Shown here in pieces: positions 1 through 64,000 of a DNA stretch of 64,000 bases. Positions within the stretch are counted from its first letter, which is position 1. The number at the start of each line of letters is the position of its first letter. A program made the position numbers and the translations under genes. Source of the DNA: a virus; the IMG/VR virus record IMGVR_UViG_3300031774_000005, positions 11,474 to 75,473 of that record. One strand, given 5' to 3'. Under the pieces are notes generated by a model. That model was not told the DNA's origin. It saw only the letters and a list, made by a program, of their open reading frames with translations, and made no database searches.

Positions 1-2
1 TT

Positions 3-2036
3 GAAGAACTTAAGAAAAAAGAATACGGAGATTGTATTTTAGATGGAGAGTTAATTCTTTTTGATGGTGATGATGCACTACATAGAGCAGATACTATTGC
101 TCATGTTTTCAAAGGCAAATACAAAGACGCTAAATTAAAGTGTCATGTGTTTGATATTATTCGACATGAATCCCAAACATTAACAGATGAAGATTTAGAA
201 GATAGAATGACTATTTTATTCAATAATTATTCAGCAAAGTCTAATCAAGCAATTGCTTATCCTTCTAAAAAAGATACAAGACAGGCTGATAGTCTAAAAG
301 ATGTTGAAAAGTATGCGAAAGAAATGATGGATATTCCCACTTCCGAAGGAGTTGTTATTAAAGATGCAACTTCAACATATTATATTGGAACTAAAAAGAA
401 CCCTAAATGGATTAAATGGAAGAAGTTTGTTGATTTAGATGTAATTGTTTTAGATAAGAAAAAGACGAAAAGCAATCTTTATTCATATACTGTGGGCGTT
501 GGGCCAATTCCGGAAGATATGGAAGGACAAGAAATTGATGGTAAAAAGTATCTTAGTGTTGGTAAAGCATTGAATACTAAAGTAGCCGTTAATGTTGGAG
601 ATATTGTTAGAGTCAAAGTTGATGAAGTTAAGAAAAAAGGAGATGGGTTTAGTTTATTTTCAGCAAAGGTAATTGAAATACCGGAAGTCGAACACCCCGA
701 TAAATTAGTCACTCTTGAACTTCTATCACAAGATACCAAAAAATCACTTAACTATAATGTAGAAGCATTAACAAAGGGAATCAAAATAACTGATTATATA
801 CATGGTGAAACAAATGTAATCATGAAATCGGATATGAATGGCTTTGTAATCTATGGTTTTGAAGAAGATAATCTAATGTCTAAGAATGCTTTGGCAGATT
901 TGGATATGTGGAAAGCCCAAGCAGAAGAAATAATGAAAACTAAAGCAAGTCAATTAACGGTTGCTATTTTTCAGTATCTAAAAACAATGGGAGACAAGAC
1001 AGTAAATGATGTTCATGACTTTTTGAAGGACAAACACAAAGATATTTATGAAGATGTATTAGAATCTAAAAAGACTAAATTGAAAGATTGGTCGGATAAT
1101 AGAGACGGTATTTCATTCAAAGATAAGAAACTTCATGCTGATGATGATAAAATTATGCAAGAAGAAGAAATTATGAAATCACTTTTAATTAAAAATCAAA
1201 GACAAGAATTAATCCAAAGAATAAAACAGGAACAGGAACAGGAACAAGGACAAGGACAAATCGCTATTGAAGCAGATATGTCGGGTGATTGTTGCACTCA
1301 ATTAAAACATAAAATTATTGAAAATAGAAAACGCCAACTTGAATATTTAATGGGAAATAAATCTTGGGAAGAACTGAAAAATAACCCCCAATACAATTTA
1401 TCATCTTTTGATAATTATAATTCTTTAGAAGAAACGATGGATTGGTATTCTAATTTTATAATGAATCGGGATTGTGAATGGTTAGCGACGGAATTTATTA
1501 GTGAAAAGAATAAAGAAGAGTGGAAGAGTGTAGAAGAATATAATGAATGTTTATATGGTGAAGGATTTTCCGATAAATACGCTATGTTAAAAGAATACAA
1601 AACCCCAAAAGAAAATAGAAAGGGTTTGTTTAAAATATATTCAAGAGAAGATGATAATATAACATTAGGTATTAAACTTGAAGATGAAAGTTTATTTTGG
1701 ACTATTGACTTAGATAACCAAGAAGAAATGTTTGATTTGTTTGGTGCGGCAGGAAAATATCCGGCAGAAGTGGCTAAAAATGTCGAAAGAGGAAAGGTAG
1801 TTGATGCAGGAGATATTGAGTTAGGTGTCCAAAAAGAAGGTTATCATGAATACTTCTTGAAAGGTAATAAATTTGAAACTAAGATGCATTTTAGAGTAAT
1901 CAAGGTTGAAGGAAAAGAAATGTGGCTTGCATGGACAGGATATAAACAAGAACCTGCTGATACAGAAGGCGATAAAGGTTTATGGAATATATATGAAGAT
2001 AAATACAGTAAATTGTCAATTCCGGCTAAAAATTAG
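3..2036 (+). CDS. ATP-dependent DNA ligase-domain protein (5' truncated by the window edge), with a C-terminal LigD phosphoesterase-like domain; lies in the head module
   Basis: Frame is open from nt 3 (EELKKKEYGDCILDGELILF). Ligase motifs III ILDGE, IIIa HVFDII, IV EGVVIK and V WIKWKK, then an OB fold. C-terminus DAGDIELG..HEYFLKGNKF..WLAW resembles the LigD PE domain. Confidence 0.8.
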   Translation, partial: EELKKKEYGDCILDGELILFDGDDALHRADTIAHVFKGKYKDAKLKCHVFDIIRHESQTLTDEDLEDRMTILFNNYSAKSNQAIAYPSKKDTRQADSLKDVEKYAKEMMDIPTSEGVVIKDATSTYYIGTKKNPKWIKWKKFVDLDVIVLDKKKTKSNLYSYTVGVGPIPEDMEGQEIDGKKYLSVGKALNTKVAVNVGDIVRVKVDEVKKKGDGFSLFSAKVIEIPEVEHPDKLVTLELLSQDTKKSLNYNVEALTKGIKITDYIHGETNVIMKSDMNGFVIYGFEEDNLMSKNALADLDMWKAQAEEIMKTKASQLTVAIFQYLKTMGDKTVNDVHDFLKDKHKDIYEDVLESKKTKLKDWSDNRDGISFKDKKLHADDDKIMQEEEIMKSLLIKNQRQELIQRIKQEQEQEQGQGQIAIEADMSGDCCTQLKHKIIENRKRQLEYLMGNKSWEELKNNPQYNLSSFDNYNSLEETMDWYSNFIMNRDCEWLATEFISEKNKEEWKSVEEYNECLYGEGFSDKYAMLKEYKTPKENRKGLFKIYSREDDNITLGIKLEDESLFWTIDLDNQEEMFDLFGAAGKYPAEVAKNVERGKVVDAGDIELGVQKEGYHEYFLKGNKFETKMHFRVIKVEGKEMWLAWTGYKQEPADTEGDKGLWNIYEDKYSKLSIPAKN
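1228..1260 (+). repeat. Hexamer microsatellite (CAGGAA/CAAGGA)n encoding QEQEQEQGQGQ
   Basis: caggaacaggaacaggaacaaggacaaggacaa is directly visible. Confidence 0.8.
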
Positions 2037-2041
2037 TTGTT

Positions 2042-2051
2042 CTTTATATAG
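2042..2051 (+). promoter_or_regulatory. Putative archaeal TATA box for the head operon
   Basis: CTTTATATAG about 30 nt upstream of the protease ATG (2080); similar CTTTAAATAG precedes the Ubl gene. Confidence 0.55.
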
Positions 2052-2079
2052 TGGATAGTATAAGAAAGGGTTGAGAGGA

Positions 2080-3264
2080 ATGGTATCATCTGTAATGAAT
2101 AGAAGCAGACACGATTTCAGGATTCTTAAAGCACAAGACGATTTAATGATTGGAGGATATGCAAGCATCGAAATCGTTGATAAACAAAATGACTTAATCA
2201 CACTCAAAGCACTTAACGAAGCAGTTAAAAAATATATGGAGAACCCAAAGTTTAGAAATGTAATGACAAATCATTCTAATGTTCAAGTTGGAGAAGTAGT
2301 AAAATCATATAGAGACAAAGCAGGGAAGTTATGGAAAACCGAAGTTGATGATGTAGGATTCTTTGTAGTAATTAAGTTAAGAGACGATATAGAAAAAGCC
2401 AAAGAAATTAATAGAGGCATAAGAAAAGGTTCATTGAGGTCATTTAGTATTGGAGGACAGGCTTTAGAAAAAGTAAAGAAAAACCACCAAGAATTAGGAG
2501 ATTACAATGAAATTAGCAAACTTGAATTACATGAAGTAACAATATGTGAAAAAGGAATTAACCCCGAAGCAAGATTTGATATTTTAAAGCAAGAAAAAAA
2601 CACAAAAAAGGAAGTGAAAAATATGAGCAAAATAGAAAAAGCACTTGAAGAGTTAGATGCGCTAATGGCAGAAGTCAATACTCTACGCAAGGAAGAAGAA
2701 GAAGAAAAAACAGAACCTTTGACCGAAGAAATGGATAAAGGCGAATACATGGACACCACAGAAGAGGAAGATTTAGACACCGAAGCAAAAGCGGTTCTAA
2801 ATACTCTTGATGCTGGCGGAATAGAAATAGGCGAACCTGCTGATAGAGTTGTTATTAGCGGTGGAAAGCCTAAAGCATCTGATTTGCCCGTTGTTAAAGC
2901 ATTTGACAACAGCGAATTAGAAACTCTTGATTTGTCCGTTGGAAACATTGAGAAGGCTTACGAGGCTTTCCGTCAAGAACAACTTGAAAAGTTGGCTTAC
3001 GATAACCTCCAAAAGTCATTTGAAACAAGATTTAACCACGAAGTTTCTGCAAAAGAATCTATTTTGGCAAAATCTCAATATGATGCGGCAAGTGAAATTG
3101 CATCTCTAAAGGATGAATTTACCGCATTAAGAAAGTCTCTAACTGCTGAAAAGGAAACAATCCTAAAAGCACAAGAAGAGGCAACCGTTGAACTCCCATC
3201 TATGGATGAATTGGCCGAAATGGATTGGTCGGATATTCATAAAATGGTCGGAGGACTTAATTGA
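2080..3264 (+). CDS. HK97-type prohead protease fused to a coiled-coil scaffold
   Basis: IGGYAS..VDKQND, HSNVQVG (His), SFSIGG (Ser), LHEVTICEKGINPEARF; acidic coiled-coil C-terminal half; directly upstream of the MCP. ATG 2080 preferred over TTG 2071. Confidence 0.88.
   Translation: MVSSVMNRSRHDFRILKAQDDLMIGGYASIEIVDKQNDLITLKALNEAVKKYMENPKFRNVMTNHSNVQVGEVVKSYRDKAGKLWKTEVDDVGFFVVIKLRDDIEKAKEINRGIRKGSLRSFSIGGQALEKVKKNHQELGDYNEISKLELHEVTICEKGINPEARFDILKQEKNTKKEVKNMSKIEKALEELDALMAEVNTLRKEEEEEKTEPLTEEMDKGEYMDTTEEEDLDTEAKAVLNTLDAGGIEIGEPADRVVISGGKPKASDLPVVKAFDNSELETLDLSVGNIEKAYEAFRQEQLEKLAYDNLQKSFETRFNHEVSAKESILAKSQYDAASEIASLKDEFTALRKSLTAEKETILKAQEEATVELPSMDELAEMDWSDIHKMVGGLN
2623..3264 (+). CDS. 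Probable nested in-frame scaffolding protein
   Basis: Internal AAGGAAGTGAAAAATATG initiation signal just after the protease domain (MSKIEKALEELD...). Confidence 0.55.
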   Translation: MSKIEKALEELDALMAEVNTLRKEEEEEKTEPLTEEMDKGEYMDTTEEEDLDTEAKAVLNTLDAGGIEIGEPADRVVISGGKPKASDLPVVKAFDNSELETLDLSVGNIEKAYEAFRQEQLEKLAYDNLQKSFETRFNHEVSAKESILAKSQYDAASEIASLKDEFTALRKSLTAEKETILKAQEEATVELPSMDELAEMDWSDIHKMVGGLN

Positions 3265-3276
3265 AGGTGATTTATT

Positions 3277-4629
3277 ATGACAGGATATATTAATACAATA
3301 GCAGACTTAGAAGCACAAACCTATGGAACAGGCGCAACAGGCCATATTAGCAATCAATTGCTTAAGGCCGCAGGAACAGTAGCAGGTATTCATACTGCAC
3401 ACGATGGCTCGTTAAGCGCACCATCGGGCATTAACGCAAATCTTTACAACAAGATTTACGGCCAAAAAGTATGGTCTATGCTAAACCGAGAATGTAATGC
3501 ACTATCGGTTATTTCAAAAAGACCTTATTCATCAAGTGGTTGGAGAATTTTAAAGAAAAGACCTGCCGGTGGAGCAGGAAACCAATTAGATGTTTCTGCC
3601 GCTTCAAATACCGCATTAAGTGATGGATTATATGGTGCTGATGCACTTAGAGCAGACCGTCTTGGTGGTGTTCCGGAAAATGCAAGTCTTGATTCAAATA
3701 CAGATGGTTTGATTTCAATTGCACCGGAATATGATACACTATTTACAAGCCCTAAGATTATTGCACATCAATTCTCTTTCAGTGAATTGGCTATGGAAAT
3801 GGCTTCTATTGATGATGGAATTGGCGATATTAGAGCGCAACTAAGAGAAGATATGGGCAAGCATCACGCAGAAGTCCAAAACCAAATGCTTGTTATGCCT
3901 TTGGAAAACTATTCTCCAACAACTGCTTATGCTACCGCAAATGCCATTGATAGAGGATATACTTCTCTATTGAAGATTGTTTCTAACTCGGCTGAAATTA
4001 CCGAATTAGCGGATAACTCCGGTGGAAACCTTGTAGATGGTGCAACAGACCAAGCAATTGATACACTTTATGGAAAACTACGAAGTGCAGCAGGAAATGA
4101 ATATCTTGATTCCGAAGTTTCTTTCGGTGATGGCTACCTTTCAGCAGAAGCACGACAATTAACTCTAACTGTTCTAAACGATATGATTAGAAGACTAAGA
4201 GTTGCCGGTGGTTCTCCAAAGGTTATTCTAACAGGATATGATACTCTACAAACTATCTCGGACTTGCTACAAGCCCAAGAAAGATTCATGGATAGAAAGG
4301 AAATTGTTCCAACTGTTAATGGAGTAAGAGGCGTAAAGGGTCAAGAAGTCGGATTTAGAGTTTCAACTTACTACGACATACCAATGATTCCGGTTGCTGC
4401 TATGACTTCAACAGGAACAAACTCTTCTTTGATTAGTGATATGCTTTTCCTTGATACAGACCATTTGTGGCTATCTGTTATGAAACCAACTCAATACTTT
4501 GAAGATGGTATTTCAAACGGAAACCCATTCGGTGTCGGTTCTCTTGGAAACAAGGCTCTTTACCGAACAATGGGAGAAATGGGCTGTTCATACTTTAAGG
4601 GTCAAGGCAAAATTACAAACCTTCTGTGA
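3277..4629 (+). CDS. Major capsid protein (HK97 fold)
   Basis: 450 aa, follows the protease; GAAGGTGA RBS; features like archaeal tailed-virus MCPs (YGQKVWSMLN, PKVILTGYDT, FLDTDHL, QGKITNL). Confidence 0.85.
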   Translation: MTGYINTIADLEAQTYGTGATGHISNQLLKAAGTVAGIHTAHDGSLSAPSGINANLYNKIYGQKVWSMLNRECNALSVISKRPYSSSGWRILKKRPAGGAGNQLDVSAASNTALSDGLYGADALRADRLGGVPENASLDSNTDGLISIAPEYDTLFTSPKIIAHQFSFSELAMEMASIDDGIGDIRAQLREDMGKHHAEVQNQMLVMPLENYSPTTAYATANAIDRGYTSLLKIVSNSAEITELADNSGGNLVDGATDQAIDTLYGKLRSAAGNEYLDSEVSFGDGYLSAEARQLTLTVLNDMIRRLRVAGGSPKVILTGYDTLQTISDLLQAQERFMDRKEIVPTVNGVRGVKGQEVGFRVSTYYDIPMIPVAAMTSTGTNSSLISDMLFLDTDHLWLSVMKPTQYFEDGISNGNPFGVGSLGNKALYRTMGEMGCSYFKGQGKITNLL

Positions 4630-4639
4630 GGCGATTTAA

Positions 4640-4975
4640 TTGACACACACAGTAAGTTTGTTAGCAGACCATAAAGGTTTTACAAAGCCTAAAGCAATTG
4701 GTGATGAGTATATGGTTGATGCCATTGTAAATATTACCGCTTATGTTCAAGGTGGAATAACTCTAACTGCTGCTTCTGTCGGATTGAGCCAAATAACTCA
4801 ATTAATGGTGACAGGAGTTGAAGAAATAGGGCAATCAGCAAGAGCAGTTGTTTCCAATACAGGGGCATATGAATCCATTAGTAGTGCTAAAATTATTCTT
4901 TCAACAGGTTCGGCTCAATTAGCCGGAACTTCCGATGAAGGGATTGTTAGGATTAGAGTTTATGGATTGCTTTGA
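4640..4975 (+). CDS. Putative virion/head protein
   Basis: TTG start after GAGGCGA; beta-rich, immediately after the MCP. Confidence 0.55.
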   Translation: MTHTVSLLADHKGFTKPKAIGDEYMVDAIVNITAYVQGGITLTAASVGLSQITQLMVTGVEEIGQSARAVVSNTGAYESISSAKIILSTGSAQLAGTSDEGIVRIRVYGLL

Positions 4976-4986
4976 GGGTGATTTAG

Positions 4987-5307
4987 TTGGCAACAATTAA
5001 ATTAGCCAAAGGAGCAAGGTCTAAGACTTTGTTGATGTTTGGTGAAATACTAAATAGAGACGCTACCGTTGAAGTAGAGGCTATTGATGCTCTTAGAGTA
5101 TATGGTGATTCTAACTTAGATATTTCTTTTACTGAAAGCGATAGGAAAGATTTGAAACAAATTGACCCTAAAATGCTTACAAGGCTAACTAAGGCTTTTG
5201 GTAAAGAAATAACTACGCACGATGAGATGTGTAAGGAATTATTACCTGCTAAAACAAGAGCAAAGAAAGCCCCTGCTAAACCTAAAAAGGCTTCTTTAGA
5301 AGAATAA
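4987..5307 (+). CDS. Hypothetical protein with basic C-terminus
   Basis: GGGTGA RBS; operon position. Confidence 0.6.
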   Translation: MATIKLAKGARSKTLLMFGEILNRDATVEVEAIDALRVYGDSNLDISFTESDRKDLKQIDPKMLTRLTKAFGKEITTHDEMCKELLPAKTRAKKAPAKPKKASLEE

Positions 5308-5364
5308 TAGACCCATAGCATTAATAGGGAAAGCCCCTGTTCATGGTTTGAAGGAGATAGAGAT

Positions 5365-5643
5365 ATGGCAAGTTGCAGAAGTAGCGGAGTATTGACCGGA
5401 AGCGCAGTAGTTTATTCCGGAAAGTGTAAATTGATTTCTATTCATGCTTGTGAGGTTGCAGGTTCAGCCGCAACTGTAAAAGTGTGGGATAATGCAAGTG
5501 CAGCAAGCGGTAAAGAATTAGCAAGGATTGTTTTATCCGCTAATCAAACAATTGAATTTGATATGCATGGAGTAATCTGTTCAAATGGATTATTCTTTGA
5601 AGAAGATGCAGGTTCAGTTGCAGTTTCTATTGAATTTGCTTGA
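5365..5643 (+). CDS. Small beta-rich putative virion protein
   Basis: GGAG RBS; jelly-roll-like composition. Confidence 0.55.
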   Translation: MASCRSSGVLTGSAVVYSGKCKLISIHACEVAGSAATVKVWDNASAASGKELARIVLSANQTIEFDMHGVICSNGLFFEEDAGSVAVSIEFA

Positions 5644-5652
5644 GGTTTTATT

Positions 5653-6036
5653 ATGCCAGCGTTAAGCCAAGATACCCGTTTAGTTATGACTATACTTTTT
5701 GTTGGAGCATTAAGTGGAACAAATGTTTGGGCGTATGCTCAATTCGGAACAGGATTTCCTTATGGAGCATTAGCACATTCGGTTTTATTTGGATTAGGAA
5801 CAATAGGTGCAATCATGGTTATGAAGGCCGTTTTTGATTTAGTCTTAAATGACAAGATAGAAATGTGGCTTCTTGATAGAAAGATAGCGGCCTTTTGGGA
5901 AAGAAAAGCAAGAGACGAGCAACAAAGAAACAAGATGCGTGAAAGCGCAAGACAATACAATACTAATCTTTATCAAGGTATTCAAGAAGAAGAAGAGAAT
6001 ACTGTTGGTAATGAGTTCTTAGCCGCATTACAATAG
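5653..6036 (+). CDS. Membrane protein (2 TM) with C-terminal coiled coil
   Basis: Hydrophobic LVMTILFVGALSG and SVLFGLGTIGAIMVM segments; charged helical tail. Confidence 0.7.
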   Translation: MPALSQDTRLVMTILFVGALSGTNVWAYAQFGTGFPYGALAHSVLFGLGTIGAIMVMKAVFDLVLNDKIEMWLLDRKIAAFWERKARDEQQRNKMRESARQYNTNLYQGIQEEEENTVGNEFLAALQ

Positions 6037-6047
6037 GCGGTGAAAGA

Positions 6048-6266
6048 ATGGTCTTTGGAGATTTAATGGGGTTCTCGGACTCCGATTATGCTTATAATCA
6101 AACAAGAGCGCATTCTGCCGATATTTTCTTTTTGAAAATGAGAGCATGGTTTTGGGGTTCTTGTGTAGGGCTATCCGCTTTTCTAATTGGAAACATAATG
6201 GGCGTATTTGATATTAATGTAATGGGTTGGATTATAGAAAAAGTATCGGGTTTATGGGGTCATTGA
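6048..6266 (+). CDS. Small single-pass membrane protein
   Basis: AWFWGSCVGLSAFLIGNIMGVF; GGCGGTGA RBS. Confidence 0.7.
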   Translation: MVFGDLMGFSDSDYAYNQTRAHSADIFFLKMRAWFWGSCVGLSAFLIGNIMGVFDINVMGWIIEKVSGLWGH

Positions 6267-6267
6267 T

Positions 6268-6936
6268 ATGTCATTAATGACAGGCTTTGCTATATTAGTT
6301 GGTGAAGCAGTTATTGGTTTTTGGAAGAAAGTCCACGCTATTAATTTTGGAGTGTATGGAGCAACAATGGTTGGTAAAACAACACTAAGTCACCAATTAA
6401 GAACAAGGGGAGAAGTTCCTCAAATTAATGAAAGAACAGTAGGACTACATAGAGCATCGAGAAAAAATGTAAAAATTGATGGTGATTCACATACAATAAA
6501 AAGTGCTGACATAGGAGGGGAAGCGATTTATTGGAAAGAATGGGTCAAAGATATGCAAAAGCGTAGAGTAAAATATATTATTTTTATGATAGACCATAGG
6601 CATTTAGATAATGAAGCAAATTTAGACCATCAAGTAGCATGGAAGTTTTTAGTTGATACCATTGTGTCGGATTTATGGCCAACAAATAGGAAAAAAAGAG
6701 AATCGGATTATCCTATGGCTATCGGAATATGGGCTAACAAATATGACATATGGGGAGAAAAATATCCATTAGAAGAAGGCCAAACCATAGACAAACATAA
6801 AATATTTGAACCTTTTAAGTATGGAATGAGGCAGTTGAACGACAAGGGAATACCTTGTTTCAAATATATAGTATCGGCAAAATCAGACCCCGAAATGGTA
6901 TATAGAGGCGTAATGACGATGATAAAGGATTATTGA
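6268..6936 (+). CDS. Ras-superfamily (Arf/Sar1-like) small GTPase
   Basis: G1 GATMVGKTT, G2 RTVG, G3 DIGGE, G4 NKYD, G5 SAK; hydrophobic N-terminal helix. Confidence 0.88.
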   Translation: MSLMTGFAILVGEAVIGFWKKVHAINFGVYGATMVGKTTLSHQLRTRGEVPQINERTVGLHRASRKNVKIDGDSHTIKSADIGGEAIYWKEWVKDMQKRRVKYIIFMIDHRHLDNEANLDHQVAWKFLVDTIVSDLWPTNRKKRESDYPMAIGIWANKYDIWGEKYPLEEGQTIDKHKIFEPFKYGMRQLNDKGIPCFKYIVSAKSDPEMVYRGVMTMIKDY

Positions 6937-6941
6937 TTATT

Positions 6942-7502
6942 ATGTGGTTTAATATCTTAAAAAGACAAACTAAATTATACAATTATGACCCAGATTTTTT
7001 AAATCCTTATGGCGAAGTGTCTCACTTTCATGGAAGCAGGGCATCAAAAGAAAAATTATTAGAAGAAGGATTAAAACCTCAAGGAAAATATATTAGTCAT
7101 CCTAAAGGATATACAAAAGAACATTATAGAGATTTAGTTAAACCCGATAATAAAAATAAAAAATCATTGATATGGGCGGCAGGAAAAGAACAAGGACTTC
7201 CCTTAGAATACGGAGAATCTAAAGAAAATGTCAAAGAAACAAAAGTTGATTATAATTCTTTATTTGATGAAAGGGGAATGCTATTACCAAATCCTAAAAT
7301 TCTTGAATCTAACAAAACTATAAGGACAGAAGGAAATATAGTAGGCATTAGAGGAAAGGATATTGATTGGAACAGAAGCGAGTCACCTATTTACAAAATA
7401 GGAACAAAATGGTATATCCATAATAAACCAATTGACCCAGATAGATTAGTATTTCTAACAATAGAACAATGGAAAAAATATTTAAACAAGAAAGGCGATT
7501 AA
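6942..7502 (+). CDS. ADP-ribosyltransferase-fold (Tpt1/KptA-like) protein with an MWFNILK N-terminus
   Basis: HFHGS..KEKLLEEGLKP (HG[ST]..GL.P motif) and terminal WYIHNKPIDPDRL. Confidence 0.55.
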   Translation: MWFNILKRQTKLYNYDPDFLNPYGEVSHFHGSRASKEKLLEEGLKPQGKYISHPKGYTKEHYRDLVKPDNKNKKSLIWAAGKEQGLPLEYGESKENVKETKVDYNSLFDERGMLLPNPKILESNKTIRTEGNIVGIRGKDIDWNRSESPIYKIGTKWYIHNKPIDPDRLVFLTIEQWKKYLNKKGD

Positions 7503-7503
7503 A

Positions 7504-8166
7504 ATGTATAACAACCAATTAATAGGACAAACCGCACCGCAACAATTTAACCCTGCACTAAATCCCTTACAACAAGCAAGGGCAAGTGGGGTTGTTCAAG
7601 AATATAAGTTTATAACTTTTAAACCAAAGAAGCAACAAAAGGAACTTATTAATGTTTTAAAAGCAGAACCTAAAAAATTTATAGGAATTAAATATGGTAA
7701 AAAATTTAATTTAAAAGATAGGTGCGTTGTTTGCGGGTATCATCATATTTGGGAACAAGGAGATTATATGCGACCACCTATTCCTTTAGATGGAGTAATT
7801 AAAGGAAGACCACTAAGAGGAACATATTGCCCTAAACACGCATCACATTATATGCAGTTAGAAATGCTACAACAACAGATACTTGCAGATAAACACGGAT
7901 TAGATTTTAAAGCGTTTAAACCTAAGATGCCAAAGATACTAAAAAGTGGCCCAATCAAAAGTTTAACAAGAGAAGATGTTTTGTCATTAACTAACGCAGG
8001 TTGGTTTATAACCCCGCCCGCTTTAGCAGATAACAAGACGGCTACTGATGAAGTAATACGATTAATCACAGAAATAAATATAATGACAGACAGAATGAAT
8101 CATTTGATGTTAAAATACGAAATTAAGGCAACTAACGAAGAACCAATAGAAAATAAGGAGGACTAA
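7504..8166 (+). CDS. Zn-binding protein (CxxC...CxxH) of the GTPase cluster
   Basis: CVVCGYHH ... YCPKH. Confidence 0.6.
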   Translation: MYNNQLIGQTAPQQFNPALNPLQQARASGVVQEYKFITFKPKKQQKELINVLKAEPKKFIGIKYGKKFNLKDRCVVCGYHHIWEQGDYMRPPIPLDGVIKGRPLRGTYCPKHASHYMQLEMLQQQILADKHGLDFKAFKPKMPKILKSGPIKSLTREDVLSLTNAGWFITPPALADNKTATDEVIRLITEINIMTDRMNHLMLKYEIKATNEEPIENKED

Positions 8167-8168
8167 TT

Positions 8169-8822
8169 ATGGGAATATTAGGAACAAGTAATGGAACAGT
8201 GATGAACGCAGTTCAAGCAACAAGCGACCAACAATTTAAGAATGTAAATAATTTACTTTCTTTACAAGATAATCATGTTGAGGAATTTTTTCAATATCAT
8301 GGTGAACAATTTTTATCGGCTCTTGAAAAACTAATGGAAGATGTAGTTCAACGAGTTGTTTCTCAAATGCTTAGTAAATTAGCATTTACATCTAACGGTG
8401 CTTCTATAACAATTAATGCTGATGCTATGAGAGAATTTGAAAAAATTACTCAAGAGAATATTGATTTGGATATTCAAAAGTTGCTAAATTCAGCAATTAA
8501 TACAGAAGTAGTTAATCAAAGAAAATTAGCCAAACAACAATATTTAGAATCTCAAGGATTTAGTGGCGGTGGACAAATGCAACAACCAAGCGCAGGTATG
8601 GCAGTAGCGGGATTAACAGGTAATACTCAACAATATCAACAAATGCAAGGTGCTATGAATAATGGAACAGGCTATCCTATTCCTCCTAATGGAACAGACG
8701 GATATGGTAGGCCATATTGGATTGATGCTCAAGGACAAATGAGTTATGAACCCCCACAAAGCGGTTTAGGATTAGGTTCAGCAATACAAAAAGGTGCGGC
8801 TTGGGCTAAATGGCTAATGTGA
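8169..8822 (+). CDS. Helical Q/G-rich protein with C-terminal amphipathic helix
   Basis: Low-complexity Q/G segment; ends GLGLGSAIQKGAAWAKWLM. Confidence 0.6.
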   Translation: MGILGTSNGTVMNAVQATSDQQFKNVNNLLSLQDNHVEEFFQYHGEQFLSALEKLMEDVVQRVVSQMLSKLAFTSNGASITINADAMREFEKITQENIDLDIQKLLNSAINTEVVNQRKLAKQQYLESQGFSGGGQMQQPSAGMAVAGLTGNTQQYQQMQGAMNNGTGYPIPPNGTDGYGRPYWIDAQGQMSYEPPQSGLGLGSAIQKGAAWAKWLM

Positions 8823-8835
8823 GGGGGAAATAAAT

Positions 8836-10545
8836 ATGGTCGCTTTTAGATGGGGTAATCAAAACTTATCCTTACCAAATTCCGCTAACTTTCTTAAGAC
8901 GGAAATGAATGATTTTCTTAGCACAGGGGATAGAAGTTTTGTGGTTAAATTTAAGCGAGCAAAAGAAAGTGTTCAAGGTAGCAATTTAAATGAACAAGAG
9001 TTTATGGGTGAATTTAAAAAAATTTATGAGGAAGTTTTACAACAACCTCTAAAACCACTTTTAGAAAATAAAGATGGTTGGAAACAATTTTCAAATATAA
9101 AGTCAGGTAAAAAGGGAACAATAACTAATCAAGCCAATATTGATTTTATTGACGACCAAAAAATAGAAAATCTTACTGATGCTAAAGTATTAACAAGATT
9201 AAAAGGTGCAGGTGCGCTTGAATTTGCTAAAGAAGGTAAAGTTGAATTACCACCATTTCCTTTTGAAGAAGCATTTCCTAAGAGTGAGTTCACGCTTGGA
9301 TATGGTCGGGATTTAGAAAAATTTATTGATGATGATGTTAGATTAAGAGTTAATTCACAAGGCGACGGTTGGAATTTAGCATACAAAAAAGAAAATGCAA
9401 GATTAGATGCACATATGCAAATAATTTTTCCTCCTATTGATGAAGGAAAAATAATGGCAGAAAAAGCCGATTATATTCTTGAAACAACAGGACAAAACGC
9501 TACTTTTAAATCGAAATCATCGCAGTTAAAGGTAGGAACTGAAATTATAGAGCATTCTTTTGATTTAACGGAAAAAGACCTAAAAAAGATAGGGGCTTTG
9601 TTTAAAGGAACACAATTAACACCAATGAAATTAGTTGATGATAAATTTGAAGTTGATGGGGAAAGACAACCAATTACTACCAAAATAGGTGGTGAAGGTT
9701 TAGAAAGTGAATTGGCTTTCTTAACTGCATTGAGCGATTTAGAAAGGACTCAAGAAATGTTAGATGAAGATATTGTTGTGTTAGGTGAACAATACTATTA
9801 CTATAAGCAACCAAGCGGAACATTGGATAATATAAATTTAGATTTACTTGATGAAGCAAAAGAATTTGTATTCGCAAATCAAGAACTACTCTTAAGAATA
9901 TTAAAGCCGTATCTTGATGAACCAACGGCAGTATATACAGGAAAAATACTTGCTAACATTAAAACAAAACAAAAGCCTAAAGATACTTTTAGAGCCACCG
10001 CATTATCAACACAAACAAAAGACGCAAAATACTCAAAAACAAGATATGCTGAAAATAAAGAAAATCCGGAAGAAAGAATAACACCGGAAAAATACAAAGC
10101 CCTTCCTATTGAAGAAAGAAAAAAATACAAATTAGTTTCTAAACCATTAACAGACGAAGAAATAATGGAATTAACAGAACAGGCATTTAAGCATAAAGAA
10201 ACCGGAGAAACTATTTCCGAATTAGGCTATCAAGCACTATCTAATGAAGATAAAAAGAATTACAAGACTAATCTTCAAGTTCTTGAAACAAAAGAAGGAG
10301 TTTCGGGGGCTAATATAAGAGGCATGGAAACTTACGGTGGCCAAGAATACAAATATGATTCAATTAATTCACACAACGCAGAAGAATTGTTTGCGAATGC
10401 CTTTGTTGAATGTCAAATATATGTAATCAACAATGGTGAATATAATTTGAATCCATTTAGAAGAGGGGCAGGTAATAGGGCTTTGTCTAAAGAAATTAAC
10501 AAACTAAAAAGAAATGTTAGAAGATTAAAGAAAATATTTGGGTGA
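8836..10545 (+). CDS. Hypothetical 569-aa protein in the morphogenesis operon
   Basis: GAGGGGG RBS; long ORF with two I-x3-Y-x-AL-x2-E-x-K-x-YK repeats. Confidence 0.65.
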   Translation: MVAFRWGNQNLSLPNSANFLKTEMNDFLSTGDRSFVVKFKRAKESVQGSNLNEQEFMGEFKKIYEEVLQQPLKPLLENKDGWKQFSNIKSGKKGTITNQANIDFIDDQKIENLTDAKVLTRLKGAGALEFAKEGKVELPPFPFEEAFPKSEFTLGYGRDLEKFIDDDVRLRVNSQGDGWNLAYKKENARLDAHMQIIFPPIDEGKIMAEKADYILETTGQNATFKSKSSQLKVGTEIIEHSFDLTEKDLKKIGALFKGTQLTPMKLVDDKFEVDGERQPITTKIGGEGLESELAFLTALSDLERTQEMLDEDIVVLGEQYYYYKQPSGTLDNINLDLLDEAKEFVFANQELLLRILKPYLDEPTAVYTGKILANIKTKQKPKDTFRATALSTQTKDAKYSKTRYAENKENPEERITPEKYKALPIEERKKYKLVSKPLTDEEIMELTEQAFKHKETGETISELGYQALSNEDKKNYKTNLQVLETKEGVSGANIRGMETYGGQEYKYDSINSHNAEELFANAFVECQIYVINNGEYNLNPFRRGAGNRALSKEINKLKRNVRRLKKIFG

Positions 10546-10550
10546 TAACG

Positions 10551-11855
10551 ATGGGAACAACCATATCGCCAAGCGACTTTACTGAAATAAACCCTGACTA
10601 TTCACAAGGCAGGGGATTTTATACTAATGCAACAGAAGTCGCTAACCTATTACAAATACCTGCTTTTACAAATAGCACTTATCCAACAGTTGCTCAAGTT
10701 GGAAATATAATAAAAAGAGTTGAAGGAATTATTGATGATAAAGTCAAGCGTTCCTTTAGACCAATTATTACTAAAGATGAATACCATAACTTTGAATTTT
10801 CAAGAAGGCCACATAAAACATATTTTGGTGGCCATGTTGGATTTGTTCAACTAAAACAAATGAAAGTTAGAAAAATAGTTTCCTTGTTAGTTTGGCAAGG
10901 AGGTTCATATGAAGAGTTAGCATCAGCGCAAGCAAAAATACATTTTCTTGAAAATTTTAGAGATTTAAATTCAATCATATTACAACTACCTAATAGCGGT
11001 GTATCTTTTGAGTTGTTATCGGAGAATGACATAACTGATTTAGCAAATAGTGAATTTTGTAATACATTTGGATTAAAAACCACTAATGATGAGATTACTG
11101 CACTAATCAATGAATCTTTCCCTTCTGCTACATCTTCTTTTACCGGAGCAACTGCGCCAAAGGCTCTAACCTCTTCTAATCTATCCATTTCCGACTTTTT
11201 CTATGCCTCAAAAGATAAGAATAATGGCAAGCAACTTCTCATTTCCTCCCTACTTTCCGGTGATGATGGGGCAGATTGTGTATTAAAAGCAACCATAAAA
11301 CAATCATGCACTACTGCTAACTCATCAACTGCTCTTACTGTTGCGGATTCATCTAAATTAGGTGTTGGTATGACTGTTAGCGGAACAGGCATTACAGGAA
11401 CAATTACTATTGCTTCAATTACAGATGGAACGCATGTTGTATTAAGTGCGCCAGCATCAGCAAGCGGAACAAATGTTCTTACTTTTACTGCAACAGATAC
11501 AATACCAACAGTTTGTAATCTTGTTGATTTTACAGACAAAGAAGATTTGAATAGGCTTGGTTCTTTTTGGACAATTGGTGAAGAAGGCCGAATATTCTTT
11601 TTCAACGATTACCCATTCCATGCTAATAATTCTGTAATAGTTTCTTATGTTGCAGGTGATGGTAGAGTTCCTTCTGCTATACATGAAGCCGCTACAAAAT
11701 TAGTTTCGGCTGAAATAATAAGGCACGACGACCAAAGCATATTAATTGCAGAAACAGGAGCAAATATTTCTACTAAAGAAAAGTATGATATACTCCGAAA
11801 AGAGGGAATGGATATTCTAAAGGGTAAAGGCGACCTTGTATATTTCTTGGATTGA
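10551..11855 (+). CDS. Head-tail adaptor (gp6/gp15-like) with inserted beta domains
   Basis: N-terminal VANLLQ..IKRVEGIID and C-terminal VSYVAG..VPSAIHEAATKLVS are typical of adaptors; GGTGA RBS before ATG 10551. Confidence 0.65.
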   Translation: MGTTISPSDFTEINPDYSQGRGFYTNATEVANLLQIPAFTNSTYPTVAQVGNIIKRVEGIIDDKVKRSFRPIITKDEYHNFEFSRRPHKTYFGGHVGFVQLKQMKVRKIVSLLVWQGGSYEELASAQAKIHFLENFRDLNSIILQLPNSGVSFELLSENDITDLANSEFCNTFGLKTTNDEITALINESFPSATSSFTGATAPKALTSSNLSISDFFYASKDKNNGKQLLISSLLSGDDGADCVLKATIKQSCTTANSSTALTVADSSKLGVGMTVSGTGITGTITIASITDGTHVVLSAPASASGTNVLTFTATDTIPTVCNLVDFTDKEDLNRLGSFWTIGEEGRIFFFNDYPFHANNSVIVSYVAGDGRVPSAIHEAATKLVSAEIIRHDDQSILIAETGANISTKEKYDILRKEGMDILKGKGDLVYFLD

Positions 11856-11860
11856 TTAAC

Positions 11861-12076
11861 ATGGCAGTTGAAATAAATGTTAAAAAACTCCATGAGTTAT
11901 ATGAAATAGAAAAGGAAAGACAACTTGCTATGAAAGAATTGTCCGAACAATTAGGTTATGATATTTCATTCAGCGATAATGAAGTAATGCAAAACGCCAT
12001 ACAGTCATATAATAAATATATTAACAAAACAATAGAACAGGAGGTATTATCATTGATGAAGTCTCTCTTCTTATAG
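11861..12076 (+). CDS. Hypothetical protein
   Basis: Tightly packed ORF. Confidence 0.55.
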   Translation: MAVEINVKKLHELYEIEKERQLAMKELSEQLGYDISFSDNEVMQNAIQSYNKYINKTIEQEVLSLMKSLFL

Positions 12077-12567
12077 ACCTATTATCAACTCAATGGTCGT
12101 CTAATGCTACGGCGTTAGTAAGTGCAGGAACAATTGGTGTTTCTCATGCTATTACTCCGGATTTTATTGATATTAGAACAATGTCGGCTAATAAAGGAGT
12201 TAGAGTTGATTTAAGCAGAACTCCTGCAACAATTGTTGTGTTTGAAGATTCACAAAATATTGAATATCCAACTGTGACTTATGATATTAGAAATGAATCA
12301 TATACATTTACTTTACATATTAGAGTTTTACATGATGAAAGAGCAGGATTAGATGCTTCTTATGGCAAAGATAGGCTAAGGGCTATATACTTGATACTTC
12401 GTAGAGTGCTTGAAAGCAAGAGGCACGGTTATACTTCAAGTGACGGTTCTAAATTTCAACAATTATTTTTAGGTGCAAGAAGTGAAAGTAATGACCGAGC
12501 AAAACGGCTTTTCGGATATAAGATTACATTAGAAGCAAAAAGATATGCATTAAACATTCCCTCGTAA
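12052..12567 (+). CDS. Putative tail terminator/completion protein, probably with an ATT start
   Basis: Frame open from 12025; GGAGGT at 12040-12045 lies 6 nt before ATT-GAT-GAA (MDEVSLLIDLL...); directly upstream of the tail tube gene. Confidence 0.55.
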   Translation: MDEVSLLIDLLSTQWSSNATALVSAGTIGVSHAITPDFIDIRTMSANKGVRVDLSRTPATIVVFEDSQNIEYPTVTYDIRNESYTFTLHIRVLHDERAGLDASYGKDRLRAIYLILRRVLESKRHGYTSSDGSKFQQLFLGARSESNDRAKRLFGYKITLEAKRYALNIPS

Positions 12568-12593
12568 GTTAGTAAGGAAAGGGGAGCGATAAT

Positions 12594-14198
12594 ATGGTAA
12601 ATAACGAAATTTTTTTAGGAAGCGGCTCAAGCACAACACTCATACCCGAACAGGATATTTATATTCCTCTTGACGGAACGGGTGGTGGAGTATCAACAGT
12701 CACAGTCACACCGGATAATGCTTTTGATGCGGTTTTTAAATTTGTTCCTAATATTTACATTGGTTGTAATATTGATATTTATACTGCCGCTAATGCTCTA
12801 ATTTCAAGCCATACTGTTGCTTCAAATGCAGTAGATACCATTACTCTCTCAAGTAATGTTGGTTCGGGAACTCCTGCTTATGCACTATTAAGAGCATATG
12901 GTTCTCCTTCACCACACCCCGAAGTTGGCGGCAGACAATGTTTATTGGCTGATAATTACTTAGGATTGATGGAATCAGTCACATTTCCTAATTTAAGCCA
13001 AGAATTGAAACAAATGAATCTTGGTCTTGGTGGAACAAGAAACTTTACTTTCCAATACAAAGGAATTAGAACTGCTGATAATGGCTCTCTTGCTTTAGTC
13101 GCAAATACAGGTGCTTGGCTTTATTACGCTTTTGGGGCTATGGATGCTATTACTTTTACCAGAAAAACACATCTAACAGTCACTTATCCTGCCGATACTG
13201 CGCCTCCAACCGGAACTGCTGATGCCATTTATATTGAAGGAACAAATGTTGGAAATGACGGAACTGCAATAGTCACGGAAACAGGCCCACACTTTTATAG
13301 AACAGTAAAAGGCGGAACAACTCTTGTTCCTCCTGTTGATTTTACAGTTTTTCCTACATCAAATGCAAATAATCAAACCGTAGATTTTGATACAGATGGA
13401 AGGCCGAAAAACATTACTTATACAATTAAAGAACTTAATAGCGACCAATTGCCTTCATTTAGCCTTGAACAATCAATGGCTAAAGACCCTGCAAGTTTGA
13501 CTACAAACGCAAATATTGGTGCAAGTCCAAACCCTCTTGATGAATCTAATAACTTTGTTAGAATCGCAAGAGGTTGCCGTGTTAATTCATTAACTATTGA
13601 AGCATCCGAAGGTGAAGAATTAAAAATGAATATGGATATTAATGCAAGAGTAGTTGATAGTATTAGTGATTTATATGCTTCTGCCTCTTTACAAACAGAT
13701 TATGTTTCAAGAGCAGGTCAAACAGATAATGCTAATTTGTTTAACTTTAATGCAGGAACAAACCATGCTTCACCATTCTTTTTCTCTCAAGGAACATTTA
13801 GCGCATTTGGCCAACAATTTTTGAAAGTTAATTCAGTAAGTATTGCTATCAATAACAACTTGATGGATAAAAGATACATGGGCGGTCATAGAGATATGAA
13901 AGAGGGTATTCCTGCACAACGCTCATATGAAATTACTTTTGAAGCAGTTGTGACTGACGATTTACTATTCAAAGAAATGCTTAATGAAACAGAAAACACA
14001 AGTGCAAATCGTGTGAGTTTTACTTTCACAAAGCCCGATACAAGCGAAAGTATAAATTTAGTATTCAAAGATTATTTCCTTGACACAACAGAAATTACTA
14101 TTCCTGACGATAAAGGGCCAATTAGTTTTAGCGCAACAATTAAGCCAAGAAATCTACATTCTTGTTCGATTATAACTGATTATGTCCTCATGGGGTGA
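12594..14198 (+). CDS. Major tail (tube) protein, siphovirus-like
   Basis: LPSFSLEQ, GCRVNSLTI, PFFFSQG, VSIAINNNL, RSYEITF pattern; followed by chaperones and TMP; no sheath gene seen. Confidence 0.75.
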   Translation: MVNNEIFLGSGSSTTLIPEQDIYIPLDGTGGGVSTVTVTPDNAFDAVFKFVPNIYIGCNIDIYTAANALISSHTVASNAVDTITLSSNVGSGTPAYALLRAYGSPSPHPEVGGRQCLLADNYLGLMESVTFPNLSQELKQMNLGLGGTRNFTFQYKGIRTADNGSLALVANTGAWLYYAFGAMDAITFTRKTHLTVTYPADTAPPTGTADAIYIEGTNVGNDGTAIVTETGPHFYRTVKGGTTLVPPVDFTVFPTSNANNQTVDFDTDGRPKNITYTIKELNSDQLPSFSLEQSMAKDPASLTTNANIGASPNPLDESNNFVRIARGCRVNSLTIEASEGEELKMNMDINARVVDSISDLYASASLQTDYVSRAGQTDNANLFNFNAGTNHASPFFFSQGTFSAFGQQFLKVNSVSIAINNNLMDKRYMGGHRDMKEGIPAQRSYEITFEAVVTDDLLFKEMLNETENTSANRVSFTFTKPDTSESINLVFKDYFLDTTEITIPDDKGPISFSATIKPRNLHSCSIITDYVLMG

Positions 14199-14203
14199 TT
14201 ATA

Positions 14204-14332
14204 ATGAGTTATACGAAAAACGAAAAAAGAGCATTAATGCTAAAAAAGAAGTTAGAGGCTGAATCAGCAAAAAAGAAGAAACCAAAGAAATCAAAGGCTA
14301 TGGAAGAGACTACTACTGAATCAGCAGAATAA
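14204..14332 (+). CDS. Small Lys-rich protein (42 aa; not in the ORF track)
   Basis: GGGGTGA RBS; MSYTKNEKRALMLKKKLEAESAKKKKPKK... Confidence 0.55.
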   Translation: MSYTKNEKRALMLKKKLEAESAKKKKPKKSKAMEETTTESAE

Positions 14333-14381
14333 TATTCCACCAACACCGTTTGTTTGTTTGTTGGTATAAAAGGTGGAGAAT

Positions 14382-14753
14382 ATGTTAGATGATAAAAAAA
14401 TTGTAAAAGATAAAAGTGTATTATTTACACTTACAGAACCGACGCTACATTATGTTAAAGTAGCACCCGAAAATGATGAATACCTCAAGGTATGGGTAAA
14501 AGAACCCTCATGGCTTGAAGTAGATAAGGCAGTAAATAGCCTTATGAAAATAAATCCTAACACACAAAGCATGGATATTGATTTGAATGCCATGTTTAGA
14601 TATATGGTTGAAAACTTTATAGCAAAGACTGAACCACATCTTAGTGTCGTAGATATTCTCCGATTAACTCCTTATGTGGGTAGTCAATTAAAAGAAGTAT
14701 TACCAAATCCTCTTGAATCAATGTCGGGGGATGACGAAAAAAACGAAGATTGA
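14382..14753 (+). CDS. Tail assembly chaperone (lambda gpG analogue)
   Basis: Between tail tube and TMP; AGGTGGAG RBS; ends at a slippery site. Confidence 0.7.
   Translation: MLDDKKIVKDKSVLFTLTEPTLHYVKVAPENDEYLKVWVKEPSWLEVDKAVNSLMKINPNTQSMDIDLNAMFRYMVENFIAKTEPHLSVVDILRLTPYVGSQLKEVLPNPLESMSGDDEKNED
14738..14744 (+). other. Programmed -1 frameshift heptamer A AAA AAC
   Basis: In-frame GAA AAA AAC; the -1 frame continues into ORF 14750-14956. Confidence 0.7.
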
Positions 14754-14956
14754 AGCGGGTAATGAGGGGAGGTAAAGCCGAACCAAAAGACGCTTCATTA
14801 ATCGTTGTATATACATTAGCGAAAGCATTATCTATAAGCCCCCTTGAAATATATAAAATGCCAGCAGGGTTAGTGATGGATTTGTTAGCCGTTCACAGCG
14901 CAGTTAAGGAAATAGAATCTGAAGAAATGGATAAGCAAATGAAAAAACATAAGTGA
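14750..14956 (+). CDS. Frameshift extension of the tail chaperone (gpT analogue)
   Basis: -1 frame relative to the upstream ORF; LAKALSISPLEIYKMP resembles gpT-like segments. Confidence 0.65.
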   Translation: MKRVMRGGKAEPKDASLIVVYTLAKALSISPLEIYKMPAGLVMDLLAVHSAVKEIESEEMDKQMKKHK

Positions 14957-14961
14957 TTAAT

Positions 14962-17556
14962 ATGTCCGAAATAGCCACTTTAAATAAATCAATACTTGGT
15001 TTAAGTGGTAATATTGAGGATTTTATTAAATCATTAGGCAACATGGAAACAAGAGCCACTACGGTTAATAAAAAAGTAAAAGAATTGACGAAGGCTCAAG
15101 ACGCTTTAGGATTATCATATAGAGACAATATTAAAGGCGAAAAGGAATTATTTAATAAAAAAACCAAACTTAGAGTAGATAGATTTGGGGCGGCACTTGG
15201 AGAAGCCGGAAAAAAAATGACTTCTTTTAACAAAAGAACAAGTATTATTAGTGAAAGCATAAAAGAATTAAATAAAACTAATGAAAGATTTAATTTAGGT
15301 TTTAAATCTTTTTCAACATATACAAAAATGGGCGGAAATGCCTTTGAGTATTTGGCTGAATTTATATCAAGCGGTAGAGAAGAAATTACTATTTTTGGTG
15401 TTGAAGCGGCTAAAGCCCGTAAATTTTTATACGGATTTTTACCTGCCGGAGTATTTAGAATGCTAAATAAGTTTTCCTCAACCCTTCAATTAGTTGGAGG
15501 ACAATATAGAAAATTGGTGACTGATTCAGGGGCGGCTAAAGAAGAAGTAGAGAAGTTAAAGATGGCAATTGAAAACTTTGATGGCGACCCCGATGAACTT
15601 AAAGGCTTAAAGAAAAGATTAGAAGAATTAGAAGTTCCCGATGGTATCTTCTCAACAGTATTCAAGGGCTTCAAAAAAATGAAAAAATTTGTTTCTAAGC
15701 CACTACAATTAAATTTCGACCAAGAAGGCATTTATGAAATGGATTCCACTTTTAGAAAAACTACGCAGTTAATGAAAAAGAACTTCGGAATGACACTTAC
15801 CGATGATGTAGATGGGAAAAGAGGAACTAAGAGCGAAAGAAAATATTTAAAGGAAAGAAAAAGGTCTTTACTACAACAACAAAAAGGTTCAACAGGCGCA
15901 GATTTTGGTGTATTAACGAAAGAAATAAAAGCAGTAGAACAGAAAATAGCAGATATAGATGATAAAGCGATTCAAGGTATTAGAAAAAGATATAGAGATT
16001 TAGGCAAAGAAATGAAAGCATCAAAAAAATTATTTAAATTTGGTATGGATGCCGAAGAAGTAGTAAAAAACCAAGAAGCATTAGTTTCAATGAAAGATAA
16101 TTTATCCGATGTTGAAAAGGGAATAAGATTTGCACGACAACAAGCAGAAGCCTTTGAATCCGTAGCATTCTTAGGTGATGAAGAAGATGCAAAGAAAGCA
16201 ATAGAGTTTCAACAACAGTTAGAAGATTTATTAAAAGAACAATTAGAATTACAAAGAAATATTGCTGAAACCACTGTTCAAGAAAAAGGAATAAAAAAGG
16301 TCATGAAAGAAATAGATGAACAGGACAAATTGCTTAAGAAAAAAGAAGGTTATCTTGAATTAATGGATAAAGATATAAAGAAACTTGAATATACGCTTGA
16401 ATTACTTGAAGCAGAACAAGATGCTTCTTTTGACCCACAAAAACAAATACAAATAGCGGGAGTGCAAGCAGAAATCGCACAAAAAGAGGGTCAAAAATTA
16501 GAAACAGAAGGTGCAATCACTAAAGATAAAGAGTCCTTAGAAGCACTAAACGAACAAAAAGACTTGTTAAAAGAAATGAGAGAAAACTCAATAGATAAAC
16601 TGTTAGAAAAACACCCATTCTTTAAAGGAATTAATAAGTTAAGAAAGGGATTAAAACAAGTAATTCCAGCGTTAAGAATGTTCCTAAAAGCATTTATGAT
16701 GGGCTTTATGTATGTAAGTTTAGCCATATTAGGGATTTTAGCCTTAGTAAAGATATTCGGGCCAATTATTAAAGATACTATTGGAACTATAATAAAAGTC
16801 CTTGCTCCGATAATAGAATTTACAATGGGCGCAATCGGTTTAATCTTCGATGGTGTAAAACAAGTATTTGGTGCGTTTTTCGGTGATGGCACTTTTGAAG
16901 ATGCTATTGATGGATTACTTAAGATAGGTGCAGGTATTCTTGGAGTAGTAGTATCATTAGCAATAGCGGCTTTAGTAGCACTTGGAACTTTAGTTGTAGC
17001 CGGAATAGGGCATGCAATTGTAAAAGTAAAAGGCTTCTTCAAAGAAATGTTTTCAAGTTGGAAAGGATTTTTGAAAAGTGTTGCAGTTATAATAGCGATA
17101 GCAGGAACTATTATTGCATTAATCATGGGTGCGCCTGTTTGGTTAGCACTTGTGATAGGTATTGCTTTGTTTAAGGGAGTTAAATTAATTATTAAGGGGA
17201 TTAAGTGGCTTGCCGATAAAATAAATCCTAAAAAGAAAGTTAAAAAGTTCTTAGGCGGTATAAGAGATAAAGTGACGGGTAGAGCAACCGGAGGAACAGT
17301 TAGAGTTGGAGAAACAACTCTTGTTGGAGAAAATGGGCCGGAATTAGTTAAATTACCTGCGGGTTCAAGAGTTTTTACAAATGCACGAACAAGAAAAATG
17401 GCTAAAGGAACTGCAAATACTAACAACAATACCATAAACATTACAATTAATGCCAAAGATACTTCCGATGCTGAAATGCGACGAATAGCAGAAAAGGTCG
17501 GAAGATTAGTAAATAGCAGTATTAATAGAAATACAGGAATGTCAGGGATAAGGTGA
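14962..17556 (+). CDS. Tape measure protein
   Basis: Long coiled coil, hydrophobic segments, C-terminal RATGG..LVGENGPEL motif; follows the chaperones. Confidence 0.85.
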   Translation: MSEIATLNKSILGLSGNIEDFIKSLGNMETRATTVNKKVKELTKAQDALGLSYRDNIKGEKELFNKKTKLRVDRFGAALGEAGKKMTSFNKRTSIISESIKELNKTNERFNLGFKSFSTYTKMGGNAFEYLAEFISSGREEITIFGVEAAKARKFLYGFLPAGVFRMLNKFSSTLQLVGGQYRKLVTDSGAAKEEVEKLKMAIENFDGDPDELKGLKKRLEELEVPDGIFSTVFKGFKKMKKFVSKPLQLNFDQEGIYEMDSTFRKTTQLMKKNFGMTLTDDVDGKRGTKSERKYLKERKRSLLQQQKGSTGADFGVLTKEIKAVEQKIADIDDKAIQGIRKRYRDLGKEMKASKKLFKFGMDAEEVVKNQEALVSMKDNLSDVEKGIRFARQQAEAFESVAFLGDEEDAKKAIEFQQQLEDLLKEQLELQRNIAETTVQEKGIKKVMKEIDEQDKLLKKKEGYLELMDKDIKKLEYTLELLEAEQDASFDPQKQIQIAGVQAEIAQKEGQKLETEGAITKDKESLEALNEQKDLLKEMRENSIDKLLEKHPFFKGINKLRKGLKQVIPALRMFLKAFMMGFMYVSLAILGILALVKIFGPIIKDTIGTIIKVLAPIIEFTMGAIGLIFDGVKQVFGAFFGDGTFEDAIDGLLKIGAGILGVVVSLAIAALVALGTLVVAGIGHAIVKVKGFFKEMFSSWKGFLKSVAVIIAIAGTIIALIMGAPVWLALVIGIALFKGVKLIIKGIKWLADKINPKKKVKKFLGGIRDKVTGRATGGTVRVGETTLVGENGPELVKLPAGSRVFTNARTRKMAKGTANTNNNTINITINAKDTSDAEMRRIAEKVGRLVNSSINRNTGMSGIR

Positions 17557-17560
17557 TGAA

Positions 17561-18211
17561 ATGCCAATAGATGTAGCAGATACAACACATAATGTTTTTT
17601 TGAAATTAAATGTTCATGGTAAAGAAACTGCCAGTAATCAAGTTGATACTATTCCTCTTAAAGTGACTTCAATCGCTGTTGATGTTAGCAGAACAGTTCC
17701 GGCTATACCCGTTCCTCTTTCAAGCATAGCAAGGGGTCAATCGGAAACAATAGCAGTTGATTTAGGAATGGCGAGTAAAAGTATAACAATACAAGGAGTA
17801 ATCACAAGTGGTAGAATTAGAAGAAGCCATACAGGAACTTCACCGAACTTTACTGCAATAGATATGACCGCATCGGAATTGGCTCAATTAATTGCTTCGG
17901 GTGTTGATTCTTCGGGTTTGGCTCATTATCAAAATTTTAATGAGTTAGTTTTCTTAATTGAGTCAAACATTGATGAAAATTATGTTGAAAGACAAAACGG
18001 AGTAGAAAGAATACCATTTACTTTTGCTTCAAGAGGCGCAGCATTAGAAAAAGATAATGCGAGAGTTCCATTACCTGCTAATTTTCCAGAAGACGCTACT
18101 TCCACAGGATTAACCGGATTTATTGAACAGTTTGGCTTTACATTAGATGCAGAAGAACCATTAGAAGTCGCATTTAATATGAATTTTAGAGTGGCTACTA
18201 TTTTCCCATGA
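17561..18211 (+). CDS. Putative distal tail/hub protein
   Basis: Immediately after the TMP; beta-rich. Confidence 0.5.
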   Translation: MPIDVADTTHNVFLKLNVHGKETASNQVDTIPLKVTSIAVDVSRTVPAIPVPLSSIARGQSETIAVDLGMASKSITIQGVITSGRIRRSHTGTSPNFTAIDMTASELAQLIASGVDSSGLAHYQNFNELVFLIESNIDENYVERQNGVERIPFTFASRGAALEKDNARVPLPANFPEDATSTGLTGFIEQFGFTLDAEEPLEVAFNMNFRVATIFP

Positions 18212-18221
18212 GGCGATTTAA

Positions 18222-19361
18222 ATGTATGATATTTATGTAGGAAAGCAAAGAAGCATAGTGTTTCCCATTATGTGTAATGCTCATATAAATATTAGTTATG
18301 CAGATAACATTGTTGATTTTGCTAATAACAACGATACAACAGATGATGTTCCTTACGGTTTATGGGGTCATAGCGGGTCTTTTACTTATGAAGCACTATT
18401 TACTCCATATGATATTAATGGAATGGGTGCAGGTGGTTTAAGAGGTCGCACCGCCCAACAAACAAGCGATTTTATAATGCCTCAAGGGGGAACAGGAAAA
18501 ATAAGTGAACATTACTTACAACAAAGATACGGACACCCTATGGTTCTTTTTTATAATCCTAACTTTCAAATTTATCTTCAAAATACTACAACCAATAATA
18601 ATAACCAACCGGCTGAATATAAAATAGTCGTCTCTTTAAAAATAAATGGAGTTGTTCAATCTTTTGAGACAGGAACAGTTATTAGCGCAGTATCGGATAA
18701 AACTTGGTTAAAAGGTAATGTAAATAATAATAGCAACTTTTCAGGATTTGATGCTAATGGTAAATTAAAATATGAAAGCGTAGCGGCTTTAAGTTCCGGA
18801 TTTAGTGCAGGAGGAACAAGTTTAGCACTAACTATAAATGGCACAAGAACTGCTTCGCATTTCTTTGAAGGACAAAAATTATTTGTTAGAGACGGTTTCA
18901 ATTTTACTGAAATAGGAACAATAGCAAATGGTGGAATTGGTAATCTTAGTAATAGCAATATTACATTAACTATTCCTGCCTATAATGCTGATATTGCTAA
19001 TGGAAGCGAGATATATATTGAGCCTTTCAAAGAACCAAAGTATGTAAAAAACATGCATCATGTTGCCGTTGTATTTAATGCATTTAGTAATTCAGTGACT
19101 ATTTTTTACAATGCTAATTTAGCCCATTCATCTTCTCATAATACAAGTGGAACTTTTGAGTTTAGTAAGACAGATTGTTTGATTGGTAGGAATACTATTG
19201 ATGGAACAGTTTCAGCAACAAACTCTTATCAATATATGGGAGAAATACATGAAATGTCATTAGAAAAAGGAATAAAGAAAACTATATCTTACAGTAATAC
19301 TTTATTTCCGTTTTTTGATAATACTTTGATGTATCTAAGATTTGAAGAGGTTGATGAATAA
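18222..19361 (+). CDS. Tail protein with LamG/concanavalin-like domain
   Basis: HHVAVVFN..VTIFYN..LIGRN..YMGEIHEM. Confidence 0.65.
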   Translation: MYDIYVGKQRSIVFPIMCNAHINISYADNIVDFANNNDTTDDVPYGLWGHSGSFTYEALFTPYDINGMGAGGLRGRTAQQTSDFIMPQGGTGKISEHYLQQRYGHPMVLFYNPNFQIYLQNTTTNNNNQPAEYKIVVSLKINGVVQSFETGTVISAVSDKTWLKGNVNNNSNFSGFDANGKLKYESVAALSSGFSAGGTSLALTINGTRTASHFFEGQKLFVRDGFNFTEIGTIANGGIGNLSNSNITLTIPAYNADIANGSEIYIEPFKEPKYVKNMHHVAVVFNAFSNSVTIFYNANLAHSSSHNTSGTFEFSKTDCLIGRNTIDGTVSATNSYQYMGEIHEMSLEKGIKKTISYSNTLFPFFDNTLMYLRFEEVDE

Positions 19362-22300
19362 TGACAATAAGCATTGGCGGTGTTTCCTCTTCCTATAACA
19401 CAACTCCGAATAATTTTTATGATGTTCCTACTAACCCTCGTATTTATACTGCGGGATATAATTTTTCAGCCGAAGATAAATTATTTACAATAATATATGA
19501 AGATGGAAGCATATCTAATGATACAATGGAAAGACCTATTTCTTCCGGTAATATACATACTGAATATTCTAATTTACATAATACCGATGGTTTTTCAATT
19601 AGATGTTTTGATAGCCATTCAAATACAGGATTAGATTTATCAAGTATTAATTTAGCAAATAATGAATACTATGTATTAATAAATTCAGATAATATGCATT
19701 TGTATCACTTTGCTAAAATAACTAAAGTGGTAAGTGCTGATACTCAAGGAGATAAATTTGAATTTAGCCCAAGATTAGGTAATGAAGTGGCAAAAGGCGT
19801 TAAGTTTAAAGTTTTTAAAGGCCCATCTAATACTGATAAAATAGTTGCTATTTCAGCAGGAATAGACCAACAAATAGGAGATACAATCAACAATGTAGTA
19901 TCTATGTTTAACATAGCAAGACCCTTCTTTTATTTTTATAACGATAAATTGGATAAAAAGAATGAATTAAATCATAATACTAAATATATGTTAAGAATGG
20001 GCGACACAAATAGTAATGTAAATTCAATAACAATAAATACTCATAATTTTGCCTTTACTACTGTTGCCGACCATAGATATAAAATAATAGATTACAGCAA
20101 ATTTACTTATAATATTAAATTAGAAGATAAGTTGAAATTATTAGACGACCCTGATGCGGGAACAAGTAATGAAAGTAGCCTTCTTAATTCAACTTATACT
20201 ACAACAACTGATTATAATAATTGTTTTATTAATGCAAGAAGAGATGTTAATGACGACCCTTCTTCTTTAGATTTAACCGGCCCAAAAAGATATGTTTATT
20301 ATAATTTTTCACCCGAAGATAATAATAGAATGCCAATTGTTTATGAGTGTAATATTGCAGATTCATTTGACGCTAAGGCCGGTTATGCTTCTCTTAAATT
20401 AATTGATGGCACTAAAAATTTATCAAATAAAATTCTTAATAATGATAGGCTCATGGTTAATCAAAAATTAAGCGAAGAAGACTTGAATGATTGGGTTGAA
20501 GTTGGTGAAATTGAATCTAATGTAGGACTACTTTATACATTAAGGGCTGATGTAGAAAGACCTAATTTATATTTTAGTGCAGGTAATGAAGTGTTAATAG
20601 GAAATATGATATGTATTGTTGATAGTGTTTCTGCTACAAGTCCATATAACCGAATTACTTTAAACACGGCAAATGGAACTGACCCAAGAGGAAGATTAAA
20701 AACAGACTCGGAATTTACCAGCCGTGTTGGTTTAGTTTTTGCAGAAGGAACAAAAGTGTATAGAAGAAGATTAAATCCTGTTGATAACACCTTTTTTACT
20801 GAAACAAATATATCAGGAAATAAATTAGAAAAACTAAATGCAGTAATTATTTCTAATCAATACAAAAACTTTTATTGCCATATGGGCAGTTTTATATCAA
20901 ATGCTGATGAAGATTATGGCCTATTAACTTTAACTTTTGAAAATAACCTAATGGATAATGAAACGGCTTTACGGTATGTCTTTGGTGAAATTTTGTTAAA
21001 TTATCAAATATTCTTTGGGAAGGTTGAGTCTATAAATAAAACTTTAGAAAACCAACAAAGTATTTTTGAAGTGCAAGGAAGAAATACATTGTCTAAATTA
21101 GTTGATATTATTACTAACAAAGATACTTTATTTAGTGCTGATTTTATTACAACAGGGTTTAGTCCATATAATGATGTTTCTTTAGTTGGACAGGCCGTAT
21201 GGGGTAATATTGGTGGAGCAGGTGGAGCAACAAATATTAATTTTACAAGTGGAGTGACTTTATCCGAAGGCGACCACTTATGGTCGAGTAGTGGATATAT
21301 AGGGCAAGTTGTCGCAAGTGGTTCTAATATAACGAATTATACTGTCATTAACGGCATTTCTCATGAAAACGGGCCAACTACTAACGATAAAAATGTCTAT
21401 AAAGAAACAAATAAACATTATATTTTCGGAAAAGCGATGGCTTCTAATTCTTATACTAATTCAGTCACAAGTTTATCGGGAGCAAGTGATAAAGGTTTAT
21501 TTTTTAATGATGGTGTAAAACTTAGTGGCACAAAAATGAATAATTTGGTTGAATCAACACCATTAGTCGGTTCTGCCGAAGATACTCACATAAAGGCTCA
21601 GGGTTTTAACATTAGTAAGACTGAAAACCTGCTAAATGATTTACCATTTCAAGCGACCATTGATGGATTTACTGATGAAGTAATTAATACTTTGATTGAT
21701 TTTACAGTTATTGAAGTTAGCAAAGATAAATCATTAACAACTGTGAAACTTGCTCCTTATATGCCTTTAACTTTAGGAAGAGAGACAGTTAATTATTTAA
21801 ATTTTGAAGCACCTTCATTAGCAGGTTTAGGTAGTTTTAGCAGTTATGTTGAAACAGATGCGACAAATGGAAATAGACATATTCTATTAACTACGGAAAG
21901 TTTTGGGTATTCAGCCCAAATGAACTATTTATACTATTTACGAATTGGCGACCCTTTATTTTCTAACAATCAATTTATTGGTAGATTTACAGGCTATCAA
22001 ACAAGGCAAGTTTCTGCAAACAACAACATAGGAAATGTAGCAGACTCTACTCGTATTTTTGTTGATAGACCCGTAAGTTTAACTGCGGGAGATACAATAA
22101 GTTGTTTATCAGGATATGGAAATAAAAACATACCCTTGCATTTAGTAAATGGGGCGCACTTACACCTAAACAAAATGATAGGATTAATTGGACAAAGAGT
22201 AAATGGTAATACAAATAATGGAAGCATTAGAAAATACAATTTTAATTTAGACTACCAAACCACAAGTCAGCAAATAGGACAAAATACTTATACAACCGAA

Positions 22301-25300
22301 GTAGATAATATAAAAAGATACTCCGACCAATTTTACAGAATATTTAATTTAGAAAAAGGCCAAATAGGAGATAAAAAATACAATCTTGTTAATGTTCTTG
22401 AAGATACTATTGGAGGAAATTCTACACCCCTAAAGGGAATAAATAAGCCATTTTATTCTTTCTCTTCTATTTTTAATTATTATGCTGATACATATAATAA
22501 GCACCCTTTATGGGCAGTTTCAAATAGGATTGAAAGCATTAGTCTAACCGAGAACTCAAGCCCTGTATTGAATAGGTCTTTGCCAATTGGCCAAAGAGGG
22601 GTTAGACCAATCACCTATTCTAATTTTGCCGATAAAAAGTTTATTCCTCCCATATCTAAAAGTTTGATAGGAACAACTCAACAAACCTGCACAACTACTA
22701 ATGGAAGTCCTGATGTAGTTGTTCAAGATTCATCTAATTTAGTTGTTGGAATGACTGTTGGTGGAGTTGGTGTTCCTTTGAATGGAAATTTTGCCGCTAC
22801 TATTCAATCTATAAATGGTAATAATACAACAGAAATAACTTTAGATACCAATGCTAATGTTAGTGCCACTAACATTTTAGTTTTTATTAAACAATACAAG
22901 GTCAATACCAAAGACAACACTTATCAAGTTCTTTTACCAAATACTCCGAGTAATATATATGGACACAAGCCAAAAGCGGGTTCAGCAATAGAAAGCATAT
23001 TTAATCCTCTTTTGGTAAGGGATAAATTACACCAAATTGATAATAAAGCCGCAAGGTTGTTTTTATATGGTAATAGAGATATAGAATTTTACAGTTCAAG
23101 AAGAACGGATAGTTTATTAAATAGTGCCACAAGAACATTAAATCTTTATGGATTATTTTCTATTGATTCTCCAATTCAGTCTTCCCATTCAGTAAATAAA
23201 AACGACACTTATGGAAATACTGTTTCAAGTATTTATACTGACATAAGTTATAAACATTCTAATATTATTAGCAGTAATAAAACTTTATCTAATCTTAAAA
23301 GGTTTTCATTAATGAGACTAACTGAATGTGTTTATGATTCATTTTTTAATCCTATAAATCCTGAATTTGATGTTTTGGAGTCTGCTACCGTTGAATCAAC
23401 AGTTATTAATTCTATAAAAGTGCATGAAACGCCCGAAACTATAACTGCAATACCCGCTATTGGCAGTAATGATATTATTTTATCTTCGCCACCAGCAGTA
23501 GGGTTTGGCGTTAATGATTTTATTTATGACCGTTTAACTAATAAAATTGTAGGAAGAGTCACCGCAATAAATGGAGCAACAGTCACTTGTGGAGATGGTT
23601 TATTTTATACTCGTATAAATAACGGAGCAGGTGGCTCAACTGCAAATCAACACTATACTTCTACATCAGAAGTATTATCAGGATTTGCTTATGTTGCCGG
23701 AGATAATTTATTGTTTATTAAGAATGCAGATGTAATAAATCCCATAACTATTGGTGGAAGGGAAATTGGTTCAATACTGTATGAATATCCTATGGGTGTT
23801 AATAATTTTACAGATTTTAGATTTAAGGCAACTAATATTCATTTATTATATGGAACAATAATGAATCAAAACGACATATTTACAGGAAATAATGACCCTC
23901 TTGGACAAAGTAATGCAGATAACCGCATAACTCCCTCAACTTGGAGTGATTATTATATTGAACAATCAACACCTGCGGCAGATTTTCCAACAGACATGAG
24001 AACTATAAGAAAAACTACTATTTATGATAAGCAAAGCATATTACTTCCTTACGCCTTTTTTGGAGCAAATAATAACCACCCAACTAATGCTTCGGGAAGT
24101 CCTGCCCCTACAAATGCTTCCGCTTCCGACCCCGAAGGTTTTTGGAGAGTTGAAACAGTTGATGCTTCTTCTAATAATACTATTGAACATTGGGATTATT
24201 ATGGAGATTATTTGTATAATCAACAAGGTCAGCAATTAAATCGTTTATTTAGAGACATAAATGATTTCGATATAGTTTGGTTTTTAGATAGATTAGAATT
24301 TAAGCAGGGAGCAAAAACAGATGATAAGTTAGTGTCGTCAATAAAAGTTGTTAATCTTAAACCAATAGGAACAGAAAGCCAACAGGCCGATATTAATTCA
24401 CACATGGTAAGCCCATTTTGCACATATGCTTCATTAGGTTATGTATTTAGACACGGTGATGTTGCTATTAACACAGGGCGCAGTATTGTTTATCCAATGC
24501 TCGGAACTACTACGGATGCTGGATTTGGAATACCAACAGAATCAGCAGATAAAGAAGCAACTACTATAAGTGGATATATGGGTATTAAATTTCATTTAGA
24601 TATGACGAATCAACAAGGTCTGCCTATTTCTTCAACCGGAGCAAATACTAATTTTAATCATCCAATTATAATGAATGAAGAAAACACTTTTTTGAAAAAT
24701 GTTGATTTAACAGGTTGTTATCTTGTTCCCGTAGGAAAAGGAAAAAAATACAAACGAGGCGATGTTTCTTCATCTTCATCATTTTCTTCCGACCATGAAT
24801 TAATGCACAACGATAATGAACTAATATATGTGGTTGCTCATGAAAATGATATGACTACGGAAGGTAATTTATCTGCGCCAACGGGATTTGTTTATGGTAA
24901 TAGATGCCGTATTATAACAGATAAAGCATTATCGGCACTAAAGTATAAAATTCTACAACCTAATCCTGTTTGTTTTTGGGATAAAACACCAAAAGAAATA
25001 AAACTTAATACATTAAGTTCTGCATATACAAAAAACATGGATAATGAAAATATGATTTCCGAACCGCCTTCATGGAGTAATTATCTAAATTCCGAAGGAG
25101 ATGGAAATTCCTCTAAAGAAGGTGTTCAATCAATGTATGTAATAGCCGATTTAGATACTTTAGGAGGACAAGGTGATTTAGTGGTAAGAACAACTTCTGC
25201 TTTATCTGCTATTTTAAACAATTTAGAAGGTGAATTTTGTTTATCCGATGGAGATAATTCTTTAGTTTGTAATTTAAGAGGGATAGACCAAAACGATACT

Positions 25301-26326
25301 TTAGGATATTATTTAGAATTAGCAGAAATAAAAAAATTAAATGGAATTATTTCTGTTTCCGAAATATTTGAATTAATAGTTAATGGCGACATAGATGAAA
25401 AAGCAACAAGAGCAGTAATAGGCACAACTGTTGATATATGCAAGGAAATAGAGGAAAGTGTTGAAGAACTATTGATAGAAAATGATATTGATTTTGATTT
25501 AACAAAGGAAGATTATAAGTTATTCGCTTCGCCTGATTTTCAAGGAACTAATTTATTTAACTTACTTAATTATTTATTAAAATTAAAAGATAAAAAAATG
25601 GTTAATATAGCAGGTAAAATTAAAATAATAAACTATGATGATTCCGATTATCAGGCTAAATACTCTTTTGATGATAATGATATAGTAGAAATCCAATTAA
25701 CTAAATCTAATTTTAATTATTTTAATGAAGTAATAGTTTATGGAAGCAAGCATAAGGCTATTAGAAAAGACTTTAGAGAAATAAAGAAAAATGGAAAAAA
25801 GACATTAGAAATTTTTGAAGATAAATTAGGAACTAAAGAAGATGTAGAGAGAGAAGCACAAGAAAAATTGATTATGCATACTCAACTACAAGACCTAATT
25901 GAATGCAAACTACCTGTCTCTAAAGTAAAATGCTTGGATATAGGGGAAACCGTTATCATAGAATCTAAAGTGGCAGGTATAAAACCAAGACCTTTCTTGT
26001 TATTAGAGAAAATACAAACTTTTAGTGGGTTAGTCCAACTAAAATTAGGTAAATATATTAAGGGAATAGAAGACACCCTCGCTGATTTACTTCTTGATAA
26101 TAAGAAAACTAAATCATATATAAGAAAAAAGAACTTCAATGTTAATGAAAACGCTTTTGATTTCTTTGACAGTATGAAAATAAATGAAATGCACTTGTTG
26201 ATTAGAAAAAGGGAAACAGTAGGAAGCACTTTAGGAATGCAGACACCGTTAAATACAAACACAAGCCAACTTGGTTTTAATGGCGGAAGCACTACTTACA
26301 CTACTTTAAAGGAGGAAGATTTATGA
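19361..26326 (+). CDS. Very large tail tip/central spike or adhesin protein (2321 aa)
   Basis: N/T/S-rich beta composition; hub-like IFFGKVESI..VQGRN and C-terminal FNEVIVYG segments; tail module. Confidence 0.65.
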   Translation: MTISIGGVSSSYNTTPNNFYDVPTNPRIYTAGYNFSAEDKLFTIIYEDGSISNDTMERPISSGNIHTEYSNLHNTDGFSIRCFDSHSNTGLDLSSINLANNEYYVLINSDNMHLYHFAKITKVVSADTQGDKFEFSPRLGNEVAKGVKFKVFKGPSNTDKIVAISAGIDQQIGDTINNVVSMFNIARPFFYFYNDKLDKKNELNHNTKYMLRMGDTNSNVNSITINTHNFAFTTVADHRYKIIDYSKFTYNIKLEDKLKLLDDPDAGTSNESSLLNSTYTTTTDYNNCFINARRDVNDDPSSLDLTGPKRYVYYNFSPEDNNRMPIVYECNIADSFDAKAGYASLKLIDGTKNLSNKILNNDRLMVNQKLSEEDLNDWVEVGEIESNVGLLYTLRADVERPNLYFSAGNEVLIGNMICIVDSVSATSPYNRITLNTANGTDPRGRLKTDSEFTSRVGLVFAEGTKVYRRRLNPVDNTFFTETNISGNKLEKLNAVIISNQYKNFYCHMGSFISNADEDYGLLTLTFENNLMDNETALRYVFGEILLNYQIFFGKVESINKTLENQQSIFEVQGRNTLSKLVDIITNKDTLFSADFITTGFSPYNDVSLVGQAVWGNIGGAGGATNINFTSGVTLSEGDHLWSSSGYIGQVVASGSNITNYTVINGISHENGPTTNDKNVYKETNKHYIFGKAMASNSYTNSVTSLSGASDKGLFFNDGVKLSGTKMNNLVESTPLVGSAEDTHIKAQGFNISKTENLLNDLPFQATIDGFTDEVINTLIDFTVIEVSKDKSLTTVKLAPYMPLTLGRETVNYLNFEAPSLAGLGSFSSYVETDATNGNRHILLTTESFGYSAQMNYLYYLRIGDPLFSNNQFIGRFTGYQTRQVSANNNIGNVADSTRIFVDRPVSLTAGDTISCLSGYGNKNIPLHLVNGAHLHLNKMIGLIGQRVNGNTNNGSIRKYNFNLDYQTTSQQIGQNTYTTEVDNIKRYSDQFYRIFNLEKGQIGDKKYNLVNVLEDTIGGNSTPLKGINKPFYSFSSIFNYYADTYNKHPLWAVSNRIESISLTENSSPVLNRSLPIGQRGVRPITYSNFADKKFIPPISKSLIGTTQQTCTTTNGSPDVVVQDSSNLVVGMTVGGVGVPLNGNFAATIQSINGNNTTEITLDTNANVSATNILVFIKQYKVNTKDNTYQVLLPNTPSNIYGHKPKAGSAIESIFNPLLVRDKLHQIDNKAARLFLYGNRDIEFYSSRRTDSLLNSATRTLNLYGLFSIDSPIQSSHSVNKNDTYGNTVSSIYTDISYKHSNIISSNKTLSNLKRFSLMRLTECVYDSFFNPINPEFDVLESATVESTVINSIKVHETPETITAIPAIGSNDIILSSPPAVGFGVNDFIYDRLTNKIVGRVTAINGATVTCGDGLFYTRINNGAGGSTANQHYTSTSEVLSGFAYVAGDNLLFIKNADVINPITIGGREIGSILYEYPMGVNNFTDFRFKATNIHLLYGTIMNQNDIFTGNNDPLGQSNADNRITPSTWSDYYIEQSTPAADFPTDMRTIRKTTIYDKQSILLPYAFFGANNNHPTNASGSPAPTNASASDPEGFWRVETVDASSNNTIEHWDYYGDYLYNQQGQQLNRLFRDINDFDIVWFLDRLEFKQGAKTDDKLVSSIKVVNLKPIGTESQQADINSHMVSPFCTYASLGYVFRHGDVAINTGRSIVYPMLGTTTDAGFGIPTESADKEATTISGYMGIKFHLDMTNQQGLPISSTGANTNFNHPIIMNEENTFLKNVDLTGCYLVPVGKGKKYKRGDVSSSSSFSSDHELMHNDNELIYVVAHENDMTTEGNLSAPTGFVYGNRCRIITDKALSALKYKILQPNPVCFWDKTPKEIKLNTLSSAYTKNMDNENMISEPPSWSNYLNSEGDGNSSKEGVQSMYVIADLDTLGGQGDLVVRTTSALSAILNNLEGEFCLSDGDNSLVCNLRGIDQNDTLGYYLELAEIKKLNGIISVSEIFELIVNGDIDEKATRAVIGTTVDICKEIEESVEELLIENDIDFDLTKEDYKLFASPDFQGTNLFNLLNYLLKLKDKKMVNIAGKIKIINYDDSDYQAKYSFDDNDIVEIQLTKSNFNYFNEVIVYGSKHKAIRKDFREIKKNGKKTLEIFEDKLGTKEDVEREAQEKLIMHTQLQDLIECKLPVSKVKCLDIGETVIIESKVAGIKPRPFLLLEKIQTFSGLVQLKLGKYIKGIEDTLADLLLDNKKTKSYIRKKNFNVNENAFDFFDSMKINEMHLLIRKRETVGSTLGMQTPLNTNTSQLGFNGGSTTYTTLKEEDL

Positions 26327-26658
26327 TAACAGATAAACTAAAAGAAATATTAGCAACACGGATAAAAGACATTGTTGATGGAGGCAAGTTAGGATTGGGT
26401 GGAAATACTACAAGCCCCGTAGCACTTGACTTAGATGTGCCAATTACAGGAACGCCGACAATTAGTGTTGAAAAATCAAATGCTAATGTGGTTCAAATAA
26501 TGGTTGAGGAAGTCGGGTCTAATATAACAGGGAAACTGATAAGAGAGATGGCTTTTTTTGATGGAACAGATATGCTTGGCAGGGTCAATTTTGAAGCAGT
26601 TGGGCCATTTAGCGGAACAGAAAGAATACAGATTTTTTTAACAGTAGAGGTTGAGTAA
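26323..26658 (+). CDS. Small tail/baseplate protein
   Basis: IREMAFFDG..LGRVNF pattern typical of fibre-attachment proteins. Confidence 0.55.
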   Translation: MITDKLKEILATRIKDIVDGGKLGLGGNTTSPVALDLDVPITGTPTISVEKSNANVVQIMVEEVGSNITGKLIREMAFFDGTDMLGRVNFEAVGPFSGTERIQIFLTVEVE

Positions 26659-26659
26659 T

Positions 26660-28486
26660 ATGAGTAAAGCAATTAATAATCCAAATTTTATAGCCACAAA
26701 CGATAGTCCGGAGGGGTCTGCACCAATAACAGGACAGATACTTGATGGGTTTGATTTTCCACATACAGGATTAATCAAAGTATTTAATTTAGCATGTGCG
26801 GGAAGTTATGCTATTCGTGGTTTTAATGGAACAAATATTAACGCTACACAGGCTACATTTGCTGGCGGTGCTGTTTTCTTAAAAGGAACACTTACCCCAA
26901 TAAGTGGGCCTACAACAGTGACAATTTCCGGTAATTCACCTAAAACTCATCATTTACTCGTAGCAAGAGCAGGTGCGATAGTTTTAATTCAAGGAACTGT
27001 TGATAATGAAGTTCCTCCTTTTGTTGATGGAGATGTAATTATAGCCCTTCTAAAATATACAGGTAGCGACCCTATGCAAATACAATATTTAACTTTTAAT
27101 CAAACCTATAAATCTTTAAGCATTGGTAGATTAGATACCAATACAAATCAGTATTTAGAAGGACTTAGTATCAAATCCACGCCAAGCGGGAATAGTATAG
27201 GAGATATTATAATAGAATCTTTTGAACAGGATAAAGATATTGTTTTCAAAGTAAATGATGGAGGAAGCCCAAGTCAAGAAATTTTAAGAATTGATGCGAG
27301 CGATAAAGAGGTATATTTGGACAAGGGTTATCTTCATCTTAAAAGCGATGATGCCGGAGAAGCACCTAAACTTACCTTAGAAAACAGAAATAACGGAGTT
27401 GATGCAGGGGCTATTCATTTTCTTAAAGATGGAAGTTCACCCGCTAATAATGACAAAATAGGAACAATTATTTTTGAATCCGAAAGTGCGTTGAGTGCAG
27501 ACCATACTTATGCTGATATAATGGTATATTCAAAAGACACAACAAATAGTGCAGAACACGGAAGAATGAATTTTCGTATATCAAAAGCAGGTAGTTTGGT
27601 AAGTGCATTAGACATAAATGATGATGAAATAGTAGTTAATGAAACTTCAAAAGATATAAATTTTAGAGTTGAAAGCGACACTAACCAAAATATGTTTGTT
27701 GTTGATGCTTCAACTGATAGAATAGGAATAGGAACTGCAACACCTGTTGCGCCTCTTCATGTAATGACAAGTAATACAGATGAAACATTAAGGCTACAAT
27801 CCGATGACGCTACCGCTACAACTGCACCGGATTTAATATTTCATAGAAATTCTGCTTCTCCTGCGGCAAGTGATGGAATAGGCCACATTAAATTTTTAGG
27901 AAGAAATGCAGCCAATAATGCCGATATAATGTATGCGGCCATGTATGCAAGTATTAGAGACACAACTGCAAATAATGAAGATGGGTCACTTATATTTACT
28001 ACTGAAACTGCGGGTAATGATAAAAATAGGATGGCTATAATGCCAACGGAAGTTAATATTAATGATAATGGGGAAGCATTAAATTTTAGAGTTGAAAGCG
28101 ATAGTAATGTAAATATGTTATTTGTTGATGGAACAAATAATAAAGTTGGAATTGGAACTAATACTCCATCTGCAACATTAGAAGTTGCTACCGGAGGAAC
28201 TTTTAGAAGCCCAAGACTACCAATGGTTTCTGTTTCAGCCTCCACTACTTTAACAGAAGCAACTCACGCAGGAGCATATCTAAAATGTGCAGGAAATGTA
28301 ACTTTACCTGCTACTTCTTCCGATGGGGAACATTATACTATTTTAAACACAACAAATGGTAATATTACTGTTGGAAGAAATGGTAATAATATTAATGGCG
28401 CAGGTTCGGATGCTACGGTTTCTACTTTTAATGCGGTGACTTGTATTGCTATTGGTAGTAATGATTGGATTGTATTAGGAGTTTGA
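26660..28486 (+). CDS. Tail fibre protein with internal repeats
   Basis: Two NFRVESD..MxxVD..(R/K)xGIGT.TP...L[HE]V units. Confidence 0.75.
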   Translation: MSKAINNPNFIATNDSPEGSAPITGQILDGFDFPHTGLIKVFNLACAGSYAIRGFNGTNINATQATFAGGAVFLKGTLTPISGPTTVTISGNSPKTHHLLVARAGAIVLIQGTVDNEVPPFVDGDVIIALLKYTGSDPMQIQYLTFNQTYKSLSIGRLDTNTNQYLEGLSIKSTPSGNSIGDIIIESFEQDKDIVFKVNDGGSPSQEILRIDASDKEVYLDKGYLHLKSDDAGEAPKLTLENRNNGVDAGAIHFLKDGSSPANNDKIGTIIFESESALSADHTYADIMVYSKDTTNSAEHGRMNFRISKAGSLVSALDINDDEIVVNETSKDINFRVESDTNQNMFVVDASTDRIGIGTATPVAPLHVMTSNTDETLRLQSDDATATTAPDLIFHRNSASPAASDGIGHIKFLGRNAANNADIMYAAMYASIRDTTANNEDGSLIFTTETAGNDKNRMAIMPTEVNINDNGEALNFRVESDSNVNMLFVDGTNNKVGIGTNTPSATLEVATGGTFRSPRLPMVSVSASTTLTEATHAGAYLKCAGNVTLPATSSDGEHYTILNTTNGNITVGRNGNNINGAGSDATVSTFNAVTCIAIGSNDWIVLGV

Positions 28487-28491
28487 TTACT

Positions 28492-29298
28492 TTGTATAAC
28501 GCTATTGCGGGTTCTTGTGCTGAACAAGAGGCTAATGCGGGTGGTGGTGGTTCTCCACCTGCGGGAATTACTTTAAATCAAATTTATTTTTCCGATAGCG
28601 CAACAGGGGGAGCAAGTGCAGGTAATACTATTGAATTTTGGCAAAATAATATGTTTCTTCAAATTGGCACTCAACCTATTAACAGGTCATATGGTTCGGC
28701 ACAGTCAATAGCACAGTTATTAAGCACACCTACTGTTTCTGCATTATCAGCAACAGAAACAAAAAGTGCATATACTCTACCTGCAAGCACATTAATTTCT
28801 TTTATGAATCTTGCAGTCACAGGGCAAACAAGCCCATATACAAATAATAACGAACCAAGCCAAATACTCTTAAATATTGGTATGTTTTTACAAGCCCCTA
28901 ACGGATTAAATAGTATTACTCAATATGAACTTGATAATATGACGATAGGTTGGGGTGGAGTTATCTCACAATTTCCGTTTATAGCGAATAATACTCCTAA
29001 TTTTCCTCAACAAAATTCATTAGGACTTTCAACTGATTATCCATCAAATACTAATGTTAATTTTAATCCAGCAACAGGAAATAGCGGTGATTGGGGAATA
29101 CTCGGTAATTCGGGCGTATTAACCTTAAATTTTTCAGCCAATTATGCAATTGATTTAGTATATATATTTGATATTCGGGCAAGGGGAGCGAGTCCATCAG
29201 CAGGACAAACGGCAACTTTTAGATATAAAGCAATAGCAGTTAATGGCGCAGGAGCAACGGAAACTGCATATCACACAGTAGAAATAACATTAACATGA
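28492..29298 (+). CDS. Putative fibre-associated/receptor-binding protein
   Basis: Beta-rich with a Gly linker; probable TTG start after GGAG. Confidence 0.5.
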   Translation: MYNAIAGSCAEQEANAGGGGSPPAGITLNQIYFSDSATGGASAGNTIEFWQNNMFLQIGTQPINRSYGSAQSIAQLLSTPTVSALSATETKSAYTLPASTLISFMNLAVTGQTSPYTNNNEPSQILLNIGMFLQAPNGLNSITQYELDNMTIGWGGVISQFPFIANNTPNFPQQNSLGLSTDYPSNTNVNFNPATGNSGDWGILGNSGVLTLNFSANYAIDLVYIFDIRARGASPSAGQTATFRYKAIAVNGAGATETAYHTVEITLT

Positions 29299-29307
29299 GG
29301 CGATAAA

Positions 29308-29817
29308 ATGTTAGGAATAAATATACCCGAAGATGAAAAAGGCAATTGGAAAATAGAAGTGGATAATGGGGAATGTTCATTAGTTAAATTAAGCATTGGT
29401 AATTCTATTATGAAAGACAGTCAATGGGAATATGATACACATAAATGGCTTTGGGATAATGCTACGGGGGATATATTAGTAGCGGGTTTAGGAATAGGTT
29501 TTCTAAATAAAGAATTAATTGATAATCATAGTTTTAATTCAATTACTATTATAGAAAATTCACAAGATGTAATAGATATGGTTTGGCCTTATTGTGCAAA
29601 GGATAGTAGATTTACTTTAATTAAAGAAGATATAGAAACTTGGAATATCCCAGCAGGTTCACATTGGGATATTGGTTGGTTTGATTCTTGGATAGGAGAT
29701 AATCCATTGTCTTATAATGGCTATATGGCCGCTATGAAACATAAATATGACTCTTATTGTGATAAAATAGGTTTTTGGAATGTTAGTGGTGAATTACTTA
29801 ATCGCATTTTTCCTTAG
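29308..29817 (+). CDS. Class I SAM-dependent methyltransferase-like (spermidine-synthase-like) protein
   Basis: DILVAGLGIG (motif I), ITIIENSQDVI, WDIGWFDSW. Confidence 0.7.
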   Translation: MLGINIPEDEKGNWKIEVDNGECSLVKLSIGNSIMKDSQWEYDTHKWLWDNATGDILVAGLGIGFLNKELIDNHSFNSITIIENSQDVIDMVWPYCAKDSRFTLIKEDIETWNIPAGSHWDIGWFDSWIGDNPLSYNGYMAAMKHKYDSYCDKIGFWNVSGELLNRIFP

Positions 29818-29929
29818 TTTTATTTTTGGCTATTTTACTATGTCATTATTATTAAGCGATAATGAAAAAGTCGGAGTTATTTTTGTTCAAGAAAATGATT
29901 TTGATTTAGTCGAACAAGATTCAAAATAA
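29780..29929 (+). CDS. Small single-pass membrane protein (49 aa; not in the ORF track)
   Basis: MLVVNYLIAFFLSFIFGYFTMSLLL... Confidence 0.4.
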   Translation: MLVVNYLIAFFLSFIFGYFTMSLLLSDNEKVGVIFVQENDFDLVEQDSK

Positions 29930-29960
29930 GCGAACAAAAAATCGTGATTTTTAAAAAACC

Positions 29961-29997
29961 AAAAAAAAAATGAGAGAGGCCGAAGCCCCCCTCATTT
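29961..29997 (-). terminator. Hairpin plus U-tract terminator at the convergence of the two arms
   Basis: - strand AAATGAGGGGGGC-TTCG-GCCTCTCTCATTT then T-run; 13-bp stem with 2 G-U pairs and a C(UUCG)G loop. Confidence 0.8.
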
Positions 29998-30135
29998 AGT
30001 TTTATCCGACCATATTCCATTACAAGCCCTGCATTCCCACAATTTTACTTGTTCGGGAGAACCTACATAGAAACCTAATAGCCTTCTCGCTACTGTTTTT
30101 TCGCCACAGTAGCGACATTCTTGTTTTAAACTCAT
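29992..30135 (-). CDS. Zn-ribbon protein (47 aa; not in the ORF track)
   Basis: MSLKQECRYCG...WECRACNGIW. Confidence 0.65.
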   Translation of the reverse strand: MSLKQECRYCGEKTVARRLLGFYVGSPEQVKLWECRACNGIWSDKTK

Positions 30136-30139
30136 ACAA

Positions 30140-30289
30140 TCACTTGTTTTTGTTATCTTCGCTCATCAAACGCTTCATATATTCTTCGACGCTTTCATCG
30201 GTGATATTAGTTCCACCGAAAGCGGCAAAGAAAAGAAGCATAAGAATTACGACGAAAACAAACAAGCCAAACCATTCCCAGCCAGTCAT
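30140..30289 (-). CDS. Small membrane protein (49 aa; not in the ORF track)
   Basis: MTGWEWFGLFVFVVILMLLFFAAFGG...; stop/start coupled to the upstream gene. Confidence 0.6.
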   Translation of the reverse strand: MTGWEWFGLFVFVVILMLLFFAAFGGTNITDESVEEYMKRLMSEDNKNK

Positions 30290-30882
30290 CACCAATCAAC
30301 CTCCAATTCTTTATGTTCTCCCTTTTCCATAGAAAAGGCTTTTACTATTCCATTATCTTGTCCATATTTCCAAAGGTCATAGACTAATTGTGTATCTTTC
30401 ATGCAATACTCAACAACTTCATCATATTGACCCATTTTCCATAATTTAGGTGCATCTGCACTATCCATTAGTTTTGCATCATTCATGGTGCATTTAACTA
30501 AATTTTTAAGTTGGAATCTTTCTTTATGTTCTTTCATTAAGATGCGACTTGTATCTATAAATTTTTCTTCTTTTAAATACTTATTAATGCAATAAATATC
30601 CATAGAATCTCTCAATATAGGTAAATCAAAAGCCTTAATGTTATGCCCTAACAAAACCCCGCCTTTTTGTAAATGCTCATCTAAGTCGTATTTTAGTTCG
30701 GATAACGATTTAATAATATGGCCGGATTTAGCAAAACTATCCATTTTCTCATCAACATAAACTGTTCCGGTTTTACCATCCCAAGTAGCAACAGTAGATA
30801 CTTGGAACATATGGGTATTACCAAAACCGCCTATGTCAAAAGACATATTTTTAGTTTCTAAGTCAATAGCCAATACTGACAT
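30289..30882 (-). CDS. DEDD-family (RNase H-like) 3'-5' exonuclease
   Basis: IDLET, GHNIKAFDLP, YCMKD. Confidence 0.85.
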   Translation of the reverse strand: MSVLAIDLETKNMSFDIGGFGNTHMFQVSTVATWDGKTGTVYVDEKMDSFAKSGHIIKSLSELKYDLDEHLQKGGVLLGHNIKAFDLPILRDSMDIYCINKYLKEEKFIDTSRILMKEHKERFQLKNLVKCTMNDAKLMDSADAPKLWKMGQYDEVVEYCMKDTQLVYDLWKYGQDNGIVKAFSMEKGEHKELEVDW

Positions 30883-30884
30883 AC

Positions 30885-31115
30885 TTATTCACCAGCATTA
30901 GACCAAAGTTTGCTAATTTTTTCCTCTTCTTTATTTACTTTAGGTTTTTCATCTATGTCAGTTCTTCTTTTTAAGAAACAAACTATCTGTTTATTAGCCA
31001 CAATTAGTTGAGAACAACATTCCCAACCATCATCTCCATAAGTATTTAATGTGTCAATTATTACTTTTGGCCCTTTTTCTACTTGAAAAACTAAATATGT
31101 ATTTTCCCATTTCAT
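30885..31115 (-). CDS. DUF4177-like small protein
   Basis: KWE...LNTYGDDGWE pattern. Confidence 0.5.
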   Translation of the reverse strand: MKWENTYLVFQVEKGPKVIIDTLNTYGDDGWECCSQLIVANKQIVCFLKRRTDIDEKPKVNKEEEKISKLWSNAGE

Positions 31116-32575
31116 TCATCATCACCTTTTATCATTCTAATATATGTTGTTCTGCCTTCCTTCTTTTCTGCAAACTTATGTCTAATAACTTCATAATATC
31201 TGTAAATCTGCGCCCTTGACTTCTTTGCTTTGGTCTTGACTTCGGTTAAGAGGTTGGTCTTATTCACGAATCCCTCATCATCTTTATTTAACTTATCGTA
31301 GATTTCGACGAAAATCGGCTCTAAATTGTTTTCTGCGATGCTTCGCTTCTTCTGTCTCATGGTTCTTTCAAGCCAATCAACTAATGTCATGTAGCATTGT
31401 TTGATAATAGTTGCGGCTTGACGCACATTATGTCCTGTCACTTTGAATCTATCTTCTTCATTGTTAATAGATGGTGCGGAAGCAACGCTACAAAGAACAG
31501 ACATTTTATACAATATTTTCATTAAACGAGTAGTAAAGTTTCCTGCAATAACCGCAACATCTTCTCTTGCATCTTGCATGATTTTTCTTAATGTTTCATA
31601 TTCTAATGTTAAAACTTGGTTAAAGTCCGGAGTAAATGTCATTGTTTCAAGGGAGTTCTTATTCGCATCTTCCCATCTTTTCTTAGTCATGTTGTAAATA
31701 GTCATTAAAGCCTCAACATATTTATCAATTGGTGCATTTACTTCTTCTATTGTTCCTGCTTTTGCTATTTGCTCAAGTCTCATTTTATGTTGGATAAATT
31801 CGGGAACTTCCCAACAATAAACAAGCATTCTTTGTAATACTCCTTTTTCAGCCATTACTTGATTAAGATTACTTGGAGGGTAAGTCATAGCAATTACTGA
31901 ACGCTCACAAAAACATTCCATAACCATACCACCAAAAGAAGTTAATGCTTTTGATATTATCCAAGAATTACCCGATAATGAGTTCATTAAAGTGTTTAGA
32001 TAAACAATTGAATTTTCTTTATGTTGAGTTTGTTTAAAGATACCGGAGTATTCAAATTCATCCCAATGGGCTAAACCATTTCCTTCTAAAACGCCCGGAT
32101 TTCTTTCATATACATTTTCTCCATCATCATCTTGTTCTTTAGTAAAACCACCAATTAGAACAGAATCGGTATAATCAGTAATACCAAAAGTATCAAAGAT
32201 TCTATTCATAGGTATATTGTTTTCATTTAAATATGGTGGGTGTGCGTTTTGTGCATTTATTCTCTTAAATACTCTATTAGCAACAGGGCCAACAAAATTC
32301 CATAGAGTTGATTTACCCGTTCCTGAAGTTTGAATCCAACAAAAGTGTATTCTTGTATCTTCATGGTTTCTTCCGTTAGGAATAGTAATAAAATCTTTAC
32401 AAATCTGTCCTAAGATAGTAAAGAAACTTATTGCGGCAGGTATCTCATTATAGTGTGATACTTCAATTGCTGATTTTTGAAAGTCTCTAACGACTCTCGG
32501 TAGGGCTTCACTGAAAACACCTGCATTAGTTTCAAGCATTTCCATATATTCTTCTTCATTATATTCTTCATTCAT
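31112..32575 (-). CDS. MCM-like AAA+ helicase lacking the canonical N-terminal domain
   Basis: Walker A TSGTGKS, PGVLEGNGLAHWDEF, GVLQR Arg finger, TTRL sensor 2, C-terminal winged helix. Confidence 0.7.
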   Translation of the reverse strand: MNEEYNEEEYMEMLETNAGVFSEALPRVVRDFQKSAIEVSHYNEIPAAISFFTILGQICKDFITIPNGRNHEDTRIHFCWIQTSGTGKSTLWNFVGPVANRVFKRINAQNAHPPYLNENNIPMNRIFDTFGITDYTDSVLIGGFTKEQDDDGENVYERNPGVLEGNGLAHWDEFEYSGIFKQTQHKENSIVYLNTLMNSLSGNSWIISKALTSFGGMVMECFCERSVIAMTYPPSNLNQVMAEKGVLQRMLVYCWEVPEFIQHKMRLEQIAKAGTIEEVNAPIDKYVEALMTIYNMTKKRWEDANKNSLETMTFTPDFNQVLTLEYETLRKIMQDAREDVAVIAGNFTTRLMKILYKMSVLCSVASAPSINNEEDRFKVTGHNVRQAATIIKQCYMTLVDWLERTMRQKKRSIAENNLEPIFVEIYDKLNKDDEGFVNKTNLLTEVKTKAKKSRAQIYRYYEVIRHKFAEKKEGRTTYIRMIKGDDE

Positions 32576-33261
32576 ATTTTCACCTTCTCTTCCGAGTTTA
32601 ATGTGGAGATTATTCTTTTGGCTAAGGTTTCCCCAATACCTTCAATTGCTTGCAGTTCAAAAACTGAACATTCACCAATTTCCATAATAGAGCCGAATTG
32701 CTTTATTAGTTCTTTTGCCTTTTTTACTGATATTCCTTTAATACTTGTTAATAAATCTAATCTTAAATCATCTGTTGTTAATCTTTTAAATACTTGTGGT
32801 GCTATTGTTTCTCTTGTTCTTGGTTTCATTTTACTTACTGCTGTTATTATTGATGCCGCTTCTTCTTCTGTTTTTACCCAAAAGGGTTTTATGTCCGTGT
32901 CTAATACTATTCTCCCTAATGCTCCAAGAAACTTATTGTTTAACATCACGCTTCTTGCGGCTACGGGCAATTTACTGCTGGAATGTTCAATTATATTTAG
33001 TATGGCCTCACTAAGCGAGCCATAGATGATTACTACATTGGTTTGGTAATGTCTATCCATGTTATCAAGTTGAGTCCAAAGCCTTTTTGACATTACAGAC
33101 CCGATGAAATCAATAGTGGATTTTGCTTCAAAGCAAACATCATCATAAACATAGTCGCCTATCTCAATCCATTTTTTCTCATGTGGAATGAATAGGGCTT
33201 TTGCCTTTTTCATTACTAAGTCGGCTAACTTGGACTTTTCTCTTGAATCAATTATTAGCAT
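32572..33261 (-). CDS. ERCC4/XPF (Hef-like) structure-specific nuclease
   Basis: IIDSRE, IGDY..CFEAKS, C-terminal tandem HhH (IKGIS, IEGIG). Confidence 0.88.
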   Translation of the reverse strand: MLIIDSREKSKLADLVMKKAKALFIPHEKKWIEIGDYVYDDVCFEAKSTIDFIGSVMSKRLWTQLDNMDRHYQTNVVIIYGSLSEAILNIIEHSSSKLPVAARSVMLNNKFLGALGRIVLDTDIKPFWVKTEEEAASIITAVSKMKPRTRETIAPQVFKRLTTDDLRLDLLTSIKGISVKKAKELIKQFGSIMEIGECSVFELQAIEGIGETLAKRIISTLNSEEKVKI

Positions 33262-34288
33262 TTGAATACCTCCAACATTTCCCAACACAAAACCCATCAC
33301 TAATCAGTTTATCACAATGAGGGGTGTTGTAATTATTATATACAGTAAATTTAGAATGTTTGATAGTTTCACTTTTATCCCAATCCAACCATACTGAATC
33401 GGATTCAGCAAATACTCTTTCTAATTCTTCAACTACTAATTTATGCACTTGCGTTTTATCTGCTTGATTTACTAAATCAGTATAGCCCGATAATAAATCT
33501 CGATACCAAGATACCAAATATGCTCTTGCTAAATGCGTAGGATTTTCTACCATAACGGCATTATGCAAACAAGGCAACATAGGCAAATTACCAACTGTTG
33601 AAGGCACAGAAACCGAGCCTTCCATAGCCTCAATAGGGGGTGCTTCGGGGAAAACTACCTCTTTTTTCCCGCTTTTTTTGAACGGTAAAAGGCGTGGCTC
33701 AAGAGCCATTGTTAGTATTTCTTCAATATCTAATCGTAAGTCATCAATTGTTAAAGGTATGCAATACCGAGCATTTCCTTTACCATCGGAAGAGGACATA
33801 TTAACAGTATTGGGAACTCTTCTCAATCTTGTTTTCTGTCCAACTCTTTCATCTAATGAATTTTTCTTACCGACTTTTAAATCTAACAATTGTTTTATTT
33901 CTCTAAATAAGGTTTGAACATTTCTCATGTTTTTTGTTGTCTTACCAAATAAGAATAAATGAAATCCACGACCTGAAAAAAATAAAGTATGTAAATAACT
34001 ATTTTCAATAACCATTTCCATTACAACCTTAACATCTCTCCAAGCCATATCTAAATTATCTTCATGAGCATCAAAATCTAAAAAGATTCTATCAATAATT
34101 ACACTATCCTCAACAGGCATAGTTTCTGTAAAATGTTCAAAATCATAAACGGTAGTATATACATTAGTTCGGTTGTTATGAGATTTAACAAACTCAAAGT
34201 ATTCATTCTTTGTTGTCATCTTTTTTCTTTTCATTTGCGGAGCGTTTTTTACTTGACTCCCCGCCCAAACCATTCTCGGAAACTTCAT
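33248..34288 (-). CDS. Archaeo-eukaryotic primase, PriS-PriL fusion
   Basis: FLDFD, SGRGFH, RRVPNT; C-terminal LPC..H..R and C-x8-C-x3-C Fe-S ligands as in PriL. Confidence 0.85.
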   Translation of the reverse strand: MKFPRMVWAGSQVKNAPQMKRKKMTTKNEYFEFVKSHNNRTNVYTTVYDFEHFTETMPVEDSVIIDRIFLDFDAHEDNLDMAWRDVKVVMEMVIENSYLHTLFFSGRGFHLFLFGKTTKNMRNVQTLFREIKQLLDLKVGKKNSLDERVGQKTRLRRVPNTVNMSSSDGKGNARYCIPLTIDDLRLDIEEILTMALEPRLLPFKKSGKKEVVFPEAPPIEAMEGSVSVPSTVGNLPMLPCLHNAVMVENPTHLARAYLVSWYRDLLSGYTDLVNQADKTQVHKLVVEELERVFAESDSVWLDWDKSETIKHSKFTVYNNYNTPHCDKLISDGFCVGKCWRYSNANN

Positions 34289-34574
34289 TGTTATTACCTC
34301 CAAAATTAACTGTTGCAGTATTAAGCATCTGTTTAATTACTTCCGCTACATCTGCTTGTATTTGTATTAATCCAATATCTCTAAACATATCTTCGTAAGT
34401 TCTTCCTACCATATTTTCATTTATTCTAATATCTCTAATCAATTCAAATCTTTCTTGAAGAGACAATTCTATGTAAATATCATTGGCTAAAGAACCAATA
34501 GAAGTTGCTAAATCGCTAACTTCAACAAAAGACCATTGTTTAGATAAAACTTTTTTCTTAATTAGTTCTTTCAT
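34203..34574 (-). CDS. Hypothetical protein
   Basis: Coupled ORF. Confidence 0.55.
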   Translation of the reverse strand: MKELIKKKVLSKQWSFVEVSDLATSIGSLANDIYIELSLQERFELIRDIRINENMVGRTYEDMFRDIGLIQIQADVAEVIKQMLNTATVNFGGNNNEVSENGLGGESSKKRSANEKKKDDNKE

Positions 34575-34843
34575 TCTTCCCTCTCCTTTAATTGTTCATA
34601 TGCTTGTAGTCTGCTTTGTTTTAATGAATTAGCCATTTGTATAACTGATGCTATTATAGAACAAACTCCCTCATGGGCTTCACGGTCTAATCCTCTAAGT
34701 AATATTCTACTTGCAGTAACATAATCATTACAGTCTCTACATACTCTATCTTCAAAATTCTCAAGAAGAGGTTGTGGATTATTACTTTCAAATTCCATCA
34801 TTTTTTCATTACATAATTTACATTCTATTACATTAGTATTCAT
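34571..34843 (-). CDS. Zn-finger protein
   Basis: CKLC...CRDC. Confidence 0.55.
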   Translation of the reverse strand: MNTNVIECKLCNEKMMEFESNNPQPLLENFEDRVCRDCNDYVTASRILLRGLDREAHEGVCSIIASVIQMANSLKQSRLQAYEQLKEREE

Positions 34844-34847
34844 TTTA

Positions 34848-35777
34848 TCAACCCCATGTGTCTTCTTGAGCCGCAGGACAAATACCAAAATAAGAGCATG
34901 AAGCACACATCTTGTAAAAGAAAGTTGGTGTAAATTCTTTTATTTCATATGCTTTTATCAGTTTAGCAATATTTAGTTTAACAGAAGTCATAGACCTTTT
35001 CTTTACTTCTTCAACTGTAATATGATTAGCCGCAGGATAATACCAACCCCAATGAGTGACCTTCATATCTTTGTTTAAACCATGTTTAGCCAAAACTTCT
35101 TCACTACAATTCTCTATCATTAGTTGATAAAACGCCATTTCTTGACGCATAGAAGTTGTTTTGTAATCTTTCCAACCTCCTGTTTTATATTCAAAAGGAA
35201 TTAAATTACCATTTTCTATAAATATTCTATCAATAATACCTTGAAGTCTAACCGTATATGGTCTGTTAAGAGTAAATTCTTGATAATTATTCCATGCTCC
35301 GCCTTTATATGGGCCAATTGGAATAACTATTTCTGTATCAAACATTTCTTCATTAACAATAGGAAGAAACTCATGTAGTTTATCTTCAGATTTTGCTTCA
35401 ATAAATCGTTGTGCTTCAAATGCCGCCACATTTAATGTAATGTCAAAATAATCATCAACGGGCATTAAACTTGTGCAATATTCTAAGACTTCACTATTAT
35501 TCATATTCTCGGCTTTTTTAATATCAAAATCATTAAAGAAATCTTCACGATGATTATGTAATACCGTTCCTTTACGCATGGCTTCGGTTTGGTCTTGTGG
35601 CCTTCTCTCAATATAATTAAATTGATACTTTTTAGGACACCAATTAAATGAACCTAAAGAAGATTTACTAATCTTCAATATTGGTTTAGATGGGTCATCA
35701 AAATTTTCCCATTCCCATTTATATGTAAAATCCTGCATGCTTGCTATTCTTGCTTTATATTTCTCATCTGTATTCAT
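34848..35777 (-). CDS. Cas4/AddB-like PD-(D/E)xK exonuclease
   Basis: CPKKY, GTVLH, GIIDR, EYKTG, QxxFY, C-x2-C-x5-C. Confidence 0.85.
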   Translation of the reverse strand: MNTDEKYKARIASMQDFTYKWEWENFDDPSKPILKISKSSLGSFNWCPKKYQFNYIERRPQDQTEAMRKGTVLHNHREDFFNDFDIKKAENMNNSEVLEYCTSLMPVDDYFDITLNVAAFEAQRFIEAKSEDKLHEFLPIVNEEMFDTEIVIPIGPYKGGAWNNYQEFTLNRPYTVRLQGIIDRIFIENGNLIPFEYKTGGWKDYKTTSMRQEMAFYQLMIENCSEEVLAKHGLNKDMKVTHWGWYYPAANHITVEEVKKRSMTSVKLNIAKLIKAYEIKEFTPTFFYKMCASCSYFGICPAAQEDTWG

Positions 35778-35781
35778 ATTA

Positions 35782-36045
35782 TCACCTGTCTATTTGTAAT
35801 TGTTTAATTTCTTGAAATGACGCTCTTAATTCAGCGCACATATGGTCGTATAAAAAAACTAAATACTCTTCAAAAGTATAATCTCTAAACTGTTCATAAT
35901 CGTCTTTTTCGGATTTATAATCTAAATATAAACCGTCTCTTACCTCTTCTAATCTTTCTCTTTCTAATAATATTTCATCTTCTCTCAAAACCATTCCTCC
36001 AAACTTCTTTGTATTGTTCCCGTTCTTATTGATGTTAAATCCCAT
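35782..36045 (-). CDS. Hypothetical protein (true start probably downstream)
   Basis: ORF track. Confidence 0.45.
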   Translation of the reverse strand: MGFNINKNGNNTKKFGGMVLREDEILLERERLEEVRDGLYLDYKSEKDDYEQFRDYTFEEYLVFLYDHMCAELRASFQEIKQLQIDR

Positions 36046-36875
36046 GCCATCGCACTAAAAATAGGCTCGGCCTTCTTTACTACTTGTTCGGCATAGTGCT
36101 TGAGGTCGGGATTACAACCCTCAAACTCCTTCGCAGTTGTGCATGATACATACTCAACTACTTTTCTTTCCTTTGTTAAAGGGTGAATATAATACTCACT
36201 ATTGTTTAATACTTTCATAAAGATATATGAATCATCAAATTCAGTATCTTTACTCCAAGCATAAATAACTCCTGCGATACCCGAACCTATTGTCGGTTTT
36301 TTACCTTCAAGAGTTGTGAATTTCTTTGTATGTGTAGCGCATTTACTACATACAGAATGCTCTAATTCTAAACATTCTTTTAGATGATATTTAGCATTAC
36401 AATCCGGACATTTAACCATGAGCCTATTAGTTCTTAATCTACTTCTTTTAATAAGAGGCGTTAGTCCTAACTTTCCATCTAAAACATCGGCATACTTAGA
36501 GTAAAGAAATTGCACTATTTCTGCTTGTGACTTTTGATTTACCCACATTTTCAATACATCTGTTTGAACTTCTTTAGCCAACTTAGTTTCACTAACTCTT
36601 TTGGCAGTAAATCCGGTCATGCTGAATTTAGGCTCATCAAGCCATTCTCCATCTTCCCAAGACACCAAACCCGCATTTCTATTTCTAACAGTTCCGACAC
36701 CTAATGCTGAAAAATACTTTTCAAACTCTAATACTACGGGGTGTTCATCTAATCCCATTACATTTGGAAAGTGTTCTCTTACGCTTTCTTCTATCTCCTT
36801 GATAGCCGTCTGCGCTTTTTCAACAGAATCTATTTGAACATAAATAGAATCAGTATGTCCATAAACTACTTTCAT
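35985..36875 (-). CDS. polB: Family B DNA polymerase, C-terminal half (motif C, thumb)
   Basis: YGHTDS, LEFEK, RNRNAG, Zn insert, C-terminal PIP box QRSLEEWF. Confidence 0.88.
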   Translation of the reverse strand: MKVVYGHTDSIYVQIDSVEKAQTAIKEIEESVREHFPNVMGLDEHPVVLEFEKYFSALGVGTVRNRNAGLVSWEDGEWLDEPKFSMTGFTAKRVSETKLAKEVQTDVLKMWVNQKSQAEIVQFLYSKYADVLDGKLGLTPLIKRSRLRTNRLMVKCPDCNAKYHLKECLELEHSVCSKCATHTKKFTTLEGKKPTIGSGIAGVIYAWSKDTEFDDSYIFMKVLNNSEYYIHPLTKERKVVEYVSCTTAKEFEGCNPDLKHYAEQVVKKAEPIFSAMAWDLTSIRTGTIQRSLEEWF

Positions 36876-37081
36876 TATTTCATACCCACCCTTGTTGGTG
36901 CATTTATCTTATTAATAACATAAAAGTCTCTATTTTCTCCAAGATATTCTTGCATTTCGCATACTGCTCGTTCTAACTTAGCAGTATTTATTTCAAATAA
37001 TACATCTAAGTCTTTTTGTAAGCCCTTGATTGTCTTTTTTAATCCTTCTATTTCTTTTTGTAATTTATCTATATCATTCAT
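36875..37081 (-). CDS. Coiled-coil hypothetical protein
   Basis: Coupled ORF between the PolB halves. Confidence 0.55.
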   Translation of the reverse strand: MNDIDKLQKEIEGLKKTIKGLQKDLDVLFEINTAKLERAVCEMQEYLGENRDFYVINKINAPTRVGMK

Positions 37082-37209
37082 ACTATCACCGTCATAATTG
37101 TTATAATGGTCGCTATGTTCACGATATTTACCATCATTAATATCTTATTTGATTTTGCTATCATAGCCAGCAATTCTTCTAATAATTCATTTGTTTTGTC
37201 CATCATCAT
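37078..37209 (-). CDS. Small membrane peptide (not in the ORF track)
   Basis: MMMDKTNELLEELL...VNIVNIATIITIMTVIV. Confidence 0.5.
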   Translation of the reverse strand: MMMDKTNELLEELLAMIAKSNKILMMVNIVNIATIITIMTVIV

Positions 37210-37360
37210 TTTTATTCGCTCCTTGCTCAATATCAATAATGACCGCATTACGCTTTAAATTATTCATCATTTGAAATATCTCCTTTACTTCTTTTAAAGT
37301 AATATCCCATGTTTCTTCGGTATCATACGATACCTTTACACTTACAATTTTAGTTCTCAT
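37187..37360 (-). CDS. Hypothetical protein
   Basis: GGAGG RBS before MRTKIVSV. Confidence 0.55.
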   Translation of the reverse strand: MRTKIVSVKVSYDTEETWDITLKEVKEIFQMMNNLKRNAVIIDIEQGANKNDDGQNK

Positions 37361-37577
37361 GTTTAATCCTCCTGTAAATCTTTCTTCCTTTAGATGTTTT
37401 AATAGGCTCAACATATTTTTGTCTATTCAAATACCAACCAATAGCGGCATTATCACAAACAAATGTTGTTCCTCTTGTTTCAATTAGTTTTTCTTTTATT
37501 GACATAGCGAAAAATTCTTCGCCAATATCAAGGGATAAAACTAATTCATCTATCCATCTTTTAATGTGTGTGTTCAT
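37350..37577 (-). CDS. Small winged-helix-like protein
   Basis: Helix-helix-wing pattern ending GRKIYRRI. Confidence 0.45.
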   Translation of the reverse strand: MNTHIKRWIDELVLSLDIGEEFFAMSIKEKLIETRGTTFVCDNAAIGWYLNRQKYVEPIKTSKGRKIYRRIKHEN

Positions 37578-37581
37578 ATTA

Positions 37582-37704
37582 TCATCTCTTATCTATTAAA
37601 TCCAAGAACTTTTCAGCCTCAATTCTTGCTTCTTCGGCACATCTTTTACAATGGTATTTGCCTTCAAATTCCGGCCTACATCTTAGTGGTGTTTTACATT
37701 TCAT
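37582..37704 (-). CDS. Small Cys-rich protein (40 aa; not in the ORF track)
   Basis: MKCKTPLRC...HCKRC; GGAG RBS. Confidence 0.5.
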   Translation of the reverse strand: MKCKTPLRCRPEFEGKYHCKRCAEEARIEAEKFLDLIDKR

Positions 37705-38138
37705 ACTTCTAACTCCTTATTTTTATTTTGTGCGTATTTTAGTGCTTGGATTTGAGAACTAAAAAACTTAAACAAACCATTTTGCCGAGTTCTTTTACCG
37801 CACTTTTCACAAGGCGATGATTGAAAAATACCATTTTTTAATTTATGTTCACCATGCTTAGTGGACATAATATTATATTGACCGCAACCTTCTTTTGGTG
37901 TTCTACCAGCAGGTTTTAACTTATTATCTTCTAATTGAACAGGGCATTTCCAAACCACCCAATTTCTTGAATGAATAGGAGATTGTTTTATTTCTTTCTC
38001 TAAAATATGGGAATGCCCTTCTCTAACTTCTTTATATTTTAAAAGAACGAGGGCTTCTTTTTCTGTAAAACTTAATGCTTCACTCATGGGTAATAAGTCC
38101 TTAATTAAAATATAAGTCCTTAAAGTTATACCACTCAT
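37701..38138 (-). CDS. Zn-binding hypothetical protein
   Basis: WKCP..GCG..CEKCG. Confidence 0.55.
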   Translation of the reverse strand: MSGITLRTYILIKDLLPMSEALSFTEKEALVLLKYKEVREGHSHILEKEIKQSPIHSRNWVVWKCPVQLEDNKLKPAGRTPKEGCGQYNIMSTKHGEHKLKNGIFQSSPCEKCGKRTRQNGLFKFFSSQIQALKYAQNKNKELEV

Positions 38139-39790
38139 ATTTCCATCTCCTTCGCCTTAAATGCGGCTAATCTAATAGCCTCTCTTGCACTTGCCGTTAT
38201 AGAAGCCGCTAAATTAACATTAGCCCAACCAAATCCTTGAAAGGCAATAATTCCGTAAAATGAAGCCATTAAACGCTTTACTGCCATTTGATTATTATGC
38301 CATTTTTGATACTCGCCACTATCATTAGAGGCTTTCATTCTTTTCTTATAGTCATTTCTTAACTCTTTTAATTCTAATACTGCTCTTGGTAATAGTCCTA
38401 ATTCATCTGTTTTAAAATACAACATATGTTTCTTTTCAACGGGGCTAAAATCTCTTGGTGTTAGAATATTAACTGCAAATTCTGTTGGTTCTTCACTAAT
38501 GGTTTCCCAAGATATATTTCTTGCTATCATCATTGAAGGATATAGACCTGCAAAATCAAAAGCCGCAACATTAAGATGTAATCCTTGAGTTTGTTCACTT
38601 AAAGGGTCATATATCATAGCCCCTTCATAAGTTTCTCTTTTCTCTACTTTACTTCCTGTCTTGCATTTCCACCAAGCATTTCTCATAAAGTAAATAGAAC
38701 CCATGTGAGAAGCGTAGAAACAAGCATCAAATGGTGCTTTTAGTAATCTTTGTAGTGATAATATTGCTTCACTACAATAGTTTGATTCATCTATCTCGAC
38801 TATCAACTTTACATCTTGTATAGCATAGTCAAGATAAGTTTGAGTATCTTCTAACCAAGCCCTGCGATAAAATTCATTTGTATCGGGAAACTTCTCCGAG
38901 ACAAGTTTCTTCTTGTTTAGAACTGTTTCACCAATATAATCAAGAGACAAAGAAGGTAATGTTCCTCTTTGTGAATCATTCCATTGTCTTTCAAATGCTA
39001 AATCTAAAGATAAAGTAATTCTTCCATTAATAGGTTGTTCAATAGGGCTAAAACCCTTTTCACCATATGCAAAGGAAAAACTATCTTTCTTTTTCTTTAT
39101 ACCTTTAATGTGTCCTGTTGGCGACATTATTTGTGGATTAAGACCAAGAGCGCAGGTTCTTTCTAATAACTTAGGTATATCTGCAAAATGACCGAACCAT
39201 GCAATTAACATATCGGGGTCTTTTACAACCATTGTTGTCATAAAGTTTTCAAGCATGTCTTTTTCATTAGTGAATATTTTAGCATTCCCAAGAGGATAAG
39301 TGTGCATAATTTTACGCATTGCCTTTTCAGGAAACCATACCCATTGATGATACTTCTCTTCATAATTATCATACACTACAATAGTAGTAATACAATCGTG
39401 ATATTCTCCGCCTTGTTGCCATTCCATATCCCAATACCATTTACGCATTTTATACTCCGGCATTTCTTTTACTTCATCAACTGCATATCTAAAGTGAAAA
39501 GGCACATCAGCCTCATAGGTTTTCTTGAACATATCTTTAGCCTTTCTAATATCAAAAGAAGTATCAACTACAACTTTCTTTAACGGCTCATTATCAATAT
39601 TAACCCAATCACCACGAATATACTCAAAGTCTCTATCAATATACTTTGATGCCTTATACTTGGAAGGTTCTTTCTCATCTTCTTTAACATAAAAATAAGG
39701 TTTAACTTCCACCATTTCAAACTTCTTTTCACCGTTCTCTCTCCAAGATTTATAGATTCTTTTACCATCATTCATCTTACTTATTATCAT
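38135..39790 (-). CDS. polB: Family B DNA polymerase, N-terminal half (exonuclease, motifs A and B)
   Basis: WDME (ExoI), YAIQD (ExoIII), DFAGLYPS (A), KRLMASFYG (B). Confidence 0.9.
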   Translation of the reverse strand: MIISKMNDGKRIYKSWRENGEKKFEMVEVKPYFYVKEDEKEPSKYKASKYIDRDFEYIRGDWVNIDNEPLKKVVVDTSFDIRKAKDMFKKTYEADVPFHFRYAVDEVKEMPEYKMRKWYWDMEWQQGGEYHDCITTIVVYDNYEEKYHQWVWFPEKAMRKIMHTYPLGNAKIFTNEKDMLENFMTTMVVKDPDMLIAWFGHFADIPKLLERTCALGLNPQIMSPTGHIKGIKKKKDSFSFAYGEKGFSPIEQPINGRITLSLDLAFERQWNDSQRGTLPSLSLDYIGETVLNKKKLVSEKFPDTNEFYRRAWLEDTQTYLDYAIQDVKLIVEIDESNYCSEAILSLQRLLKAPFDACFYASHMGSIYFMRNAWWKCKTGSKVEKRETYEGAMIYDPLSEQTQGLHLNVAAFDFAGLYPSMMIARNISWETISEEPTEFAVNILTPRDFSPVEKKHMLYFKTDELGLLPRAVLELKELRNDYKKRMKASNDSGEYQKWHNNQMAVKRLMASFYGIIAFQGFGWANVNLAASITASAREAIRLAAFKAKEMEI

Positions 39791-39796
39791 TAATAT

Positions 39797-40570
39797 TCAC
39801 GCACCTATATGTGGTGCTTTCAATAGTATTCTATCATTAGCCACTATCAAAAGCGGAAATTCATCTTTCATGTATATGTTTAACATTTGGTCTTTCTCAA
39901 AGAAAGCATAAAGAGGGCTACTAAATTCAATAGTTGCCCCTTCATTTGGATTAGTAATAAACAACGGAGTTAGCGTTTCTTCATACTTGTTAGTAATGCT
40001 TTGTCTTGTTGAAAGTGTTATTGTTTCATTCTTATCTAACTTGTATATGCCACTCTTAACCAATTCACATGCTTTAAGTGCATTCTGTAATTGTGCGTGT
40101 GTAATAGTAAATGCAGTTTCAAATTGTCCTTTGCCGAAAGTCCATAGTCTATTCGGATTTACTTCATATCTAACATGACTTAGCATTCCCTTAATTCTTG
40201 TTAATGGTTGAATTTGAGGGTGATTGACAACTAAAGGTATTGAAGCCTTCTTTGAATCACCACTTGTAATGGTAATAAAATCACCAACTGAAAATGTTAT
40301 CTCATTAGAAAATGATTTCAAATAAGGAAGAACATTTGCGCTATCAAGACAGCAAATGCCTTCTTCGGATTCACCTTCTAATGGAATAGTTAGTGATACA
40401 AAGAAAGTTTGGTTTCCATTCCAAATACTCAAATTATTATCTTTAACTTCTAAAAGAGCGTATGTTCCAAGATTGGTATTACCAAATCCATTATTAGTTG
40501 TTCCCTTTCCTTTAACTTGGACACTCTCTAATCCGTTCTTTAGTTCATTTGTTTCTATTGTAAATTTCAA
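39797..40570 (-). CDS. pcn: PCNA-like sliding clamp
   Basis: 257 aa from a TTG start; C-terminal KDEFPLLI..LKAP as in PCNA; next to PolB; PIP boxes in PolB and RFC-L. Confidence 0.65.
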   Translation of the reverse strand: MKFTIETNELKNGLESVQVKGKGTTNNGFGNTNLGTYALLEVKDNNLSIWNGNQTFFVSLTIPLEGESEEGICCLDSANVLPYLKSFSNEITFSVGDFITITSGDSKKASIPLVVNHPQIQPLTRIKGMLSHVRYEVNPNRLWTFGKGQFETAFTITHAQLQNALKACELVKSGIYKLDKNETITLSTRQSITNKYEETLTPLFITNPNEGATIEFSSPLYAFFEKDQMLNIYMKDEFPLLIVANDRILLKAPHIGA

Positions 40571-41388
40571 ATCAATCCCTCTCGCAATTCGGGAATACCT
40601 GTCCAAGAAACTTTACCTGTTCCGACAGTTAATGATTCCCAAGTTTTACCGACAAGTGCAGTATTGGTTTTACTACTTAGTAATTCAGCCTTATACACTA
40701 CATCGTTTTTCTTGCGAGTTCTTCTTGTTGAAATAATTTGGAACATATAATCTCCCCAATTGTGCCAATTAGGTTTAGAACCAATTACTTCTCCTGTTGC
40801 TCCATAATCTGCTTTAGCATGAGTAATGTAGATTTGGTCGCAATCTAAATTCTTACACATCATCAATAGAGAATAAAATGGTGCATTTCTTTTGCCCCAT
40901 TCAAACTTCATCTTTTGTGGTTTGCCGATTTTAGAACTTCCGGTCACATTTAATGTGCAACAGTCAAGCCACTTATCTACTCCATCAAATACAAACAAAA
41001 CATCTTCTCCTTCTGCTATTTTAGACTTAACGAATAAAACAAAATCTTCGGAATTTGCTTCCGACTTTTGAATATCTAATTCGCCATTTTCATTTCTTAC
41101 TTCGGGATTCCACAAAGTAATTCTTTCAGTCATCTCATGGTTTTGTCTCCATGTAGGTTCGCAACCATTATCCCAATCTAAAACATAAATTTGTTTATTA
41201 GGGAAATCAAGGGCTAATCCACTTTTGACTGTTTTGGGTTCTCCCCAAATACCACAAACTAAACGATTACTTCTTGCTAATCTACCTTCTGTTTGTTTCT
41301 TTAATTTATCCTGAAATGCGACAACTCTTTGGTTCTCTATCATTTCATTCGCTACTGCCGGTTGTTTATTCTTACTTGTTAAACTCAT
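40567..41388 (-). CDS. Sak4/AAA_24-like RecA-fold ATPase (single-strand annealing/recombination)
   Basis: GEPKTVKS, VLDWDNG, FVFDG, YITH; near the SSB. Confidence 0.65.
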   Translation of the reverse strand: MSLTSKNKQPAVANEMIENQRVVAFQDKLKKQTEGRLARSNRLVCGIWGEPKTVKSGLALDFPNKQIYVLDWDNGCEPTWRQNHEMTERITLWNPEVRNENGELDIQKSEANSEDFVLFVKSKIAEGEDVLFVFDGVDKWLDCCTLNVTGSSKIGKPQKMKFEWGKRNAPFYSLLMMCKNLDCDQIYITHAKADYGATGEVIGSKPNWHNWGDYMFQIISTRRTRKKNDVVYKAELLSSKTNTALVGKTWESLTVGTGKVSWTGIPELREGLI

Positions 41389-41392
41389 TATA

Positions 41393-41650
41393 TCACCATT
41401 CCTCTATTATATCTTCATCTTCTATATTTATTTTCTTTCCATTAAGTTTAGACCATGTTTCCAATACTGTTTTTAAATCTTCAATATTATTACAAACATA
41501 TCTTGCTTCTTTAGTTCCAATATGGAACTTAGCCCAATAGGTATTTTCTTTCTTGTCATTTTCTTTCCAAGTAATAAAATCTACTTTAGACAAGTCAATC
41601 ATATAACTATTGGTCTTTATTAAATACTTATCTTCTTTTAGTTCATTCAT
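41393..41650 (-). CDS. Hypothetical protein
   Basis: ORF track. Confidence 0.55.
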   Translation of the reverse strand: MNELKEDKYLIKTNSYMIDLSKVDFITWKENDKKENTYWAKFHIGTKEARYVCNNIEDLKTVLETWSKLNGKKINIEDEDIIEEW

Positions 41651-41867
41651 AGGTAAATCCCCCTACTCCTAACCAATCACGAACATAAGAATCTAAAAAC
41701 CTTTCAAGGTCTTCAAGTTCTAAATATTGGATTATTGTTCCTGCGCTTGAATACACTTTCAATTCCATACCTAACACTCCATTTGAGTTCCATGAAATGT
41801 GTTGGATTTTATCGTAGTGAATAAACGCTCTATCTGTTTTTAGTGCATTTTTAAAAATTCTTATCAT
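41643..41867 (-). CDS. Hypothetical protein
   Basis: AGGAG RBS. Confidence 0.55.
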   Translation of the reverse strand: MIRIFKNALKTDRAFIHYDKIQHISWNSNGVLGMELKVYSSAGTIIQYLELEDLERFLDSYVRDWLGVGGFTYE

Positions 41868-41948
41868 AATAATTTCTCCTTAAATATAGGCTTCGCACCT
41901 ATATGACCGTCATTAACGCCAACGACTACACAATGATTGAATAATCAA

Positions 41949-43172
41949 TCAAAACCAATCAAAGTTATCCTCAACGGGTTGGGAAACTTCAACGGCTGAA
42001 CCATGCTTTAGGGTGCAATAAATACCCGAAGCATTAATTGTTGTTGGTTCAACTCCTTCATCGGTTGTTCTTTGGCTTGTTCGGCCAACAATAATAACTG
42101 ATGATTGAATACCGAAATCAATATTCAAATGTGGGGGAATCCAACAAGTGACAATTCCCGAACCATCGGAATAATCCAATTCATAATCAATATCTGTTAT
42201 ATTGATAATTCTATTACCGTTCTTTGTTGGAGTCATATTCATATTAGTGACTGTTCCATCTGTAATTACAAATCTTTCTTTAGAAGGTAATTCCTGTCTT
42301 TGAATATGCGCTCTATCTAATTCCATAAGTGGAGTTAGATGAGAACCAAAGTTATTTCTTAGACAATCTTCAAAGTCAAAGTTAGACATATCCCTAAATA
42401 ATTCATTGTCCGGACTCATTTCACTATTTAATGAAAGGCTATTGAATGTTAAATCTTTAGCCCCATAAATATCTGTTCCTGCATCATTAGCAACACAAAG
42501 GAAATGCACCCATTCAAATGTATTAGGTGCAAAATCTACTCCGCCTTGATTCTTATAAGAAAAGAAATAAGGTTTCATTTCACTTGTTCCAACAGAACCA
42601 TAAAATATACCGCTTCTTCTCATTTGTTGTGGTGGTAGTGGTTTTCCGTATTGTGCATTCTTTCCGCCATTCATATAAACGGGCGTGTTATCTAAAGGAA
42701 CATAATATCGGCCATCTTCTGTTTCTTCTGCTCCCGCAGGTAGAGATGAAATGGTTTTTTCTTCATATTCTCCATGTTGATAACGGGAAATAACCCACTT
42801 ACCTAAAGCGTTTTCATTTGCTATTGCTACAATTCCTTTTTCAAGGGCATTATCAGCATCACGCATAAACTCTTCTTTTGCTTTCATTCTGTTCCACGCC
42901 ATCATATCTCTTGGTTCTTCTAAAGCAACAAAGAATCCAAATGCTGCCTTGTAAAAAGAATCATTACTGTTGTTATTGTTATTATTTGAATCTCCCTCTT
43001 GGGTTCTTCTAACATTCGCAACATAGTTTCTCCATACACCTTTAGCAATTGGGGCGGTTGTTTCAATTCCGTTTTCTTCGCAAACTTCAACGAATTTTGC
43101 TAACGCTTCTTCTTCGCTCAAACCAATATATTGTGCGCTTTTAATCACTTCTGCTTTCATATCTTCATTCAT
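41949..43172 (-). CDS. RPA-like OB-fold ssDNA-binding protein
   Basis: OB-like ITDGTV..RIINITD..VTCWIP..IIVGRT; acidic-aromatic tail EDNFDWF; GGAAAGTGAAAAATATG start. Confidence 0.6.
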   Translation of the reverse strand: MNEDMKAEVIKSAQYIGLSEEEALAKFVEVCEENGIETTAPIAKGVWRNYVANVRRTQEGDSNNNNNNSNDSFYKAAFGFFVALEEPRDMMAWNRMKAKEEFMRDADNALEKGIVAIANENALGKWVISRYQHGEYEEKTISSLPAGAEETEDGRYYVPLDNTPVYMNGGKNAQYGKPLPPQQMRRSGIFYGSVGTSEMKPYFFSYKNQGGVDFAPNTFEWVHFLCVANDAGTDIYGAKDLTFNSLSLNSEMSPDNELFRDMSNFDFEDCLRNNFGSHLTPLMELDRAHIQRQELPSKERFVITDGTVTNMNMTPTKNGNRIINITDIDYELDYSDGSGIVTCWIPPHLNIDFGIQSSVIIVGRTSQRTTDEGVEPTTINASGIYCTLKHGSAVEVSQPVEDNFDWF

Positions 43173-43222
43173 ATTTTTCACTTTCCTATTTTTTGTTTTT
43201 TTGTTTTTGTTTTTGTTCAATT

Positions 43223-44131
43223 CTATGATAGTTGGCCAATTAACCATGAGGCTAATACTTTAGGAGTCATAGTGGTTGAACGCCATTCACTTTCTCCTAT
43301 CGTTCTAAGGACTTTAAATTTCAAATTGCTATCTAATTCAGCAATTAATACTGCGTCATGCAAGCCAATACAAATTTCACGGATAGTATATCCATCGTAA
43401 AGTAAGTTATGTATTGCCTGTAAAGAATCTGCCTGTTTATCAATTATTTTCATTAGTATTTTGCTATATTCATCTAAACTGTTATCCACCTGTGCCTTGA
43501 GGGAAGAATCACTTGCTTTTGCGGCCTGTAATTCTGTAATCGCCCTCCGCATATCACCGTTCATAGCATATATAAAGGAGTTCAAATCATTGGTTTCAAA
43601 ACGAGTTATACCTTCTTTTTGAAGAATTGATTGTATTACTTCCAATAATGATTCATTACTCAATGGCTTAAAATGATAGTTGGCACATCTACTTTGTAAT
43701 GCAAAGATAATCTTATTTCTATCATTACAAGTAATAATAAATCTTATATTACTTGAATATCTTTCCATAATTCTTTTCAATGCATTTTGAGCATCATTAG
43801 TCATTCCATCCATTTCATCTAATAATACGATTCTAAATGGTGCATCACCTATTGTTGCACTTTGAGCAATATTCTTTATTGTTGTTCTTACTGTTTCTAA
43901 TCTTCTATCATCGGAAGCATTTACTTCTATATAATTATCAATAAAAGATTCACCAAGTATTTCTTTGGCTAATACTAAAGAAGCACTTGTTTTCCCATTT
44001 CCCGGATTTCCATGAATTAAAACATTAGGCATGTTTCTTTCTTCTATCCATGTTTTAGCGTCTAAACTAAAGTGTTCTTGTCCTATTAAGTCATTTAACT
44101 TATTTGGCCTGTATTTTTCTGTCCATAACAT
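43223..44131 (-). CDS. rfcS: Replication factor C small subunit
   Basis: WTEKYRP, GNPGNGKT, NASDDR, LDEMD, SRC. Confidence 0.95.
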   Translation of the reverse strand: MLWTEKYRPNKLNDLIGQEHFSLDAKTWIEERNMPNVLIHGNPGNGKTSASLVLAKEILGESFIDNYIEVNASDDRRLETVRTTIKNIAQSATIGDAPFRIVLLDEMDGMTNDAQNALKRIMERYSSNIRFIITCNDRNKIIFALQSRCANYHFKPLSNESLLEVIQSILQKEGITRFETNDLNSFIYAMNGDMRRAITELQAAKASDSSLKAQVDNSLDEYSKILMKIIDKQADSLQAIHNLLYDGYTIREICIGLHDAVLIAELDSNLKFKVLRTIGESEWRSTTMTPKVLASWLIGQLS

Positions 44132-44360
44132 TTTTATTCCTCCATATATTAACATCTTTTATTTTACATTTTCCAATCTTTTCAAATCTTTTATTTCTAA
44201 GTAGTTGTGCAATTTGATTTGAGGTAAATGAATATGACCTATTGGAAGAACTGCGCTTCCTTGAATTTTCTTTATTTAATTCATCCATTATCTGCCTACA
44301 AGTCATTTCTTTATCTTGTAAAACAGATTCTATTCTATAAATTAATTTTCTTGTTTTCAT
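44100..44360 (-). CDS. Small winged-HTH protein
   Basis: MTCRQIMDEL..TSNQIAQLL..FEKIG..W. Confidence 0.5.
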   Translation of the reverse strand: MKTRKLIYRIESVLQDKEMTCRQIMDELNKENSRKRSSSNRSYSFTSNQIAQLLRNKRFEKIGKCKIKDVNIWRNKNVMDRKIQAK

Positions 44361-45199
44361 AAATAGTCCTCCAAAGAGGTTTGTTTTGCTCTTATCGGGT
44401 CTGTCTTTTTTCTTTTTCTTTTTTCACCTAAACCTAAAAGACGACATTCCCCGTTGTTTAGTTTCTTTTTGAATTGTGAAACAACTATTTCATCCTTACA
44501 AAGTTGCTTTAATAATCTTGGATTTCTTACTCCAAGCCTTCTTGCTAACTTAGGTAATACCGAATACTTTCTTCTTTTAGGCATATTTAATCTATCAAAA
44601 GAACCGCCTTCATGTGCATAGGCTAACATTTGATAAAAATAGTCTTGACTCCATCTTCTCTTTACTACACCATCAACAAAGATTAATCTATGCGGGTGCA
44701 TATTTTCACTTAACCAAGATACTATTTGAGTGTCCGGAGGTTTGTTATAAACTAATAACTTAGCAACTAAATCTCTATCTCTCTCCTTCAGGTAGCCCCT
44801 TACGAGGGAATAGGTATCTCTTTCAAAAGAAAACGGTTTTTCTGAATTAGGGGCAATTGATTTAATTGACTCTTCAAGAAAGTTATAAGAACCTGCCCGT
44901 TTTATACGACACATATCTTTTATTTCTTTGGGAACGGATTTCTCATTAATAGAAGTTAATACAATTTGTCCTCTATAATTCCTTAAAATAAATAGAATTG
45001 CTTGTTTATCAGGTTTATAGTGAACATCTTCTATGATAATACCATTTTCCATAGGAAAAGAACCTACATCAATATTAATATCATTAGCAAAAACAATCAT
45101 TGGTTCTTTTACTAATGTTAATGCTTGAGTTGATTTTCCTGTTCCTATTTTGCCTGTTATTAAAATTGCTCTATTTTGATTCATTGTTGTTAATCCCAT
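44357..45199 (-). CDS. Reduced RFC large subunit-like clamp loader
   Basis: GKIGTGKS, IIEDVH, C-terminal PIP box QTSLEDYL; adjacent to rfcS. Confidence 0.65.
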   Translation of the reverse strand: MGLTTMNQNRAILITGKIGTGKSTQALTLVKEPMIVFANDINIDVGSFPMENGIIIEDVHYKPDKQAILFILRNYRGQIVLTSINEKSVPKEIKDMCRIKRAGSYNFLEESIKSIAPNSEKPFSFERDTYSLVRGYLKERDRDLVAKLLVYNKPPDTQIVSWLSENMHPHRLIFVDGVVKRRWSQDYFYQMLAYAHEGGSFDRLNMPKRRKYSVLPKLARRLGVRNPRLLKQLCKDEIVVSQFKKKLNNGECRLLGLGEKRKRKKTDPIRAKQTSLEDYL

Positions 45200-45606
45200 T
45201 AAATTACCCCTTTTAATTCTAATAATTTATCTAATCCTTTTTGTGTCAAATGTTCTTTGTTCACCAACATTTTAACTACCGTATCAACCGTAGTCCACTC
45301 TCCTTGACGACTTTCTAAATTGTCGGGAATGTTATTTATTACTTTCTCAAGATTCCTTATCCCGCTAATATACATTATTGGTTTTGGTCTTGAAGAGGAT
45401 TCTTCGTTGTGATAAGAAGAATATACTCCCCAATGCAACAAAGACCGTTGCACACCATGTAGAAACTTAGCCTTTCCTCTTATGGCCAAACCTATTATTG
45501 GTTTGTAGCCAATCTTTAATTCATCTGTTCTAATAATCTTGAACTGAACTTTTGCACATGATAATAAAATTCCTACTAACATATCTTTACTAAACATAAT
45601 TCTCAC
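45199..45606 (-). CDS. Degenerate LAGLIDADG-family protein
   Basis: C-terminal KEHLTQKGLDKLLELK is typical of single-motif LAGLIDADG; motif degenerate (LVGILLSCA). Confidence 0.55.
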   Translation of the reverse strand: MRIMFSKDMLVGILLSCAKVQFKIIRTDELKIGYKPIIGLAIRGKAKFLHGVQRSLLHWGVYSSYHNEESSSRPKPIMYISGIRNLEKVINNIPDNLESRQGEWTTVDTVVKMLVNKEHLTQKGLDKLLELKGVI

Positions 45607-45985
45607 TTACTTTTATTCCTAAGTATTCGCATTTGTATCTAAGAAAATTTAGCCCATCTAAGATTATTCCTTTGATGGTATTTTCTGTTTCCGAAGCGTC
45701 TCCTGCAAAGATAAACGCTAAACTTGTTCCTTGATAAGTATTCCAAGCAACCGCTTGCTTCTCATCTATTGGGTCAAAAAATACTGCCATTTCCGAGTAT
45801 TTCTTAATCTGTTGAAGATGAATAACTACTCCCTTAATCAACAGTTCCACTTCTTCTTCTTTCAAATCCCCAAATACTACAAATGTAAAACTCGTAGCCG
45901 TTCCATGACTTTCTATCCATTCTTGAATATGAAGGTCATTGAACATAATAATCATTCCTTCATGTATTCCATGTTTGACGGCCAA
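45590..45985 (-). CDS. Hypothetical protein
   Basis: ORF track. Confidence 0.5.
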   Translation of the reverse strand: MAVKHGIHEGMIIMFNDLHIQEWIESHGTATSFTFVVFGDLKEEEVELLIKGVVIHLQQIKKYSEMAVFFDPIDEKQAVAWNTYQGTSLAFIFAGDASETENTIKGIILDGLNFLRYKCEYLGIKVSENYV

Positions 45986-46401
45986 TATCCATTAGGTGCA
46001 GTATTTGTTTCTAACCAAAAGAAATGTGCAGCAGTTATTCGACTATCGCCCCTGCTTATAGCATTTTCTTCTGCGTTGGCTATTAAGTTGCATAAAGCCG
46101 TTTCAACCCATTCACCCACGAAATACCTTGCTTGATTAGAAACTTGTAAATCTGTATTTTCCTTAAACAGTTTTGTTATATTCACCTTTGTTTTTGGTTT
46201 ATGTTTTGGTATTTGTGGTTTCTCCGGAATAACAATTGCATTATCTTTGATATAAGGACAATACTTCTGTAATACTAATTTAGGTCTGCCTTGCTCATGT
46301 AATATATTTTTAAGATGAGCATAACCTTCTTTATCAATTTTAATACATCTATAAGTTATGGTATCAATAATTGTCATTTCTCCTGCTTGAATCATAATCA
46401 T
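45952..46401 (-). CDS. Histone-fold protein with an N-terminal beta domain
   Basis: ITKLFKENTDLQVSNQARYFVGEWVETALCNLIANAEENAISRGDSRITAAH aligns by eye with the archaeal histone fold. Confidence 0.7.
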   Translation of the reverse strand: MIMIQAGEMTIIDTITYRCIKIDKEGYAHLKNILHEQGRPKLVLQKYCPYIKDNAIVIPEKPQIPKHKPKTKVNITKLFKENTDLQVSNQARYFVGEWVETALCNLIANAEENAISRGDSRITAAHFFWLETNTAPNGYWPSNMEYMKE

Positions 46402-46787
46402 TCCTCTTCCATTGGTTCTAACGCCTGTTGTAATACTGCTTTAATTAAGCCAATATCATCATTTCCATTCTCTATAAAATTAAGAGCAGTTAGTATGATG
46501 TGCTTATGTCTTTGGTCGTCAAGAGCGTATTTATCATTCTCAAGCATACCTAAAGTTTGAGCAATCTTCTTTTTGGCATCTTTTCTTTGATAGTTTGTTT
46601 CGCCTTGTTGATGTAAAAGAATAAATCTTCTTTGATATAAACCAAGAAGATGAACATATTGAGTTCTTATTCTTCTCATGATATTCCTAATTTCACGATT
46701 AGTTTGGTTCATTGATAAATCACTTATCTTTATACTTCTACCAAATATATCTGTCATGTATTTAGTATTCCATGATGCACCTTTCAT
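46398..46787 (-). CDS. Hypothetical protein
   Basis: Coupled ORF. Confidence 0.5.
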   Translation of the reverse strand: MKGASWNTKYMTDIFGRSIKISDLSMNQTNREIRNIMRRIRTQYVHLLGLYQRRFILLHQQGETNYQRKDAKKKIAQTLGMLENDKYALDDQRHKHIILTALNFIENGNDDIGLIKAVLQQALEPMEEE

Positions 46788-48319
46788 TCTAATCTCTCCA
46801 CATCTTCTAAGGTATTAATATCCGCAACAAACTTATCATCTCTAATTCTAACACATCTTGGGAATCTTAAGCCTAAGTTGTCCTTTTCATCTCTTGAAAC
46901 TAAATCAGCCTTAACTTCTAAAACTACAACAGGTGAAACAAAGAACTGCCCATTCTCAAATTTCTCAACATTTCTTCTTAGCGTATTTGTTAGTGTGATT
47001 AAATCCTCATCGGAAAAACCACTACCACACCAACCAACGCTTTGATAACCATTGTCGGACTTTACTCCTAATTCAAATGTGCCGAATACATTTGCTCTTT
47101 TACCTTCTCCATACTTAGTAGATAATATAACTACATCAAGATTAATTTGTGGTGGTTTGTATTTAGCCCAACCAACACTTCTTTTCCCTGCTTCATAAGC
47201 CATTGAAGAATCTTTGACGATAATACCTTCAAAACCATCATTAATTGCTTGATGATAAAAAGCCATAATATCGCCTTCTGTTATTCGGTGCGCTTGATTC
47301 GGTAAATCTTTCATCTTCTCAAGCCTTTCATTGTATGGTAAATCCATAATAGTTTCATCGTTTAGCATAAGACAATCAAAGATAACCCATTCAACCTTTA
47401 CCTTTTCTGCCGCTTCTAAATGATTCTTAGAATGAACTCTTGTAGCCATTAGTTTATGTGGTGCAGGTGTTCCATCATCTTTTATTGGATATATTTCACC
47501 ATCAAGTATTGCGTTCTTAATATCATACTTTGCACATAATAAAACAATATCGGGGAATTGAACTGTTACCAATTTACCCTTACGATTAAAAATCATTACC
47601 TTGCCATCTTCAATATGAATTTGATACCTATTACCATCATACTTGTAATCAACAACAAAGTTAGTTGGCCACTTATTCATAGGCACTTCTTTTGCTAACA
47701 TAGGTGCTACAAACTTTCCGTGTGTTAAATTACATGGAGGTTCTATTCCTCTTTCATAGGCAGAACAAACTACTTCAATAGAATTAAAGTTCAAGTGTTT
47801 CTTAACCTCTTTAACTTTCTTCTTGTAGTAATGAGCCATAATTTTCGTGACTGTTCCTCTATTGATACCGTTTCTTGGTGTTCTTAGAAGATACCTAATG
47901 AACCATCTTCGGCCATTAGCAGACATACCGACTAAAGCCGTTTCTACATTTGTAAAAACATCGGAATCAATTTTACCACAATTAAATTCCAATATTAGTT
48001 TAGCACTTAGTAAAGGCATACCGTCTTTTATTTCTGTTTCTGCTGAAACATCAAGATAATATATCGCATCTCCTAAATCATTATGAGCCGCTAACAGTCC
48101 ATCTATTTCACTTTCAAATACATCAAATATCTTCGCTAACCATTTCTTAGCCTTTGCTAAACCTAAGTTATTAGCAGTAAGGTTATCTTTATCTAAAATA
48201 GATAATACTAATCCTTTATTTTCAAAATTCTCAAGAGCGTTTCCTATCATTTTTATCTGTTGCGTTGGTGTTAGAGTATCGCTCGCTTCTAATAACCTTG
48301 CCATTCGTTCCCATGTCAT
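46784..48319 (-). CDS. lig: ATP-dependent DNA ligase
   Basis: KYDG, ILDGE, IFDCL, EGIIVK, WAKYK, LRFPR. Confidence 0.95.
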   Translation of the reverse strand: MTWERMARLLEASDTLTPTQQIKMIGNALENFENKGLVLSILDKDNLTANNLGLAKAKKWLAKIFDVFESEIDGLLAAHNDLGDAIYYLDVSAETEIKDGMPLLSAKLILEFNCGKIDSDVFTNVETALVGMSANGRRWFIRYLLRTPRNGINRGTVTKIMAHYYKKKVKEVKKHLNFNSIEVVCSAYERGIEPPCNLTHGKFVAPMLAKEVPMNKWPTNFVVDYKYDGNRYQIHIEDGKVMIFNRKGKLVTVQFPDIVLLCAKYDIKNAILDGEIYPIKDDGTPAPHKLMATRVHSKNHLEAAEKVKVEWVIFDCLMLNDETIMDLPYNERLEKMKDLPNQAHRITEGDIMAFYHQAINDGFEGIIVKDSSMAYEAGKRSVGWAKYKPPQINLDVVILSTKYGEGKRANVFGTFELGVKSDNGYQSVGWCGSGFSDEDLITLTNTLRRNVEKFENGQFFVSPVVVLEVKADLVSRDEKDNLGLRFPRCVRIRDDKFVADINTLEDVERLE

Positions 48320-48449
48320 CTATAATCACTTCCATATTTTCATTTATATTTTTTATCAGTTCTTTTAACAGGCTACTGATTTTCCCGTCATGCTTTTCAG
48401 CATATGTCCACATAGCATTTGCTAAGTAAATCCATTCATTCTTCTTCAT
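48231..48449 (-). CDS. Hypothetical protein
   Basis: ORF track; start at MKKNEW. Confidence 0.4.
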   Translation of the reverse strand: MKKNEWIYLANAMWTYAEKHDGKISSLLKELIKNINENMEVIIDDMGTNGKVIRSERYSNTNATDKNDRKRS

Positions 48450-48801
48450 TTGATTCTTCCCCATCTAATCTTTGAAGCAATCTCAAGAAGTTAGCCATGA
48501 TTTGTTGTATAGTATGTATTTCTTCTTGGTTGCCTCTTTCAATAAAGCGGTGCATCATATGAATAAAAGTTGCTTGAGTAATAGCAGGTGCTAATCTTGC
48601 TAAATCGTTATGGGAATAAATCTCCCAATAACAAACAAAAGAGGCTCTTGCTAAGTAATTACCTTTAGCGATACCTGCATATCCCATATTAAAATGTTCT
48701 AATTCAACATCATTAAGTGCTTTCTTTTGTTTCTTAGCCCATTCATCAAACTTCTTATCATTTGTTGTTATTAAAAATAATTTATTGTTCATCTTCTTCA
48801 A
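48436..48801 (-). CDS. Hypothetical protein
   Basis: ORF track. Confidence 0.5.
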   Translation of the reverse strand: MKKMNNKLFLITTNDKKFDEWAKKQKKALNDVELEHFNMGYAGIAKGNYLARASFVCYWEIYSHNDLARLAPAITQATFIHMMHRFIERGNQEEIHTIQQIMANFLRLLQRLDGEESNEEE

Positions 48802-49054
48802 CTCCTTTATCCATAAAATCTCTTAATGTTTTGTAAAATCTACTGTATGCTAATTCAACATGAAGTCTTTGAACTCTACTTCCTGCCCCTTTTCTTGGTG
48901 GAACAGTCATTTGACTTTCCAAATACTGTGCAAATAAATCCATTAAATCTGCTGAACAGTTAATGAATAAATCTACTGAACCATGTCCATACTGTCTATC
49001 TTCGTTTGCTTTCTTCAAACTCTTTTTGGCTTGAACTACGCTTATTCTTTTCAT
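48782..49054 (-). CDS. Divergent histone-fold protein
   Basis: ISVVQAKKSLKK..RQYGHGSVDLF..long helix..SRVQRLHVELAY fits alpha1-L1-alpha2-L2-alpha3 spacing. Confidence 0.5.
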   Translation of the reverse strand: MKRISVVQAKKSLKKANEDRQYGHGSVDLFINCSADLMDLFAQYLESQMTVPPRKGAGSRVQRLHVELAYSRFYKTLRDFMDKGVEEDEQ

Positions 49055-49260
49055 TCTATCTCTCTCCCTAATATTTGTAATAATAATTTTGCTTCTTCCA
49101 TGTTCACCCGAACACCTTTCATTGTTGGTAAATTATCTTTAAACCAGCGAATATCCAAGACTTCAATATTCCTGTATTTACCTCTTTTAATTTTACATTC
49201 CATGCTATCATCACGGATAATAGTTCCAATAACTTCTAATCCATCTGTCATGTTAGCCAC
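49051..49260 (-). CDS. PC4/YdbC-like ssDNA-binding protein
   Basis: YRNIEVLDIRWF..PTMKGVRV. Confidence 0.8.
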   Translation of the reverse strand: MANMTDGLEVIGTIIRDDSMECKIKRGKYRNIEVLDIRWFKDNLPTMKGVRVNMEEAKLLLQILGREIE

Positions 49261-49667
49261 CCCTGTTTGAATTTATCTAAATCCTGTCTTGATGTAAAGT
49301 ATCTTGGTGTATCTAATTCATCAATACGATTAACTATCCAACATGCGCCTCCTAATGAAGAAACTTGAACCACTTCATATTGACCGCTATTTACTTCTAT
49401 AACTTCTTTAGTATTTATTTTAGGAACTAATCCCCACTTAAGAGTTAATTCTTGAGCAACTTCATGTATGTTTTCAGCAACATATTTTATGATATGCGCT
49501 CTTTGAATAGGTATTTTAGGAGCAACTTCTATTGCTAATTCACCTGTCATTTTACAGACATTACATTTGTTTCCTAAACAAATAGGACACTTTACTCTTG
49601 CTTTATGCGGAGCAGGTAAATTAACTGTTATTGCTTTCTTTTTCATTTTCTCATCACCTTTATGCAC
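49248..49667 (-). CDS. Zn-finger protein
   Basis: CPICLG.KCNVCKMTG. Confidence 0.55.
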   Translation of the reverse strand: MHKGDEKMKKKAITVNLPAPHKARVKCPICLGNKCNVCKMTGELAIEVAPKIPIQRAHIIKYVAENIHEVAQELTLKWGLVPKINTKEVIEVNSGQYEVVQVSSLGGACWIVNRIDELDTPRYFTSRQDLDKFKQGWLT

Positions 49668-49850
49668 TTCTCACATACACCGTATCGTCTTACATAATAA
49701 GCATCTGTTGGTCTTATACGCCTTTTACATCTTGAACAGTCCATTATTTGTTCCTCCGTTCAATTCTAAATACATTCCCGTCTTTAACAAGAATAATCAT
49801 TGAACCATCGGAATAAACAGTTGTCATTCTTACGATTTCTTTTTCCATAA

Positions 49851-50048
49851 TCAAGCCTCCGACAATAACGCCCATTCAATTTTATCTTTCAAATCAACAC
49901 CGAATCTGTGTTCATATGCCATAAGAAAATCAACTACGGTTTCAATACAACCTACCTGTTCTACCATATCTTCTATATCTTGCTTATCCCAATCATAAAT
50001 ATTAGTAGCAATATAACACGCTAAGTTTTTCATTTCTCTATATCCCAT
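49851..50048 (-). CDS. Hypothetical protein
   Basis: ORF track. Confidence 0.5.
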   Translation of the reverse strand: MGYREMKNLACYIATNIYDWDKQDIEDMVEQVGCIETVVDFLMAYEHRFGVDLKDKIEWALLSEA

Positions 50049-50050
50049 AC

Positions 50051-51565
50051 TTAAGCCTCCGGCAATAATACTGCTACATCTGTTGAGTAGAATAAAGATG
50101 CTATTGATAATGCCGCCAAGAAACTATTCTTAACTACCTTATATGGGTCAAAGACTCCTGCTTCTTCTAAGTTTTCTATCTTATTAGTAAGAGCATTGTA
50201 GCCCATACCGGAAGAAACATCAATTTCTAATTTTGATGAAACATCACCGCTATTTTCAATCAATGTTAGCATTGGTTGTTTTAAAGAATATGTGAACCAC
50301 TTCGGTAAAGTATCGTCTTTTGCTAATTTAGCATATAATGTTCCTCCACCAACTACAATTCCTTCTTCTAATGCGGCCTTTGTTGCATGTAAAGCATCAT
50401 CAAGTCTTTCTTTAGTTTCTCGCATTTCAATAGATGAAGAAGCACCAATTCTAATTGTGGCAACTCCCCCGCTAAGTTTTGCTATTCTGTTTTTGATTCT
50501 TGCTACTTGATGTCCTTTAGTATCTTTAGCCTGTTTCTTAAGCGTTTCAATTCTACTTAGAATCTCATATTCTTTTTCTTCATTTGTTCCAATAAAGGTA
50601 GTTGATTCTTTGGTAATAGATACTTTCTTACAAGTTCCTAAATCTAAAAGAGTGAAAACTTTAGGGTCGTCTTTGCTTTCTTCAACAAAAACTCTTCCAC
50701 CTAATGCACAAGCCATATCTCCTAATTCATTTATTTGTTCATCACCAAAATTAGGTGAAAGGACAACTGCACATTGAATAGTCTTTTGTAAAAGATTCAT
50801 AACTAAATTATTCATGGCTGAACCATCAAACCCTTTACAGAAAATAACAAGAGGCCGGTTGTTTGCTGAACTAAATTCTAATAGTGGCATAATATCGCTA
50901 AACTTTCTAATAGAAACATTAGACATAAACACCAATGGATTATCAAACTCAACACGGCCATTTTCAGTATTGCACATCAAATGACTTAGATAGCCTTCAT
51001 TGATTTCCATACCTTTTCTAATCTCAATTTCTGTATTATAATTATTAGATTCTTCAACGGTGATAATACCGTCTCTTCCTACTTCATCAATTGCTCCTTT
51101 AATTAGACTACCAAGATGCCTGTCATTGTTTGCCGCTATTGTAGCAACATTAAGAACATCGTCGTTTTCTACTTCAACAACATAAGTATCTAAATAATTA
51201 ATCATCGTATCTCTTAAATCGCTAATTAAGTTATTAAAATCATGAATTGACATATCTTCTCCAAAATCAACTAAATTATTACAAAAAGCCTGTGCTAAAA
51301 TACAAGCGGTAGTTGTTCCATCGCCCGAATTATCTTGTGCTTTACTTGCTAAGTTTTGAACTAATTGTATTCCCATTTGAACATACGGGTCTTCATGAGA
51401 AATATACTTTGTAATGGTAACTCCGTCATTAATAATAATGGGTGGATTACCTTGCAGTATAACTGTTTTGGCTTGTGGGCCAAGTGTAGGTTTTACTGTA
51501 TTAGCAACTAAATTAATTCCTTCTAACAATTTCTTTTTAACTTCTATTCTATCATTCAGTATCAT
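50051..51565 (-). CDS. groEL: Group I chaperonin (GroEL-like)
   Basis: TLGP, NDGVT, GDGTTT, ITVEES, GYLS, RIAKLSGGVATIRIGA, EEGIVVGGG. Confidence 0.92.
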   Translation of the reverse strand: MILNDRIEVKKKLLEGINLVANTVKPTLGPQAKTVILQGNPPIIINDGVTITKYISHEDPYVQMGIQLVQNLASKAQDNSGDGTTTACILAQAFCNNLVDFGEDMSIHDFNNLISDLRDTMINYLDTYVVEVENDDVLNVATIAANNDRHLGSLIKGAIDEVGRDGIITVEESNNYNTEIEIRKGMEINEGYLSHLMCNTENGRVEFDNPLVFMSNVSIRKFSDIMPLLEFSSANNRPLVIFCKGFDGSAMNNLVMNLLQKTIQCAVVLSPNFGDEQINELGDMACALGGRVFVEESKDDPKVFTLLDLGTCKKVSITKESTTFIGTNEEKEYEILSRIETLKKQAKDTKGHQVARIKNRIAKLSGGVATIRIGASSSIEMRETKERLDDALHATKAALEEGIVVGGGTLYAKLAKDDTLPKWFTYSLKQPMLTLIENSGDVSSKLEIDVSSGMGYNALTNKIENLEEAGVFDPYKVVKNSFLAALSIASLFYSTDVAVLLPEA

Positions 51566-51719
51566 TCTTTCCTCTCCTATATTGTGTTTCTTTAATTCCT
51601 TCTTGTAGTAAATAAACAAGAATCTCATTTGTTGTCATATTTAGGTCGTCTCTCATCTTCATTATGAAACTCCATTGTTGTTCCGTAAATGGTAATGAAT
51701 TAATATTTATTTCCTTCAT
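51552..51719 (-). CDS. Ribbon-helix-helix-like protein (55 aa; not in the ORF track)
   Basis: MKEININSLPFTEQQWSFIMKMRDDLNMTTNEILVYLLQEGI; sits between groES and groEL. Confidence 0.45.
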   Translation of the reverse strand: MKEININSLPFTEQQWSFIMKMRDDLNMTTNEILVYLLQEGIKETQYRRGKNDTE

Positions 51720-51964
51720 TCTTTCACCAACTTAGTTTGTTTTGTTTTAGAAAATACTCCCAACAAGTTTTCTGTTGGAACAAAAATCATATCTTCATGT
51801 GTTGGGAATCTATGTCTATCATCAAATAGAACTTCTTGTCCTTCTAATTCGGGATATTTAGGACATGAAACAACAAGCCCTCTTCCATCAGTTTTAATTT
51901 GAATACCACTTGAAGAAGTTGAGTTCTCAAGTTTAATTATGCAATAATCTCCAATAGCCCTCAT
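51716..51964 (-). CDS. groES: GroES-like co-chaperonin
   Basis: MRAIGDYCIIK..SSGI..GLVVS..GQEVLF..ENLLGV; next to GroEL. Confidence 0.75.
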   Translation of the reverse strand: MRAIGDYCIIKLENSTSSSGIQIKTDGRGLVVSCPKYPELEGQEVLFDDRHRFPTHEDMIFVPTENLLGVFSKTKQTKLVKE

Positions 51965-52233
51965 TACTCTTCCTCCGATGGTAAAGCAACCCAACCTCTT
52001 GCAGTTTCGGAAACCCATACTGATGTATGAGTTTTGTAAAACTGTTTCAGTCTTTTGTCTCTTTCTGTTTCTTTAGACCAAGTAATGCCTCTATCTTCCC
52101 TTCTAATGTTTTTATCATTAGGGTGTCTTTCTTGATGCCTTCTTTGTCTTTCAAGAAGAGTTTTAGGTTCTTCATCTACAATGACTTCTCCATATTCTCT
52201 TTTCTTTTGTTTTCTTTTATTATACATATTCAT
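51964..52233 (-). CDS. Basic hypothetical protein
   Basis: Coupled ORF. Confidence 0.5.
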   Translation of the reverse strand: MNMYNKRKQKKREYGEVIVDEEPKTLLERQRRHQERHPNDKNIRREDRGITWSKETERDKRLKQFYKTHTSVWVSETARGWVALPSEEE

Positions 52234-52814
52234 TCCTCTTCATTTCCATATTGATTCCATGTTTGGGTTCTTTCTAATTCGTGATTAACATAAATATCTA
52301 ATTGTTTAGGTTTATCGTTTTCCCAAAAACCATAGTGGCCTTTGCCACCTAAAACATAAGCAGTTTCCATCAATGGTTGCCAAATAGATACTGTGCTAAT
52401 ATCTGTTCCACTAAAATAAGCACTACCGAATGGGTGTGTATGAATCCAACATCTAACAGGCATTTTCATTCCTTTAGGAACAGAACCAAAATCAACAAAA
52501 CCGGATGAACCGGATGAAACATAACAATCATTCTTTGCATCAATAACAACTTGAACTTCTAAAGCCGGTAGTATGTTAGTTGAAGCATGCCAAATAGCAT
52601 CATGAAATTCTATATTATGAAATGCTACCATCTCTAATAATGCTTTATCATCATGTGGAACACCATCTAATCTTTCTTTAACAATATCTTCATATGCTGA
52701 CATTACATGATATTCAGCCTCCACTCTTGCTATTTCTATTTCTTCTAAATATTTATCATATCCATCATCATCACTATTAATTTCTTTGAAATAGTGGTCT
52801 TTTATTTTACCCAT
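52230..52814 (-). CDS. JAB/MPN+ (JAMM) metalloprotease
   Basis: LEVQV...WIHTHPFGSAYFSGTD (E..HxH-x7-S-x2-D). Confidence 0.9.
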   Translation of the reverse strand: MGKIKDHYFKEINSDDDGYDKYLEEIEIARVEAEYHVMSAYEDIVKERLDGVPHDDKALLEMVAFHNIEFHDAIWHASTNILPALEVQVVIDAKNDCYVSSGSSGFVDFGSVPKGMKMPVRCWIHTHPFGSAYFSGTDISTVSIWQPLMETAYVLGGKGHYGFWENDKPKQLDIYVNHELERTQTWNQYGNEEE

Positions 52815-52815
52815 T

Positions 52816-53958
52816 TTAATCTCTCCTTAGTTGTTTCTTAATCTTATCAATTCTCTTCTGTAATTTTGCCTGTTTTCTTGCTATCCTTCGCTCTCTACGG
52901 CTTGGTTTTGACGGCTTGGCCGACTTAGCCTTACGCTTGTTAATGACCTTAGAGGCTTCTATAAGCATTGAATGGTGTTGAGGTTCTGTGCTATCAACGA
53001 TGTATTCTAATCTACCTGCTATTTCAGCATAAGATTTATTGAATTTCTCTCTTGCTTCATCTATTGATAATTCATAAAAATTACAAAGAATATCAAAATC
53101 TTGTTCTTCTGTCCAAAGAACCTTTTTAGATTTCTTAGGCTTTACAACAATAGAACGATTTACTGTTTCTACATCTAAATACTTAGATTCAGTTCTTCTT
53201 TTTCTTGTTCCCATATTTTTAATATGAGCATTCTTTAGTGCTACAAACTTTTCTGCATCTTCCTTTGTTATCTTATCACCAATTTTAGATTCCATATCAA
53301 ATCTTCTTGGAGGCCAATAATCAAGGCCAAGTAATTCTCTTTGCTTCTTTGAATAGCCATTATTATCGGATAATCCGGCTTTAAGCAATTTGGCATTAAT
53401 AGTCTGCATTTGTTTTTCTTTCTTAGAACTGCTTTTAGGCTTCTTTCTAACAATATACCATTGGCGTTCAACTGCCGGTGGGTTTCTGCCAAATGATTTA
53501 GCAAGAACTCTTGCTTCTTTTGCACTTTTACAAGCCCTTATTTGCTTAATTTCTTCTTTCGTATATTTACTTCTTTTCATATTTTTCACTTCCTTATTTT
53601 TATTTTCTTTTTGAGACTTTACTATCTCTTGAATTTCTTTCGATGGGGTTTGTTTCAAAAGATTTTCCCATCTTTTAATGTTGAGAGGCTTACCAAATAC
53701 TTCTCCGTAAGCCATTATAGTTTGTTTTTCAGTCATAAGATTATGATGGCACTTATGTATAAAATCAATTTCTTCTTGGGGATAATCTACATTATTTTCA
53801 GTCAGCATTCTATATAATTTTTTAAGAGTGTTGCCCGAAACAGTTGTGTCAAACTTTCTGTTAAAGTTTCTTGCCATTCTATCCCAAGATACATGCCTTG
53901 CTGATGCTGAAACAACATATGCTATTTCTTGATTAGACCATTTATCAATCCAACTCAT
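52816..53958 (-). CDS. Multi-repeat Myb/SANT-like HTH protein
   Basis: Repeats WSNQEI, YPQEEI, YTKEEI, WTEEQD, each followed by HTH-like helices. Confidence 0.6.
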   Translation of the reverse strand: MSWIDKWSNQEIAYVVSASARHVSWDRMARNFNRKFDTTVSGNTLKKLYRMLTENNVDYPQEEIDFIHKCHHNLMTEKQTIMAYGEVFGKPLNIKRWENLLKQTPSKEIQEIVKSQKENKNKEVKNMKRSKYTKEEIKQIRACKSAKEARVLAKSFGRNPPAVERQWYIVRKKPKSSSKKEKQMQTINAKLLKAGLSDNNGYSKKQRELLGLDYWPPRRFDMESKIGDKITKEDAEKFVALKNAHIKNMGTRKRRTESKYLDVETVNRSIVVKPKKSKKVLWTEEQDFDILCNFYELSIDEAREKFNKSYAEIAGRLEYIVDSTEPQHHSMLIEASKVINKRKAKSAKPSKPSRRERRIARKQAKLQKRIDKIKKQLRRD

Positions 53959-54518
53959 AGATTCACCACCATATAATCTCTAACTTCATCATTATTTTGA
54001 AACCATCTTTGAGTCCATTGTGCGCCCATTCCTGCAATAGCAACTTGCATAAAGTGAACTCCCTCATTTGAACCATTCCAAGAATCACCTTGACAAGAAA
54101 AAGACCGTTCTTCACCCGCTAAAAGCATATCATACATTTTCGGGTCGGCCTTATAACTTACTAAAGCGGCATTCCTGCCTTGCGCTCGTAAATCAAGCCA
54201 TTTAATACTTGTGTTGTATAAAGTCTTTCTCACGCCTAAGTTATCTACACAACAAATAACCAAGTCATATCCTTGCATTTGTTTTTCTGTTAGAATAGGA
54301 AATTGACTCGCCTTACTAACACTGTTATGCCGAGCATTCATACTACTTACTTTGTATAAATTAACATCTTCTTCTGTAAAGTTTTGATATGGTAGATTCT
54401 TTGTTTCTACCGTATCGGGGTCTGCCACTGATATGTTATACAGTTCTACTTTATCTAAAAGCGGTATCAAGAAACTCCCAATACCACCTGCTCCAATTAC
54501 TAATATTTTTCTTTTCAT
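53955..54518 (-). CDS. ThiF/MoeB/E1-like adenylating enzyme
   Basis: VIGAGGIGS, DPDTVETKNLPYQ, ICCVDN..RK, WLD; Cys in SFSCQ at the MoeB/E1 crossover-loop position. Confidence 0.9.
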   Translation of the reverse strand: MKRKILVIGAGGIGSFLIPLLDKVELYNISVADPDTVETKNLPYQNFTEEDVNLYKVSSMNARHNSVSKASQFPILTEKQMQGYDLVICCVDNLGVRKTLYNTSIKWLDLRAQGRNAALVSYKADPKMYDMLLAGEERSFSCQGDSWNGSNEGVHFMQVAIAGMGAQWTQRWFQNNDEVRDYMVVNL

Positions 54519-54524
54519 TTTTAT

Positions 54525-54773
54525 TCACTCCTTGCTTTCTTCTTCTAATCTAACTATATTGAGTGCCATATATAATTCCATAAAGAAATTAGTTAGCCAA
54601 TCATCTTTCTTTAGAATAGTCATATCATGTTCTAAATCATTTTGATACATTTGATTTATTTCCTTTACTATTCTATCTTTATTCTCTAAGAAAGCCATTT
54701 CTATTTTATGTCTGCTCTCTTTTAGTTTTTTAAATTCTTCTTCTGTTCCTTTCCACATTGTTATTCCTCTCAT
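54525..54773 (-). CDS. Hypothetical protein
   Basis: Coupled ORF. Confidence 0.5.
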   Translation of the reverse strand: MRGITMWKGTEEEFKKLKESRHKIEMAFLENKDRIVKEINQMYQNDLEHDMTILKKDDWLTNFFMELYMALNIVRLEEESKE

Positions 54774-55618
54774 AATTCTTTTCCTTTTAGTTCTTCAACT
54801 AATTCAACACCGATTAAATTCAGTATTGCTTTTGTTTGTTTCCAAACAATCCATCTTGAGAATCCTGTTTTCTCACATATTCTCTCTTTAGTAATATTAT
54901 CCTTAACATATACATTAGCCGTTATCCAAATAATAGAGGCGTAGTATGACCTACCTTTATTGAAGGTAGAGTTTAAGACTACTGTTTCAAAATACTCTAA
55001 CACATGAATACATTGACTTCTAAAAGTTATGTCATCTGTTATTTTTATTAATGTCTGTATCAAAGCATACTGCGGATTAATCGGTTTGTAATTAATACTA
55101 TTTCTATGAAACTGATTAATCTTCCTTACTAATCTTTTAACTGATTTGACATTAGGGCTAAATTCAGCGCATACATCTTTGATAGTGTGCGGAGTTCCGT
55201 TCTCCTTTAGTGCATAATAAACAACTGCGGTTGCTCTTGCTTCGTATTGGCTTCTTCCAAATAGGCTTCTATTTAGACAATCAATGTATAGTTTTTCAAC
55301 TCTCGCTTGGAGAGAACTATTAGGTGCTACATTTGCTAATACCATATTACAGAATCTAATTCCATTTTGGATATGCTTAGGTAAAACACTATTCATTCCA
55401 TACTTATTATACTTGAAAGAACCTTTACCCGTTATTACAGAACCTAATTTATTTCTGTCCGGTGAATGAACTAACTCACCTGTTGAATCAAGAATATGAA
55501 CTGTCTCTTCAAACATTTCTGTTATCAAAACAAGTCCACAGTCTTTACAAACTGTTTCGCCAAGCCGTTCATTAAACTCATTGTTTTGGCTTCTGCATTC
55601 TTCGCAAATTAATTTCAT
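54770..55618 (-). CDS. tfb: Transcription factor IIB (TFB) homologue
   Basis: Zn ribbon CEEC..GETVCKDCGLV; two cyclin repeats (GRS..A.A.VYYA; GRS..ASIIW). Confidence 0.85.
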   Translation of the reverse strand: MKLICEECRSQNNEFNERLGETVCKDCGLVLITEMFEETVHILDSTGELVHSPDRNKLGSVITGKGSFKYNKYGMNSVLPKHIQNGIRFCNMVLANVAPNSSLQARVEKLYIDCLNRSLFGRSQYEARATAVVYYALKENGTPHTIKDVCAEFSPNVKSVKRLVRKINQFHRNSINYKPINPQYALIQTLIKITDDITFRSQCIHVLEYFETVVLNSTFNKGRSYYASIIWITANVYVKDNITKERICEKTGFSRWIVWKQTKAILNLIGVELVEELKGKEL

Positions 55619-56813
55619 TCCCCTCAATCCTATATTTATTCGCATCGTGTATCATATATCCCTTGATAGTTGATACCATTTTTACTGTTATTAAATCATT
55701 TAGAAGTGCTAATGCTCTACCTGCGAATTGGTCGCCTAATGGTGAATTATTCGCCACATTGTCTATACAAATCGGCCCACTCCAAAACTTGAAATCTTCT
55801 TCATTACTCTCATTGATATTGAAATACTTTGTTCCCTCAACTACACTAATGTTCCCAAGCATCCAATTGCTTTCTTCAAATTCAGCAACAACATCTTTCT
55901 TTGGTTGCCAAATATAAGTTGATACCATTTGTATTCCTGTCTTATATCTGTTATTAGTTAGTTTCCAATCGTAGCCTCTACCTCTAACATACATTGTAGT
56001 TAATATTCCTTCTTCATCATAAACTGCATGAATGCGACCATCATGTTGATTGCATAAATCCTTTACTAATTGTAATGCTCTTTCTTCAACCATATCTTGA
56101 GTTCTGTTCTGCATTAGAAATGCTCTCATAACTTTCTTTTCAGCAGTTGTTGGTTCTCTACCCAATAGTTTCTTGAATAAATATTTTGGGCCAAGTTTTT
56201 TCCATGAACCTCTTGATTTACCAAGATGATAAAAATTACAAAAAGTATCTAATTGTCTTGGGGTTATTTCTCCCCAAATACCGTCGCTTATTTCCATAGC
56301 GAGCATATTATCATCTATTTGCACAACATTTAGTCTAACTTCTATTTTTTCAAAGTCATGAATAAAATGATATGGCGCACGATTCTCTAAACAATATCTA
56401 ACATTTTCCGGTAGTGATAATGTTGAATACAAACTACTCAACAATACTTCCGGATTATCTTCAAAACAAGATTTGTAGGTTAGTCTTGCTAATGCTGAAC
56501 ATATGGTAGCAAGGCTATATGATTTACCATTTAGTTGATACCTAATACCTTCTCGGCTTAATACAACAGGGCAGGTTTTAACCATAACAACATGATTAAA
56601 TTTGTAACCAAATCCACTACTATATCTATTTCTTGGGGAAATAATACCTCTCCAAAAATCTTCTAATCCTGCATGAACAGGGTCTTTCTTTCCTCTTTGA
56701 ATACCAACAGACCTTTGATTTCCAAAATCATGTGTTTCACATCTTATTGTTGTCGTATCTGTTATCCTTGAATCGTCAGGTCTTGCTATATTTAAATTAC
56801 ATTCTCTACTCAT
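55578..56813 (-). CDS. Hypothetical 411-aa protein; candidate divergent E2-like C-terminal domain
   Basis: GPICIDNVANNSP resembles the E2 active-site G-x-ICLD..SP; no HPN motif. The function call is weak. Confidence 0.35.
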   Translation of the reverse strand: MSRECNLNIARPDDSRITDTTTIRCETHDFGNQRSVGIQRGKKDPVHAGLEDFWRGIISPRNRYSSGFGYKFNHVVMVKTCPVVLSREGIRYQLNGKSYSLATICSALARLTYKSCFEDNPEVLLSSLYSTLSLPENVRYCLENRAPYHFIHDFEKIEVRLNVVQIDDNMLAMEISDGIWGEITPRQLDTFCNFYHLGKSRGSWKKLGPKYLFKKLLGREPTTAEKKVMRAFLMQNRTQDMVEERALQLVKDLCNQHDGRIHAVYDEEGILTTMYVRGRGYDWKLTNNRYKTGIQMVSTYIWQPKKDVVAEFEESNWMLGNISVVEGTKYFNINESNEEDFKFWSGPICIDNVANNSPLGDQFAGRALALLNDLITVKMVSTIKGYMIHDANKYRIEGNEINLRRMQKPKQ

Positions 56814-56817
56814 ATTA

Positions 56818-56979
56818 TCACATCAAATATATATTGTTATTATCTTTATCGCATTCTGCGTGAATTTCATTTTTAATTTCTTGGGCGTTTAATAACTGCC
56901 CTCCGCACACACGGCATCGTGTGGCTATTCTTTTCTTTGTCCTATTAGACAAGGTATAGTTCGGGTCTTTTTCTTTCAT
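56818..56979 (-). CDS. Small C2HC Zn-finger protein (53 aa; not in the ORF track)
   Basis: CRVCGGQL...HAEC. Confidence 0.55.
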   Translation of the reverse strand: MKEKDPNYTLSNRTKKRIATRCRVCGGQLLNAQEIKNEIHAECDKDNNNIYLM

Positions 56980-57355
56980 TGTTATTCCTCAATTGTTCTT
57001 TAATTTTTATTTGAACTTGGCAAACCTTACAATCCGGTTCACCTTCACAATTATATTTGTGATACTCAACTATTTCTTTAGAGAGTTTTAATTCCTGCTT
57101 TAGATATTGAGGGAAGCCCATTTCAATTGCTTCTCTAATATCCCAAAAACAAAGCATAAGAGTATCATTCATTCTATACATTTTGTCTCTATCATCTATC
57201 AAAGACTCACAGACATTTATTGCCATTTTTACTCTATGGATATTCACTGGCGAATAATCCCTAATCATTATTATTACTGCTGAAAGATACTCCTTGTATG
57301 TAGCAAAGAGTTTCTTCATAGTTTTCACCTTATATTTCGCAAGACCCACCTGCAC
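56945..57355 (-). CDS. Hypothetical protein
   Basis: ORF track; AAGGTGA RBS before MKKLF. Confidence 0.5.
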   Translation of the reverse strand: MQVGLAKYKVKTMKKLFATYKEYLSAVIIMIRDYSPVNIHRVKMAINVCESLIDDRDKMYRMNDTLMLCFWDIREAIEMGFPQYLKQELKLSKEIVEYHKYNCEGEPDCKVCQVQIKIKEQLRNNNERKRPELYLV

Positions 57356-59192
57356 AGGCTAATTCACCCGACAAGTCAGTATTGTCTTGAGTTTCAATAA
57401 CTTTCGTTAAATCAACATTTGTCAATGCCCCGCTTAATTCTTCAAACTTGTCTTTATCGCAAGTTTCAAACGGTGCTTGAGTATATGTTCCCCCATCAAA
57501 AGGAAGGACTGAAAGACCATTATAATAATGCCGGTTAAGCCAAAACCAATCTCCAACAGACTCCCATTCATCTTCTTTAATAGAAACTGTTGCTGAAACA
57601 TTATGGGTATTTAGCCCATCTTTGTGTCCTGCTCTAACCCAACTAATGCTAAATTCCTTAATTCTTTCTAATAAATCAAATACTGATTCATTACGAGTAA
57701 TAGCATTTAATGGTGCTTGTTGAGGAACTGAAATAACCGCTTGTTCGTGTGGCTTAAAATACTCATCTTCAATTAACGATGGGTGTTCTTTGGAAAGATA
57801 GCCATAAATTGCTTCATTCTTACCAACTCTTAGTCTCCTAATATAATACTCATCGTGGTAAGCATGAATACCACTACTTGTTCCTAAAACAAGAGAAGTT
57901 GTTCCAGCAGGTTTTATGCAAGTTGTTCTTGCGGCAGGTTTTATTCCTATTATTTCTGCTACTCTCTTATTTTCATTAACTACCTCAATTGCGGCCATGT
58001 GTAAATCTAATTCCGCTACTTTATTAGCGGCAATACCTGTCATAGATACTCCTAATAGTGCATCTTTTTCTGTATTCTTTCTCCATATTTCTCTTAAATA
58101 ATGAAAATCAGTATATCCTGCTTGTAATGTTCCTAAGAATGCTCCTGCACTAACTCTTGCTTCTAAATCCGCTTGGTCTTTTACATTAGAAGCATTAACT
58201 TCTGTTAAATTACAAAATTGATATGGTCGTAAAGCAATCTCACAACAAGGGTTTGTTCCCCAATCTTTGTCATTATTGAAATAAATTCCGGGTTCTCCGC
58301 TTCCTGACGCTTTAATTCTATTCCATAGATTTAAGAAATAATCTTTAGTTATTCTATGTCTAAGTAAAACTGCTGAATTGTTTGCCCTGCCCCTTTGTGG
58401 GTTATTTTCCCACCATTTACCGGATTTAGCGGCAATCATTCCCATATCATCAGCAGAAAACAAACTAATCATAGCGGCTCTCCTAATTCCACCACTTAAT
58501 ACTGCATCAGCAATATGACACATAATATCATGGCAATATATAGGATTAAGTTGATAATTACCGCATCTTTGTAAGATTCCTTCTATTTTAACTAAACATT
58601 CTCTTAATGGTTGAGAACCGGGTGCTTTACCACCAGAAGTAATTAATAATGCTCCTTTCTCTCTTATATCGGAATAATCAAAAATAGGAGTTGATTTCCT
58701 AATTCCCATATAACACTCTAAAAGAATTTTAACTGCATCAGCCCAACCTTCAATTGAATCGGCAATTAAATATCTTCTTTGTCTATCCGGATTTGGCATT
58801 ATCAATTCGGGTAATTGTTCTACATGGTGTCTTTGAACAGAATATCCAACTCCTGTTCCACCAAGTAATAAAAACATAGCCTCGCTAAAGGCTAAGTGTG
58901 AATCTATTGGCATATATGCACAATTATATACTCTATTTGGTGATATATCAATTGGCTTTCCTGCAAATTGCATTGAGCGCATTGATGGTAATACTAACTT
59001 AGGTATTACAAAATGTGCATAAACATCTCTAATGTCTTGTTCTAACATTGGATATTTCTTAATATGCATATTCATATTTCTTTCACAAATCTCTTCCCAA
59101 GTTTCTCTTCTTAGAAGTTCGGGCTTAAATTTTGCATATTTCATATGCACTGTTATATCTGATAAAATTTTCTTATTGGGGGCTTGTTCCAT
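57330..59192 (-). CDS. nrdJ: Class II (adenosylcobalamin-dependent) ribonucleotide reductase, monomeric type
   Basis: LPSMR, YNC, GVGYS, TNPCCEI, CNLTE, KPAGT, C-terminal CAGGSCEI; no beta subunit. Confidence 0.92.
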   Translation of the reverse strand: MEQAPNKKILSDITVHMKYAKFKPELLRRETWEEICERNMNMHIKKYPMLEQDIRDVYAHFVIPKLVLPSMRSMQFAGKPIDISPNRVYNCAYMPIDSHLAFSEAMFLLLGGTGVGYSVQRHHVEQLPELIMPNPDRQRRYLIADSIEGWADAVKILLECYMGIRKSTPIFDYSDIREKGALLITSGGKAPGSQPLRECLVKIEGILQRCGNYQLNPIYCHDIMCHIADAVLSGGIRRAAMISLFSADDMGMIAAKSGKWWENNPQRGRANNSAVLLRHRITKDYFLNLWNRIKASGSGEPGIYFNNDKDWGTNPCCEIALRPYQFCNLTEVNASNVKDQADLEARVSAGAFLGTLQAGYTDFHYLREIWRKNTEKDALLGVSMTGIAANKVAELDLHMAAIEVVNENKRVAEIIGIKPAARTTCIKPAGTTSLVLGTSSGIHAYHDEYYIRRLRVGKNEAIYGYLSKEHPSLIEDEYFKPHEQAVISVPQQAPLNAITRNESVFDLLERIKEFSISWVRAGHKDGLNTHNVSATVSIKEDEWESVGDWFWLNRHYYNGLSVLPFDGGTYTQAPFETCDKDKFEELSGALTNVDLTKVIETQDNTDLSGELACAGGSCEI

Positions 59193-59282
59193 ATTTTTCA
59201 CCTGCATTTCTCCGACTTAAGTTGCCGGCATAAATATATCCCTTATGTTTAAATAAGGAATAAAGTCCATTTTTTGTTTATT

Positions 59283-59331
59283 AAAAAAAGGGATAGCACA
59301 TAGTAAATGGAACTAAACTATGTGCTACCCC
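59283..59331 (-). terminator. Hairpin plus U-tract downstream of the Ubl gene
   Basis: TAGCACATAGT / ACTATGTGCTA 11-bp inverted repeat extended by GGG/CCC; T7 on the - strand. Confidence 0.7.
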
Positions 59332-59365
59332 AAAGAGTAGTTAGAGGGAGTTAGCAAACTTCCGC

Positions 59366-59575
59366 TTATTCCTGTCCTCCGACAATTGCCGGAATCAAAT
59401 CAACGGAAGATACTTCTTCCCAATTGATACCTCTAATATCTTCTCTTGATACAATATCACCATCAATGATAGCCCAATGTGTAGGGTGTGTATCTATCTG
59501 TTCTATAATCTCGCTTGAGGCCATCATCAGTTCTGTGTGGCCTGTTTCATTCATAATTCTTAATTTAATTGACAT
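59366..59575 (-). CDS. Ubiquitin-like (beta-grasp, SAMP/ThiS/MoaD-like) protein with a GG-QE C-terminus
   Basis: 69 aa; IIDG (cf. xVNG) and terminal VDLIPAIVGG followed by QE. Confidence 0.75.
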   Translation of the reverse strand: MSIKLRIMNETGHTELMMASSEIIEQIDTHPTHWAIIDGDIVSREDIRGINWEEVSSVDLIPAIVGGQE

Positions 59576-59609
59576 AATTAATCCTCTCCGTTCTTGCTAT
59601 TCCTCTTAA

Positions 59610-59619
59610 CTATTTAAAG
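59610..59619 (-). promoter_or_regulatory. Putative TATA box of the Ubl gene
   Basis: CTTTAAATAG on the - strand, about 35 nt upstream of the ATG; GAGAGGA RBS. Confidence 0.5.
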
Positions 59620-59662
59620 GAGTTCACAAATAAGTTTTGTCGGCCTCCTTTAAGCCTTGACT

Positions 59663-60079
59663 TTATTTTTTCATCAACTCCAAAATCTTGTTGTTGAGTG
59701 TAAGAAGTTGCCTTTGCATCTTCTCTTTGAATTGTTTATCTTCTTCTTGTTTTTCTAACCATAAAGAAAAAAGTTGAGTATGCATTTCTTCCTTTACTGT
59801 TTTAAGAAAGTCTGCATCTATTAATGTATTTAATGAGTTATTTAACTCTCCTTTGATTATACTTGGTATTGAATCAACTTCTTGTTGAAGTTTAGCAATA
59901 TCAATTTTAATCACTTTAAGTTTAGTTTCTTCAAACTCTTCATACCTTTTAAGTTGAAAAGTTTTATTATTTTTAACCTTTAAATAACAATCAAGACAGT
60001 GTTTTTGCCATCTTGCTGATTTAGCACTTCTCGCAACAAAAAGTGTTTTGCACATTTGACATTCTTTTTGAACTGTCAT
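59663..60079 (-). CDS. Zn-ribbon plus coiled-coil protein
   Basis: CQMC..HCLDC. Confidence 0.55.
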   Translation of the reverse strand: MTVQKECQMCKTLFVARSAKSARWQKHCLDCYLKVKNNKTFQLKRYEEFEETKLKVIKIDIAKLQQEVDSIPSIIKGELNNSLNTLIDADFLKTVKEEMHTQLFSLWLEKQEEDKQFKEKMQRQLLTLNNKILELMKK

Positions 60080-60080
60080 T

Positions 60081-60323
60081 TCAAACAAACTCCCTGTCTT
60101 GTTTTTCAAAAGCATAGTTTTCTTCTAAATAACTTGTTAGAATCATATCCATCTTTTCTTGTAATGCTTCCATAATTCCTGCAATTACTCTACGATTAAG
60201 ACTAATCCATAGTCTATGATGAGTGTTAATTACTACCTTTGGGTTATCATCTTCATTCTGCGATATTACCAAAGGTGGTAAATCGGGGCTATCTACTATT
60301 CTAAATTCTACATTTGTATTCAT
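60081..60323 (-). CDS. Hypothetical protein
   Basis: ORF track. Confidence 0.55.
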   Translation of the reverse strand: MNTNVEFRIVDSPDLPPLVISQNEDDNPKVVINTHHRLWISLNRRVIAGIMEALQEKMDMILTSYLEENYAFEKQDREFV

Positions 60324-60694
60324 ATTATCATATCTCCTGTTAGTTTATTTGGGTGAAGGAAATACTCACCCGCTTTTTCTCCGTTTTCATCATAGATTGT
60401 ATCGTGCAAATTAGCCACAATAAAATCCCATGCTTCTTCCGTAAGAATATAATTATCTTGTTTTATTACTGCATTGGTTTCAAACAACTGCACACCTAAT
60501 TTCTTAAATTGCCGTTGTAATGAAACTGCATTCATCTTGATTGTATTATCGCCTATGTCCTTAAGCCCTGCTTGTAATAAAACAGATGCAACGCTCGCTT
60601 CAACATTATGCGTTTGGTCTTTGTGCCATTTAATGATGTTATTTAGCACTGTTATTTCTGCTAATTCTCTAAACATATAAATCATATTATTCAC
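60320..60694 (-). CDS. Hypothetical protein
   Basis: Coupled ORF. Confidence 0.5.
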   Translation of the reverse strand: MNNMIYMFRELAEITVLNNIIKWHKDQTHNVEASVASVLLQAGLKDIGDNTIKMNAVSLQRQFKKLGVQLFETNAVIKQDNYILTEEAWDFIVANLHDTIYDENGEKAGEYFLHPNKLTGDMII

Positions 60695-60998
60695 CTGCGT
60701 ATGCTTTTGCTACATGAATAGCATTGACGAAATTCTTAGTTTGAATCATTCCTTCAAGTCTCGCTATATCATCATTGTCATTTTTATCCATTTGACTTAC
60801 TGTAAATGTAGCAACTAATAACGCTAACTGTTGCTTACTTGACTTTGTTAATAAATCTGCTAACTGTTCCGTCATGTGGTCTTTGTATTGTTCTGTTAAT
60901 AGACATTCTATACATTCAACCCATTCCATCTGTTCTAATCTATAATTAGCAACTTCATAATGACCTTTACCTTCACAAATATTACAATCTTTGTTCAT
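60687..60998 (-). CDS. Zn-finger protein
   Basis: CNICEGKG..CIEC. Confidence 0.55.
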   Translation of the reverse strand: MNKDCNICEGKGHYEVANYRLEQMEWVECIECLLTEQYKDHMTEQLADLLTKSSKQQLALLVATFTVSQMDKNDNDDIARLEGMIQTKNFVNAIHVAKAYAGE

Positions 60999-61369
60999 TC
61001 AATCACTTCCTGTTTAGTTAATGAGAAGTCTATCTTTCTCTTATCCATCTCATCAACCCATTCATTCCATTCCTTTCTTGACATGCGACAAACATCTCTA
61101 TGCGCTTCGTCTAATACTTCATCAATTGATGCCGAGCCGGAGTTCATCCAAGCATACCACAACAAATCAAAAGTGTTCAAGGCTTCCATATCAGTTAGCC
61201 ATTGTTTTGAGTATTCCCAATCACCGTCGCTATCAAAGTCATCTTCACTCATTATTTTATTAAAGCCATTACAATAACACAAGTTGTTATCTTGTAGCCA
61301 TTTATCATCTTCTCTACTAAGGTTTTGCCATTCTTTTTCCGTTAATGGTTGTCCTAATTTAAATCTCAT
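60995..61369 (-). CDS. Acidic Trp-rich hypothetical protein
   Basis: Coupled ORF. Confidence 0.55.
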   Translation of the reverse strand: MRFKLGQPLTEKEWQNLSREDDKWLQDNNLCYCNGFNKIMSEDDFDSDGDWEYSKQWLTDMEALNTFDLLWYAWMNSGSASIDEVLDEAHRDVCRMSRKEWNEWVDEMDKRKIDFSLTKQEVIE

Positions 61370-61518
61370 TCTTCTTCACACTCACAATCGCCATCAACAA
61401 AACAACCGCATTCTAAATAACATTCACAGTCCATACTTGCATAACAACCGCATTCTAATTTAGGGTCTAAGTGGTCGTCTAATGCCGCCCAACACATATT
61501 ATCGGGATAATTACTCAT
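61366..61518 (-). CDS. Metallothionein-like Cys-rich peptide (50 aa; not in the ORF track)
   Basis: LECGCYASMDCEC-Y-LECGCFVDGDCEC; GGGTGA RBS; ATGA overlap with the next gene. Confidence 0.6.
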   Translation of the reverse strand: MSNYPDNMCWAALDDHLDPKLECGCYASMDCECYLECGCFVDGDCECEEE

Positions 61519-61624
61519 TAGTTTCACCCGCTTTCTTTTCCGCTTCGGTAAAACAACCGTAGCAATAATGTCTGTCTTTACTTATTCTTACATTACAATT
61601 TATGCATCTGTATATTTCTTTCAT
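61511..61624 (-). CDS. Small Zn-finger peptide (37 aa; not in the ORF track)
   Basis: CINC..CYGC. Confidence 0.5.
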   Translation of the reverse strand: MKEIYRCINCNVRISKDRHYCYGCFTEAEKKAGETNE

Positions 61625-61737
61625 ATTTCTTCCCCTCCTTCATTTGTCGCAAGTTCAGCCAATATTGCTATACCAACGCCTCCAACAATAATATATCCTG
61701 CCGTAAAAGCAATTCCTTTTAATAATCCTTTAATCAT
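61621..61737 (-). CDS. Small membrane peptide (38 aa; not in the ORF track)
   Basis: IAFTAGYIIVGGVGIAILA; ATGA overlaps on both sides. Confidence 0.5.
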   Translation of the reverse strand: MIKGLLKGIAFTAGYIIVGGVGIAILAELATNEGGEEI

Positions 61738-61976
61738 TCTTCTTCACCTTCACAAAATTCTGTAAAGTCATTTAGATATTGTTCTGCATCAACAAATTGA
61801 CTATGTTCAATAGTCATTCTATCCAAATGCGCTGTCCAATTTCCTACATTTCCTGCATCTAAATTATCTTGCCAAAATTCGTGCAGGTCTTTCATCTTAT
61901 CAAAATGATAAGTCACTGTTTCAGATATGGTGTTATCACCATAAATTGTATTTCCATATTTCTTTGTTATTTTCAT
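61734..61976 (-). CDS. Hypothetical protein
   Basis: GGAG RBS. Confidence 0.55.
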   Translation of the reverse strand: MKITKKYGNTIYGDNTISETVTYHFDKMKDLHEFWQDNLDAGNVGNWTAHLDRMTIEHSQFVDAEQYLNDFTEFCEGEEE

Positions 61977-61980
61977 TCTT

Positions 61981-62244
61981 TCATTCTCCTTTTAATTTGT
62001 TTTCAAAAATCCCGCTTCGTATTGGCGGTGGTTTTCTTTCGGGGTTGTATTTTTCATATACTTCTTCATAACAACCATCACATATTTTAATTAATATTTT
62101 ATTTTCTATTTCTGTTAATTCTATTGTTTGAAATTCAATTAACATATGATATTTAGCACCTAAAGCGCATATATCACATTTTGGTGTCTTTTCTTTGTTT
62201 TTACTGACAAAGAATTTCTTTATCCAATCTATCATGTAAATCAC
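61981..62244 (-). CDS. Zn-finger protein
   Basis: CDIC..CDGC. Confidence 0.55.
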   Translation of the reverse strand: MIYMIDWIKKFFVSKNKEKTPKCDICALGAKYHMLIEFQTIELTEIENKILIKICDGCYEEVYEKYNPERKPPPIRSGIFENKLKGE

Positions 62245-62253
62245 CTTAAAGGC

Positions 62254-62491
62254 GAGGGAACGGACTTCGTGTTGATTAGAACACTATTCATATGAACAAT
62301 TAGTGAACACATACAAAGTTCACTAAGAATTAATTCTTGCCAAGACAAGCAACTTTATCCGTATTACCATGCAAACCCTCTATGCAGGAAAATATACTTA
62401 TGCCTATGAAAATGACTACGACCTTACGGTTGGAGTCGTCATTCCATAATTTGACAGATTGAGATTTGTATATTTTTACCTTTAAACCTGC
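62254..62491 (-). ncRNA. Putative structured RNA element with two tandem domains
   Basis: Nested inverted repeats; both domains share GG-UUU-N3/4-GGUAA inside the closing stem. Confidence 0.5.
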
Positions 62492-62524
62492 GGTTTCAAA
62501 TGAGGCTTTAACCTACCATTGAAT

Positions 62525-63820
62525 CTAATTTCTTTCCTCCAAAAGTTGAGAAATAATGTTGCTCGCTTCTCTTTTGGTTAAAGCGGAAACTGTTCCATTA
62601 TAACCTAAGTTTTCTAAGAATCCAAGTTGTTTAGGCGTTGCTAAATCCACATCAAATATTCTTTTTAAAGTGTGCAGTTGGCGTTGAGATAATTCTCTAC
62701 TACCCATCATTTGTTCTTTAATATCCGCAAGGAAAGAACGCTCCCATTCATTCCCAGCAAATGATTCATCAAATTCAGGAACACCATAATAGTCGCATAC
62801 TTGTAAGAAATGGTCTCCGCCAAAATCTTTAGTTAAGATTTCTTCTTGTTTTTGTCTTTGTGCTATTTCTCTTGCGATTCTATCTGCTTCTTGTTGTTCT
62901 CTCCAAAGTCTGCGTTGTTCTTCTGCTTCTTCTGCTTCTATTCTTCTTGCTTCTACATTTTCCGGTAGATTGTAAATTCTTTGTCTTTCTGCTTCTTGTT
63001 CTCGATAGCGTCTTTGTCTTTCTTCTTGTTGTCGTCGTCTTTCTTCTAAAGCAATTCTAAGAGCCTCTATTCTATTTGCTCTTGTTTGATTATATTTATC
63101 CAATTGATTTTGATACTGCTCACGCTTTATGTAAAACAAAGCCAAGTCTTTCATTAGATTATCATTAGGAAAACCTGTTGTATTGATTTGTGCTTTAGGA
63201 TTATCGGGGTGATTCCAACGCCATACAAGAGAAGCCATTTTGTAGTTAGGTGAACCATAACTTCCTTCGCCTCTTTTTCTCAAAACTCTTCTTCTATGGT
63301 TTTGTTGTGTATCACGGTCATAATACCAATCTCTTTTGTGAATGTTAAAGTGCAAATCTAATTCTTTTATTGAATCAAACATCATAGTGAAAGCCTCACC
63401 ATTTGATTTCCACCACGCTTCCGCTTTCATAGACTTGGTTCTAACACTAATCCATTCTTGAATTTGTTCATCAGTAATAGTATCAATATTAACTCCTTCA
63501 TCTTCTGCAATTGCTCGCATAATTAGATATGAGTTAATGTGGTCGCTACCAACACATTCAACAGTTCCATTTTCTGTGTTTCTTATTTCAAAGTGATAAA
63601 CTACTATATGCCCACATAGACATTTTCCAACGCCCATTTGAGAATTTCTAACCCAATCCGGCATAACATCATTACCACTCCACCAAACATTACCTGTGGC
63701 TAACCATTCATGTTTAGCCTCATCATAATTATCTGCTACTGATAATTCAGTCATTTTTCTTTTTAATGCTCTATCCCAACGACCTTCACCAAGTCGTCTT
63801 TTTGCTACTATATTTTCCAT
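62525..63820 (-). CDS. Hypothetical protein: N-terminal CxCG..VGS metal-binding motif, coiled coil, C-terminal ATPKQ..LTKREAS module
   Basis: CLCGH..NTENG..VGSDH; GGAGG RBS. Confidence 0.65.
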   Translation of the reverse strand: MENIVAKRRLGEGRWDRALKRKMTELSVADNYDEAKHEWLATGNVWWSGNDVMPDWVRNSQMGVGKCLCGHIVVYHFEIRNTENGTVECVGSDHINSYLIMRAIAEDEGVNIDTITDEQIQEWISVRTKSMKAEAWWKSNGEAFTMMFDSIKELDLHFNIHKRDWYYDRDTQQNHRRRVLRKRGEGSYGSPNYKMASLVWRWNHPDNPKAQINTTGFPNDNLMKDLALFYIKREQYQNQLDKYNQTRANRIEALRIALEERRRQQEERQRRYREQEAERQRIYNLPENVEARRIEAEEAEEQRRLWREQQEADRIAREIAQRQKQEEILTKDFGGDHFLQVCDYYGVPEFDESFAGNEWERSFLADIKEQMMGSRELSQRQLHTLKRIFDVDLATPKQLGFLENLGYNGTVSALTKREASNIISQLLEERN

Positions 63821-64000
63821 TTTTATTCCTCCTTACAATTGCAGTTTCCGTTTATACCTAATATCATACCCAACCAATAATATTTATTATTATAAGGCCA
63901 GCCATGTTCTTCTTTCATATCCATCAAAAAACTCTTCTCAAACCATACTTGGGTAGATGTGGATAGTGTTTTCCAATCTTCTTCGCCTTTTTTGATTAGT

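Follow-up and report, generated by a model that had tools for sequence, protein, structure and literature searches.

A conserved magrovirus gene cassette around a divergent Arf-like GTPase, with a tentative role in membrane remodelling or egress

The stretch of DNA analysed here (the window) comprises 64,000 nt of IMG/VR record IMGVR_UViG_3300031774_000005, corresponding to record positions 11,474 to 75,473. ORF analysis of the window revealed five closely spaced plus-strand genes at positions 5653 to 8822, hereafter called the cassette, which are separated by 1 to 13 nt (1 to 11 nt in the median locus). The first gene (5653 to 6036) encodes a membrane protein of 127 aa, called TM2, and the second (6048 to 6266) a small membrane protein of 72 aa, called TM1; both were recognized from their ORFs and hydropathy. 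The third gene (6268 to 6936) encodes a divergent Arf-like small GTPase of 222 aa, as judged by its motifs, sequence profile, and fold model. Downstream lie the genes for a conserved partner with a Cys/His motif (220 aa; 7504 to 8166) and for a Gln/Gly-rich protein (217 aa; 8169 to 8822) with a conserved core and C-terminal end. A first-pass annotation of the region had listed these five genes correctly and overlooked a sixth plus-strand ORF at 6942 to 7502. This accessory ORF, which encodes 186 aa when counted from the ATG at 6942, is an insertion and lies outside the conserved cassette.

The TerL and portal genes lie upstream of the cassette, the MCP gene is located at 3277 to 4629, and the tail tube gene is located at 12594 to 14198. 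In this genome, the cassette is situated inside the morphogenesis block, between the MCP and neck genes, and neither of its ends leaves intergenic room. It is squeezed into the late head-to-tail block without space for a promoter of its own. The hydrophobic segments of TM2 and TM1, together with the MCP and tail tube genes on the flanks, bear out the earlier description of a GTPase accompanied by membrane proteins within a morphogenesis block.

The first-pass annotation made its proposal depend on synteny across magroviruses, and such synteny was found. Three deeply divergent groups of magroviruses keep the cassette genes in the same order, and the GTPases of these groups are only 30 to 36% identical. 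The GTPase, the Cys/His protein, and the Gln/Gly-rich protein are homologous across the three groups according to hhalign and profile comparisons. However, homology between the membrane proteins of group 1 and those of groups 2 and 3 could not be demonstrated, which speaks against a role in egress. The placement between capsid and adaptor genes, as originally described, holds for the virus group of the window (group 1) but not for the other two. In complete genomes of group 2, the cassette lies 21 to 23 kb upstream of the MCP gene, before the TerL region, and in group 3 a thermosome gene is found a short distance upstream of it. Because the cassette occupies a different genome place in each of the three groups, we conclude that it is an autonomous module. 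It is specific to magroviruses and built around the Arf-like GTPase. Group 3 bridges groups 1 and 2. Magroviruses are tailed viruses whose hosts, the Marine Group II (Poseidoniales) archaea, are abundant in the ocean and do not belong to the Asgard archaea. In the surface ocean, magroviruses themselves rank with the most abundant viruses (PMC5434244, PMC11706807).

The GTPase carries a complete set of G motifs, namely G1 GATMVGKT (residues 31 to 38), G2 T57, G3 DIGGE (81 to 85), G4 NKYD (157 to 160), and G5 SAK (203 to 205), as well as a hydrophobic N-terminal helix. All features that the first-pass annotation described are located at the coordinates it gave. The motifs are invariant among 16 relatives and are retained across the wider family. 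They occur in the order expected for the Ras superfamily (TRAFAC class: G1 GxxxxGK[ST], G2 Thr, G3 DxxG, G4 NKxD, G5 SA[KL]) on a Rossmann-like G domain. Residues 1 to 19 reach transmembrane-level hydropathy in group 1 (1.63), whereas the N-termini of groups 2 and 3 are amphipathic (muH 0.28 to 0.43). A helix spans residues 2 to 22 in the AF2 model and includes an invariant Glu13. Of 33 family members, at least 90% retain Trp92, which lies eleven residues past Asp81, and a Trp at this distance from the G3 Asp is what we take to be an Arf/Sar/G-alpha signature.

Profile searches place this protein near the Arf family. The wider GTPase-family profile matched Arl3 (E 6.8e-11) and the Asgard-series entry 8oun (E 1.1e-10) in the PDB over their full length, whereas Ras matches covered the N-terminal half only. 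The AF2 model has a pLDDT of 91.5 and aligns with small GTPases at Z > 16; its closest structures were Arf6, Arl1, and Arl3 (Z 18.4 to 18.8, rmsd 2.4 to 2.5 A over about 162 residues). In the VIA-align list, almost all entries down to rank 48 (Z 18.8 to 17.0) are Arf or Arl proteins in the GTP form, apart from a small number of G-alpha rows and a single RagA-like row from Asgard archaea; Rab proteins start at rank 49, and the whole spread covers only about 2 Z units. Given the full-length Arl3 match and the pLDDT of the model, the assignment lies far beyond chance. We conclude that the window protein is a genuine, very divergent Arf-like small GTPase, and a fast-evolving member of the Arf-like branch.

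The features held in common with the Arf family (Arf1, Arf6, Arl1, Arl3, Arl6, Arl8, and Sar1, and the Asgard ArfR structures 8OUM, 8OUK, and 8OUN) include the fold (Z 18.8 to 17.2), the N-terminal membrane-type helix, the NKxD and SAK motifs, and DxGG with a Trp at a distance of eleven residues. The model, a single conformation without nucleotide, resembles GTP-bound Arf forms. Several other features depart from Arf. Residue 2 is Ser rather than Gly, hence there is no myristoylation site; myristoylation is not known from archaea. A polybasic insert at about residues 139 to 146, present in all groups, is absent from Arl3, and the region after G4 is longer. The catalytic residue after DxGG is Glu in group 1, and not the Gln or His of Arf proteins. 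It varies among the viruses (Gln in group 2 and His in group 3), which is a point against an egress function. Furthermore, no known GEF, GAP, or coat partner is encoded nearby, and the gene is carried by a tailed virus whose archaeal host is not an Asgard.

The viral protein also falls below the Pfam Arf cut-off. The window GTPase gave no match to PF00025 at E <= 1 (curated threshold 22.3 bits), but distant family members exceed the threshold (P0165 with 57 bits, P0184 with 39.5, P0193 with 32, and P0159 with 27), and profile comparison connects these four with the window protein (E 1e-9 to 1e-4). Its best direct Pfam match is MMR_HSR1 (“50S ribosome-binding GTPase”; E 0.0024, below cut-off), as might be expected if the protein were a soluble, ribosome- or chaperone-associated GTPase of the housekeeping kind, placed among unrelated neighbours by an accident of gene order. 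We consider this very improbable because gene order is kept across three groups with such divergent GTPases and in three genome contexts. In addition, a hydrophobic N-terminal helix and a polybasic insert characterize the family, and both fold and profile favour Arf over Era/Obg-type GTPases.

An exhaustive profile search of 1.84 billion representative proteins recovered 78 relatives of the GTPase. Among 185,579 prokaryote species genomes, matches occurred only in two contigs of one bacterial “Maricaulis” MAG, and these contigs look mis-binned. Judged from these searches, the family looks virus-only. Some IMG records bear the automatic label “GTPase SAR1 family protein.” In 80 group-1 loci, the median identity of the GTPase is 88.5%, the highest among 16 neighbouring genes, compared to 75% for the MCP. 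Other virus-encoded members of the Ras superfamily are found in giant viruses (mimivirus Rab; Ras-, Rab-, and Ran-like proteins of pithovirus and klosneuvirus), which gave the best matches in a library of viral structures (Foldseek, E of 2.6e-09 or weaker); no prokaryotic tailed virus appeared among these matches. They have only 11 to 20% identity to the magrovirus protein, with TM-scores of 0.4 to 0.6 that lie below those of Arf structures, and they stem from eukaryotic Rab, Ras, or Ran genes that viruses infecting eukaryotes acquired recently.

TM2 occurs in 79 of the 80 group-1 loci (median identity 83.5%) and carries one segment at about residues 10 to 28 that is just below the hydropathy threshold (Kyte-Doolittle about 1.5 versus 1.6), a second at 38 to 66 (1.87), and a charged C-terminal tail, which is helical and about 65 aa long; the protein also contains a coiled coil. 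Groups 2 and 3 have a gene of TM2-like architecture at this position, and their versions are homologous to one another (hhalign 98%, E 2e-13), but the group-1 version had no significant hhalign match to either (E ~0.007). TM1, likewise found in 79 of 80 loci (median identity 78%), consists of an acidic N-terminal part with a conserved YNQTRAHSAD, a hydrophobic segment at 38 to 63, and a short amphipathic end; in the median locus, its stop lies 1 nt ahead of the GTPase start. A gene with one membrane segment takes its position in groups 2 and 3, and hhalign found no significant likeness between these and TM1 of group 1.

The Cys/His protein contains CVVCG and TYCPKH elements (C74-x2-C77, G101-R102, and T107-Y-C109-P-x-H112), which the first-pass annotation had read as zinc binding. 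The motif itself is present, and residues C74, G78, G101, R102, T107, Y108, C109, and P110 are invariant in 28 sequences from the three groups. However, C77 is confined to group 1 and H112 is missing in group 3. Because only two Cys residues are invariant across groups and the His is lost in one, zinc binding is not general, and a candidate zinc site is plausible from the sequence pattern. Comparisons by hhalign connect groups 1 and 2 (94%, E 1.2e-7), 1 and 3 (90%), and 2 and 3 (99.8%), and no relative was found in Pfam, PHROG, or the PDB. In the Gln/Gly-rich protein, the conserved helical core bears the motif ITQENID and is accompanied by a Q/G/M region of low complexity. The C-terminal end (GLGLGSAIQKGAAWAKWLM) is Gly-rich, amphipathic, and likewise conserved, and C-terminal motifs of the form G-x-G-S-x-[IV]-x-[RK]-G are present in all three groups. 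For this protein, hhalign gave 95% between groups 1 and 3 (E 3.7e-8), 91% between 2 and 3, and 63% between 1 and 2, and no relative was found in the PDB or Pfam. Searches of PHROG and NCBIfam with the partner proteins returned no significant match, and none naming a lysis or Arv function.

The accessory ORF at 6942 to 7502, located between the GTPase and Cys/His genes, begins with MWFNILK. It had no tblastn match in any of 80 close loci, being present only in the window genome, and belongs to no Pfam family. Other group-1 genomes carry unrelated ORFs, all starting with MW-x-x-[IV]LK, at the same two insertion hot spots, one on each side of the GTPase gene. Their shared N-terminal W-x2-ILK tag may be a capsid-targeting leader. 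Such a leader beside the cassette, the location among head genes in the window genome, and small hydrophobic and Gly-rich proteins that by analogy recall ejection proteins would be consistent with products that are packaged in the virion and ejected to form a channel through the envelope at entry, like the ejection proteins of T7 and P22. We find this quite improbable: the tag is on none of the five cassette proteins, a GTPase requires cytoplasmic GTP, a long distance separates the cassette from the head genes in groups 2 and 3, and the GTPase is better conserved than the MCP.

The insertions on either side of the GTPase gene also bear on a possible role in host takeover or exclusion, as does a weak likeness to SR-beta, an Arf-like GTPase whose hydrophobic N-terminal segment anchors it in the membrane. 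By mimicking or jamming SRP-receptor-type targeting, division, or vesicle formation, or by blocking superinfection, an anchored viral GTPase could act on the host, and an apparently virus-only, fast-evolving family is what one would expect of a host-interaction gene. The SR-beta match of the window protein (PF09439; E 0.035) is far under the cut-off (13.9 versus 25 bits), although some distant family members reach 8e-05. Unlike SR-beta, the cassette offers no SR-alpha-like partner, and the N-termini of groups 2 and 3 are amphipathic rather than transmembrane. Moreover, a median identity of 88.5% is atypical of arms-race genes, and the presumed co-transcription with late structural genes in group 1 is ill-suited to early takeover. 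We therefore judge this explanation to be distinctly unlikely.

A further comparison is offered by the ArvA-ArvB-ArvC operon of Haloferax volcanii and other Euryarchaeota, which acts on the membrane in vesiculation (PMC10927574). ArvA is also a small GTPase of the archaeal world with a hydrophobic N-terminal helix; it too is closest to Arf by profile yet matches MMR_HSR1 in Pfam. Its operon likewise places a Zn-ribbon-type protein and another small protein beside the GTPase. However, the viral cassette has two extra membrane genes upstream of the GTPase, and its gene order differs. The four partners and the inserted ORF gave no Pfam match to DUF2073 (ArvB) or DUF2072 (ArvC) at E <= 1, and the partners have no detectable likeness to these or to any Pfam family. 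Because of this, the ArvA parallel is an analogy only. The ArvA family was apparently not recovered by the viral profile, since the profile gave 78 proteins compared to 1,666 reported ArvA homologues (PMC10927574).

Considering all these observations, we propose that the cassette is a late, GTP-switched device for membrane remodelling or egress, a reading to which we assign a probability of roughly 40%. Late expression is suggested by the lack of intergenic room and by the position between the MCP and tail tube genes. Produced late in infection, the GTPase would dock on the cytoplasmic face of the host membrane via its N-terminal helix and conserved polybasic loop, either beside the two small membrane proteins or complexed with them, where it would serve as a GTP-dependent switch or timer. 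The Cys/His and Gln/Gly-rich proteins could be its regulator and its effector or scaffold, and the output would be a local remodelling or breach of the membrane through which finished virions exit. What the analysis establishes is that the protein is a GTPase with a membrane-type N-terminus, that TM2 and TM1 have membrane character, and that the cassette is conserved; we infer the binding of these parts to one another, the GTP dependence, the timing, and the egress output.

The architecture of TM2 and TM1 fits the holin pattern (one to four membrane segments and a charged C-terminus), with no family match. As in phage holin/antiholin cassettes, these are small, presumably late proteins with one or two membrane segments and charged tails, and the group-2 cassette lies upstream of the terminase region, in an arrangement that might be likened to that of the lambda lysis genes. 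Holin systems, by contrast, have no GTPase. The cassette shows no sequence likeness to them, and no endolysin was found among the approximately 30 window ORFs scanned, on which the first-pass remark that the window has no recognisable holin or endolysin was checked. Also weighing against egress, no part of the cassette resembles a known holin, endolysin, pyramid-forming protein, ESCRT protein, or coat protein, and the position in the virion gene block fits a structural or packaged role as well.

One such role would be a membrane-bound platform that tethers procapsid assembly, packaging, or a replication/assembly compartment without opening the membrane. Arf-type switches recruit soluble machinery to membranes, and the low-complexity Gln/Gly-rich protein could be a scaffold. 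The cassette also lies within the head-to-tail block in the window genome, just upstream of the packaging genes in group 2, and shortly downstream of a viral thermosome chaperonin gene in group 3. Yet head assembly in tailed viruses is not known to depend on membranes, the cassette has no detectable link to portal, scaffold, or terminase, and it moves independently of the head genes between groups. A platform of this kind is therefore unlikely in our estimation.

In eukaryotes, Arf-type GTPases act as master switches of membrane traffic, and we know of no established route by which tailed archaeal viruses exit their hosts. The narrower proposal that the cassette is their long-sought release machinery, in which the Arf-like GTPase and two membrane proteins would both time the process and cause the host membrane to open or bud, is in our view rather less likely than not. 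The searchable literature on magroviruses and archaeal tailed viruses does not mention the cassette. Discussion of non-eukaryotic Arf-type GTPases has dealt mainly with Asgard archaea and, functionally, with haloarchaeal ArvA (PMC10927574). The cassette adds a strongly conserved, apparently virus-only Arf-like switch alongside membrane proteins in viruses of a non-Asgard archaeon, and it is a concrete candidate for egress or membrane control by archaeal viruses. With its five proteins, it may also serve as a minimal system for studying how an Arf-like switch operates in the absence of eukaryotic GEFs, GAPs, and coats. The GTPase gene, being better conserved than that of the capsid protein, provides a marker for tracking magroviruses. 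If the cassette is indeed release machinery, it would constitute a GTPase-controlled form of egress without bacteriophage counterpart, in very abundant viruses of the surface ocean.

The record to which the window belongs (IMGVR_UViG_3300031774_000005, G000) is 75.5 kb long, and the window spans its positions 11474-75473. Magrovirus hallmark genes occupy the minus strand of the window, namely those for a family-B DNA polymerase, an ATP-dependent ligase, a thermosome-type chaperonin, and ribonucleotide reductase. The morphogenesis block lies on the plus strand, with the TerL and portal genes immediately upstream of the window, and includes the prohead protease (2071-3264), an SU10-type major capsid protein (MCP; 3277-4629), the tail tube (12594-14198), and a tape-measure-like ORF. 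A second, ligase-like gene (window 3-2036; G000 10585-13509, 974 aa) is located directly upstream of the prohead protease, besides the complete ATP-dependent ligase at 46784-48319. Within the window part of this gene, NCBIfam ligase models align only to residues 3-167, with scores far under their cut-offs.

Bounded by three small post-capsid ORFs and a 569-aa ORF at 8836 are six plus-strand ORFs with gaps of 1-13 nt. These encode a 2-TM protein whose two hydrophobic segments precede a charged helical tail (5653-6036), a 1-TM protein with a single hydrophobic segment (6048-6266), a GTPase with intact G1-G5 motifs (6268-6936), an inserted accessory ORF (6942-7502), a protein with a Cys/His motif (7504-8166), and a protein of Gln/Gly-rich (Q/G) composition (8169-8822). 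A hydropathy scan identified residues 38-66 of the 2-TM protein (1.87), 38-63 of the 1-TM protein (1.66), and the GTPase N-terminus at 1-19 (1.63), and no hydrophobic segment in the remaining proteins of this stretch. The first-pass annotation was thus correct in describing a GTPase with a membrane-type N-terminus packed tightly against 2-TM and 1-TM neighbors. Its inventory stands for the five genes that it described, but it overlooked the sixth ORF at 6942-7502. Public RNA-seq contributes short contigs only (shares 0.05-0.19), which cover parts of the protease and MCP genes, 5324-6012, and 7847-7997, and come mostly from runs guessed to be RNA, without depth or timing; we do not count them as a sign of expression.

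The GTPase motifs (GATMVGKT, T57, DIGGE, NKYD, and SAK) are invariant in 16 relatives with identities down to 71%, and the window protein shares 76% identity with "hypothetical protein gp088" from Poseidoniales virus YSH_150918. Searched alone, it gave sub-threshold Pfam matches only (MMR_HSR1 at E 0.0024, Roc, SRPRB, and Ras) and matched the NCBIfam model TIGR00231 small_GTP at E 0.0015. A profile of the wider family aligned over its full length in the PDB with Arl3 (E 6.8e-11) and with 8oun (E 1.1e-10), which by its neighboring entries 8oum and 8ouk is a member of the Asgard ArfR deposit series, whereas the Ras matches of this profile were confined to the N-terminal half. Furthermore, four distant members of the family pass the Pfam Arf cut-off, at 27-57 bits.

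An AlphaFold2 model from a shallow alignment of close relatives was unusable (pLDDT 58.5), and we instead used a diverse alignment (pLDDT 91.5, pTM 0.87). Foldseek with this model returned small GTPases only, with the top TM-scores for Arf6 (0.81), Arl1, and Arl3. VIA-align filled its first 48 ranks almost exclusively with Arf, Arl, and Asgard ArfR proteins plus a few G-alpha chains (Z 18.8-17.0), led by Arf6 2a5f (Z 18.8, rmsd 2.4 Å over 162 residues), with the first Rab at rank 49 (Z 16.9). Because this spread of Z values is small, the Arf assignment rests on the concord of profile, Pfam bridge, and fold ranking rather than on any single one. These agree that the protein is a genuine, Arf-like, though very divergent GTPase; the initial annotation had already described it as Arf/Sar1-like.

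Several residues give the family its own character. Trp92 follows Asp81 by eleven residues, which we take to be the Arf/Sar/G-alpha spacing, and is conserved in at least 90% of family members. Where Arl3 has a gap, between helix 3 and strand 5, the family carries a polybasic insert (139-146, TNRKKRES in the window protein). The catalytic position after DxGG (residue 85) varies, being Glu in the window, Gln in group 2, and His in group 3, two deeply divergent magrovirus groups described below. In most magrovirus groups, the residue just before the switch-I Thr is an Arg (ERT at residues 55-57 of the window GTPase).

Searching 1.84 billion representative proteins exhaustively with HMMER recovered only 78 at E <= 0.001. 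These include full-length relatives of 18-35% identity, and the N-terminus of every one of these is a hydrophobic or amphipathic stretch. With such an N-terminus, an unrelated soluble GTPase, for which the sub-threshold MMR_HSR1 match might be cited, seems very improbable. Among 185,579 prokaryote species, with one genome each, a peptide-pattern scan (which would miss distant relatives) found matches only on two contigs, both from a bacterial "Maricaulis sp." MAG (NZMJ01000024.1 and NZMJ01000101.1). Both are magrovirus contigs, and they appear mis-binned because one equals in length and coordinates the IMG/VR contig 2788500287_000048, already among our loci; their placement is most likely a binning error. 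We sought the genomic context of the distant relatives P0132, P0138, P0165, P0181, P0185, and P0193 in viral and metagenome contig collections, and no relative was confirmed. The source contigs of the distant relatives are short, except that P0198 lies on a 573-kb contig. A tblastn search against a phage record collection gave no match. As far as can be seen, the family is virus-only.

The searchable literature yielded no paper connecting magroviruses or Poseidoniales viruses with a GTPase. The closest report concerns Arf-like genes that Asgard archaea carry on putative mobile elements (PMC11529989), and the Rab/Ras genes of giant viruses are the other nearest. Some IMG records carry the automatic label "GTPase SAR1 family protein."

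The window's own magrovirus group (group 1) comprises 80 IMG/VR loci with GTPase identities of 83-99%. Each of the five cassette genes is present in 73-80 of these loci, separated by median gaps of 11, 1, 11, and 3 nt along the cassette. The genes are under strong purifying selection, with median identities of 83.5% (2-TM), 78% (1-TM), 88.5% (GTPase), 75.5% (Cys/His), and 81% (Q/G), compared with 75% (capsid protein) and 77% (protease). Group 2 (80 loci, query P0133) encodes a GTPase only 30-34% identical to that of the window. These viruses are also magroviruses, with complete genomes of 103-118 kb, a thermosome gene, and a capsid protein about 43% identical. Their gene order is 2-TM coiled-coil, 1-TM, GTPase, Cys/His, and Q-rich protein plus an additional small membrane protein, each in 78-80 loci. 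In group 3 (L164-L167), the same five genes are found shortly downstream of the thermosome gene. The cassette order is kept across all three groups.

Profile-profile comparisons (hhalign) link the GTPase and its two soluble neighbors, the Cys/His and Q/G proteins, across these groups. Probabilities for groups 1 versus 2, 1 versus 3, and 2 versus 3 were 99.9, 99.8, and 99.9% for the GTPase, 94, 90, and 99.8% for the Cys/His protein, and 63, 95, and 91% for the Q/G protein. The 2-TM proteins of groups 2 and 3 match at 98%, and those of group 1 do not match either significantly (E about 0.007); the 1-TM proteins have no significant likeness in any cross-group comparison. With hhalign probabilities of 0.4-6%, which are not significant, the group-1 membrane proteins are equated with those of groups 2 and 3 by position and architecture only.

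The location of the block differs between groups. In complete group-2 genomes, the capsid gene follows it 21-23 kb downstream and a TerL homologue already after about 8 kb, and the intergenic spaces on its two sides measure about 120 and 224 nt. These different positions and flanking gaps indicate a conserved, autonomous module whose genes move together; in group 2, it has the look of a separate transcription unit. A role in host takeover or exclusion is a reading we consider doubtful given the late-block position in the window genome. There, the block leaves no room for a promoter, and transcription must run into it from the head genes. The cassette could alternatively form a membrane assembly platform, which we regard as unlikely but somewhat more probable than host takeover.

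The roughly 120-nt gap preceding the group-2 cassette is itself conserved (about 7090-7220 in locus L084; same place in other loci, L086-L118). It contains GATTCTC[AG]ATAATATC, followed by AT-rich inverted repeats and then by AAAGGGTGAATCAA, which lies some 30-60 nt ahead of the start codon; the conserved element in this gap is ...GGGTGAATCAA. Its exact motif, RGGTGAATSAW, is present here in 33 loci, recurs in 8 loci at a distance of about 3.4 kb past the GTPase start, and is absent from the window and its genome. This upstream element is likely a promoter or operator. Directly upstream of the group-2 cassette is a gene for a 2,351-aa protein (L084 28-7083), which is present in 31 loci with an identity of about 27% and has no Pfam or PHROG match.

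None of the 80 close loci contains a counterpart of the accessory ORF at 6942-7502. Insertions occur between the 1-TM and GTPase genes in 11 of 79 loci and between the GTPase and Cys/His genes in 13 of 76; insertion hot spots lie on either side of the GTPase gene. The inserted ORFs form at least eight mutually unrelated families, and nearly all start with MW-x-x-[IV]LK (MWFNILK in the window ORF). Two listed exceptions are doubtful, one being an internal alternative frame and the other overlapping the 2-TM gene position. Besides the window ORF, tagged examples include L002 5445-5996, L030 6675-7133, L055 5056-5691 and 5706-5999, L071 3814-4317 and 4994-5533, and L077 5459-5995 and 6660-7235. 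ORFs starting MGWFSILK and MNWLSILK also lie beside the TerL and portal genes (G000 3322-3714 and 7147-7539). The shared tag looks like a common leader on a variable set of cargo, possibly for capsid targeting or protease cleavage. If tagged products are packaged, the cassette proteins might likewise be virion-borne entry proteins. None of the five carries the tag, which weighs mildly against their packaging in the same way, and we hold this explanation to be less probable still than host takeover.

The four partners and the inserted ORF have no significant family in Pfam, PHROG, or NCBIfam scans. For the Cys/His and Q/G proteins, PDB profile searches returned nothing or E 0.29, and ESM Atlas matches scored 0.82-0.84 without family or structure. 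Across groups, the invariants of the Cys/His protein are limited to C74, G78, G101, R102, and T107-Y-C109-P110; only group 1 has the second Cys of its CxxC, and group 3 lacks the His. The zinc binding proposed from the first reading is therefore plausible as a putative site in the window protein but does not extend to the conserved core. All three groups share two features of the Q/G protein, a helical core (ITQENID) and, at the C-terminus, a Gly-rich motif.

The nearest functional analogy to the viral cassette is ArvABC of haloarchaea (PMC10927574), although its partner families are not detectable among the cassette proteins with Pfam. We rank egress or membrane breaching first, with a probability of about 0.4, on four grounds: the block is late, the ORFs scanned showed no other release function, small 1- and 2-TM proteins with charged tails have the architecture of membrane-perforating proteins, and a GTPase is a natural timer. 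The GTPase would attach to the inner side of the membrane by means of its N-terminal helix and polybasic loop, next to the two small membrane proteins, and would switch with GTP. Acting via the Cys/His and Q/G proteins, it may then drive a membrane event late in magrovirus infection.

What the first reader, a model, noticed from the sequence alone, without database searches (positions are those of the whole stretch)
45952..49054. Two divergent viral histone-fold proteins flanking the ligase
Seen: one histone fold fused to an N-terminal beta domain via a Pro/Lys linker (45952-46401), and a stand-alone 90-aa candidate (48782-49054). Both replace the canonical RKT..D with SR[IV]..xH. Inference: a heterodimer that compacts viral DNA, poisons host chromatin or acts as an NC2/TAF-like transcription cofactor with the viral TFB and PC4. 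Histones in tailed archaeal viruses are little characterised.
Basis: partly seen in the sequence, partly recalled or inferred. Interest (0 to 1): 0.7.

Follow-up and report, generated by a model that had tools for sequence, protein, structure and literature searches.

The report
Two histone-fold proteins in a magrovirus
A tailed virus of marine group II archaea carries two small histone-fold proteins in its replication gene block: one belongs to a published class with an extra beta-barrel domain, and the other is a previously unrecognised stand-alone histone fold that only structure prediction reveals. Whether the two pair with each other could not be tested.

Summary
Both ORFs are real, conserved minus-strand genes in the replicative module of a group-B-like magrovirus.

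**P1 (45952-46401, 149 aa)**
- It has a KOW/SH3-like beta-barrel, a basic Pro/Lys linker, and an acidic histone fold of the NF-YB/NC2beta/H2B type with an alphaC helix.
- This architecture was published in 2025 as "viral KOW histone-fold proteins" (Liu et al., hLife), from computation only.

**P2 (48782-49054, 90 aa)**
- It has no sequence similarity to any histone family.
- A confident AlphaFold2 model (pLDDT 91) superposes on complete histone folds (H4, CENP-X, CENP-W, H3) at 2.0-2.8 A over about 71-75 residues.
- It is basic, with the charge on alpha1/L1 and L2.
- All sources call it hypothetical.

**Shared features and context**
- Both families carry a conserved R-[IVL]-x-x-x-H motif where canonical histones have T-[IV]-x-x-x-D.
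- All 99 related loci holding both near-full genes keep them in one fixed gene order around the ligase.
- One clade keeps P2 but lacks P1.

**The heterodimer idea**
- It stays open. The complex predictor was unavailable, and a crude co-evolution test gave no support.

**Most likely role**
- Dimeric dsDNA-binding architectural factors of the viral replication/transcription module.

Interest is moderate.

The parts
45952..46401 (-). P1: 149-aa KOW-like barrel + linker + histone fold protein (the VKHFP class). The ATG at 46401 overlaps the stop of the upstream gene. Relatives start two codons later, at 46395.
46231..46395 (-). P1 residues 3-57: SH3-like/KOW-like beta-barrel.
   Evidence: Strands are from the model. 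VIA matches Spt5 KOW5 (Z 5.9, rmsd 2.6, 54 aligned), KOW6-7 5ohq (Z 5.6) and M. jannaschii Spt5 (Z 5.4). There is no Pfam KOW hit.
46180..46230 (-). P1 residues 58-74: basic Pro/Lys linker (family median charge +3).
45955..46179 (-). P1 residues 75-149: acidic histone fold with alphaC, of the NF-YB/NC2beta/CHRAC/Dpb4/H2B type.
   Evidence: 28 of 32 family members hit PF00808 (best E 1.5e-5). The PDB profile search gives HmvA at 7.8e-4 and NF-YB at 3e-3. Foldseek top hits are all histone folds. VIA gives Z 6.0-6.4 with 70 residues aligned over 73-149. Median charge is -5.
48782..49054 (-). P2: 90-aa basic stand-alone histone-fold protein, invisible to sequence searches. Its start overlaps the stop of the PC4-like gene.
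49051..49260 (-). PC4-like 69-aa protein directly upstream of P2. It is kept next to P2 in all related loci that extend far enough upstream, including the clade that lacks P1.
   Evidence: PF02229 E 4e-4, 20.2 bits, below the 25-bit cut-off.
46784..48319 (-). ATP-dependent DNA ligase lying between the two histone-fold genes.
   Evidence: PF01068 E 2.2e-39
46398..46787 (-). g129: small gene directly upstream of P1 with overlapping stop/start. It is present in only part of the related loci and is absent, together with P1, in the P1-less clade.
48436..48801 (-). g121: small gene overlapping the end of P2, conserved in all related loci.

Best explanation
The window is a group-B-like magrovirus, a tailed virus of marine group II archaea (Poseidoniales). 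P1 and P2 are two core genes of its conserved replicative gene block. The order is chaperonin > Zn-finger protein > PC4-like > P2 > g121 > (g77) > ligase > (g129) > P1 > ... > RFC.

Shown or predicted with good support:
- P1 is a KOW/SH3-like beta-barrel tethered by a basic Pro/Lys linker to an acidic histone fold of the NF-YB/NC2beta/H2B type with an alphaC helix.
- P2 is a basic minimal histone fold of the H4/CENP-X/CENP-W type, with its positive charge on alpha1/L1 and L2. Those are the elements that touch DNA in histone-fold dimers.

Inferred:
- Histone folds are stable only as handshake dimers, so both proteins should work as dimers that bind and bend about 30 bp of dsDNA without sequence specificity.
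- They would serve as architectural or accessory factors for replication and/or transcription of the viral genome, in a host that has no conventional nucleosomal histones.
- The barrel of P1 would add a second contact, to nucleic acid or to a protein partner.
- An acidic-P1/basic-P2 heterodimer is the most economical arrangement (my odds about 0.35-0.4). P2 must also be able to act without P1, most simply as a homodimer, because one clade has lost P1 or never had it.
For: Fold of P1:
- Family-wide PF00808 hits in 28/32 members.
- PDB profile hits to archaeal histone HmvA and to NF-YB, including the Trp that follows alpha3.
- A model with pLDDT 87 and a 29-residue alpha2.
- Foldseek and VIA lists dominated by histone folds. 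The H2B/NF-YB-class matches (ORP1, NC2beta, NF-YB3, CHRAC, Dpb4) cover 73-149 at rmsd 2.7-3.0.

Fold of P2:
- A model with pLDDT 91 and pTM 0.73.
- Foldseek PDB top 50 nearly all histone folds: TAF12 TM 0.73 at rmsd 2.8, and Asgard HHoB TM 0.73.
- A Foldseek-independent VIA search gives CENP-X at Z 7.2, rmsd 2.4, 72 of 75 residues.
- The VIA second look gives H4 at Z 7.0, rmsd 2.0, 71 of 74 residues, plus CENP-W and H3.
- In BFVD, named viral H2A-, H2B- and H3-like proteins are among the best-ranked matches (ranks 4, 5, 7, 15, 28; the top three rows are unnamed), with weak E-values.

Shared signature: R-[IVL]-x-x-x-[H>D] at the L2/alpha3 junction of both families. D, the canonical histone residue, is the only alternative to H.

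Charge pattern: the P1 histone fold has median charge -5 with a +3 linker. P2 has median charge +4, with +4 on alpha1/L1 and +3 on L2.

Context:
- Split PolB, RFC, ligase, chaperonin, RNR, an ERCC4 nuclease and a TFB-type Zn ribbon fit magroviruses as described in PMC5434244.
- All 99 related loci that hold both near-full genes, 59 of them unique pairs, keep P1 1.96-3.4 kb downstream of P2 in the same gene order.

Host: Poseidoniales are reported to have only an atypical acidic four-fold histone-like protein (PMC13260811).
Against: - There is no experiment and no complex model. Dimerisation and DNA binding are inferred from the fold alone.
- P2 has no sequence-level link to histones: Pfam finds none in 22 members, the PDB profile search finds none at E<=10, and hhalign against P1 gives probability 0.1%. 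Its assignment rests on one predicted monomer model. Z values near 7 are within the range that small helical models can reach by common arrangement (notes).
- The P2 geometry departs from the canon: alpha2 is 22 residues, L2 about 15 and alpha3 27.
- The P1 histone fold is acidic and lacks the canonical L2 Arg-Lys-Thr and the Asp, so DNA binding may be weak or depend on the linker.
- Against an obligate heterodimer: the clade L082/L083/L132/L133 and L134 has P2 but no P1, either at the syntenic site or anywhere in an 83%-complete record. The partial mirror-tree correlation between the P1 histone fold and P2 is -0.13. The synteny is a property of the whole block, not of the pair.
Confidence: 0.55

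Rival explanations
1. Two independent histone-fold homodimers with separate jobs. P2 would be a general basic DNA-bending protein of the replication block, linked to the PC4-like ssDNA binder. P1 would be a homodimer with two KOW-like barrels that recruits another factor.
For: - A clade keeps P2, the PC4-like gene and the rest of the block but has no P1.
- There is no excess co-evolution between the P1 histone fold and P2.
- P2 is always translationally coupled to the PC4-like gene, not to P1.
- Archaeal histones commonly homodimerise (PMC11390915).
Against: - P1 never occurs without P2 in any locus with enough flank.
- The P1 fold class (H2B/NF-YB with alphaC) is known only from heterodimers (established knowledge).
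- The net charges are opposite, which fits a pair.
Confidence: 0.35
2. An NC2/NF-Y/TAF-like transcription cofactor. A P1-P2 dimer would sit on promoter DNA with TBP and the viral TFB-like protein, and the KOW-like barrel would contact RNA polymerase or Spt4/5 surfaces.
For: - The best structural class for P1 includes NC2beta (1jfi_B, Z 6.3) and NF-YB.
- The barrel resembles Spt5 KOW domains.
- A TFB-type Zn ribbon ORF (54770-55645, E 4e-6) and a PC4-like ORF lie in the same arm.
- Liu et al. also propose a gene-regulation role for VKHFPs.
Against: - Z differences among NC2beta, NF-YB, CHRAC, Dpb4 and ORP1 are under 1, so they are tied.
- P1 ends at alphaC and I saw no equivalent of the further C-terminal helix that NC2beta uses to contact TBP (that detail is from memory of the NC2-TBP-DNA structure, not re-examined here; model boundaries).
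- The TFB and PC4 hits are both below the Pfam cut-offs.
- The genes sit among replisome genes, not next to the TFB-like gene.
Confidence: 0.15
3. A replisome or repair accessory pair, like Dpb3-Dpb4/POLE3-POLE4 on a family-B polymerase or like MHF1-MHF2 (CENP-S/X) with a Hef/FANCM-type enzyme. The dimer would tether the machinery to dsDNA or branched DNA.
For: - The genes are embedded between RFC, ligase and split PolB.
- P1 matches Dpb4 (5y27_A, Z 6.0) and CHRAC.
- P2's best matches are CENP-X/MHF2 (Z 7.1-7.2).
- The virus encodes an ERCC4/XPF-type nuclease with HhH (32572-33300).
Against: - The structural matches are tied with many other histone-fold classes.
- No contact with the polymerase or nuclease was tested.
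- Gene proximity in a block with fixed order is weak evidence.
Confidence: 0.15
4. P2 is not a histone at all but an unrelated small three-helix protein whose predicted monomer happens to resemble the open histone-fold shape. In that case only P1 is a histone-fold protein.
For: - No sequence or profile link to any histone family.
- Z is only about 7, and some non-histone helical hairpins (Tim9/10, complex IV subunits) also appear in the list.
- Helix lengths are atypical.
Against: - Three structure comparisons on the one P2 model, only one of them independent of Foldseek's ranking, put complete histone folds on top, with 70-75 of about 75 residues aligned at 2.0-2.8 A.
- Positive charge falls on the DNA-contacting elements.
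- P2 shares the R-[IV]-x-x-x-H/D motif with P1 at the homologous place.
Confidence: 0.15
5. Host-chromatin poison: the viral proteins heterodimerise with host histones and disrupt host chromatin.
For: The only support is the general idea that histone folds can mix.
Against: - Poseidoniales are reported to carry only an acidic four-fold histone-like protein that may not bind DNA, and most Thermoplasmatota have no histones (PMC13260811).
- Pattern scans of 185,579 species' genomes found no relatives of P1 or P2.
Confidence: 0.05

Closest known systems
Viral KOW histone-fold proteins (VKHFP/VKH), Liu et al., hLife 2025 (PMC13681535; bioRxiv 10.1101/2024.12.06.627149)
   Same: P1 has the defining layout: a small KOW-like beta-barrel joined by a long loop to a histone fold. 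It comes from IMG/VR Caudoviricetes contigs. The same solved structure, Spt5 KOW6-7 (5OHQ), is among the matches both here and in the paper.
   Different: The paper gives a monomer model only. It names no host or virus group, no partner and no gene context. Here the family is placed in magroviruses as a near-universal gene of the replicative block. Its histone fold is typed as NF-YB/H2B-like with alphaC, and a second histone-fold gene is found beside it. Sequence identity to the published members could not be checked because no supplement is held.
NF-YB / NC2beta (Dr1) / CHRAC-14 / Dpb4 / H2B class of histone folds
   Same: The P1 histone fold shares alpha1-L1-alpha2-L2-alpha3 plus an alphaC helix and a conserved Trp just after alpha3. 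The profile aligns to NF-YB through alphaC. VIA gives Z 6.0-6.4 with 70 residues aligned.
   Different: The L2/alpha3 signature is S-R-I-x-x-x-H instead of R-K-T-I-x-x-x-D. P1 has an N-terminal barrel that none of these proteins has. I saw no equivalent of NC2beta's further C-terminal TBP-contacting helix (that detail recalled from the NC2-TBP-DNA structure, not checked here). The partner is unknown.
Archaeal nucleosomal histones (HMfB, HmvA, HPhA)
   Same: The best sequence-profile hit of the P1 family is HmvA (8bdk, E 7.8e-4). HPhA and HTkC superpose at rmsd 1.5-2.2.
   Different: Archaeal histones are basic singlets with the RKT...D signature. The P1 fold is acidic, fused to a barrel and carries alphaC. 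P2 is basic but has no sequence similarity to them.
CENP-X/MHF2, CENP-W and H4 (minimal histone folds)
   Same: P2 residues 1-81 cover the whole fold of these proteins: Z 7.0-7.2, rmsd 2.0-2.6, 71-75 residues aligned.
   Different: Sequence identity is 7-13% with no profile signal. P2 has a longer L2 (about 15 residues), a longer alpha3 and an acidic tail. Those proteins are eukaryotic, kinetochore or repair factors.
'Phage histones' of Schwab et al. 2024 (alpha3-truncated fold + C-terminal tetramerisation helix; PMC11390915)
   Same: They are histone-fold proteins of tailed prokaryotic viruses that also lack the canonical RxT...D motif.
   Different: Those have a truncated alpha3 and a tetramerising C-terminal helix, and are predicted to bridge DNA. 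P1 and P2 have a full alpha3 (short in the P1 monomer model) and different extra parts.

Membership tests
Histone fold (P1) | Three helices alpha1-L1-alpha2-L2-alpha3 with a long central helix of about 27-29 residues | tested here: met
   The model has helices 75-82 and 89-117 (29 residues), a short 124-126 turn, then alphaC at 142-148. alpha3 is only a short turn in the monomer model.
Histone fold (P1) | Sequence-profile match to a histone family (PF00808 / PF00125) | tested here: inconclusive
   The window protein itself has only DUF1931 at E 0.15. However, 28 of 32 family members match PF00808 (best 1.5e-5) and 10 match PF00125. The family profile hits HmvA at 7.8e-4 and NF-YB at 3e-3 in PDB.
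Histone fold (P1) | Structural superposition on solved histone folds | tested here: met
   The Foldseek PDB top hits are almost all histone folds, with probability 0.89-1.00. VIA gives Z 5-6.4 at rmsd 1.5-3.0.
Histone fold (P1 and P2) | Canonical L2/alpha3 signature R-K-T-[IV]-x-x-x-D | tested here: not met
   Both carry S/C-R-[IVL]-x-x-x-H. D replaces H in 4/59 (P1) and 1/59 (P2), and T/S replaces R in 9/59 P1 sequences. Other accepted histone-fold families also lack this signature.
Histone fold (P1 and P2) | Handshake dimer formation | not testable with these tools
Histone fold (P1 and P2) | Binding of dsDNA | not testable with these tools
   There is only a charge pattern: P2 has +4 on alpha1/L1 and +3 on L2, while the P1 fold has -5 with a +3 linker.
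Histone fold (P2) | Three-helix histone-fold topology | tested here: met
   The model has helices 6-16, 26-47 and 63-89, with pLDDT 91. It covers whole H4, CENP-X and CENP-W folds at rmsd 2.0-2.6. It departs from the canon with a 22-residue alpha2, a long L2 and a long alpha3.
Histone fold (P2) | Sequence-profile match to a histone family | tested here: not met
   No Pfam family is shared by the 22 members. The PDB profile search finds nothing at E<=10. hhalign against the P1 family gives probability 0.1%. None of the 27 database relatives carries a Pfam domain.
Viral KOW histone-fold proteins (VKHFP) | KOW-like beta-barrel joined by a long loop to a histone fold, encoded by Caudoviricetes | tested here: met
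   with the definition taken.
Viral KOW histone-fold proteins (VKHFP) | Sequence relatedness to the published cluster members | not testable with these tools
   No sequences or supplements of the paper are held.
KOW domain (PF00467) | KOW sequence motif | tested here: not met
   No Pfam KOW hit at E<=1 for P1, and none among the family members at E<=0.1.
KOW domain (PF00467) | SH3-like five-stranded barrel superposing on Spt5/NusG KOW | tested here: inconclusive
   Spt5 KOW5 gives Z 5.9, KOW6-7 gives Z 5.6 and MjSpt5 gives Z 5.4. Tudor, PWWP and other SH3-like barrels score within 1 Z unit.
NC2 (Dr1/DRAP1) | H2B-like subunit with alphaC plus a further C-terminal helix that contacts TBP | tested here: inconclusive
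   alphaC is present (helix 142-148) and the protein ends at residue 149. NC2beta 1jfi_B aligns over P1 73-149.
Magroviruses (Magrovirales) | Tailed-virus genome of about 65-100 kb with a near-complete archaeal-type replisome, a chaperonin and two ligases; group B/B1 with RNR and split PolB | tested here: met
   Split PolB, RFC, ligase, Cpn60/TCP1, RNR and nucleases were found. The record is 75.5 kb and 80% complete. Related contigs are 92-97 kb. The description is from PMC5434244. No phylogeny was made.

The most novel reading that the evidence does not exclude
P1 and P2 form a virus-specific asymmetric histone pair: an acidic H2B/NF-YB-like subunit carrying a KOW-like barrel, plus a basic H4/CENP-X-like subunit. 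The pair would coat or organise magrovirus DNA, or clamp the viral replisome to it, in a host lineage that lacks nucleosomal histones. That would be an independent, viral invention of a two-histone system in tailed archaeal viruses.
Probability: 0.3. Interest if true: 0.7.

Novelty: new member of a known kind. Interest (0 to 1): 0.45.

Why it matters
Virus-encoded histones are known mainly from giant viruses of eukaryotes. For tailed viruses of archaea and bacteria there are only recent computational surveys.

- This locus ties the published KOW + histone-fold class to magroviruses, which are globally abundant viruses of marine group II archaea. There it is a near-universal gene of the replisome block.
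- The same block hides a second histone-fold gene that HMM-based surveys cannot see.
- The presumed host is reported to lack conventional histones, so these proteins most likely act on the virus's own DNA or machinery.
- The two genes are small and easy to express. Whether tailed archaeal viruses assemble their own histone dimer can therefore be tested directly.

Tried and rejected

- ESM Atlas look-ups for P2 and for the P1 barrel: no usable hits.
- tblastn of P1 against GenBank phage records: no match.
- PF00808 search of the window's own record: no match, because P1 itself scores too low for that model.
- PHROGs: nothing for P1 or P2.
- No supplementary files of the VKHFP paper are held.

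**Searches for a sequence bridge or more relatives**
- A profile search with the P2 alignment, looking for a bridge to annotated histones, found 27 relatives. All are unnamed and without Pfam domains.
- hhalign of the P2 family against the P1 family gave probability 0.1%. The only aligned patch is at alpha1/L1.
- Single-protein scans of viral contigs with P0091, P0106 and P0108 found nothing.
- Pattern scans of 185,579 species' genomes for P1 and P2 relatives found none. The patterns are narrow, so this does not show absence.

**Tests that gave no clear answer**
- A partial mirror-tree on 50 loci, controlling for ligase + RFC + g280 distances, gave P1 fold vs P2 = -0.13. This is a crude test on non-independent distances. 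It gives no support for co-evolution but is not strong evidence against binding.
- RNA-library contigs: one 223-nt contig identical over 48757-48979 comes from an oligo-dT marine run, and a few contigs lie over g129 and the ligase. These are contigs only, and DNA carry-over is possible, so they are no evidence of expression level.

**An idea considered and dropped**
- A zinc site in the P1 barrel (C19, C48, H29, H35): the two His are not conserved and one member has Ser at position 48.

Full report
**1. What is there**

The finding spans two minus-strand ORFs:
- P1 at 45952-46401 (149 aa).
- P2 at 48782-49054 (90 aa).

The whole arm from about 30 kb to 64 kb is coded on the minus strand, with matching GC and AT skew. 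Genes are tightly packed and often overlap by a few bases.

The local order in the direction of transcription is: chaperonin (50051-51628), a 65-aa gene, a 139-aa Zn-finger protein, a PC4-like 69-aa protein, P2, g121, g77, ATP-dependent DNA ligase (46784-48319), g129, P1, g131, g135, g280, g86, RFC small subunit.

The P2 start overlaps the stop of the PC4-like gene. The P1 start overlaps the stop of g129.

**2. Which virus**

The window lies in an IMG/VR virus record of 75,473 bp, estimated to be 80% complete. It encodes:
- a split family-B DNA polymerase;
- RFC and a replicative-module ligase;
- a Cpn60/TCP-1 chaperonin and a ribonucleotide reductase;
- a PD-(D/E)XK nuclease and an ERCC4-HhH nuclease;
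- a TFB-type Zn-ribbon protein.

This is the gene set that Philosof et al. describe for magroviruses. Split DNAP marks group B1, RNR marks group B, and the chaperonin sits inside the replicative cluster (PMC5434244). Related contigs are 92-97 kb. I made no phylogeny, so 'group-B-like' is an assignment by gene content.

**3. P1**

*Family and sequence evidence*
- P1 has 64 database clusters at 90% identity, all 96-158 aa and at least 48% identical. Several are named 'histone H3/H4' by JGI or carry PF00808.
- The window protein itself only grazes DUF1931, a histone-fold family (E 0.15).
- 28 of 32 aligned relatives match PF00808 (best 1.5e-5) and 10 match PF00125.
- The family profile hits the archaeal histone HmvA (E 7.8e-4) and plant NF-YB (3e-3) among solved structures. 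The NF-YB alignment runs on through the Trp after alpha3 and into alphaC.

*Model and structural matches*
- The AlphaFold2 model (pLDDT 87) has a beta domain at residues 9-57, a low-confidence linker, alpha1 at 75-82, a 29-residue alpha2 at 89-117, a short alpha3 turn and a terminal helix at 142-148.
- Foldseek's top PDB hits are histone folds (H2A, HmvA, HBb, CHRAC), with probabilities mostly 0.89-1.00.
- A Foldseek-independent VIA search puts ORP1, NC2beta, NF-YB3, CHRAC and Dpb4 on top. Each covers residues 73-149 with 70 aligned residues at rmsd 2.7-3.0 (Z 6.0-6.4).
- For residues 2-60 the VIA search matches Spt5 KOW5, KOW6-7 and M. jannaschii Spt5 (Z 5.4-5.9). Tudor, PWWP and other SH3-like barrels score close behind.
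- No KOW sequence motif is detected.

P1 is therefore an SH3-like (KOW-like) barrel, a basic Pro/Lys linker, and an H2B/NF-YB-class histone fold with alphaC.

**4. P1 is a published kind**

Liu et al. mined IMG/VR and described 'viral KOW histone-fold proteins' (hLife 2025, PMC13681535; bioRxiv 10.1101/2024.12.06.627149).
- They define these as a histone fold joined by a long loop to a small KOW domain.
- They report structural similarity to NusG and to Spt5 KOW6 (5OHQ).
- They call the combination new.

P1 fits that definition, and 5OHQ is among my own matches. I could not compare sequences because no supplement is held. I put the odds that P1 belongs to that cluster at about 0.85.

The paper shows a monomer model only. 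It gives no host, virus group, partner or gene context. The magrovirus papers held in the library do not mention histones. Nor does the 2022 review of viral histones mention phages or archaeal viruses.

**5. P2**

*Sequence evidence*
- A full phmmer pass over 1.84 billion representatives found only 22 relatives.
- A later profile search found 27, all unnamed and without Pfam domains.
- No histone signal exists at sequence level in Pfam, in the PDB profile search, or in hhalign against P1.

*Model and structural matches*
- The AlphaFold2 model built on 22 sequences is confident (pLDDT 91, pTM 0.73). It has helices at 6-16, 26-47 and 63-89.
- Foldseek PDB: nearly all of the top 50 are histone folds. 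TAF12 gives TM 0.73 at rmsd 2.8, and Asgard HHoB gives TM 0.73.
- VIA against 48,161 representative chains: CENP-X gives Z 7.2 at rmsd 2.4 over 72 of 75 residues, followed by NF-YB3, H3, CENP-W, TAF9/12 and H4. A few unrelated helical hairpins also appear.
- VIA second look: MHF2, CENP-W, H4 (rmsd 2.0 over 71 of 74 residues) and H3.
- BFVD: named viral H2A-, H2B- and H3-like proteins rank 4, 5, 7, 15 and 28 (the top three rows are unnamed), with weak E-values.

The Z values are modest and the tools warn that small helical models reach such values easily. Even so, the matches cover the entire histone fold and are consistent across the three comparisons, all made on one model. Deviations from the canon are a 22-residue alpha2, an L2 of about 15 residues and a 27-residue alpha3 with an acidic tail. 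I put the odds that P2 is a true histone fold at about 0.75.

**6. Shared motif and charge**

I took 59 unique P1/P2 pairs from related loci.

*Conservation around the L2/alpha3 junction*
- In P1, position 121 is R in 48 and T/S in 9. Position 122 is always I or L. Position 126 is H in 55 and D in 4.
- In P2, N17, R20, G56, G58 and R60 are invariant, and position 65 is H in 58 and D in 1.
- Among more distant P2 relatives in alignment A3, D or N also appears at that place.
- The HMMER alignment to HmvA puts P1 I122 on the canonical Ile, R121 on the Thr and H126 on the Asp.

The only alternative to H is the canonical D, and some P1 members have the canonical T/S. This is a small sequence-level argument that the position is homologous.

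*Charge*
- The P1 fold is acidic (median -5, pI 5.0), preceded by a +3 linker.
- P2 is basic (median +4, pI 9.4), with +4 on alpha1/L1 and +3 on L2, while alpha2 and alpha3 are acidic.
- This is the pattern expected of a DNA-binding ridge.

**7. Do they pair?**

*In favour*
- Histone folds need a partner.
- P1's fold class is known only from heterodimers (established knowledge).
- The net charges are opposite.
- P1 never occurs without P2. Every P1-seeded locus with at least 3.5 kb of upstream sequence has P2 1.96-3.4 kb upstream. All 49 P2-seeded loci have P1 downstream.

*Against, or neutral*
- The whole block from the chaperonin to RFC has an almost fixed order in all these loci, so the synteny is not specific to the pair.
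- A clade with two diverged members lacks P1. The members are L082/L083/L132/L133 and L134, whose P2 proteins are 69% identical. They keep the PC4-like gene, P2, g121, g77 and the ligase, but the ligase is followed directly by g131. P1 and g129 are missing. A profile search of the whole 77.5-kb, 83%-complete record finds no P1.
- A partial mirror-tree controlling for ligase, RFC and g280 distances gives -0.13 for P1 fold versus P2. This is a crude test.

The complex predictor was unavailable. I therefore give the heterodimer about 0.35-0.4. P2 must in any case be able to work without P1.

**8. Function**

No tool here tests function. I favour dimeric, non-specific dsDNA binding in the service of viral replication and/or transcription, for these reasons:
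- the fold itself;
- the charge pattern of P2;
- the basic linker and second domain of P1;
- the fixed place of both genes inside the replisome block;
- the host's reported lack of conventional histones. Poseidoniales have only an acidic four-fold histone-like protein that may not bind DNA (PMC13260811).

More specific readings are compatible with the fold matches, but those matches are tied within 1 Z unit. These readings are:
- an NC2/NF-Y-like cofactor working with the TFB-like and PC4-like proteins;
- a Dpb3/Dpb4-like polymerase accessory;
- an MHF-like partner of the ERCC4 nuclease.

Poisoning of host chromatin is the least likely reading.

**9. Verdict**

- P1 is a new member of a class published in 2025.
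- P2 is an unrecognised, sequence-cryptic histone-fold family.
- The new elements are the co-conservation of the two genes in magroviruses and the existence of a P1-less clade.
- Nothing here is experimentally shown.

Complex prediction and the look-up of encoding contigs.

Noticed in passing
window 49248-49667 (-): The 139-aa protein between the chaperonin and the PC4-like gene has two Cys knuckles (CPICLGNK and CNVCKMTG) that look like the DnaJ-type CxxCxGxG zinc finger. It is present in all related loci that extend far enough upstream. In a crude partial mirror-tree its distances correlated best with the P1 histone fold (0.53), which I cannot explain.
   Followed up: partly
L082 8731-10625; L134 6365-8431 (also L083, L132, L133): A magrovirus clade keeps P2 and the whole block, but the ligase is followed directly by the g131 homologue. 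P1 and g129 are both missing, and no P1 is found anywhere in the 77.5-kb record.
   Followed up: yes
window 46390-46401 (-): The P1 start reads ATGATTATGATT, a 6-base duplication of the start (Met-Ile twice). The window protein therefore has two more N-terminal residues than every relative, and either ATG could be used.
   Followed up: partly
window 30000-64000 (-), e.g. 46398-46787, 48436-48801, 52230-52814: 15 of 40 minus-strand genes end with two or more acidic residues in their last four (…MEEE, …NEEE, …NEEE). The purine-rich GAGG/GGAG ribosome-binding site of the next, overlapping gene lies in those codons. Relatives of P2 and genes in L082 show the same EE/EEE ends.
   Followed up: partly
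window 35985-36875 and 38135-39790 (-): The family-B DNA polymerase is split into two ORFs about 1.3 kb apart with small ORFs between them, as described for magrovirus group B1.
   Followed up: no
window 32572-33300 (-): A 242-aa ERCC4 nuclease with a C-terminal double helix-hairpin-helix (XPF/Hef/Mus81 type) lies in the replication arm.
   Followed up: no
P0074, P0076 and P0094-P0101 (relatives of P2): Some P2 relatives are 153-174 aa. At least P0074 and P0076, whose sequences I read, carry a C-terminal extension rich in charged residues (E, K, R, D) that looks like a coiled coil, again ending in EEE. This may be a multimerisation arm.
   Followed up: no
window 48757-48979: One 223-nt contig from an oligo-dT marine RNA library is identical to this stretch, which covers most of P2 and the start of g121. 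This is only a weak hint that the region is transcribed.
   Followed up: partly

Follow-up and report, generated by a model that had tools for sequence, protein, structure and literature searches.

A putative ubiquitin-like conjugation module encoded by magroviruses and uncultured phages

An ocean archaeal virus (magrovirus) carries four conserved genes, encoding a ubiquitin-like protein (Ubl), a minimal E1-type enzyme (mini-E1), a JAB/JAMM metalloprotease (JAB), and a 411-aa partner protein, which are best read as a virus-encoded Ubl conjugation module; we regard this reading as probable, though not strongly so, in the absence of biochemical data and with the targets unidentified. In many uncultured phages this set is packed into a tight operon, and therefore viruses of both archaea and bacteria probably tag proteins themselves. 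To our knowledge, the prokaryotic ubiquitin-like conjugation characterised to date serves either cellular defence against phages (type II CBASS, Bil, and Bub) or housekeeping in archaea (SAMPs). One paper mentions in passing a MoeB/ThiF gene of archaeal viruses, which it labels a MoeB-type AMG (PMC8276007), and we found no paper describing a viral module of Ubl, E1, JAB, and E2-like protein. All coordinates are positions in the window analysed, a 64,000-nt stretch of IMGVR_UViG_3300031774_000005 (record positions 11,474 to 75,473).

Gene content in magroviruses and phages

The four genes are dispersed across 7.3 kb of the magrovirus replication/early arm (Table 1). A preliminary description of this DNA had proposed Ubl, E1, and JAB reading frames, and all three are present on the minus strand where it had placed them.

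Table 1. Genes of the putative module and a possible accessory gene
Feature	Position	Strand	Basis
Ubl, 69 aa	59366..59575	-	Beta-grasp model and invariant PAIVGG
Mini-E1, 187 aa	53955..54518	-	Pfam ThiF; hhalign to MoeB
JAB/JAMM metalloprotease, 194 aa	52230..52814	-	Invariant JAMM motif
Conserved partner, 411 aa, candidate E2	55578..56813	-	UBC/RWD-like C-terminal domain; invariant Cys349
53-aa protein, possible accessory, membership uncertain	56818..56979	-	Four invariant metal-ligand-like residues

Among magrovirus loci with enough flanking sequence, the Ubl gene is present in 42 of 42, the 411-aa protein gene in 49 of 49, and the JAB gene in 67 of 67; a failure to co-occur in related viruses, which had been named in advance as grounds for abandoning the idea, was not found. 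This count is weak by itself, because the viruses are closely related and share ancestry. E1 and Ubl rank with the most conserved proteins encoded in the arm, with median identities of 75% and 70%, respectively; the values for the 53-aa protein and the chaperonin are 63% and 59%. The 53-aa protein has an invariant Cys22-x2-Cys25...His40-x2-Cys43 arrangement (28 homologs, 61% mean column identity) and its gene ends 5 nt ahead of the 411-aa protein gene, and no counterpart has been shown in the phage operons.

Independent support for the module, as judged from sequence, is provided beyond magrovirus co-occurrence by the phage operon and by Ubl-E1 fusions. Phages with sigma-70 and PolA, an uncultured and different virus lineage, encode homologs of the Ubl and the mini-E1 together with a JAB in one overlapping operon, and in at least 30 phage loci the tight Ubl-JAB-E1 operon is directly preceded by a gene for a protein of ~700 aa. 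The phage operon Ubl is homologous to the magrovirus Ubl over its full length (29% identity, E 2e-6), and in the phage Ubls, too, the Gly-Gly is invariant and has 0 to 2 variable residues after it. The C terminus of the ~700-aa phage protein aligns with the 411-aa protein (hhalign 93.8%, E 1.8e-7, 253 columns). Only a 24-column active-site block of the magrovirus JAB aligns with the phage operon JABs in a profile-profile comparison (hhalign). Natural fusion proteins of the form Ubl-linker-mini-E1 also occur (P0098, P0117, and P0124); in one JAB-bearing cassette (L100) the Ubl has a C-terminal extension of 195 aa, and in all five cassettes without a JAB the Ubl terminates exactly at GG.

The mini-E1 family comprises 730 clusters at E<1e-10, mostly of 185 to 207 aa. 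In 185,579 species genomes it was found only on three MAG contigs, themselves magrovirus-like, and on this sequence evidence the family is viral and not host-derived. The module would then be an ancient, essentially virus-specific unit common to magroviruses and one uncultured phage lineage.

The Ubl, the JAB, and the mini-E1

The Ubl had been described as a 69-aa beta-grasp-like protein with the end IPAIVGG-QE. Its C terminus is as described and an AF2 model (pLDDT 88) predicts a beta-grasp with the topology ββ-α-ββ-(α)-β, so that the absence of such a fold, which would have counted against the proposal, did not materialise. The predicted mature end is Gly66-Gly67 (codons at 59375-59380), followed by a Gln-Glu tail (59369-59374) and the stop codon; PAIVGG is invariant in 36 homologs, in which a variable tail of 0, 1, or 2 residues comes after it. 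The top Foldseek matches of the model are almost all ubiquitin or Ubls, with modest scores (E ~3e-3, probability 0.9-1.0), and most VIA rows are ubiquitin, Ubls, or beta-grasp sulfur carriers, the remainder being a few small domains of other beta-grasp or alpha/beta type (Z up to 5.5). Named fold neighbours include ubiquitin, NEDD8, SUMO, ISG15, MoaD (Z 5.5), and ThiS (26% identity over 58 residues), and VIA also lists CysO and TtuB. At the sequence level, the Ubl was not matched by Pfam ThiS (PF02597) at E<=1 with hmmscan or in a six-frame search of the record, and its profile found no match in a PDB sequence search.

The JAB, first noted as a JAMM protease with an intact motif, bears this out: E86, H125-x-H127, S135, and D138 (E...HxHx7SxxD; codons at 52557-52559 for Glu86 and 52401-52442 for His125 to Asp138) are invariant in 41 homologs. 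It falls below the threshold of Pfam Prok-JAB (PF14464; 18.9 bits versus 25), whereas the phage operon JABs lie above it. The family profile matches only JAMM deubiquitinases in the PDB (AMSH-LP, Sst2, and Rpn11; E 1e-3 to 0.6 over ~52 residues), and the nearest named language-model (Atlas) clusters are Prok-JAB (0.93).

The assignment of a minimal ThiF/E1 holds: the protein exceeds the Pfam ThiF (PF00899) cut-off (60 bits versus 28.1; 2.5e-16; residues 3-165), aligns with Escherichia coli MoeB (hhalign 97%), and keeps ATP-site residues. G9-x-G11-G12-x-G14, D33, K56, and D92 correspond in the hhalign alignment to MoeB G38..G43, D62, K86, and D130, and R97 corresponds to R135; the nucleotide loop and D33, K56, and D92 are invariant across the family. 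Arg73 of the MoeB NLxRQ motif is absent from the ATP site; the residue aligned with it is Tyr44, which does not vary among magroviruses and is conserved to 90% or more in 64 distant mini-E1s. The MoeB Zn site is also absent: C172/C175 align with YKADPKMYDML, which contains no Cys, and there is no second CxxC pair because the protein ends ~45 residues beyond Cys142. It is a single adenylation domain without a rhodanese, UFD, Cys domain, or other extra domain. Cys142 (codon 54093-54095) is invariant within an SCQ motif, and C155/Q156 of SCQ are among the invariant residues of the 64 distant members. It lies 10 residues beyond the end of the MoeB alignment, compared with 11 for MoeB Cys187; in the absence of a structural alignment, the crossover-loop position claimed for this residue is only a prediction from the MoeB alignment, although its invariance is established.

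A thiocarboxylate role has to be weighed here, in which the Ubl would hand sulfur on to an enzyme of the host or an unrecognised one of the virus for tRNA thiolation, a cofactor, or a small molecule, as implied by the "MoeB AMG" label, and the JAB would mature the carrier like QbsD or release an adduct like Mec+. Triads of E1, Ubl, and JAB also occur in sulfur biosynthesis (CysO/Mec/MoeZ and QbsCDE). MoaD, ThiS, CysO, and TtuB are among the closest structural neighbours of the Ubl, the models matched by the mini-E1 include ThiF, MoeB, and UbaA, and the published label of the viral gene points the same way (PMC8276007). However, a rhodanese is found neither on nor near the mini-E1, and searches of the record and of five complete relatives detected no enzyme that would relay or consume sulfur (rhodanese, PP-loop thiolase, MoaE, or cysteine desulfurase); the Pfam searches gave no match to Rhodanese, ATP_bind_3, or MoaE in the record and none to Rhodanese, ATP_bind_3, or Aminotran_5 in the relatives. 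Such searches are insensitive to divergent viral proteins, the ThiS model missing even the magrovirus Ubl. A DsrE match to the reading frame at 60687-60998 was rejected as noise, only 1 of 30 family members matching. The viral origin of the mini-E1 family and the conserved UBC-like partner with its invariant Cys, which has no role in sulfur relay, also count against a sulfur carrier. The missing enzymes lower the likelihood of this role without excluding it, because host enzymes could serve, and sequence alone cannot rule out a thiocarboxylate function served by enzymes of the host; overall we consider it unlikely. The earlier preference for conjugation over sulfur relay is supported by the phage operon, the fusions, the UBC-like partner, and the lack of a detected sulfur partner.

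The 411-aa partner and the proposed pathway

The preliminary description had also postulated an E2, without coordinates. A UBC/RWD-like protein could be located for this role; what is lacking is an HPN motif, with W-x-G-P in its place, and any sequence-level match to an E2, there being no UQ_con or Prok-E2_B match in the record and no Pfam or PDB sequence match for the 411-aa protein. Its N-terminal ~236 aa have no recognised fold and are followed by the UBC/RWD-like domain (aa ~237-400, nt 55614-56105). In the AF2 model (pLDDT 87), residues 237-408 show the order α-β4-...-Cys-α-α-α, with Cys349 located 10 residues before the helix 359-371, as judged without residue-level superposition. Of the 50 best VIA-wide rows, about 40 are E2, UBC, RWD, or UEV domains matching residues 237-408 (Z 4.0-5.7, 85-129 residues aligned), all below the VIA caution line of Z 8, and Foldseek found nothing significant. 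RWD and UEV folds are frequently non-catalytic, a caveat that attends any E2 assignment here. Cys349 (codon 55767-55769) lies in the context W-x-G-P-I-C-I-D-N and is invariant in magroviruses and near-invariant in the alignment merged with the phage homologs. UBC enzymes carry an "ICLD" sequence that resembles this I-C-I-D context. Given the modest structural scores, the protein remains a candidate E2 predicted from a model.

The module could instead work without an E2, the mini-E1 alone conjugating the Ubl as in sampylation and the 411-aa protein being a substrate, an adaptor, or a non-catalytic RWD/UEV-type partner. UbaA of Haloferax conjugates SAMPs to proteins without an E2, and the magrovirus host lineage is euryarchaeal, where this E1-only mode is known; the modest UBC-fold scores, the mixture of RWD/UEV with E2 matches, and the lack of an HPN motif and of a sequence-level E2 match are all compatible with it. 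However, Cys349 and I-C-I-D are kept between magrovirus and phage partners at only ~15% identity, a conservation not easily reconciled with a non-catalytic scaffold, and the partner gene also adjoins the Ubl gene in bacteriophages, which infect hosts without sampylation. We therefore judge an E2-independent mode improbable.

In the conjugation pathway that we favour, the Ubl would be made with a two-residue tail, and trimming by the JAB would expose Gly-Gly; the trimming is inferred because relatives show variable tails of 0 to 2 residues as well as long-tailed and fused forms. The mini-E1, probably a homodimer like MoeB, ThiF, and UBA5, would adenylate the terminal Gly with ATP (an inferred activity), and the Ubl would move onto Cys142 as a thioester, both the step and its chemistry being inferred. 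Transfer to Cys349 in the UBC-like C-terminal domain of the 411-aa protein is likewise an inference. Target choice by the N-terminal 236 residues of this protein is speculative and would make it a combined E2/E3; equally speculative is the last step, in which the Ubl would end on lysines of host or viral proteins and the JAB may also reverse the modification. The purposes suggested in the preliminary description, among them proteasomal turnover, takeover of transcription, and counter-defence, are conjectures for which there is no support so far.

The final acceptor need not be a protein: the activated Ubl might be ligated to a lipid, a nucleic acid, or a small amine, or take part in intramolecular chemistry like that of ThiF-like RiPP enzymes. 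ThiF-like enzymes catalyse diverse carboxylate-activation chemistry (PMC12596934, PMC12250964), MccB is among the PDB matches of the mini-E1, and the targets are wholly unidentified. We nevertheless consider this very unlikely, as the protein to be activated is not a peptide precursor but a folded beta-grasp of 66 residues that ends in a canonical GG, and the JAB and UBC-like partners indicate a protein-conjugation toolkit.

In its fullest form, the proposal is that of an ancient virus-specific conjugation machine, combining a thioester-type E1 that would be the smallest known with a new E2 family housed in a large specificity protein, a GG-ended Ubl, and a JAB, used offensively on host or viral proteins in early infection and mirroring the cellular Bil, CBASS, and Bub systems; this we put forward only tentatively, with the balance leaning slightly against it. 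If it is true, tagging machinery serves both sides of the virus-host conflict, a minimal E1 of ~185 residues and a new E2-like family become available for mechanistic study, and there is a handle on the takeover of uncultured marine group II archaea by magroviruses. Both abundant ocean archaeal viruses and many uncultured phages conserve the module, which is small enough for reconstitution in E. coli or in vitro and therefore directly testable.

Comparison with known systems

Assignment of the module to PRTRC, Bil, or CBASS proper is unsupported. The mini-E1 matches PRTRC_ThiF (TIGR03736) and CBASS Cap2 (7tsx, E 4e-8; PADLOC E1-E2 models), but its scores are far below the family cut-offs; PRTRC was rejected at 39.2 bits versus 144.75, no other PRTRC model matching any neighbour. 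Cap2, in which E1 and E2 are fused, conjugates a cyclase and not a free Ubl, and none of the ParB, cyclase, or effector genes that accompany PRTRC and CBASS is present at the viral module.

The sulfur-carrier systems (CysO/Mec+/MoeZ, QbsE/QbsD/QbsC, ThiS-ThiF, and MoaD-MoeB) share with the viral set a GG-ended beta-grasp carrier, in some cases trimmed of additional residues by a JAMM protease, and a MoeB/ThiF-type adenylating enzyme, whereas the viral module has a UBC-like partner and lacks a rhodanese, the Zn site, and a detected sulfur-consuming enzyme. The haloarchaeal SAMP/UbaA/HvJAMM1 system resembles it in its archaeal setting, small ThiS/MoaD-like GG Ubl, single MoeB-type E1, and JAMM protease. 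However, UbaA is a full-length MoeB-type enzyme, while the viral E1 is truncated, belongs to a virus-specific family, and scores only 30 bits against the NCBIfam model of the SAMP-activating E1 (cut-off 450); in addition, SAMPs double as sulfur carriers and have no E2, in contrast to the conserved UBC-like partner of magroviruses.

Bub (6E/DUF6527) likewise has a minimal, homodimer-type E1 adenylation domain, and its JAB cleaves a fused Ubl precursor, comparable to the viral Ubl fusions; BubA (9eav_C) is among the fold neighbours of the magrovirus Ubl. The Bub E1 has no catalytic Cys and the Bub E2 uses Ser (PMC11601596), whereas both candidate catalytic residues of the viral module are invariant Cys; the module also lacks the DUF6527 protease, and the domain fusions differ.

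The Bil systems (BilABCD) are bacterial ISG15-like anti-phage systems (PMC11601596, PMC10557695), whose E1 combines inactive and active adenylation domains with a mobile Cys domain and is encoded in a cellular operon (PMC11601596). Membership in Bil was rejected on the single-domain architecture of the 187-aa viral E1 and the location of the genes in a virus genome. Bil defends cells against phages, whereas the magrovirus module is virus-owned; its genes are dispersed, and its E2-like domain forms the C-terminal part of a protein of 411 aa (~700 aa in phages) without a sequence match to known E2 families. What the two have in common is a four-part composition of free Ubl, E2-type carrier, JAB/JAMM peptidase, and E1, in which processing or deconjugation would be the expected task of the JAB; the fold neighbours of the magrovirus Ubl also include a bacterial Ubl of the BilA type (8tyz_B).

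Genomic setting and linkage of the module

The virus is represented by a 75.5-kb IMG/VR contig estimated to be 80% complete, of which the window covers 64 kb; its relatives are IMG/VR contigs of 90 to 97 kb. The window has two divergent arms with a strand switch near 30 kb. The minus-strand arm carries a replication module that comprises a family-B DNA polymerase, a clamp-like protein, an RFC-like ATPase, an ATP-dependent ligase, nucleases of the ERCC4 and PD-(D/E)XK types, a chaperonin of the Cpn60 type, a TFB-like factor, and a ribonucleotide reductase (RNR) of class II. Group B magroviruses, which are tailed viruses attributed to archaea of marine group II, have been described with this gene set (PMC5434244). 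Amid these early and replication genes lies a module encoding a ubiquitin-like protein (Ubl), a ThiF/MoeB-type activating enzyme (mini-E1), a JAMM metalloprotease (JAB), and a 411-aa protein.

Coordinates of the module genes and of other features discussed
Feature	Position	Strand	Remark
Family-B DNA polymerase, two ORFs	35985-36875; 38135-39790	-	Pfam DNA_pol_B positions 36-193 and 222-347
ORF between the polymerase ORFs	37701-38138		145 aa
Region of acidic C-terminal tails	49851-62244	-	gene ends, e.g., 52230, 51964, 61366, 61734
ORF upstream of chaperonin	51716-52018	-	100 aa
JAB	52230-52814	-	194 aa
ORF between mini-E1 and JAB	52816-53958	-	380 aa
mini-E1	53955-54518	-	187 aa
Candidate E2	55578-56813	-	411 aa
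Cys/His protein	56818-56979	-	53 aa; ends 5 nt before the 411-aa gene start
ORF near RNR	56945-57355		136 aa
RNR	57330-59207	-
Ubl	59366-59575	-	69 aa
ORF with DsrE match	60687-60998
RNR of phage contig L100	L100:779-2611
RNR of phage contig L070	L070:3130-6507

The two polymerase ORFs are separated by about 1.26 kb, including an ORF without a Pfam match, and the interruption could be a split gene, an intein- or intron-like insert, or a mobile-element insertion. Around the module, many ORFs have acidic C-terminal tails (…EEE, …GE, …PEA) whose codons (GAGGAA, GGAGG) lie 5 to 12 nt ahead of the next gene's start codon, so that the same nucleotides encode C-terminal residues and serve as ribosome-binding sites for the downstream, translationally coupled genes. 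The ORF directly upstream of the chaperonin gene looked GroES-like by eye but has no Pfam Cpn10 match; the founding description of magroviruses took them to encode no co-chaperonin (PMC5434244).

Across magrovirus loci with enough flanking sequence, the module genes always co-occur (Ubl in 42 of 42, JAB in 67 of 67, and the 411-aa ORF in 49 of 49), as the preliminary description of a viral conjugation pathway would have it, and Ubl lies 2.5 to 6.7 kb from mini-E1. Few proteins of the arm are as well conserved as mini-E1 and Ubl, whose median identities are 75% and 70%; the chaperonin reaches 59% and the TFB-like protein 48%. In viruses so closely related, such co-occurrence and conservation alone say little. 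Independent evidence that the genes belong together comes from outside magroviruses, namely, from a phage operon, a recurring cassette, a large mini-E1 family, gene fusions, the pattern of JAB loss, and the near absence of mini-E1 from cellular genomes. The 94-kb contig L070, identified as a bacteriophage by its sigma-70 factor and family-A polymerase, has an overlapping operon encoding a 79-aa protein ending in NALVGG at the stop codon, a 151-aa Prok-JAB (Pfam, 3.8e-14), and a 204-aa mini-E1 that is 34 to 37% identical to that of the window; its Ubl and that of the window show full-length homology (29% identity; E, 2e-6). The cassette recurs in 30 or more nonmagrovirus loci in the order class II RNR, ~140-aa protein, ~700-aa protein, Ubl, JAB, mini-E1, small protein, sigma factor, and PolA.

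In a profile search of 1.84 billion representative proteins, the mini-E1 family comprises 730 clusters at E values of <1e-10, mostly of 185 to 207 residues, and three representative proteins are Ubl-linker-mini-E1 fusions; in one of them (P0098), the Ubl domain ends in LVPGLVGG and is followed by a Gly/Ser linker to the E1. Two further architectures were seen: a mini-E1 with an N-terminally fused HTH/sigma-70 region-4-like domain (P0083) and a 615-aa protein in which an E1 precedes an unknown extension of ~440 aa (P0133). At least 353 viral stretches in IMG/VR are confirmed to encode mini-E1 relatives. A scan of 185,579 species genomes yielded only three contigs, all in marine metagenome-assembled genomes (MAGs; labeled Maricaulis sp. 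and Altibacter sp.); all three encode JAB, the 411-aa partner, and a mini-E1 of 51 to 56% identity, two also carry RNR (68%) and chaperonin, and the third carries the TFB-like factor. Because of these magrovirus genes, the contigs are probably viral sequences misbinned into bacterial genomes. Cultured phages in INPHARED match mini-E1 only in its N-terminal Rossmann part and never over its full length, and a DNA-level search of phages matched RNR alone.

The transcription initiation factor of the virus adjoins the module in both lineages (TFB-like in magroviruses, sigma-70 in phages), and RNR is usually adjacent too, which offers a lead on the timing of the module and not on its targets; a search of RNA runs yielded no expression data, with two runs matching less than 0.1 of the query words. 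The window RNR shares 63% identity with the RNR of the uncultured phage L100; in magroviruses as well as in most phage cassettes, an RNR gene neighbors the Ubl module, magrovirus relatives without RNR retain the Ubl module, and the L070 copy contains an HNH-containing intein.

Ubl, JAB, and mini-E1

All three reading frames were found where the preliminary description had placed them, including the PAIVGG-QE end of Ubl and the intact JAMM motif of JAB. PAIVGG is invariant in 36 relatives and is followed by zero, one, or two variable residues (QE, SY, NL, HC, Q, and others), a pattern that, judged by sequence, is the signature of a putatively C-terminally processed ubiquitin-like protein. The proposed beta-grasp fold is supported by a confident AlphaFold2 model on the family alignment (pLDDT, 88). 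Foldseek matches it almost exclusively to ubiquitin, NEDD8, SUMO, ISG15, or MoaD at the top (probability, 0.9 to 1.0; E values of only ~3e-3), and an all-against-all structural search retrieves MoaD, FUBI, ISG15, a bacterial BilA-type Ubl, ThiS (26% identity), CysO, and TtuB with Z scores of 4.2 to 5.5; ubiquitin-family and sulfur-carrier beta-grasps dominate the top rows, with a few other small domains among them. Modest scores are expected for 66 residues. The Ubl profile gave only chance matches against PDB sequences, and the Pfam ThiS model fails to detect the protein. SAMPs and Urm1 serve both conjugation and sulfur transfer, so the fold cannot decide between these roles.

In JAB, Glu86 and His125-x-His127-x7-Ser135-x2-Asp138 are invariant in 41 homologs with otherwise very variable N termini. 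Its Pfam Prok-JAB score is below threshold (18.9 versus 25 bits); in the PDB, all matches of the family profile are JAMM deubiquitinases (AMSH-LP, Sst2, and Rpn11; best E, 1e-3), and of the named language-model clusters those closest to JAB are Prok-JAB. The alignment between magrovirus and phage JABs is confined to the 24-column motif. All five JAB-less cassettes have a Ubl ending exactly in GG, and all seven Ubls with one to three extra residues or, in L100, a 195-residue extension adjoin a JAB; this fits a processing role for JAB, with numbers too small for significance (P ~0.15 by hand estimate). The lysine-rich ORF between mini-E1 and JAB varies from 102 to 423 aa among relatives and has only weak matches (PHROG “transcriptional regulator, D5-like,” 1e-5; DUF7516); it looks like a variable insert that does not belong to the module.

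Mini-E1 scores 60 bits with Pfam ThiF (cutoff, 28.1). Its profile alignment with Escherichia coli MoeB (probability, 97%) brings into register the GxGGxG loop, Asp33 (MoeB D62), Lys56 (K86), Asp92 (D130), and Arg97 (R135), with Tyr44 in place of MoeB Arg73 and without the Zn-binding CxxC. Cys142 is invariant and lies 10 residues past the alignment end, compared with 11 for MoeB Cys187, so the crossover-loop position suggested for it is reasonable. Invariant in 64 distant members are the P-loop Gly-Gly-Gly, Asp41, Lys64, Asp98, Arg103, Asp120, Arg122, and the Cys-Gln of “SCQ.”

The 411-aa candidate E2

A candidate E2 had been named without coordinates in the preliminary description; the 411-aa protein fills that place as a good candidate and not as a demonstrated E2. 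Its counterpart in phage cassettes is the ~700-aa protein always found directly upstream of Ubl, for which Pfam gives no match. Pairwise BLAST against the 754-aa protein of L070 was not significant, and the link is visible only in profile-profile comparison (93.8% probability; E, 1.8e-7; 253 columns), which pairs residues 75 to 371 with the last ~270 residues of the phage protein. In magroviruses the common block is W-x-G-P-I-C-I-D-N...L-G-D-Q-F-A-x-R-A-L-A-L-L-N-D; its phage form is Y-I-C-I-V-D-K-S...V-G-x-D-K-L-V-N-R-I-Y-A-L-x-N-D. A Cys is near-invariant across both, and the block recalls the active-site stretch of UBC enzymes, G-x-I-C-L-D-I-L.

The AlphaFold2 model on the merged alignment (pLDDT, 87) has, from residue 237, a long helix, four strands, a poorly modeled insert, a strand ending at Cys349, and three helices. 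Foldseek found nothing significant; in an independent search of 48,161 chains, E2, RWD, or UEV domains fill ~40 of the top 50 rows (among them the FANCL E2-like fold, Ubc9, UBE2O, UBE2S, Ube2K, UbcH10, UbcH5, UBC12, Ubc13, UBE2J2, and UFC1), all mapping to residues ~237 to 408 (Z, 4.0 to 5.7; 85 to 129 aligned residues). By the caution line of that search, Z scores below 8 can reflect a common arrangement. The protein lacks an HPN motif and a sequence-level E2 match, its family profile finds no E2 in the PDB, and a language-model atlas gave no usable match to the UBC-like part. We thus treat the C-terminal domain as UBC/RWD-like, with a plausible catalytic Cys.

In six relatives (L018, L020, L029, L044, L045, and L060), the tblastn match to the 411-aa protein crosses an in-frame stop codon, which could reflect alignment overrun, a sequencing error, or a gene that is truly split or recoded. 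The neighboring 53-aa protein, with invariant Cys22-x2-Cys25...His40-x2-Cys43 and a median identity of 63% (above that of the chaperonin), may serve the module as a zinc-binding accessory; no link to phage cassettes was found. The 136-aa ORF was rejected as the counterpart of the ~140-aa phage-cassette Zn-ribbon gene (unrelated; hhalign, 0.2%).

Conjugation, sulfur transfer, and known systems

E1-Ubl-JAB triads are also known from sulfur pathways of cysteine and siderophores, and a thiocarboxylate on Ubl could be accepted by host enzymes. However, mini-E1 lacks a rhodanese domain, its family is viral and not borrowed from a host pathway, and a sulfur relay leaves no place for a UBC-like partner that is conserved and has an invariant Cys. 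The reported lack of a sulfur-relay partner held in six-frame Pfam searches, which detected neither rhodanese nor PP-loop thiolase in the record or in five complete relatives (CheckV, 100%), no MoaE in the record, and no cysteine desulfurase in those relatives; such searches are insensitive to divergent viral proteins, as the ThiS model's failure with Ubl illustrates, and these could be missed. A DsrE match was dismissed as noise, being present in 1 of 30 members of a family that resembles a DnaJ-type CxxC zinc finger. We regard a sulfur-carrier role of Ubl as unlikely and some other chemistry as more improbable still, and we favor, with reservation, protein conjugation through an E1-E2-like relay.

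For such a relay, sequence and models supply a GG-ended beta-grasp, an intact JAMM site, an ATP site intact apart from the Arg-to-Tyr change, and two invariant Cys residues, along with genetic linkage, fusion, and co-occurrence. The steps themselves are inferred: JAB would trim the QE tail, mini-E1 would adenylate Gly67 of Ubl and form a thioester at Cys142, and Ubl would then be transferred to Cys349 of the 411-aa protein. That the N-terminal 236 residues of this protein may select targets is speculative, as is the identity of the targets.

Two magrovirus papers, including the founding description, do not mention ubiquitin, ThiF, or JAB (PMC5434244, PMC10160649), and Iyer et al. (2006) describe, as regards phages, only the Ubl and JAB of lambda/T1 tail assembly. 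A host-prediction paper remarks in passing that a MoeB/ThiF gene belongs to the “AMGs” most prevalent in archaeal viruses, and it draws a loose connection with ubiquitination (PMC8276007); the E1 by itself is therefore not new. Our literature search found no description of the Ubl, JAB, 411-aa partner, or phage operon and no publication for PDB 9egb. What is already known is the conjugation toolkit; viral ownership, the minimal E1, and the E2-like family are new.

Mini-E1 matches PRTRC and Cap2 at the superfamily level only. The module resembles SAMP/UbaA in its archaeal setting and small MoeB-type E1, whereas mini-E1 scores far below that family's model and the module has an extra E2-like partner; we regard E2-independent, SAMP-like conjugation as unlikely. 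The module shares with Bub a minimal homodimer-type E1 and, by inference, precursor cleavage but retains Cys at both candidate catalytic positions. In its proposed mode of action, the nearest known system is Bil, which likewise has a free Ubl, E2, JAB, and E1; however, the viral module is not a Bil member, because its E1 is a single 187-residue domain, in contrast to the tandem-domain BilD, and because the module is owned by a virus.
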